A stretch of 64,000 nt of DNA, from contig JBHGNT010000015.1 in assembly GCA_043228905.1 (NCBI GenBank), positions 8,184,001 through 8,248,000 on the forward strand, given 5' to 3'. Each line of letters opens with the position of its first letter. Within the stretch, counting starts at the first letter, position 1. Both the position numbers and the translations under genes were made by a program. The notes below the pieces were generated by a model. It did no database searches, was not told where the DNA came from, and worked only from the letters and a program-made list of their open reading frames with translations. Source of the stretch: Azolla caroliniana (lineage: Eukaryota > Plantae > Polypodiophyta). Below are positions 1 to 64,000 of this stretch, piece by piece.

Positions 1-3000
1 GTTCGGGCTTACCGGAGCCGAATCGGAGGCACACGTTTGCCGCGCCCTTCAAGTATCAGAGTATCTACTTGGCCGCGTCCCAGTGCTCTTTGCCGGGATT
101 GCTCATGTACCGGCTCACCACTCCGACTGCATATCCTATGTCCGGTCTTGTACACACCATTGCGTACATCAAGCTTCCGACGGCAGAGGCATATGGTACT
201 TTCATCATGTCCTCCTTCTCAGCCTTTGTCTTGGGGATTTGCTTGCTGGACAGCTTGCAGTTTGCTGGGAGGGTTGACCCGACCGGTCTTGCTTCCGACA
301 TGTTGAACCGGTGAAGCACCTTTGTCACGTACTTCTCCTGTGACAGCCACAACTGCTTCTTCTTCCGGTCCCGGATGATGTGCATCCCTAGTATTTGCCT
401 CGCCGGACCCAGGTCCTTCATTGAGAAGGTTCGGTGAAGCGCTTTCTTCAGCATCCATATCTTGACCTGGTCCCGTCCGACGATCAACATGTCGTCCACG
501 TACAGGAGGAGTATTAGAAAGTCTCCTCCTTCGAACTTCTTCACAAACACGCAGTGATCGGACTTCGTTTTGTGGTACCCTTCGTCGGTCATGAAAGAGT
601 CGAACTTCCCGTACCATTGCCGGGGAGCCTGCTTCAGTCCGTAAAGGCTCTTCTTCAACCGGCATACCAGGTGCTCCTTCCCTTTCTTCTCGAATCCTTC
701 CGGTTGCTGCATGTAGATCTCTTCTTCGAGGTCACCGTGAAGGAATGCCGTCTTCACGTCCATCTGTTCTACCTCGAGGTCCATGCTTGCCGCTATGCTC
801 AGCACCGTCCGGATGGAGGTCATCTTCACTACCGGGGCAAATATCTCGTCGAAGTCGACGCCCTTCTTCTGCTGGAACCCCTTCACCACGATCCTGGCTT
901 TGTATCTCGGGGGGTTTCCGGCATCTCCCGGTTTCAGCTTGAACACCCACTTGTTTCGAAGTGCCCGCTTTCCTTTCGGCTACTCCACAAGTTCATATGT
1001 GTGGTTCTCATGCAGGGAATCCATTTCCTCCTGCATGGCACTTAACCACCTGCGGCTATGGGTGTCAAGCTTTGCTTCTTCAAAACTCTCCGGCTCCCCC
1101 TCGTCGGTTAGCAGCACGTGCTCTGGTTCCGGAAATCTCCGGGGGGCCCTTCTCTCTCTTAGAGGATATCTCCGTTCCGGAGCTTCGGTAACCGGCTCCT
1201 CCGTTTCCTCTTCATCCGAATCCATTTCAGGATCGGAGCCGGTTCCGGTATCAGTTTCATCTTCCTCGGCCGGTTCTGTTTCTTCACCGTCTTCGGCCGG
1301 ATCCTCGAGTGCTAACCGGTCCCTTGCCGGTCGGGACTGCTCCTCGTAGAGTTGATCCTCACCGGTCGACTTGGAGCTCTTCATCTTCTTCTCCGACTCC
1401 CAGTCGGCGAGTGTCTTGTCCTCCATGAAGATGATATCACGACTCCGGAATATCTTTTTGTCGACCGGGTCCCATACTCGGTAGCCGAACTCGTCATCGC
1501 CGTAACCGAGGAATATGCATGGCCGGGTCTTTGGATCTAGCTTTCCTCTCCGGTCCTTTGCCACATGCACATATGCGAGACACCCGAACACCTTCAGATG
1601 CCGGTAGGATACTTCCCTACCGGTCCACACTCTCTGCGGCGTGTCTCCGTCCAAAGGTACTGAGGGTGATCTGTTTATCACGTATGTCGCCGTCGACATT
1701 GCCTCAGCCCAAAACCCCTTGGGTAATTTCGCATGCGCCAGCATACTCCGGACCCTCTCCATTATGGTCCGGTTCATCCTCTCGGCCAGCCCGTTCAGTT
1801 CCGGCGTCTTCGGCACAGTAAACTCGAGCCGGATTCCCTTCGAGCGACAGTACTCCTTGAACTGCCCCCGGTATTCCCCTCCGTTATCTGCTCGTATCGC
1901 TTTCAGCTTCTTGCCGGATTCCCTTTCCACTCTCGCGTGGAGTTCTTTGAAGACGCACAACACTTGGTCCTTTGTCTTCAACGGTGCCGTCCACAGCTTC
2001 CGGCTGTGGTCATCAATGAATGTCACGAAGTACTGAGCTCCGCCATGTGACTTCGTTTCTACTTGACACACGTCAGTGTGCACCAACTCCAATGGTGCGC
2101 TACGTCTCGTCGGTGGCCTTGAGTGGAAGGAGGTTCGGTTCTGCTTACCGGCCAGGCAATCGGTGCACTTCTCCAGGTGCACATGCTTCACTGGAATAAG
2201 GTTGTCTTCTGCAAACCTCTTCATCCCCTTCTCACTCATGTGGCACAGTCTCTTGTGCCACAGCTCACCGGCAGTGTCGGCTGCCACGTTCAACTCCTCC
2301 GGACACAACCAGGCATTCATAAGGTACAGTGTGTTGACTTTCCGGGCCCGAGCCACTATCAGGCTCCCCTTGCTGAACTTCATTACGCAGTTCCGGATGC
2401 TACCTGTGTAGCCTTCATCGTCTAGCCTCCCGGCCGAAATCAGGTTCAATCGAACCTCCGGAACGTGTCGGACATCCTTCAGCAACATTTTGCATCCGGT
2501 CGAGGTTGTCAACCACACGTCTCCTATGCCGGCAATCCGGCACGTACCTTCATTTCCCATCCGAACACAGCCATGCTCACCGGCTGTGTAGGATGAGAAG
2601 TATCTCCTTTCCGGGGTCAGGTGGAACGAAGCTCCGGAATCGACCACCCAGGTAGTCTCATCGCCGGCAATGTTTAGTTCACCTTCTTCGGTGATGAGCA
2701 TGATCTCCTCTTCACTTGCCGCGAGTGTCGTCGTTCCTTTCCGGTCCTGCCCTCGCCGATCCGAACCATTCCGGTCCGTGGTTCCCCGGTAAGCACCGTT
2801 CCGTTCCGAAGACTTCTTCGAATCGGTGTCGTCGGTTCCGTTGTCTTTTCGGTAATGCCGACAATTTTTCCGGAAGTGCCCCGGCTTCCCACAGTGGAAG
2901 CATGTGGGCCTTCCTCTTGACTGTGATCGGGTCCCCGACTTCTCCCGTCTTTGCGGACTCCGGTTCCGTTGTCTTCCCCGATCCGATTCGGTAAGCAACA

Positions 3001-3598
3001 TCTTCAGATCGGAGGCCGGTTCTTTATCTCTCCGACGCGCTTCTTCGTTCAAAATGCTTGTCTTTACCGTTTGTAGAGACAAGTTATCTTCGGTGCAGGA
3101 GGTGCTGAGAGTCACCACCAAGTTCTCCCAGCTTTCCGGCAATGTACACATCAGAATGATGGCTTGCATTGCATCCTCCAACGGGAACTTGATCGCCGCA
3201 AGCTGGTTCACAAATCCCATGAACGTGCTTACGTGTTCCACCATATTCTCGCCGTCCCGGTACTTGAGGTTCACTATCTTCCTCATCAGGGAGGTCCGGT
3301 TCAACGCATTCTTCCTCTCGTAGAGGCCCGACAGCTTCTGCCACATCTCATATGCGTTGGTGTCGTTCGCCACATGTTGCAGAACGCTCACGTCGACGTA
3401 TTGCCGAATGGTTGCAACGGCTTTCCGGTTCAGAAGCCTCCATTCCATCTCAAGTACCCCCTTGGGTATTTCCGACCTGTCGATCGGTTCATACAGGTCC
3501 CGAACAATGAGCAGATCCTCCATCTTTATCTTCCAGTCGGTGTAGTTCTGCGCATTCAGCACCATCATCCCCGGCTGCCCGCTGCTGCCGCCTTCCAT
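1..3598 (-). pseudogene. copia gag-pol polyprotein with two in-frame TAG stops (~980 and ~65)
   Basis: ORFs 980..3607 and 65..946 are in the same frame. Motifs: CFHCGKPGHFRKNC zinc knuckle, WVVDSGAS protease, LWHKRLCH/HTDVC/NGLAERMNRT integrase, QMDVKTAFLHG and LLYVDDM RT. Confidence 0.93.
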
Positions 3599-3614
3599 TT
3601 TCTGCACTGCAGTC

Positions 3615-3626
3615 GCTCTGATACCC
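3615..3626 (-). promoter_or_regulatory. primer binding site, tRNA-Met(i) type
   Basis: Minus strand reads GGGTATCAGAGC (canonical TGGTATCAGAGC), 3 nt from the LTR end. Confidence 0.85.
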
Positions 3627-3629
3627 GAT

Positions 3630-4286
3630 TGTTAGAAAATCGACGCTTTCCAAAACCTTCACCACTCGGCCACAACCGAGGAAACACGAATCAATGCAAA
3701 AGTAAATCGAAAACACAGAGAGAGACTCGAATGCACAGGGTTTAGCGTGGAAAACCCTAGACGGGAAAAACCACGGGAGTGCAAGACTCCAACTATCACT
3801 ATACGCAGGGAATGTACAATGGCGAGCTGCAAGGCGACGACCTTGAGCTCGCTGTCCTCGCCACAGGCGGCGGGGCGGTATTACACAGAGGCGTCGACCT
3901 CTTCCTTTCTCTCTCTCTCACTCTCTCTCTCTCGGCTGCTCTCACTTCGCTCCCTCTCAGTGGAAAACAGAAAATGAGCAACAACAACAAACTGTTTGCC
4001 CTAAGTCATATTTATACATATATGACTTTCGGGCTATTTACAAATATAGCCTCGAGGGCCCTTGGCAAACATATTCACAGATATGTCCCCGCATCCGGAT
4101 CTCTCTCCGGGTACATTCGTCATCCGGCTCCGTAATCGGGTCTTCATCATCCGGTTCCGATACCGGGTCTTCATCATCCGGTTCCGTAACCGGGTCTTCA
4201 TCATCCGGTTCCGTAACCGGGTCTTCATCATCCGGTTCCGACACCGGGTACTCCTCATTCGGGTCTTCATTCCCGATTCCCGGACA
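3630..4286 (-). repeat. 5' LTR of copia-1
   Basis: Minus strand TGTCCGG...CTAACA termini, adjacent PBS, and similarity to the older LTR at 4686-5012/16729-16915. Confidence 0.88.
4118..4250. repeat. 27-bp tandem repeat (~5 copies) in LTR U3
   Basis: Unit CGGGTCTTCATCATCCGGTTCCGTAAC with minor variants. Confidence 0.92.
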
Positions 4287-6709
4287 TCTGAAGTGACAAC
4301 TAACGTCTCCAAACTATCCGGGAGGGAACCGAGCAGGAGCAACGCAAGTACCTCTTCGGTCAGAGCTACTTCAAGCAAGGTTGTTTGATTTATGAGCCCT
4401 TGGATTGCATTCATGTGCTCCGCCATGCTGGATTCGTCCTGGTACCGCAGTCTCGCTAACTTCCAGAATACCGAAACCAAATTTACGACGTTTTTACTCT
4501 CCAGCATGGTGCCGATTTTCTCCCGGAGCACATGAGCTTTACTTTCTTCATTAAAGTTGTTGTACATGCTCATGTTGATGAAGCACCGTATGTATGCCGT
4601 CTTCTTCATGTGCATCACCTCCCATGTCGTTGCATCAATCTTGTCCAGTTTCTTGTCCCCGAACTATACCGGTAGCCAAAGATCTTTGAACAAACTGAAA
4701 TGGAGATTGATGCACTTCTATAAGCAACAGAGAGGACACGAGATGTTTACATGGAAAACCCTAATAGGGAAAAACCACGAGAGCCCACGGATTCCAACTA
4801 TCACTATATGAGAAAAGAGTACAATAGAAGACTCTGAGGCAATGACCTCGAGCTCTGTATCTTCGCCAACCGGCGGTTACAATAGAAACTAGTCTAGCGT
4901 CTCTTCTCTCTCTCTCTCTCTATACAACAATGATACAACTAACAACATTCTTTCAAGTGATTGCCCTAAGTCATATTTATACTTATATGACTTTAAGACT
5001 ATTTACAAATATTGTCATGATATGGCAAGACTTGAACCCATGACCTTATAGTATATGGGTCAAGCTCTTAACCATCACACCATCTATTGTAATTTGTAGG
5101 ATATTATTTTCATTTATGTTTTATTATAAGAAATTAATGTATATTCCAGATTGCTCTGGAACATTCTAGAAGCTTCAGGACTACTCCTGAGAGCACTATA
5201 AAAGGAGGCACAAGGCATTGTTTTGAACCAAATTGGTTCAAACTGTCAGGAATAGTACTAAAACAGAGAGAGAATTAGTGCTGGAAAAAGGGAAGTACTA
5301 TTAGTACTAAGAGGACAAGACTGCATAAGACTCCCGAGAGAGGAAGAGAGAAGAGAAGAGAGAGAGATAGCGAGGATGAGAGAGAGAGAAAGAGATGATG
5401 ATAACAAAGGATATATTATGTGAAGAGTAAGTACAAAAAGGTGACCTTATTTAAGCCGCGGTAATCAATGACGAGACGAAGTGAGCCATCTTTCTTCTTG
5501 ATGAAGAAGATGGGTGCTCCGGCCGGAGATTTCGAATGACAAATAAACCTGCTTGCCAAGTTCTCCTCTATGTAGGCTCGAAGGACTTCTAACTCGGTGG
5601 GGTGACAAGTTGTAGATTGGTCCCCATGGTGGCTCTGCTCCTGGTTGTAAATCAATGGGACAATCGTAGGGACGATGATGAGGAAGAGTACCGGCTTTTA
5701 CCTTGTCAAATACGTCGGCATAAGGATGATATTTCGCCAAAAGTTGAACTAAGGATTCCTCCTTAATATTGCTGGAAGGATGTACTGATATGGCAAATAC
5801 GAACATTGCCTCCTTGTGTCCTTCTTCGCGTAGTTGACGTAGTGAAATGGTCGAAACTCGATGAGTATATTCTTGGGTTTGTCGATATCGGACTTCTCTT
5901 GTTCTCCAATCTATGTCTGGATTATGTAGTTCAAACCAAGGTAATCCCAAGACAATGGGATGCTCTGGACTACTAATTATATTAAATGATACTACACACA
6001 CAAAACTACCTAGGACAACCTGAATGGGTTCTGACTCTTCTACAATATTCCAGGAAGCAATGGGACGACCATCAATTACTACTACAGATGCGGGGCAAGG
6101 AAGTTTTCTTAAGGATATCTAAGAAGCTTGGGAAAAATTTCGATCCATGAAATAGGAATTGGCTCCGGAATCTAAAAGTGCTAGGACTTGTACTGGGGGA
6201 GTACTTTTAGTACTAACCATGACTTGGGCTAGGAACACATTGCTAACTTTCTTGGAGGGAATGGAACCACTAATGGGTTGTACAGATCTAGGGTTGTCCA
6301 ACCAAACGGCTCCTATTTTGGCTGGACTCAATCGTTTAACTCTTCATCTAATTGACTAAGGATTTCAAATTTGTTTGAGATACTTGGGCTATTAGTACTA
6401 TTAATACTATCAAACACTCCTAAGGGAAGAATTGACTCGGGTTTAGTACAGGCTACGATTTGATTTACCTGTCTTCTTGGCCTATGGGGACAATTGATTG
6501 CGATATGCCCTGGTCCACCGCAATAAAGACATAATCTATTTGCACGTCGTCGTTGCTTTTCTTCTTCCGATAACGGGCCACGTCGACGCATGGTGTCGAT
6601 CTCCATCAGTGTCGGAGTATTTGCTTGAGGTATGTCTCGTGCAAATGGTTTAGCCGCGACTAAGGCGTAAGTGGGCTCCGGCCTAGAGCGTGGTATTTGT
6701 AATTGACGT

Positions 6710-7544
6710 TGTCGTAGTGTATTTCGTACACTACGTGAAAAACTTATAAAGTACCGATTTAATAAATATGAATAAATAGTAGAAAATATAAAATATATAT
6801 AACATGCATAGGGCAAGATTCGAACCTTGCACCTCCATGTTAATAATGTAATGTCTTACCATTACACTAGCATTTCATTAGTATTCAAAAGTAGATGTTC
6901 CACATAGAAAGGTTAGTTCACCTAGGATAAACTTTAGTTAAAAGAAAAACGCATGTTAAAAGAAAAGGCTACTCATGCACATCTAGCGTGCATGAAGCTA
7001 TAGTTGATAATAATAATAATAAACGCACAAGTTAGAAAAAGCATGATCACTTTAGATAAAGCATATAGTCTATCTATAGGAAAAGCATGGAGTCTACAGT
7101 TAGAGGAAAAAAAAACATGGATTCCTAAGACTCCCTCATCACCATATAAGGATGGGGAGCACAATGTAATAGGTGTGAAAAATATTTGGGAAATTGGATA
7201 TATTTCCTAAAACATCAATTAATATAATCGTGGGATTCACGAAGTTTTATATAATCTATCTCTTTCAATCTAAATTCATATTCTTACATAAATATTGATT
7301 AATGTAATACTTGTGGGATTCACAAGGTTTGATCTCTTTTCTATTTCTACTCTAAACTATTCTAAACTATTTCAATTTATTACTATGATTAAGACAAACT
7401 AAAACAACTCTACTTGTGGGATTCACAAGCTTCTAATAATCTATACATAATTAAAATCGCCTAAAATTCTTCCTCTTCCTAGTCCATAACCCTAGTGGTT
7501 CCCACCCAACTCACGCAAACGATTTGGCGCCGAAAGGCACGACA
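6710..7544. mobile_element. AT-rich solo LTR (835 bp) inserted in chromovirus gag
   Basis: TGTCGT...ACGACA termini and 4-bp TSD ACGT. Removing it restores gag SERQLQ. Contains three TGGGATTCAC subrepeats. Confidence 0.85.
6803..6876 (-). other. tRNA-like module (Pol III A box and B box) inside the solo LTR
   Basis: Minus strand TAGTGTAATGG...GGTTCGAATC at tRNA spacing, with a GCAAG/CTTGC T-stem. No complete cloverleaf. Confidence 0.6.
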
Positions 7545-8989
7545 ACGTTCCGAATGCCGTTCGAAAAGGTGATTGTCGCATCGGACCGCTCGACTGATTG
7601 CCTCCGTAAGAGACTTTGGGTCTTCGGGGAAGGTTAGAAGTAGATCTTTGACATCGTTTCGCAAGCCGTAGCAAAACTGCTCCATTAGTGCTTGATCATC
7701 CCAAGGGATATCTGAAGCGAGTAGACGGAAATCCGCCCCGTAGGCAGAGGCTGGATGATCGCCTTGACGCAATCGTCGGATTTTGTTGATCGTCGTCCGG
7801 ATGTTGTCTATATCTCCAAAGCAAACTTTAAACTCACTAATAAAGTCTTCAAAGTTATTAAGTAAGGGCAATTGTTTTTCTAGAAGCGGAGCACACCATG
7901 CTAAGGCTGAGCCGCTAAGCAACGTGCCGATTAGGCCGACTCGAGATGCATCAGTGGGGTATCGAGATGGATGCATATGGATGACTAAGCGTACCTGATT
8001 AAGGAATCCCCTGAATTGTGATCGTGTTCCATCAAATTTCATAGGAAGTACAATCTTGGGCTCTTTATGAAATCCTTGTTGTTGTAACGCTGCTTCGAGT
8101 TGTTGTACTCGTAACGCTAACTCCCCATGTTGTTGTTGCGTTTGTTGTTTTTCGAGAGCGATTTGTTGCAGATCCCCTATCAACCGTTTGTTTTCTTGTT
8201 CCAAGGCAACAAATTTTTCTTTTAGACACTGTAGCTCGGAGAAAACGGATTGATATTCTTGGGCGCTAATAGTAGCCATAGTATAGGAAAAAGGGTAGGA
8301 GGATGAGGAAAAATGACAAGTAGACTTGAGGAAGAAAATTGGTTCAAACTGTGCTACAGTGGCAAATTCCACGGTCAGTACGAGATGTACAATGTTTTCT
8401 AGGTTTTGCTAACTTCTACCGCAAGTTTATACAAGATTACTCGAAGATTATTTTACCTCTCACACAACTTGCGAAGAAGGGACAAGCATTTATTTGGTCC
8501 AATGAAGCGGACATTGCTTTTCGGCATCTTAAGAAAGCCTTTACATCAGCACCTATTCTAGCTCATGTGGATACAAGCAAACCATTCATCATGGAGGCCG
8601 ACGCATCAGATTTCGCCCTCAGTAGCATCCTTTCTCAACAAGGAGATAAAGAAGAGTTATATCCTGTGGCTTTCCATTCGCGCAAATTCGATGTTGCGGA
8701 AATCAACTACGAAATACATGACAAGGAGTTATTAGCCATCGTGGATTCATTTGTGCAATGGCGGCATTTTTTGGAGGGCTCTCCACATCAGGTCATCGTC
8801 TTTAGTGATCACAAGAATCTTTCTTATTTCCAGAACGCTCGTGTGCTAAATCGACGGCAAGCTAAGTGGGCTCAATTCCTCACACGTTTTGATTTCAAAA
8901 TCGTATATCGATCGGGGAAGCAGCAAGAAAGACAGATTCACTATCACAGCGTTCATATCTTGCACCTCGTCCTGGTGATCCAGCATTGT

Positions 8990-9062
8990 CATGATATGGC
9001 AAGTCTCGAACCCATGACCTTATGCTACATGGGTCGAGATCTTACCATTAGACTATGTATTG
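8990..9062 (-). other. antisense tRNA-like A/B-box module at the chromovirus LTR 5' tip (also in LTRs at 5013, 14266, 16282, 23440)
   Basis: Minus strand TAGTCTAATGGTAAGA...GGGTTCGAG(A/T)CTTGCC, with the same spacing as tRNA internal promoters. Confidence 0.55.
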
Positions 9063-9405
9063 TAATACGAAAGATATTATTTTCATTTAAGTTTTATTAT
9101 AGGAAATTGATGTATATTCTAGAGTTCTCTAGAACATTCTAGAAACTTCAGGAGTACTCCTGACAACACTATAAAAGGAGGCACAAGGCATTATTTCGAA
9201 CCAAATCGGTTCAACGCCAGTCTTTAGCCTCATAGCCCTTTGTACTTACTTTTCCTATAATATATAATCTGTTATCATCATCTCTCTCTCTCCTCTTCTC
9301 TCTTCCTCTCTCGGGAGTCTTACACAGTCCCGTCCTCTTAGTACTAATAGTACTACCCTTCTCTAGTACTAATTCTCTCTCTGTTTTAGTACTATTCCTG
9401 ACAGT

Positions 9406-9416
9406 TTGAACCAATT
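9406..9416 (+). promoter_or_regulatory. non-tRNA (self-priming type) primer binding site
   Basis: TTGAACCAATT starts 2 nt after the 5' LTR and is complementary to LTR AAT(C/T)GGTTCAA (9204-9214), 34 nt downstream of TATAAAA (9170). Confidence 0.75.
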
Positions 9417-9465
9417 TTCTCTTCTCCCTTCATACTAACCTCTTATTCCTCTTTTCTTTCATCCC

Positions 9466-12400
9466 ATGGCCATTGTTAGCACTCAAGAATATCAATTTGT
9501 TTTCTCGGAGTTTCAATGCTTGAAAGAGAAGTTCCTTGCTTTGGAACAAGAAAATCAATGGTTGCTAGGGGATCTTTAGCAAATCTCCTTAGAAAAGCAA
9601 CAAACGCAACAATAGCATGGGGAACTTGCGTTACGCGTGCAACAACTCGAAGCAACCATCGTAGCAATGCAACAACAAGGACCCGAAACACAAGGGATTC
9701 ATAAAGAACCCAAGATTGGCCTTCCCACGAATTTCGATGGAACGCGATCACAGTTTAGAGGGTTCCTTAATCAAGTACGATTAGTTATTCAAATGCATCC
9801 TTCCCGATATCCCACCGATGCATCACGAGTGGGTTTAGTAGGCACGTTGTTAAGTGGCTCAGCGTTGGCATGGTTCGCTCCACTATTAGAAAAGGAATCT
9901 CCATTACTCAACAAATTTTGAAGAGTTTATAGGTGAGTTTAAGGCGTGTTTTGGAGATACTGACAGCATAAGGACCGCAATCAACAAAATCCGGCGATTA
10001 TGACAAGGTGACCGTCCAACCTCTGCATACGCTTCAGATTTCCGCCTACTTGCCGCCGATATCCCTTGGGATGATCAAGCGTTGATGGAGCAATTTCGTT
10101 ATGGTTTACGCAACAATGTTAAGGATTTACTCTTGACCTTCCCCGAAGAGCCAAAGTCCTTAACAAAACCAATCAGTCGCGTGGTGAGATGTGACAACCG
10201 CCTCTTTGAGCGACGTTCGGAACGACAGCTACAGATGCCAAGGGCAAGATCAGAGCCCACCTACGCATCAGTGGTAGCAAAACCTTTTCCGAGGGAGTCA
10301 TATAATGCGCCTCCAGTGAATACTCCGACTCCGATGGAGATTGACACTACACGTCGTCGAGGGCCATTATCCAAAGAAGAAAAGCAGTGACGTCTAGCAA
10401 ATCGACTATGTCTTTATTGCGGTGGACCAGGGCATATTGCAGTAAATTGTCCCCATAGGCCAAGGAGACAGGTAAACCAAATAGTTGCTAGTACTAACTG
10501 TACTAAACCCGAGTCTGTTTCAGTAGGGATATTTGATAGTCCTAATAGTACTAATAGCCCAAATCTAGCAAACAAATTTGATGTCCTTAGTCAATTAGAA
10601 GAAGAGTTAAACGACTAAGTCTAGCCAAAATAGGAGTCGTTTGGTTGGACAACACTAGATCTGTGCAGCCCATTAGTGGTTCCATTCCCTCTAAGCAAGT
10701 TAGCAATGTGTTCGTAGCCCAAGTAGCAGTTAGTACTAAAAGTACCCCTCCAGTACATGTCCAAGCACTTCTAGATTCCGGAGTTAATTCTTGCTTCATG
10801 GATAGGAAATTTGCCCAAGCTCATCAGATATCTCTCAGAAAACTACCGTGTCCTGCCTTTGTAGTAGTCATTGATGGTCGTCCCATTGCTTCCGGAAATA
10901 TCATAGAAGAGTTAGAGCCCGTTAACATTGTCCTAGATAATCTAGCATGTGTCGTATCATTTAATATAAATAGCATCCCAGAACACCTCATTGCCTTAGG
11001 ATTACCATGGTTCAAATTACATAACCCAAATATAGATTGGCGGACAAGAGAAATCCGACATCGAAAAGCCTGAGGGTCTACTCATGAGATTGCAACGATT
11101 TCACTACATCAGTTGCGTGAGGAAGGACGCAAGGAAGAAATGTTCCTCTTCGCAATATCAATAAAACCCTCCAGCACCACTAAAGAGGAATCCACAATTC
11201 AACTTCCAGAGAAGTATCGTCATTATGCTGATATGTTTGATAAAGTACAAGCCAATACACTTCCTCACCATCGACCATATGATTGCCCCATCGATTTACA
11301 ACTAGGAAAAGAGCCACCATGGGGACCGATCTACAACTTGTCACCAACCGAGCTAGAAGTCCTTCAAGCCTACATAGAGGAGAATTTGGCGAATGGGTTC
11401 ATTCGACATTCGAAATCTCCAACCAACGCACCCATTTTCTTTGTCGAGAAAAAGGATGGCTCACTTCGTCTCGTTGTAGATTATCGTGGCTTGAATAAGG
11501 TTACAATCCGAAATAGGTATGCACTTCCCCTTATCTCAAGTCTTTTAGAACAGATCAATGGTGCCAAGTTCTTCACAAAGATCGACTTACGAGGAGCCTA
11601 TAACCTCGTACGGATCTGACCAGGAGATGAATGGAAGACCGCGTTCCGCACCAGATATGGGCACTTCGAGTATACGGTCATGCCGTTCGGCCTCACTAAT
11701 GTGCCAGCAGTCTTCCAGCACATGGCAAATGATATTTTCCGAGATCTCTTGGATGTGTGTCTAATCATTTATTTGGATGATCTACTGGTTTACTCAAAGA
11801 CCCAAGAAGAGCATGATTCTCATGTACTGTTAGTACTAAAATGACTTCGAGAACATGGTCTTTATGCAAAGCTGGAAAAATGTAGTTTCGGGTGCAACCA
11901 GGTGGAATTTCTCGGCTATGTCATTTCCTCAAAAGGCATCTCCATGGACCCAGCTAAGGTCAAAACAGTGGTAGAATGGCAAACTCCGCATTCGGTGCAT
12001 GATGTGCAATGCTTTCTAGGCTTTGCAAATTTTTACCGGAAGTTTATAAAAGATTACTCAAAGCTCATTTTGCCTCTTAAACAACTTACTAGGAAGGGAC
12101 AATCGTTCGTTTGGTCTGAAGAAGCGGACATGGATTTTGAGAATCTTAAAAAGGCATTTACATTGGCTCTGATTCTAGCTCACGTTGATCCAAAAAAACC
12201 ATTCATCATCGAAGCGGACGCATCGGATTTTGCATTGGGGAGCATTCTATCACAACGAGGTAATGATGAAAAGCTACATCCTATGGCTTTTCACTCATGC
12301 AAGTTTGACGCCGCCGAAATCAACTACGAAATTCATAATAAAGAGCTATTGGTTATAGTGGACTCTTTTATGCAATGGAGGCATTTTCGAGAGGGATCTT

Positions 12401-14180
12401 CTCATCAAGTCACTGTATTCAGTGACCACAAAAACCTCGCCTATTTTCAAGACGCTCGTGTATTAAATCGACGTCAAGCTCGGTGGGCCCATTTTCTCAT
12501 GCGTTTCGACTTCAAGATTACATATCGACCTGGGAAGCACCAAGGGGAAGCAGATGCATTATCTAGCACTGCGTCCCGACGAGCCAACTTTCGATAACCA
12601 AAAGCAAGTAATCTTGGGACCGGCACGACTGCAAGCAACACAGGTCTTTGGCATGCCCATGGATTCCCACGTTATCAATAACATACGTGCGGACCTGAAG
12701 ACAAATGCTTTCGCCCAAGCTATACTAGCACAAATTGATCCCTCTCGAGCGTTGTGTTCACAGTCGCAACCATTAGGTACGGACTATCGGCATTCAAATA
12801 CCATGATGGATTACTCTTCTTTAAAGAACTTTTGTATGTTCCTAATGGTTCTTGCCGTCTTCGAGTAGTACAAAACTGTCATGACACATATACAACTGGG
12901 CATTTTGGTAGTACTAAATAATTAGATTTAGTACAACAATCATTCTGGTGGCCCCATATGTGACAATTTGTCGAAGATTTTGTTCGGACTTGTGATACAT
13001 GCTGCAGAGCGAAAATGCCAAGGCATCATCCATATGGTTTATTAGAACCATTACCAATTCCAAGCAAGCCGTGGCAATCCATTGCTCTAGAGTTCATCAC
13101 AAATCTTCCAGTCTCTAAGGGGTTCAATGCGATTCTAACAGTGGTAGATCGATATACGAAGATGGCTCATTTCTTGCCATGTACTAAGGAAATCTCCAGT
13201 GAAGACACTGCCGAAATTGTCATGCATGAAGTATGTCGGCATCATGGACTTCCCGATAGTATCATCAACGACCGTGGACCCCAGTTCGTGTCAAAATTCT
13301 GGAAGTACCTTTTTAAAATGTTCAAGGTCACTTGTAACCTCTCCTCTGGCTACCACCCACAAACCGACGGCCAAGCCAAACGAACAAATCAAACGTTGGA
13401 GCAGTATCTGCGGTGCTTTCTCAACTATCATCGGGATGATTGGGCAGATATTATCCACTTCGCCGAATTTTCCTATAATAACTCTATCCACGCATCGACT
13501 AAAGTTACGCCATTTTATGCTTATACGGGATGTCACCCCCGGTGGTGTGTACTTGAAACCCCAGAGGTGTCCACAAATCCTTGCGCGGAGGATCGTTTGG
13601 AGCGGTTACGCAAGATACAAGCAGATTTATCTACTCATCTCCAGCAAGCTCAACAAACACACAAGGTCTACGCGGATTGTCATCGACTTCCATCCAATTT
13701 TAACATTGGAGATCGAGTGTGGCTACTACGACGACACATCAAGACTACTCGCCCATGTGAGAAGTTGGATTATCGGCAATTAGGTCCTTTCCGTATTATT
13801 GGAAAGATTAATGATGTCGCTTTTCGTCTTGATCTACCTCTGCAACTTCAGATACATCCGGTGTTTCATAGTTCTCTCCTCGAACCCTATCATGAGAGCA
13901 TCATCCCAGGACGTATTATACAACCTCCACCCCCGATCGAGCTTGAAGATGGACCGGAGTACGAGGTTGCCGCCATCCTTGATTCCAAGATTGTTCGCAA
14001 CAAGCTCTAGTATCTAGTCCATTGGCTAGGATATAGTCCCAGCGAACATACTTGGGAACCGATCGAGAATTTGACCAATGCTCATGCTCTTCTTGAAGAT
14101 TTCCAACGTCAATATCCACACAAACCGGGTCCTCAATCCAAAACGACTTGTGACACTCGTCGTTTTAAAGGGGGGATAGT
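9466..14180 (+). pseudogene. chromovirus gag / PR-RT-RH-IN-chromodomain, with multiple stops and frameshifts
   Basis: [71 protein letters not shown]. Confidence 0.93.
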
Positions 14181-15140
14181 GTGTCATGATATGGCAAGAC
14201 TCGACACAAACGAGGTCCTCAATCCAAAACGACTCGTGACCCTCGTCGTTTTAAAGGGGGGACAATGTCATGATATGGCAAGACTCGAACCCATAACCTT
14301 ATGCTACGTGGGTCGAGCTTTTACCATTAGACTATGTATTGTAATATGAAAGATATTATTTTCATTTAAGTTTTATTATAGGAAATTGATGTATATTCTA
14401 GAGTTCTCTGGAACATTCTAGAAACTTCAAGAGTACTCTTGACAACACTATAAAGGGAGGCACAAGGCATTATTTCGAACCAAATCGGTTCAACACCAGT
14501 CTTTAGCCTCATAGCCCTTTGTACTTACTTTTCCTATAATATATAATCTGTTATCATCATCTCTCTCTCTCTCTCCTCTTCTCTCTTCCTCTCTCGGGAG
14601 TCTTACACAATCCCATCCTCTTAGTACTAATAGTACTACCCTTCTCTAGTACCAATTCTCTCTCTGTTTTAGTACTATTCTTGACAAGCGTTCGATAATC
14701 AAAATCAAATAATCTTAGGACCAACACGATTGCACAAAATGCAAATTTTTCACACCCCAATGGATTCCCAGATTACCGACACCATACGTACGAACTTGAA
14801 GACGGACAATTTTGCTCAAGACATTCTGGCGCACATTGATACCTCTCGAGCATCCTGTTCCCAGTCTCAAGAACCAGGTATGGACTACCGACAATTCGAA
14901 TATCATGATGGTTTGTTATTCTTTAAAAAGCTTGTATATGTCCCCGATTGCTCCTATCGCCTTCAAATCGTCCAAAGTTGTCACAACACCCATATGGCGG
15001 GACATTTCGGTAGCACTAAGAAGTTGGATCTAATTCAACGATCCTTTTGGTGGCCCCATATGCGACGTTTTGTCGATGATTACGTTCGGACCTGTGATGC
15101 TTGTTGCCAAGCAAAGATGCCATGACATCATCCATATGGC

Positions 15141-16289
15141 TTGTTGGAACCCTTACCGATTCCAAGTAAGCCGTGGAAATCTATTTGTCTTGACTTTATC
15201 ACAGATTTTCCGGTCTCGAAGGGGTACGATGCTATCTTAATTGTCATCGATCGATATACGAAGATGGCACATTTTGTGCCGTGTACTAAGGCCATCACTA
15301 GCGAGGAAACCGCTGCCCTTGTCATGCGTGAGGTATTTCGGCATCATGGCCTCCTAGACAGTATCATCAGTGACCGAGGACCGCAATTTGTCTCCAAATT
15401 TTGGCAGCATCTCTTCAAGATGCTCAAGGTCTCTTGCAACCTCTCCTTCGGCTACCATCCTCAGACCGATGGGCAGGCGGAACAAACAAACCAAACGCTG
15501 GAGCAATATCTCCGGTGTTTCCTAAGTTATCAACAGGACGATTGGGCCGAGATTCTCCACTTTGCAGAGTTTGCGTATAATAATGTTGTTCACTCCTTGA
15601 CTCGAGTCTCCCCATTCTACGCTTATACCGGTTCTCATCCTCGTTGGTCGGTGATCGACACCCCGGAGCTACCTACCAATCCTCATGCCGAGGATCATTT
15701 GGAGAGACTACGCAAGATCCAGATGGATCTCTTTACTCATCTTCGTCATGCTCAACAGACACAGAAGACTTACGCAAATCATCATCGGCTTCCCTTCTCT
15801 TTTGCCATCGGAGATCGAGTATGGCTTTTACGTCGTCACATCAAGACTACTCGACCGTGCGACAAGTTGGATTATCGACGACTCGGTCCTTTCCATATTA
15901 CTGGTAAGGTTAATGATGTCACGTTCCGCCGTGATCTTCCTCCGCATCTTTGGATACATCCGGACTTCGATAGTTCTCTTCTTGAACCTTATAAAGCAAA
16001 CACTATTCCCGATCGTGTTACACCACCGCCACCCCCGCTTGAGTTAGACGACGGCCCGGAGTATGAAGTTGTTGCCATCCTCGACTCCAAATTTGTTCGC
16101 AAAAAACTTTATTATTTGGTCGATTGGCTCGGCTATAGTCTGAGCGAACGTACTTGGGAGCCCGTCGAGCATGTTGCCAATGCTCAAGATCTTCTTGCTG
16201 ATTTTCACCGACAGTATCCCGACAAACCCGGTCCTCAATCAGCCTCGACTTGTTCCACTCATCATTGTAAGGGGGGGATAATGTCATGA
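15141..16289 (+). pseudogene. integrase core plus C-terminal chromodomain of the outer chromovirus
   Basis: CLDFIT, SDRGPQF, HPQTDGQAE, GPF, EYEVVAILDS..YYLVDWLGY..TWEP. Confidence 0.92.
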
Positions 16290-16915
16290 TATGGCAAGAC
16301 TCGATCCCATGACCTTATGGTATATGGGTCGAGCTCTTAACCATCACACCATCTATTGTAATTTGTAGGATATTATTTTCATTTATGCTCTATTATAAGA
16401 AATTAATGTATATTCCAGATTTCTCTAGAACATTCTATAAGCTTTAGGACTACTCCTGACAGCACTATAAAAGGAGGCACAAGGCATTGTTTTGAACCAA
16501 ATTGGTTCAACGCCAGTCTTAAGCCTCATAGCCCTTTTGTACTTACTCTTCACATAATATATCCTTTGTTATCATCATCTCTCTCTCTCGTCCTCGCTAT
16601 CTCTCTCTCTTCTCTTCTCTCTTCCTCTCTCGGGAGTCTTACACAGTCCCGTCCTCTTAGTACTAATAGTACTTCCCTTTTTCCAATACTAATTCTCTCT
16701 CTGTTTTAGTACTATTCCTGACAAATATAGCCTTTACAACACATCTGAAACATATTTGCAGATATGTCCCTGGATCCGGTTCACACCGGATCCATCCGGA
16801 TACCTTCCAGTCCAGTCTGGTTGTTGCATCCGGTCTAGTTCCTTCCTTCGGATCATCCGATATGGCTCCTCCGGTTCTCATCCGGATCCCATCCGGAGGG
16901 ACTGAATTCCCAACA

Positions 16916-17341
16916 ATACCCCCAATCAATCGTCTCCCCTTCGTATGTGGCTATAATGAAGCCTTCTCGTTGCTTGGGCATGCAATAGAACTACAGACTT
17001 ACAAATGCGACCTCCCGTAGAAATTTTGCGACTTCTTGGAACAACTCGTTATCGCCGCCTTGGGACTTGTATGCTTTTGCTGATGGCAAATATTTGTCAA
17101 AATAGGACCGTAATACATCGACTTCGAGAGGATCCATACCATCAAAGCCTTCCTATTTGAAATTCCGAAATCGGCGTACCTGTTTATTGGTTATCTTGTC
17201 AATGTTGATCTCCTTAATGATGTCGGTTGCCTGAGCATGTGGCTCAGCATTAGCCACTTTGAGATATCCCTGCAAATTTTTCGAGTGCAACCACTGTCGC
17301 AAGCGCTCAAACATTGTAATTGGCATTAAGTTTGTTGTTTC
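16916..17341 (-). pseudogene. relic of a retrotransposon accessory ORF homologous to 55895-58689, continuing at 22296-~22570
   Basis: WLHSKNLQGYLKVANAEPHAQATDIIKEI...YKSQGGDNELF...MPKQREGFIIATYEGETIDWG aligns with WLRQHGLEGFLMIMEAAPHKEAKKIIKEI...YRTQGGEDMLF...MPQNRVGLIIATYEGVKVDWP. Confidence 0.8.
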
Positions 17342-20300
17342 TGTTGGGAAACATGTCCCTCTGGATGGTAAGAAGAGAATGAATCGAATTGAGGACACAA
17401 GGGAAATTCAGCCGAGGCCGAGATCGAAATCGATTTAATAACAAATTCAGAAGACTATATTTGTAAATAGTCCAAATGTGCCATTGTGGGCTATGTATGT
17501 AAATAGCCAGAAAGTTGTATATGTATAAATACAACTAGGAACAAACTTATTCGCATATGTGAATCATTCTAGTTGTAATAAGTTACAGTGAGTAGTTGCC
17601 TCTGTAATTGGGAGAGGAAGAGAGAGTTAGAGTGTAGGAGTTAGTAACTCCACAGTCGTCTGTCCGACGAAGAAGAACTCGAGGTCGTTGCATTCGAGAT
17701 TCTTATTGTACTACTTCTCAATCATAGTGATTCTGTTTCTCGAGGTTTTTGGACCCCCGTGGTTTTTCCCTTTCGGGTTTTCCACGTAAAACATCTTGTG
17801 TCTTTGTATTTATCTTTCTGCTTTCTCGTTTATCTGTCTATGTACTGCTTATACCGATTCTTTGCACCCGAACATTCGAAGTAGAACTGGTTGTGGCCAG
17901 TCACGATCCTTAAAAAGTGGTATTAGAGGGATGGAAGACTCGTTCAACAGCATGTTCAAGTTAACCGGTTCCAACTATTCAGTGTTGAAGTCGAAGATGC
18001 GGGACATGCTCGTGTGCAAAGACCTCTAGGTGTCGGTGCAATTCGGAGATAAAAGGCCAGACAAGATCGATGCATCGACTTGGGAAGTCATGGATCTGAA
18101 GGCGGCATCATATATAAGGTGTTTTATAGACATGAGTCTATACAACAACTTTGATGAAGAGACGAGTGCCAACATCCTCTGTAAGAAGATTGGCGTAATG
18201 TTTGAAAACAAGAACGTCGTGAATAGAGTCACCATTTTCAGGAAAATCGTGAGACTCCGGTATCAAGATGGCTCCAACATGGCGGAACACATTAAAGCTT
18301 TCCAAGGACTGATAAATCAAACCACCTCTCTAGAAGTACCTCTTGCCGATGAGGTATTAGCATTGTTGTTGGTGGGATCCCTTCCGGATAGTTGGGAAAC
18401 ACTGGTTGTCACATTGGGCAACGCAAGACCGCAAGGGAAACACTTGTCCCTAGAGCAGGTGAAGTCGAGCTTATTGAATGAAGAAGCTTGCTGGAAGGAC
18501 CGAGAGTCCAATACCGACCCGAAGGCCTTTTTCATGGAAAGTGACACGAATCGAGGAAGAGGCCGAAATCAAAGTCCCCAGAATTGAGATAAGTCGGGGA
18601 CAAGGTCGAAGTCGAGGGGAAGGCCCACGTGCTTCTATTGTGGCAAGATGGGTGGGGCACTTCCAAAGACAACTAATGACATTTTTGAAAGGAAAAAGGG
18701 GGAGCCAACAGTGCGCAACCGAAGAATATTTTAGATAGCAAGAACACCTTGACAATCGCGACAAGTGAACGGGAGTTGTTTCTCACTAGTGAGCAAAATG
18801 AAGTAAACCTTGACATGGGTGGTCGATTCAGGTGCATCATTCCACCTAACCCCCAACCGGAAATGCTTCTCATCTTACATAGTTGGAGATCTCGGATCTA
18901 TAATGATGGGAGATGAAGGATCATGTAGAATTGTTGGCATAGGAGATGTGTGTTTGGTAACATCAACTGGGTGGAGACTTGTGTTGAGAGATGTACGACA
19001 CATTCTGGAAGTTTGATTGAACTTGATATAAACCGGTTGGTTGGATGACAAAGGCTACATGGGTAGCATCCAGAACGACGTCATGAAGTTCTACAAAGGG
19101 AGACTGATTGTGGCTCGAGCCTGGAAGACAAACACATTGTACTTGATGCATGCTCGATTATGCCGAGGTAAACGTGGCAGCCGACACAACCGATGAGTTG
19201 TGGCATAAGAGGTTGTGCCACATGAGCCAAAAGGGAATGCATATGTTACCTAAGAAAGACCTCCTACCGGAGATGAAGAAAGTACATCTAGAAAAGTGTG
19301 TTGATTGCCTGGACGGCAAACAGAATAGAGCCGCATTCTGACTGAGGCCTTTGATTCGGAGGAAAACCGCCGTGGAACTCGTACACATCGATGTATGTTA
19401 TGTAGATGCAAAGTCTCATTCCGGTGGAGAATACTTTGTTACCTTCATTGATTATCACAGTCGTAAGTTGTGGGCTTATGTGTTGAAGACGAAGAATCAA
19501 GTAATACGTATCTTCAAGGAGTTCCAAGCAAGAGTTGAGAGAGAAGCCAACTGAAAATTGAAGGTGGTCTGATCGGACAACGAGGGTGAATACTGAGGGA
19601 AATTCGAAGAGTACTGCTGAACTCAAGGTATTCAGCTAGAATACACAGTGCCGAAAACGCCGGAACTAATGGGATGACCCAACGAATGAATTGGACTATC
19701 ATGGAGAGAGTTTGATGTATGTTGGCACACGTGAAATTGCCGAAGATATACTGAGCCGAGGTGCTGATGACAACCATTTATGTGATAAACAAGCCTCCCT
19801 CAGTCCCACTAGAAGGTGACATACCACAAAGGGTATGGTCTAACAAAGAGGTGTCATATATGCATCTAAGAGTATTCGGTTGCCTGGCCTATGTGCATAT
19901 AGCTAAGGACCAGAGGGGGAAATTCGATCACAAGAGCCGATTGTGCCTATTTCTCGGCTACGGCAATGAAGAATTCGGCTATAGGCTATGGGACTTAACC
20001 GAGAAGAAGGTGATTAGGAGCCGAGACATCATCTTCAAGGAAGAGAAGACGATTGTCGATTGAGAGATTGAGAACAAGTCTCCAACTAACGAATCGAGCC
20101 GAGTCGACGCTCGGCCGAATCGAGTAGAAGTCGATTCGATCGAAATCGAATCCAAACTAGTCGGCCGATTTAATACTCGGGCAAAATCGAGAACCAACTG
20201 AAGAACAAGGAGAACCGGCTAAACAAGGAACCAAATTTGACTCAACCGAAGAAATCGAAGAAGAACTGACTGTGCCGAATGGAGGCCGAAGATACCCCCT

Positions 20301-22295
20301 AAGAGAAAGAAGCTCCCCCCCCCCCAGATTTCCGGATGAATAGCGTGTATTCCTAACCAATGAGGGGGAGCCGGAAAGCTTTGAAGAAGCTAAACAAGAT
20401 ACCCAAAGCCAAAAGTGGTTTAGTGCCATGCAAGAGGAGATGGATTCCTTGCATGAGAACCACACATACGAACTGACCGAGTTATTGAAAGGGAAGAAGG
20501 CACTACAGAATAAGTGGGTATACAAACTAAAGCCATAGTTTCCCTGATTGTAAAGATGATGTCAACCCGAATAGTGTTGAGCATCGCGGTCAACATGGAT
20601 CTCAAAGTCGAGCAAATGGATGTCAAGACTGTCTTCCTCCATGGAGATTTGGAGGAAGAGATATACATGCTCCAGCTGGAAGGATTCGTGGAGAAAGGTA
20701 AAGAGAACTTGGTATGCGAATTGAGAAAGAGCATGTATGGGTTGAAGCAGGCCCCTCGGCAATGGTACCGAAAATTTGAATCCTTCATGACCGACAATGG
20801 GTACCACAAACGTAGGCCGATCATTGTGTGTTTGTGAAGAAGTTCGACGAAGGAGATTTCCTCATACTCCTGCTATATGTGGACGACATGATGATGACAA
20901 AGCAAATCCTGGGGATGCACATTGTTCGAGTGTGAACAAAGAAATTATTATGGTTGTCACATGAGCAATATGTGAGAAAAGTGCTCCAGAGATTCAACAT
21001 GGAAAGCAGGAAACTGGTCGGCTTGACATTGGCGACGAACTACAAGCTGAGCAAAGATCAATGTCCAAAATCGAAAACCGAGAAGGCCAAGATGTGCCTC
21101 GGCGGTTGGAGTGGTTAGCCAATATATGAGCAATCCCAGAAGAGAGCATTGGGCTGATGTGAAGTGGATACTTCGGTTCCTGAGAGGCACCTCGAATGTG
21201 TGTCTTTGATTTGGCTCAGGTAATCTCACATTGGAAGGTTGCACGGACTTGGCCATGTCGGCTGATGTGGATACCAAGTGATCCATGTTTGGATACGTGA
21301 TGACTTATGCAGGGGGAGATGTCTCGTGGCAATCAAGGTTGTAGAACGTCGTGGCGCTGTCGACCACGGAAGCCGAGTACATGGCCGTAGCGGAAGCCAG
21401 TAAGGAAGTAATTTGGATGAAGGAATTTATCAGAGAGTTGGGAATTCAACAAGAGGAATTCCGACTCCATTACGATAACCGGAGTGCCATCCACCTCACG
21501 AAAAATGCCGCCTACCACTCAAGGACTAAGCACATCTAGAGGAGATATCATTGGCTCCGAGAGCGAGTAGAAGAAAAGAAGTTGTCATGACAGGAGTTTG
21601 CTTTGATGAAGATCCACATGGCCGAAAATGGATCGGACATGCTGATAAAAGTGCTATCACAAAGAGGCTGAACTAGTGCCGATAGAGAGTTAGAGTGAAG
21701 GGGGAGTTTTTTTGGGAAACATGTCCCTCCAGATGGGAAGAAGAGAATGAACCGAAATGAGGAAACAAGGGAAATTCGGTCGAGGCCGAGATCGATATCA
21801 AGAACCGAAATCGATTTAATAGCCGATTTGGAAGACTATATTTGTAAATAGTCCAAATGTGCCCTTGTGGGCTATGTATGTAAATAGCCAGAAAGTTGTA
21901 TTATGTATAAATACAACTAGGGAAAACTTATTAGCATATGTGAATCATTATAATTGTAGTAAGTTACAATGAGTAGTTGTCTCTGTAACTGGGAGAGGAA
22001 GAGAGAGTGAGAGTGTAAGAGTTAGTAACTCCAGAGCCGTCTGTTCGACGAAGAAGAACTCGAGGTTGTTGACATCGAGATTCTTATTGTACTACTTCTC
22101 TATCATAGTGATTCTGTTTCTCGGGGTTTGTGGACCCCTGTGGTTTTTCCCTTTCAGGTTTTCCACGTAAAACAACTTGTGTCTCTGTATTTACCTTTCT
22201 GCTTTCTGGTTTATCTGTCTGTGTACTGTCTATACTGATTCTTTGCACCTGAACATTTGAAGTAGAAACAGTTGTGATCGGTCATGATCCTAACA
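17342..22295 (+). mobile_element. Tork-like Ty1/copia element, both LTRs present, coding region degenerate
   Basis: LTRs 17342-17914 and 21710-22295, TSD GTTTC, PBS TGGTATTAGAG 17918-17928, PPT GAAGGGGGAG. Motifs WVVDSGAS, QMDVKT, LSTTEAEY. Confidence 0.94.
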
Positions 22296-22571
22296 GTTTC
22301 TTCTTCGAAAGTAAGGTTGTTGCTCTCGGTGTGTGTCGGAGAAGGCTTAAGAGCCTGTGTAGAATGTTGTTTCTTGCTATGAGGAAAGAAAGCTTGAGCA
22401 TTGTGGAAGAGATTTGGTCATACTTTGGTCGCCTATAAACGTCTTGTTTTTCTAAGATACAAAATGAAGTTGAAGGAGTTTTTGTGAAAAGATGGGTCAT
22501 TTTTCGAGATGTCACAAATAGAATATGCTATTAATGGCTCTTGAATGAGATAGAATCGTCACAATTTAAAC

Positions 22572-23848
22572 TATGCTTGTTGCCGAGCAAAGATGCCACG
22601 ACATCATCCATAGGGTTTGTTGGAATCCTTACCAATTCCAAGTAACTCGTGACAGTCCATTTGTCTTGGTTTTATCACAGATCTTCTAGTCTCGAAGGGT
22701 TTCGATGCTATCTTAACCGTCGTCGATCAATATACTAAGATGGCACAGTTTGTGCCTTGTACTAAGGTCATCACTAGTGAGGAAACCGCAACCCTTGTCA
22801 TGCGTGAGGTATTTCGGCATCATGACCTCCCAGACAATATCATCAGTGATCGAGGACCTCAATTCGTCTCCAAATTTTGGAAGCATCTCTTCAAGATGCT
22901 CAAGTCTCTTGCAACCTCTCCTCCGGCTACCATCCGCAAACAGATGGGCAAGCGGAACGAACGAATCAAACGTTGGAACAATGTCTTCGGTGTTTTCAAA
23001 GTTATCAACAGGACGATTGGACTGATATTCTCCACTTTGCGGAGTTTGCGTATAACAACACTATTCACTCCTCGACTCGGGTCTCACCATTTTACGCTAA
23101 TACCAGTTCTCATCCTCGTTGGTCTGCGATCGACACCGCAGAGCTACCTACCAATCCTCGTGCCGAGGATCATCTGGAGAGGCTATGCAAGATTCAGACG
23201 GATCTTCCTCCACGCCTTCAGATACATCCGGTCTTCCATAGTTCTCTTCTCGAACCTTATCATGCTAACACTATTCCCGATCGTGTTACACCACCACCGC
23301 ACCCGCTTGAGTTGGGAACTCGTCGAGCATGTCGCCAATGCTCAGGATCTTCTTGCTGATTTCCACTGAAAGTATCCGGACAATCCCGGTCCACAATCAA
23401 CGCCGACTTGTGACACTCGTCGTCTTAAGGAGGGGATAGTGTCATGATATGGCAAGACTCGAACCCATAACCTTATGTTATATGGGTCGAGCTCTTGATC
23501 ATTACATTATCTATTGTAATATGTAGGATATTATTTTCATTTAAGTTTTACTATAGAAAATTATTGTATATTCTAGATTTCTCTGGAACATTCTAAAAGC
23601 TTTAGGACTATTCCTGAGAACACTATAAAAAGAGGCACAATGCATTATTTCAAACCAAATTGGTTCAACGCCAGTCTTAAGCCTCATAGCTATTTTGTAC
23701 TTACTCTTCACATAATATATCATCTGTTATCATAATCCTCTCTCTCTCTCTCTCTCTCGCGAGTCTTACACAGTCCGTCCTCTTAGTACTAATAGTACTT
23801 CCCTTCTCTAGTACTAATTCTCTCTCTATTTTAGTACTATTCTTGACA
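22572..23848 (+). mobile_element. 5'-truncated chromovirus: deleted integrase remnant, PPT and 3' LTR (23440-23848)
   Basis: SDRGPQF and YHPQTDGQAE motifs. LTR TGTCATGA...TTGACA matches the chromovirus family. Confidence 0.9.
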
Positions 23849-25427
23849 GTCGTCACCGGTTGTTCCGGTTTCTCCAAGTACGTGAACCACTCCTCGTGGC
23901 TCGTCATATGGTTCAACGCTCTATAATCAAGATACCATACCTCGTTCATTTTTGAGGTGTTTGTCTTCATTGAGTTAGCCTTATGCTTCATCACAAACGT
24001 GGGGCCCAATCCATTTCCAGTTCCGAATCCTTCCGATCCTTCGGCGTAGTGCGAGCTTTGCCGTCTCCCTTGTCCAGTCTTGCCGGATTCGGATTTATCC
24101 GAATCAGCACAATTCTTCCAGCACTCGCTCTCCTAGTGGCCTTTTTTGCCACAATACCATCATTCCGTTTCGGCCTTTCCTTGCCGGTTTCTGGCATCGC
24201 CTTGACTCCCCTTGTTTCCAAGGGTTCATAATTACTGTAGGCATTTTGATTATGCCTCTGATTTTGCTCCTATCGGCCGCCTCCATTGGGTACTGACCCG
24301 CCTCGTCCGCCACGACCACGGGGCCTATCTTCCTCCATGTACAATAGCCTATTGTCAGTGTGCATACTCGTCGTACCCTCATGGTTCTCCTCTATAAGGA
24401 ACATCGACTGTAAGTCGAAAAACGAAGGTGAATTCTCCCTTGTATATACCGCCGTCCGGAATGCTCCGAACTTTGACGTCAAGCCTCCGAGCAGACCTGC
24501 ACCATTTCATCCTCCTCGACGATCATGTTAATGGAACCAAGGGAGTCATAGATCTCCTTTTTTTGGGTTGTGTGGTCGGCCACCGACATGTCTTTCTGCC
24601 AAACATTGCTCAACTCCTGTATGAGTTGTAGCTTCCGAACTTTTCAAATTTGTCCAAGCTTCCTTTGGTGTCTTGGCATCCCAGATGTGGCTGAGCAGTT
24701 GGTCGCCGACACTGGATGCGATGCAGTACAATACCTTGCTTGCCACTTGTTCCCAAGCTGAAAAATCCTTGTGTGTCGCATCTGGTGCTGTGTCATTAAC
24801 TCCATTGACATAACTCTAGTATCCATGTCCGAGCAAGTACTGGTGCATCTTGTACGACCAAGATGCGTAGTTGCTTCTGTCGAAAGCGGGCTAACCATTC
24901 CTCTATCCATTCTTTCCTTCCTGCTCTTTATCGGGTTTTAGGGTTTGTTTGTAAGAGTCTCTTGTCGGCAGCAAAGGATTCTCAACCCTCATGCTATGAT
25001 ACCATGTAAAATTTAATGTGCAAAAGTGTAGACACACCAGTCAGCCAGATAGCAACAGAAAATGCACAAGTTTAATGGAAAGCTTAAGATACATAGAGAG
25101 TATGCGGGAGAGACAGATAGAGCAGAACACACACCGTCTATTTCAAAATAAACTCAATACTCTGTACATACAATGTGCTCAGTGAGCACTTTTATACAAG
25201 TCCTTAAAGGACTCACAGAAGTACTAGCATGTGCTTCAATGCTCGTATTGAGCGACCGACACTAACTCCTAAACATATGTCTATGTACTAGGCTAGAATC
25301 GTAGGCCTCTAACGGCCTACTGGTTACACTCCATTCTAGACATTGATCCGGCTCTTCGATCCGGACATCGATCCGGGTCTTGGCTTATTCAGCCGATACT
25401 GATCATGTTGAGCTTGCTCGCTCAACA
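23849..25427 (-). mobile_element. Ty1/copia fragment (second family): 5' LTR 25005-25427, PBS, gag-protease
   Basis: Minus-strand PBS TGGTATCATAGC. LTR begins TGTTGAG..CAAGCTCAACA like 38585. gag ENSPSFFDLQSM and protease region VWYLD. Confidence 0.85.
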
Positions 25428-26894
25428 GCAACCGAATGGGGATTTTGCCAATTCCAATGATTTGGCACTCATGCCCATTGCCAAGTTGGACTCAGCCACC
25501 AGCTCCAGCCAAATAGTCCAAAGACCATTCCCAATGGGGGGTCACATGGAAGGTGGCACCCGAATCCAGCAACCACATTTGTGCATCTTGTGCACTATAC
25601 AGGATCTTGCTGGTTGAAGAGCCTTCAAGTGAGAGGAATCTCCTTACTGGAATTCGGAAATATTTACTTGATTGCCAGTTGGAGAATGATTCGTCTCGGA
25701 TGATCCAAAATTTCGATCGAATTTTCGCCCGTTTTCTTTCTTGTTGATTGACCAACAATTGGCAAAACTCTATGGCCGGTCTTTTTGCAATATGTGAAGA
25801 AGGTATTCAGCTTTCCGTCGATCGTTTTTCCTCCTCAACCGACTTTGGCTTTGGTCTGTTCTTTGAGCCGTATTAGTTGAAAAATGGGCTTCGACACCAT
25901 CATCAATGGGGAGTTCCATTGATTTTCGTCAGATGTCTTCCGACAATATCGTCTCGATTGCTTCGTCTAGTGTTAACTTCGACAAGCTATTGGTGATGGT
26001 TGTGCAGAAGACCTCCCGGATTGCCGATAGGCTCGAACGAAGAGCAAGGGCTTTGATTTCTTCCTCAAAGTTCAGCCCTTGCGAGGATGGTTCGGTCAAC
26101 ACCCGGCTAAAGGTGTTGATGTGGGAGGTAGCCGGCTCCGTCTTTCTCATCTTCATATTTGAACAATTTCCAGTCGATAAGAGTTTGGATGAGGATTACT
26201 TCTTTTCATATACGGATTGTAGTTTCTGCCATGGGGCGTATGCCGATGTCTCCTTGGCCATACTCAAGTAGACATTTTTGGCCAAGTGCATCCAAATGGT
26301 TGATCTTGCCATTCGTCTGCCGTCATCGAGGTTGGCTTGCTGTTGTGCCGAATTGCCTCGATTTGATGCCGGATGATCAATACATCCTTCATCATCTCCT
26401 TCTAGAGGGCAATATTTTTGTCATCAAATTTTCTGAACTCACAGCTAGTGACAGATGTCGAGGCCATCATGCTTGTGGATGTGAATACTTGACCTGGTCG
26501 TTTCCTTCAATCGATTTTCCTTCTTCCTATGTTGTTGCTGTAGAACTCCGATTCTCTTTGATACCACTTTGTTGACAATGGATGTGTGTTGGTCGGTTGT
26601 GATGTGTGAGGTTGGCCGATTAGTGTGGAAATGTATGTAGATCTTGTTGAATGGAGTTAGCAAACAAATGACAAGAGAGGATATGGTGCATTGTTCAGTC
26701 ACAGAGATAATATAGAGAAAGAGATCGTAGCATAGTCTCTTAGAGCTTAAGAGAATTATTGCATTACAATCCCACCGAACTGTCAGTAGAAGATTTAGTT
26801 TCTCACTTTTATAGTTAGGGTAACTAAGCCGTAACTGTGAGAGTGTGTTGACAGTAGGAATACAATTGGGTGAAGTAAGACTTTTAGTCCAACA
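25428..26894 (-). mobile_element. old Ty1/copia relic: gag-protease, PBS, 5' LTR ~26570-26894
   Basis: WLLDSGATFHVTPH, HINTFSRVL..EEIKALAL, minus-strand PBS TGGTATCAAAG (26556-26566), TGTTG...CAACA ends. Confidence 0.75.
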
Positions 26895-27248
26895 GATTGC
26901 ATGTAGCTTTTGAAACACGCCTTGCACCGTGGGTGACCATGATTTCCTCTCACCAAGTCTCTTTATTATTTATTTGGTTGCAAATAGAATCGTCATACCC
27001 ATATACATATGTATGTACGGTGTACCTATACATATTGATTGATATATATAAGTATATGAATGAATGTATGTACATATATGTATATACATAGTATATAGTA
27101 TGTATGTACGTACACATAATTAGTGTGGCACCAGAGGAGAAAGATGCGAGTGAGAGAGGCAGGCAACCTGGTGGTGGACAGGTGCAAAGCTACCCAAATT
27201 AGTTCAGAATCAAAACTCTTAGAGTTCTTCCACAGTCCCTACTTCAAC

Positions 27249-27256
27249 AAACCCTA
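27249..27256 (+). promoter_or_regulatory. telo-box upstream of TFB2
   Basis: AAACCCTA about 160 nt before the ATG, typical of plant housekeeping promoters and 5' UTRs. Confidence 0.45.
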
Positions 27257-27409
27257 GCAGAGCAGAGCAGAGATAAGAGTGTCTAATCTACATCAGGAAA
27301 GCGGTGAGAGAAAGCCAGGTCCTGTGGTTTGTTGGGGTCTTTTAAGGTCTAGGTAAGAAGAACAGATAAGCTTTGGTCTTGGCAAGAAGCTTGACCCTTT
27401 TCGGCAAAC

Positions 27410-30400
27410 ATGCCCAACGTTAAGTTTGTTGCAAGAGATTTCATGGGCATGGTGGCTAACCTTCCTGCTCTCAAGATTGATGTCCTTTATGAAAGCATCT
27501 GGACCTGCCAGGCCATATTCAGGTATACTCATTTTGCCGTGATCAGGATGGGAAATAATGAAAAAGAGTTATAGATGTACAACTGCAGGGCCGTGATCAG
27601 GATGGGAGTATGGGCAAGGAGATGGGGTAGGCAGGTTGGAAGCCCTTATGATATGCCTTCCTGATGCTACGATTAGAGAGAAAGTTCTCCCTTCATATAT
27701 CTTGCTCACATCATGCTCAGACATTAGCAGGAAGACTAGTAAACAAGAGCGGTCTGCCTTGCCACTTATGTACTAACATGCATATATGCTGGGATGTCCA
27801 CTCCCAGTTGGCATGTTGAGTTAGGATTTTAGAACTTACTAGTTTTTGAATGATTTTAATCAATTTGATGCCATGAAGAATTAATAGACCAGATTTACGG
27901 TGCTATATTGTTCACTTTTATACTCTTAACACTTTCTTTGAAACACATAGGTGTTTGCCACCAATTGCCAAGATGTATGTATTAAGACTTCTTTACCTTG
28001 AAGTTGGGGTTGCCAGCAAGCTAATGGAAGATTGGATTCTTCCAGACTACAATTCAAAGCATAAAGTAGCTATTGATAGATTGGTGCAATTGCGAGTTTT
28101 TCTAATGCCAGAAGGGTGCGCGCCCTTCCATATAAAACTAGCGTGTGCTGCTGCTTCCTTGATTTTCTAACTCACTAACTCAGTTTGTTACAGAAAAAGA
28201 GAGCCAAGCTATAAACTGAATCCCAAGTTTCAGAAGCAATTGCGGCAAGCCCTGACCAGTGGGTTAGTGAATACTTTGTTTCTTTTGATTATTGATTATG
28301 ATGGAAGTTCTTGATAAAAAAATATGGCATATAGTGCGGGAGCTCCAAGAGAGCCTTTGTCTTCACACATTGCAGCAAGACTTCCTACAGCAGTGGAACT
28401 GGACGACTATGCCATGAAACAGTGGGAGGTATGTTCTTCTGACTTGATCTATGAAAGCCATTTTGGCTGATGCTATGAACAAGAAATTGCAATGACCTGT
28501 ATCAAATCTTTAAAAAGTATTTCCTATCAGTTTCCACAAACAATGTGGTAATGTTAAAGATTTGAATTTGTATAGGGTGTGCTCCTGCAACTTGTAAGCA
28601 CAGCATTTGCAGAGAGTGCCCAGGACACACCCCGTGATCAATTTGTCATTCAAACTTTTCAACGAGCTGGACTTTTAGATGGGTATTTAACATTTTTGCC
28701 AAACTTGTTTTTTGCTATTGCTTGAAGGAACTCTGTAAACTGTAAATAAATATTTCTGTCTATGTATCATGTTAATGTTCCATCAGCCTAAATGTGAGCT
28801 CAGCCAAATTGACAGAAGCGGGGTTTCAGTTTTTGGTAAGTTTGAATGTAGAGATATCTCTTTCTATTGGAAAGAAAATATCTAATTTTTTGTTTTGCTT
28901 GATATTGGAAACCCAGCTCATGGATACGGGCTACCAACTGTGGCAGATAATTCGTGAATACATATCGTCCGCTGAGGTAATTCATCTGGCACTTCTATGG
29001 TGTTTCATTCAGTTCAGATTCACTTCAAATTTGATGAAGTTTTTTCTTAGTAACACAGGACAGGGGGATAAACAACGTGGAATTAATTCGTTTCCTTCTA
29101 GAACTCGGTTTTCATCTTGTTGGTGAGGTGAGCTGTGAAGGCTATGATGTGACATGTAAACTTGTTTGATCCAAAATTGTGATTCAAGTGTGGGCGAAGT
29201 ACAATGATTATGGGTAGATGAGGCCATAATCTTCTGATGGAGTCCCTAAAGCCTGTAATGGGTACTTAGATAGCTAAAATTCTCTGTGATGAATTGCGTG
29301 CAATGTCAAATAGAAGTACTACGTTTCGTGTGACTTTTGTATGTGCCTCACATATAGCATGCTTAATTTACGATACTGGAATGCCTGAGACTTATCTTAA
29401 TGCTGGAATGCAGCCTTATAGTGTGAACACACTTACTGAGACAGAACAAACAATATTGGATGAAATTGCAATCCTGGGGCTTGTAAAACGGCAACAGGCA
29501 AGTAGATATAAAGCTATAAAGGTCACAAACTATTTATGTACTAACGGGTGGTTGTGATATCTGTAGGGAATGAAGGAACGATGGTTCATCCCTACAAGAT
29601 TAGCTGCAAATCTTGCTATGAATCTTTCTGACGTTTCAAACCGACAGACTTCCGAGGTAACAATTTTTCCACAGATGCAGGTGGCAGTTATATCAAGCAT
29701 TTCTTACAACATTAGTTGACATTTGAGTTTAGTAATACTCTGAAAATAGCTAATTTCCTGTATGAATTTTCGATCTCATTGATGCTTTCCTGCAGGGGTA
29801 TTTAATTATAGAGACGAATTTCCGTTTATATGCATACACATCTTCCAAATTGCAGATCCAGATACTCCGTCTTTTTGCAAGGTCAGGTTTCTGAGATTCC
29901 AGTGGTATTGTTTATCCAGACATAATTAAATATGTTACTATGTGTGAACAGGATTGAGTACCAATTGCCCAATCTTGCTGTTGGTTTGATAAACAAGGAA
30001 AGTGTAAATGCAGCTTTTTTCAGTGGCATTACAGCAGAGCAAGTAATTTCCCTGGGTGGTTTAGTTTTATGTTTTCAAAGAAAAACTCTCTGAATTTATT
30101 ATTTAGTAATTTCATATCACACTTCTACATAATTATAGCATATAAATTGTCCTTAAAAGAGAATTTCTTTTTAAAGTGTAAATTTCTGCTCCTCATGGAT
30201 ATTCACAGATAGTATTATATCTTTTGTGGTGAACGAGAAGGTGAGCCTGGAAAAGCTCACTTTTCTGAGACTTGCCTTGTCTTAACTAGGTGTTCAAGCA
30301 TGCCATGAAACTGGAGAGAAATTTAAAACAAAACTGCAGAGGCAAGATGCTGAAATCTCATTGCAACTGAACTAGATTATCTCTAGTTGTATGACACTTG

Positions 30401-32466
30401 AACTCTAATACTGTTAAGCTAGCTCTTCCAAGAAATCAGAGCTTCCTTGTGCCTTGCATTCTTAACTTTAGACCATTTTATATCAGAGGAAATATGAGCA
30501 ACCTACGAAAGGGATCCCAAGATGTTAGTCTCATTTGTCCCCAAATTCCTGTCTACCTTATGATCACGCCCCTTTCTGGTCGTGTTCTGCATTTGTATTC
30601 TCCAATACAAGATCTTGAGAAGAGGATTGTGATCCAATGATATTGTATGAGTTCTCAGTTGAAACACGATGAAGGGTTCCTTCATTCTCTTTACGCGACA
30701 CTCAAGCTTTTTCCTACAACTGCCCATGCTGACGATGGATGTTTTTGAAATTAAAAATGCTTGATTCTTACTGTCATTAATGTCAACTTGAGCTGATAGG
30801 TGACTGTACTTTCAAATCAATTTATTATGTTTTAACAAATTTCTCACATTCTAATATTTATCCTTGTGCTATTACTATTTTATGTATTTTCACATGTATG
30901 GTACATCATGTCTGCACAAGTAGTTTCAAAATAAAGTATGTGGATGGTAAGCAATACTCATCAGTAATAAAATTTAATTTATGTTTAAGAAATGCACCTG
31001 AAAAATAAAGCCATTTGCAAATTCATTGGTTGGTATCATGCCATGCATTTGGTGTTCAATGATAAATGCTGGTTCTGGTTTTGCAGATAATTACATTCTT
31101 GCAACAAAATGCTCATCCACATGTTGCACAGAAGGTGCCTTCTATTCCAGAAACAGTGTGTGATCAGGTAGCTTTTTTGTGGAGATGATATATAGCATGT
31201 AAAGTAGCATGCTCAATGACTTGAGCTTATTACACTACACTGAAAATTATGCATTGGAAAGAATATTCATGTATGTAAAGGCGAACAATTGTAGTAAGTT
31301 AATGGATGGGTCCCTATGACATACTTTGTTAGCCAAAAGGTGGTTCATTCTGGGTGGATAGCAATGTGGCCAACGCTTCTATGAACTGTTTCATGTATGT
31401 TGTTGGCCAACGCTTAAATGTTAATGGGGAACTTTTAGGTGGGTAAAAGCATAGTTGTAAAATACTTAGCATACAATATGTATGGTATGTATTTAAAAAG
31501 TACTCTACGATTTTCTAAAAATTGCGTAGAATACGTATTCTAAAGATGAAATATTTTGAATACATTAAATACTTCTTAGATTTGTATTGGATCTAACAAT
31601 TGATTTTTGGCCAAATTATTATAATTTTATTATTTATTTACTTTTAAGAAACATAAAATACTAGAATATATTAAAAACATGGACATTTTGAAACGACAGT
31701 TCAAAAATGTAGAATGTGTTAAATACTTCTGAGTATGCTATACATAAAATATGTGTTTTTTACAACTATGGACCATGAAAGTTATTGGTAGTAACAGATA
31801 ATTGCGAGAGAGTCTGAGGTGTCGTATTCATAAAGGCTTTCCATACAAGGTTTATTGTAGCTCACGAGGGAGCATTGAATATGGGTTCACGGTTTATATG
31901 CATGTATCTCTTATACGTTTTTAAGCCACTAACATTTGGTGTAACACTTGTAATGCGTTCCTCTTCCAAGTTCATCTCTATTTATCTTATTCTGAATCTC
32001 AATAAGAAATGTATACCATTGAAACTCCATAAATACATTCCTACGGCAAAATTACATAATTTGTTTTTTCAGATTCGACTATGGGAGAAGGATAGCAATC
32101 GGGTGCAATATGTGCCCTCTTGTTACTATGATGATTTTCCATGCAAGGTGAGCTACATCAGATTAGTTTTGAATTCGGTTATGCTCGTGCACTATTATGC
32201 CATTGTGCTTAAAAATTCAGTGTTTTCTTTATCCATATCATTCTTGACATATAGTTAATGGAACTATTATCCTTTTCATTGGAATTTTAATGCATGGTTG
32301 TGTATCTCAGGATTTTTTCGACTCAATATGCTTGTATGCGCAAGATAGAGGTGGGCTTGTATGGCATGATGATTCTAAAAGAAGATTGATAGTTCGTGCT
32401 GATCTTCATGAAGAAATTCGAGCCTATATTAGGCAACAAAGTACTGCATCATCTCAAAAGAGATAA
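27410..32466 (+). CDS. TFB2: general transcription and DNA repair factor IIH subunit TFB2 (p52/GTF2H4); 15 exons: 27410-27522, 27951-28115, 28194-28262, 28335-28428, 28576-28682, 28787-28835, 28917-28976, 29059-29127, 29414-29497, 29567-29656, 29796-29881, 29952-30042, 31087-31167, 32073-32147, 32311-32466
   Basis: Spliced length is 1389 nt (462 aa plus TAA) and exon phases are consistent. Motifs MPNVKFVARDFM, LPPIAKMYV, LTEAGFQFLL, WFIPTRLA, IETNFRLYAYT, IEYQLPNL, FLQQNAHP, DQIRLWE match plant Tfb2. Confidence 0.95.
31450..31770. mobile_element. MITE-like element in TFB2 intron 13
   Basis: 13-bp perfect TIR CATAGTTGTAAAA / TTTTACAACTATG around an AT-rich core. No clear TSD. Confidence 0.6.
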
Positions 32467-32563
32467 CTTTACTTTATGGCAATTGCTTTTACCCCCTCTT
32501 CTTTCTAAGAGACTTGTCACATAATAACAAAGAAATCTTTGAAAATACTTGATTGCATGAGAT

Positions 32564-33137
32564 TATAAGGGTGCCACATTGATTTAATTCATGGTGAGAT
32601 GCACATAAGGTGATGATGATCTCTGGAATAGAGCTTGTTCTTGTGCATGCAGTAAGGAGTATAAGGGCGCCACATTGATTTAATTCATGGTGAGATGCAC
32701 ATAAGGTGATGATGATCTCTGGAATAGAGCTTGTTCTTGTGCATGCAGTAAGGAGTATAAGGGCGCCACATTGATTTAATTCATGGTGAGATGCACATAA
32801 GGTGATGATGATCTCTGGAATAGAGCTTGTTCTTGTGCATGCAGTAAGGAGTATAAGGGCGCCACATTGATTTAATTCATGGTGAGATGCACATAAGGTG
32901 ATGATGATCTCTGGAATAGAGCTTGTTCTTGTGCATGCAGTAAGGAGTATAAGGGCGTCACATTGATTTAATTCATGGTGAGATGCACATAAGGTGATGA
33001 TGATCTCTGGAATAGAGCTTGTTCTTGTGCATGGAGTAAGGAGTATAAGGGCGCCACATTGATTTAATTCATGGTGAGATGCACATAAGGTGATGATGAT
33101 CTCTGGAATAGAGCTTGTTCTTGTGCATGGAGTAAGG
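32564..33137. repeat. 96-bp tandem repeat, 6 near-identical copies
   Basis: Units start at 32564, 32660, 32756, 32852, 32948 and 33044 (TATAAGGGCGCCACATTG...CATGCAGTAAGGAG). Confidence 0.97.
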
Positions 33138-34819
33138 CAATCACGTGGAGATATAATCATCATTGATTATATGGGTGAAAATTTCTGATAATAACGGGCA
33201 CTTATCTTTTTTAAGGTTTCGTTTAGCTTGAAGCACATGAAACTACAAGCAACTCTATATATGTGAAAAACTTAATGATTACGAGAGACTTCAGCAAGAG
33301 AAACATGGGATCAAAATCCATATGCAATCAAATGTAATAATGGGAGAATGAGTAAAACATGTATTACTCACGTGGTGATCCAATTTTGAAAAGGTTGGTG
33401 GTGGGGTGATGAATGCATCTCTAATGTTGTAAGATGATAGTGTTGATCTCATGAAAAATATGCACATTGGAATTTTGGTCTTGATTGGTGATAAGGATGT
33501 ACGCAACAAAGAGCAATTGCCCTAGTTGTGAGTTTCTTTGGAGCTGGGGGTCCACTTTGTCCATGATCTCTTTGTGGAAAAGTAATTTGTCATTTTTTGA
33601 AAGAAGGTAGGTCAATGAGAGTTTGAATCCCTTAGGCTTCTTTTGTTATTGTTGCTGTACAACTCTATGGAAGGGTCCAAATACTTCTCTAAAGAGGTAG
33701 TACTATCTTACTTTATACTTTGATAGACTAGTCAAGGATGCACCCTCTCATTTTTGTCTTGTCAAGTTATTTGTTAATTTTTTTTGTCTCTATCCTCAAA
33801 GACGAGGGAATATGTTTGCTCCTTTTAATCTTTTGAGATAGGATAACAAATAATTATTGTTAAGTTTGATGTTGAGCTTACCTTCACCATAACATGTATA
33901 GTAGGTAGTGTGCATGCTATAAATGTGTGTAACAAGTGGTAGAAAGTGACTCATTGAACCACTATAAAATATTCAGCCAATGAATATAACATGGAAAAGA
34001 TAAAGGGTTGGAAGCATCACATTGTATTCTATACTAATCTATCCATTGAATTATGATGAGCGCCATTTTGTTCCTTTCTATTTTGATATATTATTCTTAT
34101 TCAGTGTTGGTTAAATTGAGAGTGAGACCACTTCTAAACATGATGGTAAGCTAAGTTTGTGGTGTGTATAAAGTTTGTTGGTTAAAAGGATCATTAGACT
34201 TAATTTACACAAAGAACACTTGATGGTGACAAAACAAGGGACAAAAATGCTCTTTATATTATGTACAACTCAAAGTGTTACAAAAGAGTCCCAATATTCA
34301 AACAAAACCAAAATGTGTGTTGGGATAGGTCGGGGCAACTTTGTTTTGCTCTAAGGAGAGAGCACCAAGCATTGACTTCTGAAAATGAGAATGAGGGATG
34401 AATAATCCTTTCCATGCCTTCTCCTTATAGAGGGCGTTAGATGGTTGTTGGAATTAGCCATTAGGCTAGTTGTTGGGGCAATACATTGGGAATACTCATT
34501 TGAATAAGAATTGGGATAAACCATGGTGGCATGCCCCTCTTGGGACTAGGATTGTACTTTCGAGTGAGAGTCTCAATTTGTTGGGATAAATTGAGGACAC
34601 TACATTCACATGGGTCTTTTAGAGATGGAGTTCCATCAAGCGTGCAAAACCTTGTTAAGGATTATAGTGCATTATTCCTTCACATTGTGTTTCTTGGGCC
34701 ATTCTCGATCTTCTACTCTATGGTCCTTTAAGGAAACTCCTCGTTTTGATCTCTCGCTCAACCACCTTGGTTGTGCGCACCTTCACCGGAGCCACCTTGT
34801 CTTCTTTTTCCTCCAATTC

Positions 34820-37800
34820 ACGGTCCGTATTAGAGAGATCTGCGACTCTCTTGCCTCCATCAACGTAACCATCGAGCAGGATGAGATGTTGCGGGTCTGT
34901 CTCGGGGTCCTAGTGTCAATGTTCAGAGCATTCCGGACGGTGGTATGTACAAGGGAGGATATACCTTCTTTTTCGACTTACAATCAATGGTCCTTATAAA
35001 GGAGAACCATGCAGGTGCGTCGACGAGTACACAACTGACATCAAGATGTTGTACATTGAGGAAGAGAGGCCCCGTGGTCGTGGTGGATGAAGCGTGTCGG
35101 CAAGCAATGGAAGTGGCTGCCAAGAACAAAACCGAAGGCTTAATTGAAATACAGACAACAATTCAGGACCCTCCAAAAATAGGACTCAAAGAGGCACCGA
35201 AAACCGACAAGGAAAGGCCGACACGGAATGCTAGTATTGTAGTCGGTAGGGCCACACATAGAGCGAGTGCTAGAAGAAAAGGCCGATTTGGACAAAGTCG
35301 GAGCGAGCCGGAGGGACGTAGATAGGCGTCACCGATCGCAATTCACCGGAGGCTCGGAGAGACCCGGGTTGGGACCGACCCTCGTAATGAAGCGTGAGGA
35401 CAACCGGATGGGAGCTTCTGACTCAAAGTTGGTAGAAGTTTGGTACGTGGACTCCGGAGATTCAAACCACATGACGAACCACAAAGAGTGGTTCTCCTTT
35501 CTTGAGAAGCCAGAGAAGCCGGGGGTGGTCGAAACAGGAGATGACACCGCACATCCCATCGAGCATATCGAGGATGTCCCTCTAAGCCATGTTGGCCAGA
35601 AGGGAATCATGAGGAACGTCTTGCATCTTCTGACCATCACCAAGAACTTGGTGTCGGTCGGTCAGATTGTGTATCAAGGAATGCATGTCCGATTTACTCA
35701 CCACAGATGCTTTATCGAGGAGGAAGGTCGGATAATCGCACAAGGGTGCCGAGATGGAAGAATGTTCATCCTTGAAAGAAATAGTGTAGGCATTGCTATG
35801 GCAGAAGCGGATTGGTCACATCAACTTCTTGAAGCATCACAAGATGCAGTCGAAACACGTGGTTTTCGGACTGCCAAAGTTTAGTGGCCAGAAAGGCCAA
35901 ATTTGTGAATCTTGCCAGCTAGGGAAGCAACATAGGCATCCATTCCCCAATGAGCAGAATCAAAGCATGAATCGGCTCGATTTTATCCATTTGGATGTGT
36001 CGGGACCGACACAAAACGTGAGCATCGGCGGGAGCTGATATTTTTCCTCCTTCATCGACGATTTCAGTCGACACACTTGGATCTATTTGATCGATAAAAA
36101 GACCGAAGTCTTCTCATGCTTCCGGGACCTAAAGAGTCATGTCGAATGAGAAACCAGAAGAAAGATCAAGTGTTTGAGATCAGATGGTGGAAAAGAATAT
36201 TTTTCTAGCCAGTTCACAAGTTATCTACAAACCAAGCAAATATTTCTCCTGTAGATACACCCCGGAGTAGAACGACGTGGCCGAACGTTAGAATTGGACA
36301 TTAGTAGAGGCTGCGAGGGTAATGTTGGAGGAGAAGAGCATGCCTCAGATTTATTGGGCTGAAACAATTCGAACAACCATCTACATAGAGAATCAGATTT
36401 CTGCCTCCGGGACGAAGGTGTCGCCGCACGAACTGTACTTCGAGCAGAAGTTGAACTTGGCACACCTTCGGGTATTGTTTTAGATGGTGGAAAAGAATAT
36501 TTTTCTAGCTAGTTCGAGTGGAAGCTGAACTTGGCACACCTTCGGGTATTCAGCAACATTGTAGATGTGCATGTACTGGATGAGAAGCAAAAGAAGCTAG
36601 ATGCCAAAGCTGAGAAGTGCATCTTGGTTGGCTACTTCGACAAGCGGAAGGGGTACAAGTGCTACAACCCCCGGTCAAAACAAGTCTGAGTTAGCTGCGA
36701 TGTCTTTTTTGACGAATCGACATCTTGGTACTTCTCATCACCCGAACCCGAGTCGATTGCTACGAACGAGGCGACATATTCCAGACCAGAGGGAAGCATA
36801 ACGGAATTTGATCAGCTGGACAGTCTGACTTCCCTCCGGATCAGTGGACGGAATCCGGATTGGTTGAGCCAGAGCGGCCAACCGAATAACGAACCGACGA
36901 GTAGTGAAGACTCGGTCATGTGCTCCTTGCACAAGGAACCGAGGAGACGGTTCACGTGCCAAGAGAAGGGAAGAAGAAGTTGTTAGAATATGACACCAGT
37001 AGAGACAAGTCAGATCGCAGCGAACCTGACTCCGGGAAGCAAGAAGATGGACCTCTAGAGAAGAGGTCAGAGTCGACCAAGAGGGCCATCAAATGGGTAG
37101 AGCAGAAATGTGCCGATCTACCCGCCAAAAGCATCTCGTAGTTCGGTACGGGTATAACGAGTATAAGACACATCATTATGCGTACATGGCAAAGGTGGCA
37201 GTTGTGCGTGAGCCAGAGAGCTACATAGAAATGACTAAGGACCCGAACTGGCAGAACGTTGTGGAGGAAGAGATGCACACACTCATGGAAAATGAGGGTC
37301 GATGTATCGAAAGAAGTAAAGCCGATCGGTTGCCGGTGGGTGTATAAAGTCAAATACAATGCCGACATCTCCGTTAATCGATACAATGCCCAATTGGTGG
37401 CAAAGGGCTACGCGCAATAGCACGACATTGATTACAATGAAACATATGCGCTGGTCACGAAGATGACGACCTTCCGTGTCTTGTTAGCGATGGTAGTGGC
37501 GAAGGGGTTGCATCTACATCAGATGGATGTGAAAAACACGTTTCTACAAGGTGATATTGAGGAACAAGTGTATATGATTCAGCCTCCCGGATTTAAGTCT
37601 GGTATGAACATGTTGACTGAAGAAGTCCCTATATGGAATTAAGCAAGCCCCACGATCATGGAATGCAAAAATCATGCATAGACTGCGTCTGATGGGGTTT
37701 GCGTCGTCAAAATCAGACTCTTCACTCTTCATCCGGCATGGTCAGAACAGGCCGGTGAGCATTTTGCTCTATGTGGATGACCTTGTCATCGCCGAAGCCG

Positions 37801-38584
37801 ACTCAGAAGAAATCAACGGCGTCAAGTCCGAACTCACGCCATCATTTGAAATGAAGGATCTTGGTGAGCTTCATTACTTCCTAGGGATCGAAGTGATCCG
37901 TACCCCCGAAGGCATACTGATTAGCCATCAACATTATGTGTTGAGTATCGTCTTCAAGTTCAGAATGACGGAATGCAAATGCATCTCAACTCCTCTCCTT
38001 TGGATAGGAATGTGAGGCTTCGCCCCGACTCCAGAACAACATGCGACCCAAAACGGTTTCTGTAGATTGTCGAGAGCCTTATCTACTTGACCATCACTCG
38101 GTTGAACCTCAACTATCTGGTTCGCTTGATCAATCAATTTATGGTGCATCCGACCGTGGAGCACCTTCAGTGCACACAACAAATACTCAGGTATGTCAGC
38201 GACACTAAGGACAAGGGGTTGTTGTATCAGGCTGGTATAATGGATGCAAATTGGACCGGAAATGCCGGCGACCACAAGTCAACATCTCGATTCTTGTTTT
38301 CACTTGGAAGTGCCACGGTTGCCTAGACCAGCAAAAAGCAGCCAATAGTAGGACTGTCAAGCACTGAGGCCGAGTATAGAGGAGCAGTTGTCGCAACATG
38401 CGAGGCCATTTGGCTCAAACAGTTATTGAAGGATATGCAGTTGGAGGTGTCCAATCCGACGACGATCTACTAAGATAACCTCAGCAACATTCAATTGGCG
38501 AAGAACCCCATCTTCCATGCCTAGACAAAGCACATTTAGGTGCATTACCATTTTGTCCGAGAATGAGTCCTCTCCGGTGAAGTT
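34820..38584 (+). mobile_element. degenerate Ty1/copia internal region (gag-PR-IN-RT-RH), truncated by the next insertion
   Basis: VWYVDSGDSNHMT, CESCQLGKQ, LLYVDDL, FEMKDLGELHYFLG, LSSTEAEY. The left boundary is approximate. Confidence 0.88.
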
Positions 38585-38957
38585 TGTTGAGATACAAGCT
38601 CAACATTGAGTGTGTAAACGGGTGCATAACCCATTGCGTAGATTTTGTGCGTAAAACTGTACGCACAACATGGCCGTAGCAGTGGGTAAACGGAGAGGCC
38701 GTTAGAATGATATTCCTCGTAAGGAATAATTTTGGGAGTGTGTAGGATGCTCATATATGAGCGGTCAAGTACTGTAAGTACTTGTGTCAGCCCAATAGTC
38801 AGGGCTTGTATAAAAGGTGCTCATTGAGCACGAAGTATGTACAAAGTGTTATTTTTTCTCTTATAGAATTGTTGTCTGCTCTCTCTCTGTCTCTCTCTCT
38901 CACTCATTCTCTCTGTGTTCTATGCGTCTACCGAATTGCGTACTCTGTGTCTTACGA

Positions 38958-41900
38958 TGTCGCGGTATTCCGTGAGTACGTGTAAGATCTTAGGCGGGAC
39001 CGCGGGGGTCTTGGACTAGGGAGTAGAGGGGGAATGGAAGCTTAGATCGAGAGGAGAGGAGAAAGATTAGGACATAAACCTAGAATGGATGGAACAAGAA
39101 GATAGATGGAGGAAGAAACACAACAAGTTATATTAAGACTCCGCGAACGATTACAACCATGGCCGCATAGGCCACACCAAAATGACTACAAGAAAACCCT
39201 AACCGGATAAGTAAAGTAAAGAAGATGATGAAGAAGAAACCCCAAGCGAAACCCTAAACCCTTACTCTATACAATGTGGGATAAATTCTCCACCTTATTC
39301 TATACACTATTTTCCTACTATACATGTGCACATGTTGCACCTTGCCGACTTGCCCATTCCATCTCGGTTTCATACCAAAGCCGGAAATCTTCACGACTTC
39401 CACCCCCACCAAACTGCACATCCACTGGTATGTGCCATGAAAGGAAAAGGTGAGAGATTTCGGCGATGGTGATCAACCGGGTTCTCCGTTGTCCCAGCAC
39501 CCGACCGTCTTGCCGACTCCTACCAACTCCGATCCGTCGACTTCTGAGAGCGCGCCTCCGCGGCTATCCTTGTTGACCTTGTTCAACTTTGTCTTCCATT
39601 TTGAGCATACTCGTCCCTTCCACACGAACCACCGTAGCCTCCCGTTTCACCATATCTGCTGCACGTCCCCAAACCGTCGGCTCCATCCAATCCGCCATAT
39701 CCAACACTCACACCTTCTTCCCCGATCGGTCCTCCCAAACACCATTGCCAATCCGGTCGCTCCTCCTTTGTCCGCCGTGTATGCCCTCCGATTAGGCCCC
39801 CGGTCACTCCGGTTATACACCGGATTCTGCGCCTTGTGTGTCGCATGTGTCCCTCCTTTGGTTCGACCATCTCCTCATCCCGAGCACCTCGGCATGCCAT
39901 CTCTCACTGTTCCACGCTTGCCTTCCGTAGGCTCTTCCCGTGTGTCGATGTCGTCCTTCGAATACGCGCTTGTTCTTCGGTCCTTAGGTGACCCCATTAC
40001 GCGCTCCTCGTTTCTCCCTTGCTCGCCTTGCTCTCTCGCGGTAGGGCGTATCGTCATCCCGACCTTCGTGTCGGGGTCCTTTACGGCTCTCGTTACCGCT
40101 TCATCCCGACTCGCGTCCTCTTGGCCCGCTTGGCCTCGCATGTCCTCCGGGACGCCGCCTTTTCTCTTCCCGCAACATCCTCCGCTCTCGCCATTCATCC
40201 GCCGATCCCGACAACTCACCACTCCGCCTTCCGTCCCATGCTTACCTCTCAAAGGCTCGTCCGGATTGCTATCACCGGTCACTCGTTGCCGCTCTTCTAG
40301 GTGCATGCTTGTTTCTTGGCCCTTCGCCGGCCTTAGTGCATGCTCCGTTTCACGCCCTTTACTCGCCGTAGTCCCGAACTCCACGTTGGCCTCTTCTTTC
40401 TTCGTTTTTGTAGTCCTTTCCGGCTCCGTTTGGCCCTCTTGGTGTTACCGGCCGGCAAGGAGTCCAAAATACGGAGTGAAGGAATTAATTAGATATGGTT
40501 GTAAATGAGCATAGTGTGGACGGACGGACTGGAAACGGTATGCCGTTCCAGATCCGGACGGATCCCGAATAGGTGCGAGAGGCACCGTTTTGTACTACGG
40601 ACCGGAAACCTATTTAAAGGCCCGGACCCCATTGTAATGACAGCGGATAATTAATAGAGCTTATGTTGTTTATACTTCTGTCTTGATTTCCGTTCTGTAA
40701 TTACTGTTATATCTTACGTGTGTAATCAACCGAAGCATTCTAATCGTGTAACCTATGTAAGTCGGTGTAATCGTTGAATCTTAATCCTATGCCGTAATCA
40801 CCCTTTGGTGAAGTGTCTCCGTGACACCTTGTGTTAGGCCTTGTCCGGCTAAGAGAATAACACTTGGCCCCGCTCGTCCGTCTTTCTGCACTAGATACCC
40901 GTGTTGGTAACCTCGTCCGCTCCACCCTCCGACTCCTCCTCACCACCTGCCGTCTCTTCGGTCTTACGTCGATCTGCAACCGCCGAAGTCTCTAGAATAG
41001 GTGTGGAGGGTTCCTCTTGTTTCCGGTCTTCCACTGAACCGTAGTCGATGCGCCCGCTTGGCCTCCTTCTCGCGCTCACCGGCTCCCACTGCGTGTCGTG
41101 GCTCGTGTACCTCGACCTCCAATCATGTTGGCATAGCCCTTGCCCGGATCGGTCTCGGCCAATCGGGTTCCGGTTCGGTTGGCTCTCTTCCATGATCGTA
41201 ATCGGTTGGTACGGGTTCGACCGAACAATCCCGGCCTTGTCGGCTCTTCTTCGGTTCGGGCCCGGTTGACCGACCCCCACTCCAATCTTCTTCTACGTCG
41301 TCTTCTAGTCGTGTCGGATTACCGACCAGTATGTCTTCCGATCGGGTCGGTTCCCGACTCTCTCCTCTTTGCCACTCCCGGCCTCTCCTTCGGTCCCTTT
41401 GGATATGCCCGTTCTGGGCCTCACATCCTCTTCGTATGTGCCCGCTCCAGGCTACGCCTCCTCACGGCCACCACCCATCTCTCCGGTCTTATGTCCACAC
41501 TCGAGCGCAACCGTCGTAGTCCCCGGCCCTGGTGTCGAGGGATCTCTCCTCCGTCCGTTACAATCTTCCTCGTTCTCGTTTCGGTCACCTGCCTTGCCGC
41601 CGCCATCGTTCAACACTCTGGGTCTCACGCCGGCACTCGGGCCGACCATTGGAGTCTCTAGAACCGGTGTGGGCAAGGTCCCGGCACCACCGCTCGTCAT
41701 GTCTGTAGCCACCTCCGTCCGGACGTCGTTGTCCGCGGCTACCCCGTCCCCAATTACGCAAGCCTTGATTATGCTTGCCTCCTCCTCTTCCTCGTTCTCC
41801 TTGTCATCGTCTTGGTGGCCTGCCTTGCTGTCGCCATTGTCCGTCACTCTAGGTCTCACGTCAGCACTCAGGCCGACCGCCGGAGTCTCTCGAATCGGTG

Positions 41901-43243
41901 TGGGTAAGGTCCCAACACCGCCGCTCGTCTCCTCCCCGCTTGATGTTTCGGGCCACCGTGTCCCGAATCCTCCGCTCACTCTCGAAGTGGTGGTCCCCGC
42001 TCCATAGTCACCGGCCTCATCCATGGTTGTCCTTTCACCGTAAGACGAGAGGGTCGCTTGCTCCGCACCCTCTCCATCGTCACCGTCATACGCTCTTTCG
42101 GCCTCCGCATAGGCCCCATCCTCCACGCGTAGGGAGGCTTCTTCCTCCGCATCCTCCGATCCTCTCGGGCCCAACTCCACAATAGACCCTCCTCCTTCAG
42201 CTTCGAACTTCACCTTCACGCTCTCGTATGCCTCCCATACCAACGCCTCTAGGTCGTACTCCTCTGATCCATCACGCATCGAGCTCTCCTCCGGCGGTAG
42301 TGCATAGTCACTCATCACCCTCTCTTGTCCGCCGCTCATGGGCCGTGTTGTGGCCGACCGCTTCGCATCGTCTTGCCGGCATACCCACTCCGGTTTCGCG
42401 TACCCGTACGCCTCCAATAAAGCTCCCTCAAAGGACCCCCACAAATCGTGAGCTTCTCGAAGCTCCTTGACCTCTCTATGCGTCGATACGGCCGCCACTC
42501 GACAAAAGTATTCTAGCCTCATTGTTCGTCCACACCCCTCTTCGTCATCTCGGCATTGTACGCTTCTAAGAATCTCAAGACATCATCCTCGTTGAACCGG
42601 CCGACTCGATTGACCACGCTCTCGACGGTTTGTTGAGCCACATCTCGCCTCACCTTCTTCCGCCTAGCATCCATCACAATCTTTGCCATCATTTCCGCGA
42701 AGTCAAATTCTTCGTCTTCCATCTCTGTACTCCCTTGCCGCCTATTCACGTTAGGTTCACCAAAGATGTCGTGGTACTCTGAGAGTACGTGTAAGATCTT
42801 AGACGGGACCGCGGGGGTCTTGGACTAGGGAGTAGAGGGGGAATGGAAGCTTAGCTTGAGAGGAGAGGAGAAAGATTAGGACATAAACATAGAATGGATA
42901 AGTAAATAAAAGAAGAGGATGAAGAAGAAACCCTAAGCGAAACCCTAAACTTGAAATGGTATGAAGAAGAAGAAGAATAGTAAAACCCTAGATGAAACCC
43001 TAAAACCGAAATAGAAACCCTCGACCTAAGTGGTATACCCTTCTCACTCAAAATAGGCAACCCCTTTACAAGAGACCCCTCCCTTCCTTTTATAGCCTAA
43101 GGAGGGAGAGACGTTAAAATGTGGGATAAATTCTCCCCCTTATTCTATACACTATTTTCCTACTATACATGTGCACGTGTTGCACCTTGCTGACTTGCCC
43201 ATTCCACCCCGGTTTCACACCAAAGCTGGAAATCTTCACGACC
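38958..43243 (-). mobile_element. non-autonomous LTR element related to the Trp-primed gypsy family (gag N-terminus plus low-complexity tail, no pol)
   Basis: LTRs 38958-39398 and 42767-43243. PBS 42745-42762 (16/18 to the Trp PBS). The PPT region resembles 48411-48450. VGRFNEDDVLRFLEAYNAEM is homologous to the family gag. Confidence 0.85.
40443..40862 (+). mobile_element. solo LTR, same family as the LTR at 55414-55855
   Basis: TGTTACCGGCCGGCAAG...AATAACA with a perfect TSD CTTGG. Confidence 0.92.
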
Positions 43244-45071
43244 ACGCATACGCTTCCGCACACGTATTCTTTTACATGGTATCAGAGGGCGAGGGTTGAG
43301 ACTCCTCTGCATCCAACAGAAAAGCTTGTGATAAAGACAAAACTAAGCTATTGTCTTCGGAAAGGATAAGACAACAATATGGATAGAGGAATGGGAAGCT
43401 CGACAGGTGCAACTACACATCTTGGTTTTACAAGATGCACCAATAGTTGCTTGGTCATGGTTACTGGACTTATGTCGAAGGAGCTAATGATACAACACCC
43501 AAATCGACACACAGAGATTTTTCGGCTTGGGAGAGTTCTTTACTGATTCGCATCCTGTGTGAGAGACCAACTCTTGAGCTACATTCGGGATGCTAAGACG
43601 CCAAAGGACGCATGGGCGAATCTCAAGGGGATTTTCGCTGCTAGCACAATGCCAAGGAAACTGCAGATTAGCCAGGAGCTCAACAATGTCCGACATAAAG
43701 ATCTATCTATGGCCGATCACATGGCCAGAATTAAGGAGATCTATGACTCTCTTGCCTTCGTCAACGTGAACGTCGAGGACGAAATGGTGCAAGTTTTTCA
43801 TGGAGGGTTAGCATCAAAGTTTGGAGCATTCCGAATGGCGATCTGCATGAGGGAGAATACGCCTTCGTTCTTCGAGCTTCAATCGATGTTGCTCGTGGAG
43901 GAAAATCACGCGGGTGCGTCAAAGAGTACGCACCCCGACAACAAGATGTTGTACACGGAGGAGGATAGGCCCCGTGGCCATGGCGGACGAGGCGGATCAG
44001 CGCGCAATGGAGGCGGCCGAAAAGAGCAGAGCGTGCGGCATGATAGAAATGCCGGAAGCAATTCCGAACCCTTCGAAAGTAGGGGGAGTCATGGCGGCGC
44101 AGGAAGCTGACAAGAGAAGGCCGCGACGGAATGTTGGTACTATGGCAAGAAAGGCCATAGGGAGAGCGAGTGCTAGAAGAAGAGAGCCAATTCGGACAAT
44201 GCCGGATCGAGCAGAAGAGATGCAGAGTGGCATCAAATGTCGCTCTACGTTGAGGAGCGGGCCCAACCTTCGTAATGAAGCACATGGCCAATTCAATGGT
44301 CGTGAACACCTTGAAATCGAGCGAGGTGTGGTATGTTGATTCCGGAGCGTCAAATCATATGAAGAGCCACGAGGAATGGTTCTCGTACTTGGAGAAACCG
44401 GGAAAGCAAGGAGTGGTCAAAACCGGAGACGACACTCCGCATACCATAGAACATGTCGGCAAAGTTCCCCTCAGCTACGTCGGGCAGAAAGGGAAACTCA
44501 TGAATGTACTGCACATTGTCGTGAAGAAAACCAACCAGAAGTGGAATTGGCGAAGCAAGGCGCATGACCCGGGCCTACACTTTCCCACACCAATTGATAC
44601 CTTGTAAATAACTAAGAGTAGGACAGTGGGAGCAAAGAGACTAGATGTGACGCATCAAATGTCTAGGAAATCAAGGAGTATCTCTACCCGAAAGGACAAA
44701 GAATAAATTGATGAAAACAAGGGTGCAACGGCCTGCCTCGATGGCCTATAAAAGGGAAGGAAGAAGGCGGATGAAAAAATCGCGTTTTGGGGAGCGAGGA
44801 TGGAGTGATGTCGAACCGTGACCGAGCTCTCTCCTCCATCGTTCGTCTTTCTCTATAGGATTTCGGCCTGTGTTGCCTCTGCTTCGTGGACAACCCGTGT
44901 GCTTCCGACAGAGGCTCCAATGTACAGTCGGGCTGTGTGCGTGCGTGAGCATCGTGTGTGTGTGTGTTCGCTTGAGTGGGGTTTGTCGCCGACTTGCCGG
45001 TTGTAATCGTTATTGATTTATAATTAAGACATTGTTCTCCCTCTCTTTCTCCCTCTGTGTTTCTGCAAGCT

Positions 45072-45105
<34 letters not shown>

Positions 45106-45182
45106 TTCTCACGCTCCTTGGTACAAGGCCCCCGCGGTCCCGCCTCTTTCCACACACGTAGAGCACAACAACCCGACATATT

Positions 45183-45200
45183 TGGTGAACCCGACGTGAA
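45183..45200 (+). promoter_or_regulatory. PBS complementary to plant cytosolic tRNA-Trp (also 54063-54080 minus, 60669-60686 plus)
   Basis: TGGTGAACCCGACGTGAA is the reverse complement of the tRNA-Trp 3' end TTCACGTCGGGTTCACCA (recalled sequence). Confidence 0.85.
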
Positions 45201-48200
45201 ATAGGCGGCAAAGGAGTGAAGGATGAGGGGATCCGAGCTTGCTAAACCTATGGCCGTAGCCGTCGACTGGCTAGTGAGTGCTCCCGAGGGAACGGGTGCC
45301 CTCGACAGGGCCATTGAGTCGATCGTCGGCACCATAGGTCGATTCGGTGGGAAGAATTCCATGAGCTACTTGGAGGCCTACCGGGCCGAAATGATCATGA
45401 GGGATATCTCGGTGGACAGGCAGCTGTCCGGATTCCCTCAGGTGGTGACGCCGAGCATCCACGCGGAGGTGCTCGAGATGTTGGCCGGGTGCCAGACTTG
45501 GGAGGAGTTCGAGCTACGGCTCCTTGAGATGTATGGGTTTGATGACTCGCTCTGGATGTCGAAGCGAGAATTCATGACGTGGGTTGAGAGCCCTGGGAAG
45601 GGGAGGAACGCGTCGGCGCTCCTCCAAGAATTCGAGAAACGGTTCACACAGCTGTCAATGCTAGGTTCTACTATTCGTCAAGTCGGTGGACGCCATGGTC
45701 TGGGAGAAGGTGGGTCTCCTGTTGGAAACGGATGAAGGGCTCACGGCAGACTGGGCCATGGTAAGGAGGGTCTGCGATCGTTTTGACAAGCGGTGCGAGT
45801 GGAGCGACGAGGGCTCGTCAGCGGCAAGGCCAGTCCCAACGAGAGAGCTCGAGGAGCCGGTGTCGGTACCGACTAGGAAGGAAGAAACTCAGAGTTGGCT
45901 TGAGATGGGATCAGCCCGGAGCAGAGTGGTCAAAGTTCCCTCCGGAGGCGCAGTTCTTGAGGAGCTGTCGCAGATGGTGCGAGATCTCCAAATCGCACAG
46001 GCCCGGAGGGACAACGGCGAACAGTCTCGTGACCGAAGGCCGCTGGTGGGGCAGCGGTGCATGTGGTGCGACGTGGTTGGCCACGTCCGGAAAGAATGCG
46101 CGGATTTTGCCGAGGCGCTTGGGACCAACGTGGTGTACCTCTGGAACGGGCTAGTGCACGTGAGCGAGACCCGGAAAGCCCTAGAGTTGAATACGGGGCG
46201 CGGCGAAATGAAGCGGTTGATGGAAGAGGCCGCGACACGACATGCAGAGGCCGTTAACTACTCGACGTTGGCGGGAATCCGGGTCGAGGGTGATGAGGCC
46301 CGGAAAGCGAAGGACTCTGGATTCTGGCCGTTGGTGCTAGAGGGTCTCTCTGGAGTACGACTAAAGAAGGAAGAGGCAGACCGCGTGGAATAGCGGATCC
46401 GGGAGGGCACCAGATGGGACGACCCGGTGGAAGAAAACACTGGCTTTGTGGCAGCCGCATGCCAGAACTACGAGGTTCTGGTAGAAGACAAGCGCGCAGG
46501 AAAGGCTAGAGGGGTCGGGCCCTTGCAGTGCTACGAGACCCGGTTCGGACCATAGTCGAATGAGGCCGCCAACGACGGCGTGCCGGAGAAAAAGAAGCAG
46601 GCCGGCTTCCGGTTGAGCACCGAAATCGAGTGAACAACGGACCTACGGAAGGTCCTGGAAGAGAGAATTCTCGACAACAAGGTTGAGCTGTCATTACGGG
46701 AGGTGCTGGGAATTGCCACGAAAGAGTTCCACGACTCCATCGTGGACTTGGTGAAGCGGAAGAGGCTCATGACGGAGCCGGAACCGGAGAGGCCGGGTGA
46801 AGTGCGGACAACGCACTTAGAAGACACGGCCCTAGAGGATGAGTTGGCGGAAAGCCACTACGCGAAGCCGCATTGGGCTAGGGCCACTACGGAAACCCCT
46901 GTTCGGATCGGCGACATCCAGGAGCCGGTGGTGGCATTGGTAGACCACGGTTCGGAGATTAACCTGATGTCCATGGATTTCTATAAAAAGGCGAAATGGC
47001 CGATCAACACCAAGCACGGGTGGAAGATACGTGCGGCAACACACGCTACAGAGGAGCTGCATGGTGCATGCCCAAACGTACGCGTGAAGATCGACGACGT
47101 CGAGATAGATCAGCATTTCTTCGTGCAGGAGACTTCCTCGCACCCGGTAACTCTCGGCGAACCGTACATTACGGCAGCACACATGGAGACAAAAGTACTA
47201 GACAATGGTTCGGTGTATGCTCGCGTCAAGAGCCAAGACGGTCGGCATTCCATACAATTCATGACAGTGCGACCCAACCACGAGCGAAACTGTGAGACCC
47301 TCGACGCCGACAGCCGAGGGGACTTTTAGAAAGGGCTATCAAGGCGTGGGGCCGCGATATTCCGGACACCTCGGAAAAACCCCACACATGTATTATAGGT
47401 AGGAAATTTTGGCTCTCCGAAAACGGAGGTTGGACACTAACCGACATCAGTAGCCAGGAGAGGAAGTGGGCAGAGAGACAACTTAGGGAGTGTGGAGTCC
47501 TCTCCCCCGACGAAGAAATTAGCGGTGCCGTGGAGGTGGTCTCTTTTGACGACACCTTGGGCGAATTATGAGAGGTGGTCAGTAAAGGCCTTAGCGAAGA
47601 CCGGACCATTCCGGTTAGCTCGATGGGTATGTACGAAGTCATCGCAGACTTCGGGGAGAGGATCGGGCCAGATCGAACGGCCCGCGTGGATACAAAGTAC
47701 AAGACTGTGAACTTGAAGGTGAGGCCAGTTGCGGCACCCTTGCCGGCGGGCAGCGGAGAGCGGATAAAGAGGGTCGTGTCAGACCCAAGTTTACGGTGTC
47801 GAGGTATTCCTCGCGGATGCGTGGAATGAGGCGGGACCTCGGGGGTCCTGTACCGAAGAGCAAGAGAGAAAGGAGAAGAGACCCACTACGTGCGAGAGTA
47901 GATTCACAGGGACACGGCCCTTCGACATAAAGACGCGAGTGGGACAGCGACACAGAGAGACACGAATGTATGTATGTATTAACAAAGACAAACGACAAAA
48001 CGGGAAGTCGGTTACAACCGAACAGGCCGGCGAACAGATGCCGATACCTGTTCGTAAACACACAGAAAGGAAGGAGTAGGTTGGAGGTGCTGCCGGAAGC
48101 ACTCGGGCATTCCTCAGAGCAGCGCGAGCCTCCCGAAACCTACACAGAAGGAAGCTATGGAGCTTGCGAACCAGAGAGAGAGAGAGAGAAGCCTTCGCAC

Positions 48201-48483
48201 ACAAACCGACAACACTTCTTCCTTGACTCTCCGCGATCACATCCCCCTTCGCGTCTCCCTCCTTTTATAGGCAAGGAAGGAGCCGTTTCCCCTTTACTTC
48301 CTACCCACTAAATCTACTTGCCAAGGATCTTCTATGGACAACATTCGGGAAGAGCTGGTTCCTATGCTCCTGTGCACCGATTCCGCTTGTGGACGGTTTT
48401 CTTCACGACATCCGCCCCCACCTAACTGTGCATCCACCGGCATGCGCCAAATTGAGTTGGGACGGAGAAAACCGGTCTAGCCT

Positions 48484-51400
48484 TCATTCCCCGCTCGTCG
48501 GTTCTTCCTCGGTTTCGGATCGTTCGTCGTCGCGGTCCAGGTCAACCGGATCCGGCTCGTCGTCGTGACGCTTCTTGAACGCTTTGATCCGCTTCCCCGC
48601 TACCGGTATCGCCATTCTCGTACCGTCGAGTTCCGCCAGATGGTACGTCCCGTTGTCGTTGGCGCTTTGTACCACGTAAGGCCCGAACCACCTTCTTGCG
48701 AACTTCCGTGTCGCTCAGTGCTGGTTGTCAAGGCTGCTGTCGTAGACTAGCACCTAGTCGCCTTCCTCGATCTTCTTCGGTCGGAGCCGGTGCGTTCGGT
48801 CGAATCGGGCTTTGTTCCTCATCCTTGCTTCCCGAAGCTTTTCTGCAGCCTGCTCCACGTCCTCCGGTCTTCGCTCGAGCTGTCGTATGCGCGCCGCCAA
48901 CAGTTCCTCCCGGCTCATCTCGTCTCTCCAGTCCACGGTTGCCCATGAGGAGATCGTACGTTCCATCGGCATGATCGGCTTTTGCCCAAACATGAGCTCT
49001 GCCGGCATGAATCCGGTTACCGAACTGTGTGTAGTTCGGTCAGCCCACAACGCGTAAGGCAGTAGCCGTGGCCAGTTCCTGACTTGCCCTCCGCATGCCC
49101 GAACTAACGCCTTGACGATCGGTCCGTGTCCGCGCTCCACCTTTCCATTTGCCTCCGGATTGTACGCAGTGGTAAGCGAGAGCTTGACCCCTAACCGGTC
49201 GAACAGCTCCTCGGCCTCTTCGGCGTCCAAATCCCCGCGATCATCCACGATCTTCCCGACGCACCCGTACCGGCATATTACGTCCTCGAGCAGGAACCGA
49301 CATACGACTGCAGTCGTTTTGTTCTGAAGGGCCCGACCTTCCACCTGGTTCGTCAGATCTTCCCGAGCCAGGACCAGATACCGCATCTGTCCTACTCCCA
49401 TTGGCATCGTTACCAGGTCTACCATCCATTTGAAGTGGATGGTCGGAGGGTACGTAGGGTGAAGTTCGTCCCGATGTCGGACTATGGAGTGCATCTGATA
49501 GCTCTCGCAAGTTGTCACGAACCGATGCACGTCCCAGTATAGTCCCGACCACCAGTACTTCCCCTTTATCTTCTCGAACGTGGCCCAGGTTCCACGGTGT
49601 CCGGCCCAAGGGCTGTCGTGGTAGGCCGTCAACAGCTCCTCCTGTTCTTCCTTCATCGCCACCACCCGGAGCGGGACGCCGTTCCTCTTCTTCGGGTGCT
49701 TCCATAAGTATCCGTCACGGAGAAAGAATCGGTAAGCTTTCTTCCGGATCCGGTTGGCCTCGTCCTTCGTCCATGACGCATCCGGCGTCATTGTCCTCAA
49801 AAATCCACCGATCTGGAGCCACTCGCCGTCGTACTTGCTCTCGTCGAAGTCGTTAAGTGCCGGAGTGCTCGTCCCATCGGTCGTCACGTACTCCGCCTCG
49901 AAGAAGTCCACGCCGACTTCTTTGTCCTCCGAAACCATGCCGCCCTCGTCATCAAACCTCGCCCTCGAAAGCATGTCGGCCATGGCGTTGTCCTTTCCGG
50001 AAATGTGTCGTATTGCCGGATCCAGGGACTTGATGTATGCTATCCACCTGAGCATTGCCAGATCCGGTGTCGCGCATCCGGAATCCATGCCGAGAATTGG
50101 CAGGCAATCCATCTCGATAATCACTTCCGTCCCGATCAGGTAGTCTTTGTCGGCCTTTACTGCCGAAACGATACCCCAGGGTTCACGTTTAACCTGGGCG
50201 TACCCTCGCTGTCGCTCGCTGAGGACCTTCGCACCGAATCGGATCGGGAACCGAATGCCGTCCTTGTCTTCTTGGTTGACGACCCATCCGATCCTGGTCG
50301 GACTCGTGTCCACCGTTATGTATACCGGGGTACCCTTCTCGTAGACAGCCTTCCGAAGCGCCGGTGCTGCCGCAAGAGCTTCCTTCAGCTTCCGAACCGA
50401 TTCTGTGTGCTCGTCTCGCCACTCGAATTTCCGCCCCTTCTTCAGCAACCCGTATAGCGGCTCTGCAATGTGGGCGTAGTGCGGGATCCATATGTGGTAG
50501 AATGCGCATGCCCCTAGGAACCTCCGAACTTCCATAACCAAGCTACAGTCGGTCTTCATCGCGGAGATGGCTTCTACCTTTGCCGGAGACGGCTTCCGGC
50601 CATATGGTCCACATAGGTGTCCGACCACCAGGATTTCTGATTGCCTGAAGGCCGATTTCTCCCCGGAGAAGGTGAGCCTCGCATCCTCTAGCCTTTGTAG
50701 CACCTTCTCGCAGTCGTCGATGTGTGCTGCCACGAATCGCCGGCATCCATCTGGTCCGAGTGTCGCGTCCTTCTCTTCCACCGGGCACCCTTTGATAGGG
50801 ATGCCGTCTAGAAACGGCATGGTGATGTCCGGGATGCAATCCCTCAGTACCTTGTTCATTGCATTCACCATGTGGGCCACCCAGTTGGTCCCTCCTTGCG
50901 GCAGGGTACACATTCGCACTAGGCCGAGGGGAGTTCGCATCGTCGTAATGTCTCTGCTCTCCACGGCTAGCTGGAACTGGTCGTACCCCGAGTACAGATC
51001 ACCGACCGAGTAAATCGACCTTCCGGCGAAGGCCTCCGCGAACTCGTCTATGGTCGGTCTGATTCCTGCGTTCCGAATGGTCACTCTGTTGACCGGCTGC
51101 AGGTCCTGAATGAAGCGCAATGTTCCGTTTTTCTTTGGTACGGTAAACCATCGGTTTGAGTATGGCGCACTCGACGGTTCGAGAATACCCATATCGACTT
51201 TCTGCCTCAGTAGCTCCATCAACTCCGGGATGTGAGCTCTTGGTACCAGAATCGGCTTGAGATTCCACGGCACATGCGGTACCGTGAATATCACCATCGG
51301 CTCCACGATTTTCGGGTTTACGCACCCGATCTCTTCCGGCGAGAATGCGAAGGCTTTTCCGTGCCTTCCGAGCATTCTCCGAAACCGGTCTTCCTCCGCC

Positions 51401-51946
51401 GGCAGTAGGAACCCGCCCCCACCGATCTTGAGCTCCCGGAGCGTCCCGTCGGTGAAGTTGTGTCCTATGCAGGCCGGATCTCGTAAACTGGGGTCCGACG
51501 CCACCCCTCTGATTCGGGAGTCGCTGCCCTCCGGCAAGGGTGCCGCGACTGGCCTTACCTTCCGGTCCACAGTCTTGTACTTCGTGCTAACTCGGGCCGT
51601 CCGATCCGACCCGAGCCCCTGACTGAAGTTCGCGATGACTTCGTACATCTCTTCGGAACATACCGGTATCATCCGGTCTTCGCTAAGGTCTTCTCCGGCT
51701 ACCTTCCTCAGCATTCCCAAGGTGTCATCGAAGGAGACCGCCTCCACGGCTCCGCTGATTTCCTTGTCCGGGCCGAGAACTCCGCACGCTCGAAGTCGCA
51801 CTTCCGCCCTTGTCTTTTCTCGGCCGACGATGCCGACTATCATACACCCTCCGTTTTGAAGAAGCAAAATTTCCTACCTATCGTACAGTCGTGGGGTCTT
51901 TTCCGAGTGTCTGGGCTGTCTCGGCCCCACGCCTTGGCAGACCTCT
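48484..51946 (-). pseudogene. pol of element B: RT-RNase H-integrase (GPY/F tail, no chromodomain)
   Basis: 1037-aa ORF 48754..51867 with FIQDLQPVN, FLDG (FLDD in sister copies), TVDTS, HRG..CES, YNPEANGKVE. The tail WFGPY follows a stop. Confidence 0.93.
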
Positions 51947-54040
51947 CTAAAAATCCTCCCGGCTCTCGCCACCGAGGGATTCGCGGTTTCTCTCGTGGTT
52001 CGGCCGCACCGTCAGAAATTCCACCGAATGGCGCCCGTCCTGGCTTTTGACCCTCGCGTAGGCCAAACTGTTGTCCAACATCTTGGTCTCCATTCTCACC
52101 GCCGTGATGTATGGTTCCCCTAATATGACCGGATGCGAGGACGTCTCCTGTACGAAGAAGTGTTGGTCAATCTCGACGTCGCCGATCTTTACTCGCACAT
52201 TCGGGCAGGCTCCGTGCAGTTCCTCGGTGGCGGGCGTCGCCGCCCGTATCTTCTACCCGTGCCTGGTGTTGATCGGCCACTTTTCCTTCTTATAGAAGTC
52301 CATGGACATTAGGTTTATTTCCGAACCGTGGTCCACCAACGCCACCACCGGTTCCTGAACATCTCCGATCTTTACCGGGGTCTCCGTGGTCGCTCGGGCC
52401 TAGTGTGGCCTCGAATAGTGGCTCTCCGCCCACTCATCTTCCAGCGCCGAGTCGTCGATGTGCGTCGTCCGCACCTCCACCGGTCTTTCCGGTTCCGTCT
52501 CCGTCGACAGTCTCTTCTGTTTCACCAAGTCTACAATGGACTCGTGGAACTCCTTCTTGGCGATCCCTAGCACCTCCCGCAATGACAGCTCCACTTTGCT
52601 GTCGAGGATCCACTCTTCTAGGACCTTTTGTAGGTCCGTAGTCCTTTCTATTTCCGTCCCCAGTCAGTACCCGCCCTTCCTGGGGTTATCTCGCGAGCCG
52701 GACCCACCGGCATCGTTCCGTCGTTGTCCGAATCGGGTCTCGTACCGTTGTGAGGGCCCGACCGCTCCAGCTTTCCCCACTCGTTTTTCTTCTACGAAGC
52801 CCGTCTTCTCCTCGACCGGATCGGTCCACCCGGTTATTTCCCGGACCCGTCTCTCAGCGCGGTCCGTTTCATCTTTCCTCAGCCGTGCGCCAGCGAGGCC
52901 TTCCAGCATTGCCGACCAGAAACCGTCTTTGCTCTCCTTTCGTGCCTCGCTGCCCCCGACCCGAATACCGGCCGACGCCGAGTAGTGGATGGCCTCCACG
53001 TGTCGGGCCGCTGCCTCTTCCATCAGTCTCTTCATACCTCCTCGCCCGTCGTTTCGGTTCAGGGCCCTCCTGGTGTCGCCAGCGTGCACCCGGCCTTCCC
53101 ACAGGTACACCACCCGGTTTCTCAACGCCTTTGCGAAATCGCCGCAGTCCTTTCGAATGTGGCCGACCTCGTCGCACCACATGCACCTGTTCCCCGCTGC
53201 CGGCCGTCGGTCACGAGCCGGTTCGCCGCCTTCCCTTCGAGTCTGGGCGATCTGGAGATCCTTTATCGCCCGCGTCAAATCCTCCAGCGCTGCTCCTCCG
53301 GACGAGCCATTGACCATGTTGGTCGAAGCCGGACTGGTTTCGAGCCATTCCCGGGTTTCTTCCCTTCGCACTTGCGGTGCCGGTTCAAGCCTCCTTGCTG
53401 TGACAAAGCCCGCACCAGCCGCCCCGTTCTCAGCCCATTCTCGCTGTTTGTCGAAACGGCCACAGACTCTCTTAACCGCAGCCCAGTCGGTTTTCAGCTC
53501 GTCTTCGGTTTCCAGCAAGGAGCCGACTTGATCCCTGTCCCGCCTGTCCACCGACTTGACGAACAGTAGGACCCAACTCCTATCTAGAACGGTTCGGTCA
53601 AGCGCGGAAAGGCGCGCAAAGCGTTCTTCGAACTCCCGGAGGAGTGCCGACGCGTTTCTTCCCTTGCCGGGGGACTCCACCCATTCCATGAAGTCTCGTT
53701 TCGAAAGCCGGAGCGCGTCGTCCAGCCCGTATTTTTCCAGGAGTCGGCCTTCGAACTCCTCCCAGGTACGGCTCTCCGCCCGCACCTCGAGCACCTCCGC
53801 ATGGATGCTTGGCATCGCCACTCGAGGAAACCCGGCAAGACGCCTCTCTTCCGGAATGTCCCGCATCAGCATTTCTGCCCCGTAGGACGCCAAATACTTC
53901 GTGGCATCCTTTCCGCTGAACCGGCCGATTGTACCGACGACCGCCTCAATGGCTCTGTTAAGGGCGCCGGAGCCCTCACGTGCGCTCAATATTCAATCCA
54001 TGGCCGAAGGCATGGCCTCCGCAAGATCCGACCCTTTCAT
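51947..54040 (-). pseudogene. gag-protease of element B, disrupted
   Basis: GRFSGKDATKYL, CMWCDEVGHIRKDC, protease region ending ESREDF*. Confidence 0.9.
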
Positions 54041-55413
54041 CTTCTACTCTTCTGCCGCCTCCTTCACGTCGGGTTCACCAAAGATGTCGAGGTATTCCTC
54101 GCGGATGCGTGGAATGAGGCGGGACCTCGGGGGTCCTGTACCGAAGAGCAAGAGAGAAAGGAGAAGAGACCCACTACGTGCGAGAGTAGATTCACAGGGA
54201 CACGGCCCTTCGACACAAAGACGCGAGTGGGACAACAACATAGAGAGACACGAATGTATGTATGTATTAACAAAGACAGACAACAAAACACGAAGTCGGT
54301 TACAACCGAACAGGCCGGCGAACAGATGCCGATACCTGTTCGTAAACGCACAGAAAGGAAATAGTAGTTTGGAGGTGCTGCCGGAAGCACTCGGGCATTC
54401 CTCAGAGCAGCGCGAGCCTCCCGAAACCTGCACAGAAGGAAGCTATGGAGTTTGCGAACCAGAGAGAGAGAGAAGCCTTCGCACACAAACCGACAGCACT
54501 TCGTCCTCGACTCTCCGCGATCCCCTCGCCCCTCCTCGTCTCCCTCCTTTTATAGGCAAGGAAGGAGCCGTTTCCCCTTTACTTCCTACCTACCGAATCT
54601 GCCTGCCTAGGATCTCCTATGTACAACATTCGGGAAGAGCCGGTTCCTACGCTCTTGTGCACCGATTCCGCTTGTGGACGGTTTTCTTCACGACAACGGA
54701 ATCCAGCCGGCATAGGGCACCGGTTCACCGACATAATGCTACGGGAGCTCAATGTTGGTGGGGGTGGCTTTCTACTGCCAGAGGAGGAGGACCAGTTTCG
54801 GAGGATGCTCGGAAGGCACAGGAAGGCCATGGCATTCTCGCTGGAGGAGATCGGGTGCATAGACCCGACAATTGTCGAGCCAATGGTGATCTTCACGGTA
54901 CCGCATGTGCCGTGGAATCTCAAGCCGATTCTGGTGCCCATAGCTCACATCCCGATGCTGATGGAGCTACTGAAGCAGAAGGTGGATATGGGCATCCTCG
55001 AACCGTTGAGTGCCCCATACTTGAATCGGTGGTTCACGGTGCCAAAGAAGAATGACACATTGCGGTTCATACAGGACCTGCAGCCGGTCAACAAGGTGAC
55101 CATCCATAACGCAGGAATTGGGCTGACCATAGACGAGTTCGCGGAGGCCTTCGCCGGGAGGTCAATCTATTCAGTCGGTGACTTATACTCAGGGTACGAC
55201 GAGTTCCAACTAGCCGTAGAGAGCAGGGACATCACGACAATGCGGACTCCTCTCGGCTTGGTGCGGATGTGTACCCTACCGCAAGGAGGAACAAATTCGG
55301 TGGCGCACATGGTGAATGCAATGAACAAGGTGTTAAGGGACTGCATCCCAGACATCATTATGTCGTTCCTCGATGACGTACCGATAAAGGGGTGTCCGGT
55401 GGAGGACGTGGAT

Positions 55414-58400
55414 TGTTATTGCTAGGGCCCGACAACAGCCTAACACAGGGTGTCCACAATGACTTACGACAGAATGACTTACGACACAATGCTTACTTAG
55501 ACCTTAATCGATTACTTAGCCATCCGTAATTAACACACATAAGATATAACAATGAATAAAGAACGGTAATCAACACTGGAAGATTAAGACAATAAGCTTT
55601 ATTAATTATCCGCTCCTGATTACATTGTAACCGGGCCTTTATATAGGTCTCCGGTGTGAAATACAAAACGGTGCCTGTCGGCACCTTTACGGAATCGTTT
55701 CGGATCCGGATCGGCATACCGATTCCGGTCCGTCCGTCCACATCTTATATAATAATATGTATATATTAAGACTACTAATTACAACAGTTCCCGAATAACT
55801 ATTCCTTTCACACTCTGGTTTGGACCTCCTTAAGCCTTCTTGCCGGCCGGTAACACATGGCACACTTGTACGTCGAACCCACTATCCGGCCCTTTTACGC
55901 TTTGTCCAAAATGTCCAGAATGCTTTGCTCCAAAATTTCCAATGGCTCGTGGGGAATCTGTTGTTGTTGCTGTGGCTACTGCTGTTGTTCCGTTTGTGGT
56001 TGTGGCTGCTGCTCCGTTTGTGGCTGTGGCTCCGTTTGTCGCTCTGGCACCGGCGTTTCCGTCGTTGGTTCCTCCGTCAGAGTTGTCAGTGGCTGACTGA
56101 CCCCGTCCTATTCCCCCTCCGGTCTTTGCACTTGCGACGGTTCCTCATCACTAAGGTTGACCATTGCCACCTTTCGCGCTTTTTCTTCCCGGAGCCGGCA
56201 CCGCTCATAGCTTTCGAACTAGATTTGAGCCTCCAGCCGATCATCGTCCAGTTGAGCTACGAGCTGTCGGACCTACACCAATTGTTCATTCGCCAGGGCT
56301 GTGAAATCTTCCGCCAGCTCATCCTTGATGGTGGTGAAGTCCTCCGAGGTCAGCTTATAGTAGTCGTCGCCCTCCTTTCGCCGGTTTTCAACGTCCGCCC
56401 TAAACAATTGGAGTTCCATCGTATTCTGCGCCCATTTTGCCCACCAACGCACAGAGTTGTCATCAATCAAGCTTTTGGTCTTAATGAGCCATGACCGGAG
56501 GATGCACTGGATCCGTTCGGCTCCCATCTGTGATTTATTTTCTGCGGCTTGTCGCTCCTCTTTCAATTGCTTGATGATCCAAACCGTGTCTGCCTCCTGC
56601 TCCCTATAATGCGACAATTGAGTTTGATAGGTTGTTTGCAACCTCTGTAGTACCATTGACGCTCTTTCCTTGTCTTCATGGTTCTGTTTGTGGAGCTCCA
56701 TCCGGTCATTCGCCGCTTCCTCCAATAGCCTGGAACTTTCCGCTCGTTCTTCAGTGAGTGCCGTTGTGGCCCTATCAACCTCTTGCCGGAGCTCGGCCAT
56801 CCATTCTTGTTGTTGCTGATGCTCCGTCTCCAGCTGCTTGTAGTCCCAATGCAGATGATCAAAATCATCGGTCTTTTGCTTCAGCCTTTGGTTGATCTGA
56901 CGGCGCGTGCGGTCCTCCCGGTCCTTCTGTTGCCGGAGCTCTTCCTTCAGCCGCTTGATTTCCGTTTCCGCCATCCATCGCAGCTTGTCTTTTTCCTATA
57001 GCACTTTCTCTTTTTCCTCCTTTAGCCGGTCGTAGGCGTGATGTCCTTTACGCAGGTTTTCCTCTGCCCGACGAAGGTTCTCAACAGTCTTTCTTAATTC
57101 TTCTTCGGCCGCCTTCTTCAAGTCGCGTTCGCGGCTCCGTAATGCTTCTTGTGCGGCAAGCTCATCTCGTAATTCTGCAAGCTTTTGGGCTTGCGCCACA
57201 TGTTTCTTTGGGACAGTTTGTGTCTCCGGGGTCTTATTCTTCTGTGCATCAACCGGAGTCACCGGTGCTTGGATCTGCGTTGCGGTTAAGGTCATTTTGG
57301 CCATATCTCCAGTGATCCGATCCAAGTCTTGTTTGAGGCACCGGATCCTTGACCGGGCCGTCTCCAGTTCATCGGTTGTGACTAGCAACCGTTCCGTTTG
57401 CGCTCTTTCCTCCGCCTCTATGCATCCGACTACTCTGGCAATTTGGTCTCCTATCCACCGGAGCCATTGGCTGCCGGTGCACTGTTGTTGCGCTTGCACG
57501 GAGAGTTGGCTGATGGGTTCACTCGCCGGTGGCTGGTCCCGCCGTTCTGCGTCAAGCTGCGCTTCTGGTTCTGCCAGCTGACCACTTTGCCATTCCGGCT
57601 CTGAGTGTGTTTCGGCTAGTCGCCCCTTGTCTACTTGTTCTTGGCCGGCTATGGCGGTTGGCCTTTGTATCTCGGCTCTTGGGTGACAGGGCTTGCCGGT
57701 GCTGCTTGTTGTACCGGGACTTCTGTGACAGGTTCCATCTGAACCGGTTCCGGTGCCTCCCTTGGCGTGGGTTGCTCAGCGTGAGTTGCGGGCGTTCCAT
57801 CCTTCTGTGGGTCCGAACGCTTCTTGGCTGATTCAGCAGTGCTCTTCACCGGCCGCCGCTGGAGGTGCTCCGTGGCTTCTTCCTCCATTTCTTCCGCTTG
57901 AGTCCCGACATTCATTCTTGCCGCCAGGGTGTCCGTTTCCTGTTGCACCGGTCGGTGGAGTGGGCTCTTCAAGGGCCGTGCCGGTGTCTCCTCACTTGCA
58001 TTTGTCGGCCGCTTCCGGCTGGCGCGCTCCTTCTCCACCTTCTCTGCTTCGGCAGTCTTCCCCTTAGTGGCCTTGGAGGCCAACAATTGTTGTCGTTTCG
58101 AAGCAGGTTTCGGGGTGCCGTCCATTGCCCTTCCCAGCTTCTTGGTTTGGACGGGCTCGACCGGTGGCGCCAACAGGGTGAGCCATTGTGTCACTGCATG
58201 CCATATTTTCCGGCCTTCCTTGCCGTCCTTTCCTCTTACTATATCAATGGTCGTACACAACCCGTCGGCGATCAGCACCGGCCAATCTACCTTGACCCCT
58301 TCGTACGTTGCGATGATCAAGCCTACTCGGTTCTGAGGCATGACGAGGGGTCGAGGGTACACGTGGCCGAACTCGTGGAGCACAAGGGCAATTTCACAGA

Positions 58401-60042
58401 ATAGCATATCTTCGCCGCCCTGTGTCCTGTAGCCCTTGCTTGCTAGTGAGTACTCACCGAAATATTTGATGAGTTGCTCGGAGGTAGGATTGTCGATCGT
58501 GTAGATACCTCCCTCCAGAAGGCCTATTAACGCACGGATCGCTTCCTACGTGATCACCTCTGTGTCGATTTCTTTTATAATCTTTTTGGCCTCCTTGTGT
58601 GGCGCCGCCTCCATGATCATTAAGAAACCCTCCAGACCGTGCTGCCGTAACCATTTCTTGGCGGCTTCAGACAACGTTTGGCAGTCCATCTCTGCGTCGA
58701 GGTCGAAGAGCGTTGGCGAGGTTTGGTGGTGGGGAGAGTGTGAGAGAGAAAGTTCTGAGGGAGGGGGTTCTCTGTGTGCGAGCTCTCTACGATTGATCTT
58801 CGCGCGTCGCTCTGCGTCTGTTCTCCTTGGTTCGCGATAGAAGAAGGTCTCGATGCGTGGGGGTTTTTCTCTGTGCATCTTGGCGCCTTTTTCGAGCCTC
58901 CGCATGTGTAGGTCGTGTACTATAATAGCATTGTGTGCCATGTGGCGGTGGTTTAATGTCCTATTCATAGCTCCTCGTATCTTTTTGACGTGCCTCTTTA
59001 CTCCTCGTGTGCATGGTCGTTTCCACCACTCCTTTCCATGATTTATTTGATTCACTCCTTTATTTTATTTATTTTATTTTTATTTTATATATTTATTTAT
59101 TTATTATTATTTATTTTTTTAACTTAGTTGTGTGGTTAGTTTTTCTCCGGTCCCGTCGAACCTTTGCCCGAAGCGTGCAACTTGTCGGCCTCTTGACGGT
59201 TTGTCGCCGTTCTGCTCTCCTCGGTTACCGGCTCATACTCCTCCTTACTAGCTTCGTGGTAGTCGTCGTCTTCACCGGTTGCCGTTATGGTTGGTCTGCC
59301 GGTGTCTGATTCGGTGGCGGCCTTTCGTTCAAATGGGTTCTTAGACATAGGTCCTTTGTATGGTTTTAGTCTAAATCCGTTGACCCATTTGCCCAACACT
59401 TCTCCGGCAAGTGTCCCCAACTGGTAGGACCCATTGAACTCGCATGTGATCCAGTATGGTCCGGTCCATCTAAACCGTAGTTTACCTGGCATTTTGCCCA
59501 TCCGGGTCTGGAACACGAGTAACGGCATGCCGGTCCCGAACATCTTTTCGTTTCCCTTCCGATGCCGATCTACAAATGCTTTCCGTCTCTGTTGTTCCAA
59601 TTCCAGGTGCATAATGCTCATCAGTCGGTGTTCTTCCAGTTCGCACAGAGCCTTTAACCGAATTGCCTCCGATTCCTTTTCGTTCAATCATTCCCGAATC
59701 TAAATCCGTAAGCTTGGTACCTGGAACTCGACCGGTATGACTGCCTCCAATCCGAATGCTAACCGGAACGGTGTTGTCCAGATGCTTGTTTTGTACGCTG
59801 ACCGGTAAGCCCAAAGCGCACTGTGCAGCTTTGTGTCCCAATCTGTCCGATTTTCATTGACGATCTTCCGGAGGATATTCTGGAGCGTTTTGTTCGTCGA
59901 CTCAGCTAACCCATTTGCTTGCGGATAGTACGGTGTGCTTCGTTTATGTACTACTACATAGAACGTCGTCAAACTTTCTACCACCTGTCCAAGAAAGTGC
60001 CCTCCTTGGTCACTTATCAACTCTATGGGGCATCCGTACCGG
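55414..60042 (-). mobile_element. 3' part of an Athila/Tat-like (non-chromovirus) gypsy: integrase C-terminus ~59136-60042, extra ORF, LTR 55414-55855
   Basis: ISDQGGHF, STPYYPQANGLAE, ALWAYRSAYKT, TPFRLAFG, GKLRFRWTGPY. The LTR matches the solo LTR at 40443. Confidence 0.88.
55895..58689 (-). pseudogene. ~930-codon accessory ORF downstream of integrase (conserved N-terminal domain, P/T/E-rich linker, long coiled coil), disrupted
   Basis: Consecutive same-strand ORF pieces 58546..59055, 57649..58407, 56996..57499 and 56273..56974. A homologous relic lies at 16916-17341. Confidence 0.78.
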
Positions 60043-63000
60043 TGTCGTGAAGAAAACCGTCCACAAGCGGAATCGGTGCGCCGGAGCATAGGAACCGGCT
60101 CTTCATAGACGTACGCCTTATGTTGTACATAGGAGATCCTAGGCAGGCAGATTCGGTAGGTAGGAAGTAAAGGGGAAACGGCTCCTTCCTTGCCTATAAA
60201 AGGAGGGAGACGCGAAGGGGCGAGGGGATCGCGGAGAGTCGAGGACGAAGTGCTGTCGGTTTGTGTGCGAAGGCTTCTCTCTCTCTCTGGTTCGCAAACT
60301 CCATAGCTTCCTTCTGTGCAGGTTTCGGGAGGCTCGCGCTGCTCTGAGGAATGCCCGAGTGCTTCCAGCAGCACCTCCAAACTACTCCTTCCTTTCTGTG
60401 CGTTTACAAACAGGTATCGGCATCTGTTCGCCGGCCTGTTCGGTTGTAACCGACTTCGTGTTTTGTTGTCTGTCTTTGTTAATACATACATACATTCGTG
60501 TCTCTCTATGTTGTTGTCCCACTCGCGTCTTTGTGTCGAAGGGCCGTGTCCCTGTGAATCTACTCTCGCACGTAGTGGGTCTCTTCTCCTTTCTCTCTTG
60601 CTCTTCGGTACAGGACCCCCGAGGTCCCGCCAAATTCCACGCATCCGTGAGGAATACCTCGACATCTTTGGTGAACCCGACGTGAAGGAGGCGGCAGAAG
60701 AGTAGAAGATGAAAGGGTCGGATCTTGCCGAGGCCATGGCTTCGGCCGTGGATTGGATATTGAGCGCACGCGAGGGCTCCGGCGCCCTCGACAGAGCCAT
60801 TGAGGCGGTCGTCGGTACGATCGGCCGGTTCAGCGGAAAGGATGCCACGAAGTATTTGGCGTCCTACGGGGCAGAAATGCTGATGCGGGACATTCCGGAA
60901 GAGAGGTGTCTTGCCGGGTTTCCTCGAGTGGCGATGCCGAGCATCCATGCGGAGGTGCTCGAGGTGCGAGCGGAGGTGCTCGAGGTGCGGGCGGAGAGCC
61001 GTACCTGGGAGGAGTTCGAAGGCCGACTCCTGGAAAAATACGGGCTGGACGACGCGCTCCGGCTTTCGAAACGAGACTTCATGGAATGGGTGGAGTCCCC
61101 CGGCAAGGGAAGAAACGTGTCGGCACTCCTCCGGGAGTTCGAAGAACGCTTTGCGCGCCTTTCGGCGCTTGACCGAACCGTTCTGGATACGAGCGGAGTC
61201 CTACTGTTCGTCAAGTCGGTGGACGAGCGGGACCGGGATCAAGTCGGCTCCTTGCTGGAAACTGAAGACAGGCTGACGACCGACTGGGCTGCGGTTAAGA
61301 GAGTCTGTGGCCATTTCGACAAATGGCGAGAATGGGCTGATAACGGGGCGGCCGGTGCGGGGTCTCTCACAGCAAGGAGGCTTGAACCGGCACCGCAAGG
61401 GCGAAGGGAAGAAACCCGGGAATGGCTCGAAACCGGTCCGGCTTCGACCGGCATGGTCAGTGGCTCGTCCGGAGGAGCAGCACTGGACGAGTTGACGCGG
61501 GCGATAAAGGATCTCCAGATCGCCCAGACTCGAAGCGAAGGCGGCGAACCGGCTCGTGACCGATGGCCGGCAGCAGGGAACAGGTGCATGTGGTGCGACG
61601 AGGTCGGCCACATCCGGAAGGACTGCGGCAATTTCGCAGAAGCGTTGAGGAACCGGGTGGTGTACGTATGGGAAGGCCGGGTGCACACCGGCGACACCAG
61701 AAGGGCCCTAAACCGAAACGACGAACGAGGAGGTATGAAGAGACTGATGGAAGAGGCAGCGGCCCGACACGTGGAGGCCATCCACTACTCGGCGTCGGCC
61801 GGCATTCGGGTCGGCAATGCTGGAAGGTCTTGCCGGCGCACGGCTAAGGAAAGACGAAACGGACCGCGCTGAGAGACGGGTCCGGGAAATAACCGGGTGG
61901 AGCGATCCGGTCGAGGAGAAGACGGGCTTCGTAGAAGCCGCCTGCCGGAACTACGAGGCTCTGGTAGAAGACAAGCGAGTGGGGAAAGCTGGAGCGGCCG
62001 GGCCCTCACAACGGTACGAGACCCGATTCGGGCAACGACGGAACGATGCCGGTGGGTCCGGCTCGCAAGATAACCCCAGGAAGGGCGTATACCGACAGGG
62101 GACGGAAATAGAAAGGACTACGGACCTACGAAAGGTCCTAGAAGAACGGATCCTCGACAACAAAGTGGAGCTGTCATTATGGGAGGTGCTAGGGATCGCC
62201 AAGAAGGAGTTCCACGACTCCATTGTGGACCTGGTGAAACGGAAGAGGCTGTTGACGGAGACGGAACCGGAAAGACCGGTGGAGGTGCGGACGACACACA
62301 TCGACGACATGGCGATAGAAGACGAGTGGGTGGAGAGCCACTATTCGAGGCTACACTGGGCCCGAGCGACCACGGAGACCCCGGTAAAGATCGGAGATGT
62401 TCAGGAACCGGTGGTGGCGTTGGTGGACCACGGTTCGGAAATAAACCTAATGTCCATGGACTTCTATAAGAAGGGAAAGTGGCCGATCAACACCAAGCAC
62501 GGGTGGAAGATACGGGCGGCGACGCGCGCCACCGAGGAATTGCACGGGGCCTGCCCGAATGTGCGAGTAAAGATCGGCGACGTCGAGATTGACCAGCACT
62601 TCTTCGTACAGGAGACGTCCTCGCACCCGGTCATATTAGGGGAACCATACATCACGACGGCGAGAATGGAGACCAAAGTGCTAGACAACGATTCGGCCTA
62701 CGCGAGGGTCAAAAGCCAGGACGGGCGCCATTCGGTCCAATTTCTGACGGTGCGGCCAAACCACGAGCGAAACCGCGAATCCCTCGGTGGCGAGAACCGG
62801 GAGGATTTTTAGAGAGGGCTGCCAAGGCGTGGGGCCGGGACAGTCCGGACACTCGGGAAAGACCCCACAACTGTACGATAGAACCGAAACCGAAGGAGCC
62901 CTGTACGATAGGTAGGAGATTTTGCTTCTCCGACAACGGAGGGTGTATGATAGTCGGCATCAGTGGCCGAGAAAAGACAAGGGCGGAAGTGCGACTTCGA

Positions 63001-64000
63001 GCGTGCGGAGTTCTCGGCCCGGACGAGGAAATCAGCGGGGCCGTGGAGGCGGTCTCCTTCGACGACACCTTGGGGATGCTGAGGAAGGTTGCCGGAGAAG
63101 ACCTTAACGAAGACCGGACGATACCGGTATGTTCCGAAGAGATGTACGAAGCCATCGCGGACTTCAGTCAAGGGCTTGAGTCGGATAGGATGGCCCGAGT
63201 TAGCACGAAGTACAAGACTGTGGACCGGAAGGTAAGGCCAGTCGCGGCACCCTTACCGGAGGGCAGCGAGTCCCGAATCAGAGGGGTTGCGTCGGACCCC
63301 AGTTTACGAGATCCGGCCTGCATAGGACACACCTTCACCGACGGAACGCTCCGAGAGCTCAAAATCGGTGGGGGCGGGTTCCTACTGCCGGCGGAGGAAG
63401 ACCGGTTTCAGAGAATGCTCGGAAGGCACGGGAAAGCCTTCGCATTCTCACCGGAAGAGATCGGCGTGGAGCCGATGGTGATATTCACGGTACCGCATGT
63501 ACCGTGGAATCTCAAGCCGATTCCAGTACCGAGAGCTCACATCCTGAAGTTGATGGAGCTATTGAGGCAGAAAGTCGATATGGGTATTCTCGAACCGTCG
63601 AGCGCGCCATACTCGAACCGATGGTTTACCGTACCAAAGAAAAACGGAACATTGCGCTTCATTCAGGACCTGCAGCCGGTCAACAGAGTGACCATCCGGA
63701 ACGCAGGAATCGGACCGACCATAGACGAGTTCGCGGAGGCCTTCGCTGGAAGGTCGATTTACTCGGTCGGTGATCTATACTCGGGGTACGACCAGTTCCA
63801 GCTAGCCGTGGAGAGCAGAGACATTACGACGATGCGAACTCCCCTCGGCCTAGTGCGAATGTGTACCCTGCCACAAGGAGGGACCAACTCGGTGGCCCAC
63901 ATGGTGAATGCAATGAACAAAGTACTGAGGGATTGCATCCCAGACATCACCATGCCGTTTCTAGACGACATCCCTATCAAGGGGTGCCCAGTGGAAGAGA
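60043..64000 (+). mobile_element. GC-rich tRNA-Trp-primed Ty3/gypsy element C (5' LTR 60043-60664, gag-PR 60709-62812, RT to the window end)
   Basis: Very similar to element B in the opposite orientation. PBS 60669-60686. A deletion frameshift lies at ~61815. RT ITMPFLDDIPIKG lies near 63960. Confidence 0.95.

Follow-up and report, generated by a model that had tools for sequence, protein, structure and literature searches.

Pol III promoters inside LTRs are known from non-coding TRIMs, in which they substitute for the Pol II promoter. The tRNA-type example is Helenus ('TRIMp3'; Kojima 2024), a group of non-coding TRIMs of 311-1263 bp for which a single plant family is known, in Selaginella (PMC10886601). 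In the account given there, Helenus LTRs carry tRNA-like sequence that is conserved near boxes A and B and does not form a functional tRNA, the proposed origin is a SINE insertion, and production of the template RNA is the suggested role of the promoter. That analysis covered only TRIMs of <1 kb, and its author did not expect TRIMp3 and autonomous elements to have many LTRs in common (PMC10886601). Cassandra and Ajax TRIMs present a second case of a Pol III internal promoter captured in an LTR with its boxes conserved. Their promoter is of the 5S type (type 1), the elements are non-autonomous, and the Cassandra promoter makes the genomic RNA (PMC10886601). For captures of this kind, a sugar-beet paper from 2026 cites solely Cassandra and Helenus/Ajax (PMC13570524). 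Outside transposons, yeast A/B-box sites with TFIIIB/TFIIIC limit the spread of silencing (PMC9540200).

The module described here lies in LTRs of a 64-kb stretch of DNA, the whole of which is called the window, and in related LTRs elsewhere. Like Helenus, it is tRNA-like LTR sequence conserved near boxes A and B without a functional tRNA, and we read its origin as similar (PMC10886601). The tRNA-derived A and B boxes inside the LTR that characterize Helenus are present, with a weak Rfam tRNA alignment (13.4 bits). In contrast to the proposed template-RNA promoter of Helenus, the module faces away from its element, and it is carried by Gypsy elements that code for proteins (a chromodomain integrase in one family, a 1060-aa pol in another) and have TATA-like Pol II promoters. 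Membership in Helenus is therefore rejected on autonomy (5.7-kb element; 1060-aa pol) and on antisense orientation. Compared with Cassandra and Ajax, the promoter is type 2 (tRNA) rather than type 1 and its carriers are coding, and an antisense module cannot make genomic RNA as the Cassandra promoter does (PMC10886601). Similarly, the described tDNA/TFIIIC barriers and ETC sites are host loci of yeast and animals, whereas this module is transposon-borne and its barrier role is putative (PMC9540200). Full-text searches of largely open-access literature turned up no description of a tRNA-type promoter lying antisense in the LTRs of Tcn1 or Phygy among the papers listed.

The window is composed of nested Gypsy and Copia retrotransposons, with the Gypsy proteins confirmed by protein search and Atlas look-ups. 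Sequence like that of positions 6710-9410 is also present elsewhere, both in plant and leaf metagenomes and in runs of DNA sequencing from several organisms. The tRNA-type consensus is TRGYNNARN(N)GG for the A box and GRTTCRANNC for the B box. Exact matches to this consensus were sought 40-51 nt apart, with block-wise dinucleotide shuffles as controls. Three exact A+B pairs occur in the window versus none in each of 10 shuffles. Their A boxes start at 6869, 9055 and 14334, the spacing is 43 nt in every case, and all three fall within a solo LTR and chromovirus LTRs (Table 1). When one mismatch is allowed, the window has five matches, four of which are the module, and the shuffles have 0-3 each. 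Shuffles of single LTRs yield any A+B match in 0-2 of 500 trials.

These results agree with the sequence-only reading of this DNA, which had noted minus-strand A and B boxes with a 43-nt spacing in both LTRs. The A-box variant that it reported for the outer chromovirus subfamily, TGGTGTGATGG, is likewise present, at 5082 and 16351, with one mismatch and a spacing of 44. Its statement that the two modules differ only in the anticodon arm was too narrow: the arm does differ, but so do the flanks and the 4 nt that precede the B box. The gap between the boxes is 32-33 nt, inside the type-2 range; A-to-B gaps of type-2 Pol III units span 31-93 bp, and the commonest gap in yeast tRNA genes is 32 bp (PMC11724288). 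A tRNA-Arg gene in the related contig L029 has a box spacing of 44 nt, equal to that of the module variants. This gene is tRNA-Arg(TCT) at L029:1944-2019, and its contig also holds a chromovirus LTR ~1 kb away.

Table 1. Coordinates of the LTRs, promoter boxes and predicted structures in the window.
Feature	Position	Strand	Remark
U3 half of rearranged chromovirus LTR	5013..5241	+	module with 1 mismatch, spacing 44
Solo LTR, Phygy-like non-chromovirus Gypsy	6710..7544	+	ends TGTCGT...ACGACA
T4 run, candidate Pol III terminator, solo LTR	6790..6793	-	23 nt after B box
Stem-loop (predicted), B box in loop	6802..6840		13-14 pairs, Phygy-like family
B box, solo-LTR module	6817..6826	-	exact match, 43 nt from A-box start
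A box, solo-LTR module	6859..6869	-	exact match
5' LTR, Tcn1-like chromovirus	8987..9403	+	element 8987-14686
Long hairpin (predicted) spanning chromovirus module	8996..9048		fold z -4.4 to -6.0, three window copies
B box, chromovirus module	9003..9012	-	exact match, ends 16 nt from LTR tip
A box, chromovirus module	9045..9055	-	exact match
TATA-like motif and predicted Pol II start, chromovirus 5' LTR	9170..9215	+	read from sequence
3' LTR of element 8987-14686	14266..14686	+	module exact, A box 14334-14324
Chromovirus LTR, outer subfamily	16282..16723	+	module with 2 mismatches, spacing 44
Chromovirus LTR	23440..23848	+	module with 2 mismatches
GC-rich LTRs, Phygy-like relatives, without module	44503-45178, 47797-48410, 54085-54695, 60041-60664		

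The module is not a tRNA gene. ARAGORN found no tRNA, and relaxed settings returned noise only. The Rfam tRNA comparison that had been proposed as a check leaves the solo module well below threshold (13.4 bits, E 2.6, versus a gathering score of 29). Three other modules tried gave no match to this model, and an Rfam search over 4000-25000 gave no tRNA match. In addition, the modules fold as long hairpins. A functional tRNA gene is rejected on these three grounds. The chromovirus module is identical to tRNA Arg-TCT, the only host-type tRNA found, at 33 of 66 positions, an identity too low to point to a source tRNA.

The carriers come from different Gypsy lineages, because their target duplications, priming type and chromodomain differ. 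Tcn1 typically self-primes and carries a chromodomain, and among sampled plants it was found in mosses and club-mosses only; Phygy, first defined in Physcomitrella, has a 4-bp NCGN target duplication and no chromodomain (PMC6317226). The chromovirus LTR occurs in the window as five copies or half-copies. Its element at 8987-14686 (5.7 kb, with gag/pol remnants) is flanked by a 5-bp target duplication, AGCAT/AGCGT, with one mismatch, and the family has an integrase with a chromodomain at 15126-16289. At the predicted Pol II start of this family, ~30 nt past the TATA-like motif, the first bases can pair with the 12 nt that follow the LTR, which form a self-priming site (9404-9415). A chromodomain and a self-priming site are thus common to this family and to Tcn1 (Neumann 2019, PMC6317226).

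The solo LTR sits within chromovirus gag and has a 4-bp target duplication, ACGT; eight 5ˊ flanks of its relatives are NCGN or CpG-decayed NCGN. One relative, L063, extends past the solo-family LTR into a tRNA-type primer site and then gag, which is 27% identical (E 8e-9) to the gag of a further carrier, L006. No chromodomain match was found in the L006 pol. The solo-LTR/L006 carriers accordingly have in common with Phygy the NCGN duplication and the lack of a chromodomain (Neumann 2019, PMC6317226). The Tcn1-like and Phygy-like carriers are distinct Gypsy lineages, a placement made from such traits and not from a tree that includes reference elements. Given the plants in which Tcn1 and Phygy are known, the host is probably a seed-free land plant. 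Unlike the carriers here, Tcn1 and Phygy are described in the relevant passages of that paper without mention of a Pol III module in their LTRs (PMC6317226).

Further copies were sought by scanning metagenome contigs with a 23-letter pattern from the B-box side of the module, with the A box outside the pattern. The 73 loci recovered comprise 45 chromovirus copies, 12 of the solo family, one new family (L006) and 15 unrelated loci on other contigs, which have the 23-nt B-box stretch in common and several of which are SINE-like. Among the unrelated loci, L005, L059, L062 and L014/L034 have this 23-nt stretch within tRNA/SINE-like heads, and in some of them an A box is spaced at 44 nt. The new family, L006, belongs to the non-chromovirus Gypsy elements; its pol is open over 1060 aa, and its LTR of 539 bp is 78% identical to the solo LTR over 88 nt at the module and matches it in one more 25-nt patch. 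A generic box scan of 58 host-type loci (143,807 bases), which is independent of the pattern, added a fourth family: a second Tcn1-like LTR in L017, with a PPT. Its module has an A box with one mismatch, an exact B box, a spacing of 44 and an unrelated spacer. In all four families, the module is located within U3, is antisense to the PPT, PBS and ORFs, and lies ~115-280 bp upstream of TATA-like motifs. Viral contigs yielded nothing by protein or by pattern. Prokaryote genome contigs yielded one chromovirus fragment, L074 (48% identical), in whose short LTR end an A+B pair was not evident by eye.

The distribution of the module is patchy. Ten other LTR-like stretches of the window, the GC-rich LTRs of Table 1 among them, have no module, and their best matches, with 3-4 mismatches, are at shuffle level. 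The GC-rich LTRs listed in Table 1 have a tRNA-type primer-site motif in common with L006 and L063 and lie among coding sequence that is 63% identical to the L006 pol. Because these L006-related LTRs carry no module, it must be dispensable for the clade, and they serve as naturally occurring negative controls.

Comparison of one real copy per family across the six family pairs gave a mean identity of 0.74 for the A box and 0.90 for the B box, the latter inflated by the search pattern in three of the four families. Outside the boxes, the means are 0.33 for the mid-spacer, 0.41 for the upstream flank and 0.30 for the downstream flank. Local alignment of the whole solo and chromovirus LTRs scores best at the module itself. 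However, the significance of this alignment against shuffled controls, another check proposed from the sequence, is marginal: with +2/-3 scoring, the scores for four chromovirus copies are reached by 6, 11, 91 and 20 of 300 shuffles. With +5/-4 scoring, the alignment is not significant (128-231 of 300 shuffles). When the profile of each family was searched against the other, the E-values were 0.004-1. Given this marginal alignment, these E-values and the 15 unrelated loci with the 23-nt B-box stretch, one shared capture is no more than a possibility. The earlier proposal of a captured tRNA/SINE head is therefore supported in part, as a module with conserved boxes in the U3 of four families, two more than that reading had noted.

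Conservation within families was assessed using 41 aligned chromovirus rows (51 collected, less four duplicates and six rearranged or truncated copies) and 13 rows of the solo family. Among matches of sufficient length for scoring, an exact A box is present in 31 of 44 from the chromovirus family and 8 of 12 from the Phygy-like family versus 1 of 15 unrelated matches, counts that include a few duplicate loci. It is within one mismatch of the consensus in 41 of the 44 related chromovirus matches, although the search did not select for it. In the solo family, T8, A14, G18 and G19 are invariant in the 12 of 12 aligned copies covering them. Variation in the A box is concentrated on the degenerate positions R9, Y11 and N12. 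When counted on a tree, 10 of 34 A-box changes in the chromovirus and 3 of 12 in the Phygy-like family break the consensus. For sliding control windows in U3, the mean breaking share is 57% and 59%, respectively, and windows as low as the A box number 2 of 73 and 1 of 120 (the windows overlap).

The outer-subfamily variant had been taken as a hint of selection on the box, and the low breaking share in the sliding-window test is in line with this view. Comparison of inherited with tip-only changes in the A box does not bear it out, giving no selection signal (Fisher p 0.21 and 0.93; pooled 0.43) from short alignments with low power. Two variable A-box positions in the Phygy-like family form a CpG, on which part of the tolerated change falls. 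In the B box of this family, a box-breaking CpG change is carried by 6 of 13 copies and is placed on internal branches of the tree; across four runs it makes up 26-30% of depth versus 13-23% for a tolerated change. For C56 of the chromovirus B box, breaking changes fall on tip branches in six of six events. In four runs not selected for the box, only the CpG of the solo B box varies at a level of at least 8%. Contig depth along the solo LTR, a rough measure, is highest on the B-box side in four of four runs. Among the matches listed (24 of 192 rows), some subfamily loose ends apparently lack the A-box GG.

Candidate Pol III terminators follow the B box in three of the families. The T4 run of the solo family is at a fixed position, +23, in the window copy and in 11 of 11 other copies checked, and there is a T5 run at +25 in L006 and a T4 run at +19 in the L017 family. 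These T4-5 runs at +19 to +25 lie within the LTR, in T-rich sequence. In the window chromovirus, 16 nt of LTR remain past the B box, and no conserved T run was found beyond the PPT in eight 3ˊ LTRs. The suggestion that an antisense RNA from the 3ˊ LTR would run across the PPT thus applies to the window chromovirus family and not to the other three, whose T4-5 runs are inside the LTR.

On balance, the arrangement of these features suggests that the module is probably a decayed, tRNA/SINE-derived type-2 Pol III promoter that has been kept in U3 for TFIIIC/TFIIIB binding. A function for the module is plausible, and we infer everything beyond the sequence pattern. Presumably, TFIIIC would bind the B box, and TFIIIB, placed by the A box, would sit slightly within the LTR, toward the enhancer and near the element's own Pol II promoter. 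Since the module faces outwards, TFIIIB would come to lie between the module and the TATA-like motif, inside the LTR. Retention of an A box beside a B box points to TFIIIB placement, beyond TFIIIC binding alone (PMC11724288). In three families, Pol III might make an antisense RNA of ~90-100 nt that ends at the T4-5 run in the LTR, and in the window chromovirus the RNA would leave the LTR and, from the 3ˊ LTR, cross the PPT. A role as genomic-RNA promoter is rejected, because the module is antisense in all four families and the orientation is therefore wrong. The element could benefit from having, at the outer border of U3, a site that is constitutively bound and poor in nucleosomes. Such a site might keep the LTR promoter open amid nested, methylated elements, as yeast tDNA/TFIIIC sites do. 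The antisense RNA would then be secondary, either a by-product or a second function.

A bolder formulation, which we offer tentatively as a possible rather than a probable one, is that two distant autonomous Gypsy lineages have repeatedly domesticated an outward-facing tRNA-type Pol III unit in U3. This unit would act both as a portable barrier, protecting the Pol II promoter of the element against silencing, and as a gene for a small RNA, and it would be exchanged between families via LTRs. An antisense type-2 promoter beside the intact Pol II promoter of coding elements must serve a purpose other than that of the TRIM promoters. If this purpose is that of a barrier, the module would counter silencing without the help of any protein of the element and would offer a direct handle on TFIIIC-site barrier action in plants. 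Solo LTRs would, in that case, leave many mobile TFIIIC sites in the host.

Structure is a real rival cause of the conservation, because the LTRs of both families fold over the boxes. The sequence-only reading had mentioned neither these hairpins nor Helenus, the nearest family described so far. The region could be tRNA/SINE-derived and now be kept as a stem-loop, in the 3ˊ U3 of the plus-strand genomic RNA or at the DNA end, with the boxes as passengers. Located just after the PPT, a 3ˊ U3 stem-loop might act in reverse transcription, packaging or integration. Consistent with this possibility, 96% of cells are paired in the 13-14-pair stem of the Phygy-like family, and three pairs are changed on both sides among 13 sequences. 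None of 500 shuffles has as many both-side-changed cells, and 10 of 500 have as many pairs. The chromovirus module also has strongly negative fold z-scores in the window copies (Table 1), and a common variant at 9028 retains a G-U pair on the plus strand. Moreover, the chromovirus B box is at most 26 nt from the LTR tip, such that integrase recognition could also constrain it. However, the hairpins differ between the lineages, with the B box in a loop in one and in a stem in the other, and the boxes and their spacing are alike. Hairpins thus leave unexplained why different folds keep these boxes and this spacing. In addition, T8 and A14 of the A box are outside the stems yet near invariant, and the chromovirus stem has almost no covariation (at most one cell changed on both sides in 38 rows). 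The paired changes of the Phygy-like stem amount to 2-3 events, which quasi-palindrome repair could produce. For these reasons, we consider maintenance as a stem-loop unlikely, although it merits attention.

A neutral remnant is likewise an improbable source of the pattern. Here, one or more SINE heads would have been inserted into U3, or template-switched between co-packaged elements, and hitch-hiked since, with seeming conservation arising from young bursts and search bias. The null result of the internal-versus-tip lineage test, the frequent CpG decay of the Phygy-like B box and the existence of related LTRs without the module are all compatible with this history. So are the 15 of 73 pattern matches that are unrelated, several of them SINE-like, with the B-side 23-mer in common, and the occurrence of tRNA-like pieces in 'not a few' Repbase LTRs (Kojima, PMC10886601). 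On the other hand, spacers are at chance identity between families and the boxes are above it, and decay of one insert predicts otherwise. Four independent fresh insertions, all of them antisense in U3, are also unlikely. Neither the 58 host-type loci nor, among the matches listed, 24 loose-end rows showed a SINE body, a SINE tail or a free copy. Finally, a chance resemblance to A and B boxes, arising in AT-rich U3 sequence or at binding sites of Pol II factors, would accord with the low Rfam score and the marginal whole-LTR alignment, but it is very improbable and largely refuted by the single-LTR shuffles and by recurrence in four families with constant tRNA spacing and orientation.

Several rearrangements and repeats were observed near the carriers or elsewhere in the window. 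The chromovirus LTR at 5013-5441 folds back on itself, with the turn exactly at the self-priming sequence, so that plus-strand U3 joins inverted U5. An inverted gag copy at 5441-8352 also starts at the self-priming site and has almost no 5ˊ LTR. At 14182-14265 there is a duplicate of 84-86 bp of the PPT and LTR tip, which breaks at TCGA inside the B-box hairpin. On a related contig, L017:1068-1193 (the locus is also L003 and L071) is a mini-element of 126 bp that has TG...CA ends and is flanked by a target duplication of 5 bp. It combines the tip of the chromovirus LTR, including the complete module, with an A-box fragment in inverted orientation and lies downstream of a GH32-family exon. The window also includes a 27-bp tandem repeat at a Copia gag-like ORF (4089-4265) and, at 32465-33232, a tandem array of a 96-bp unit whose core copies are 98-99% alike.
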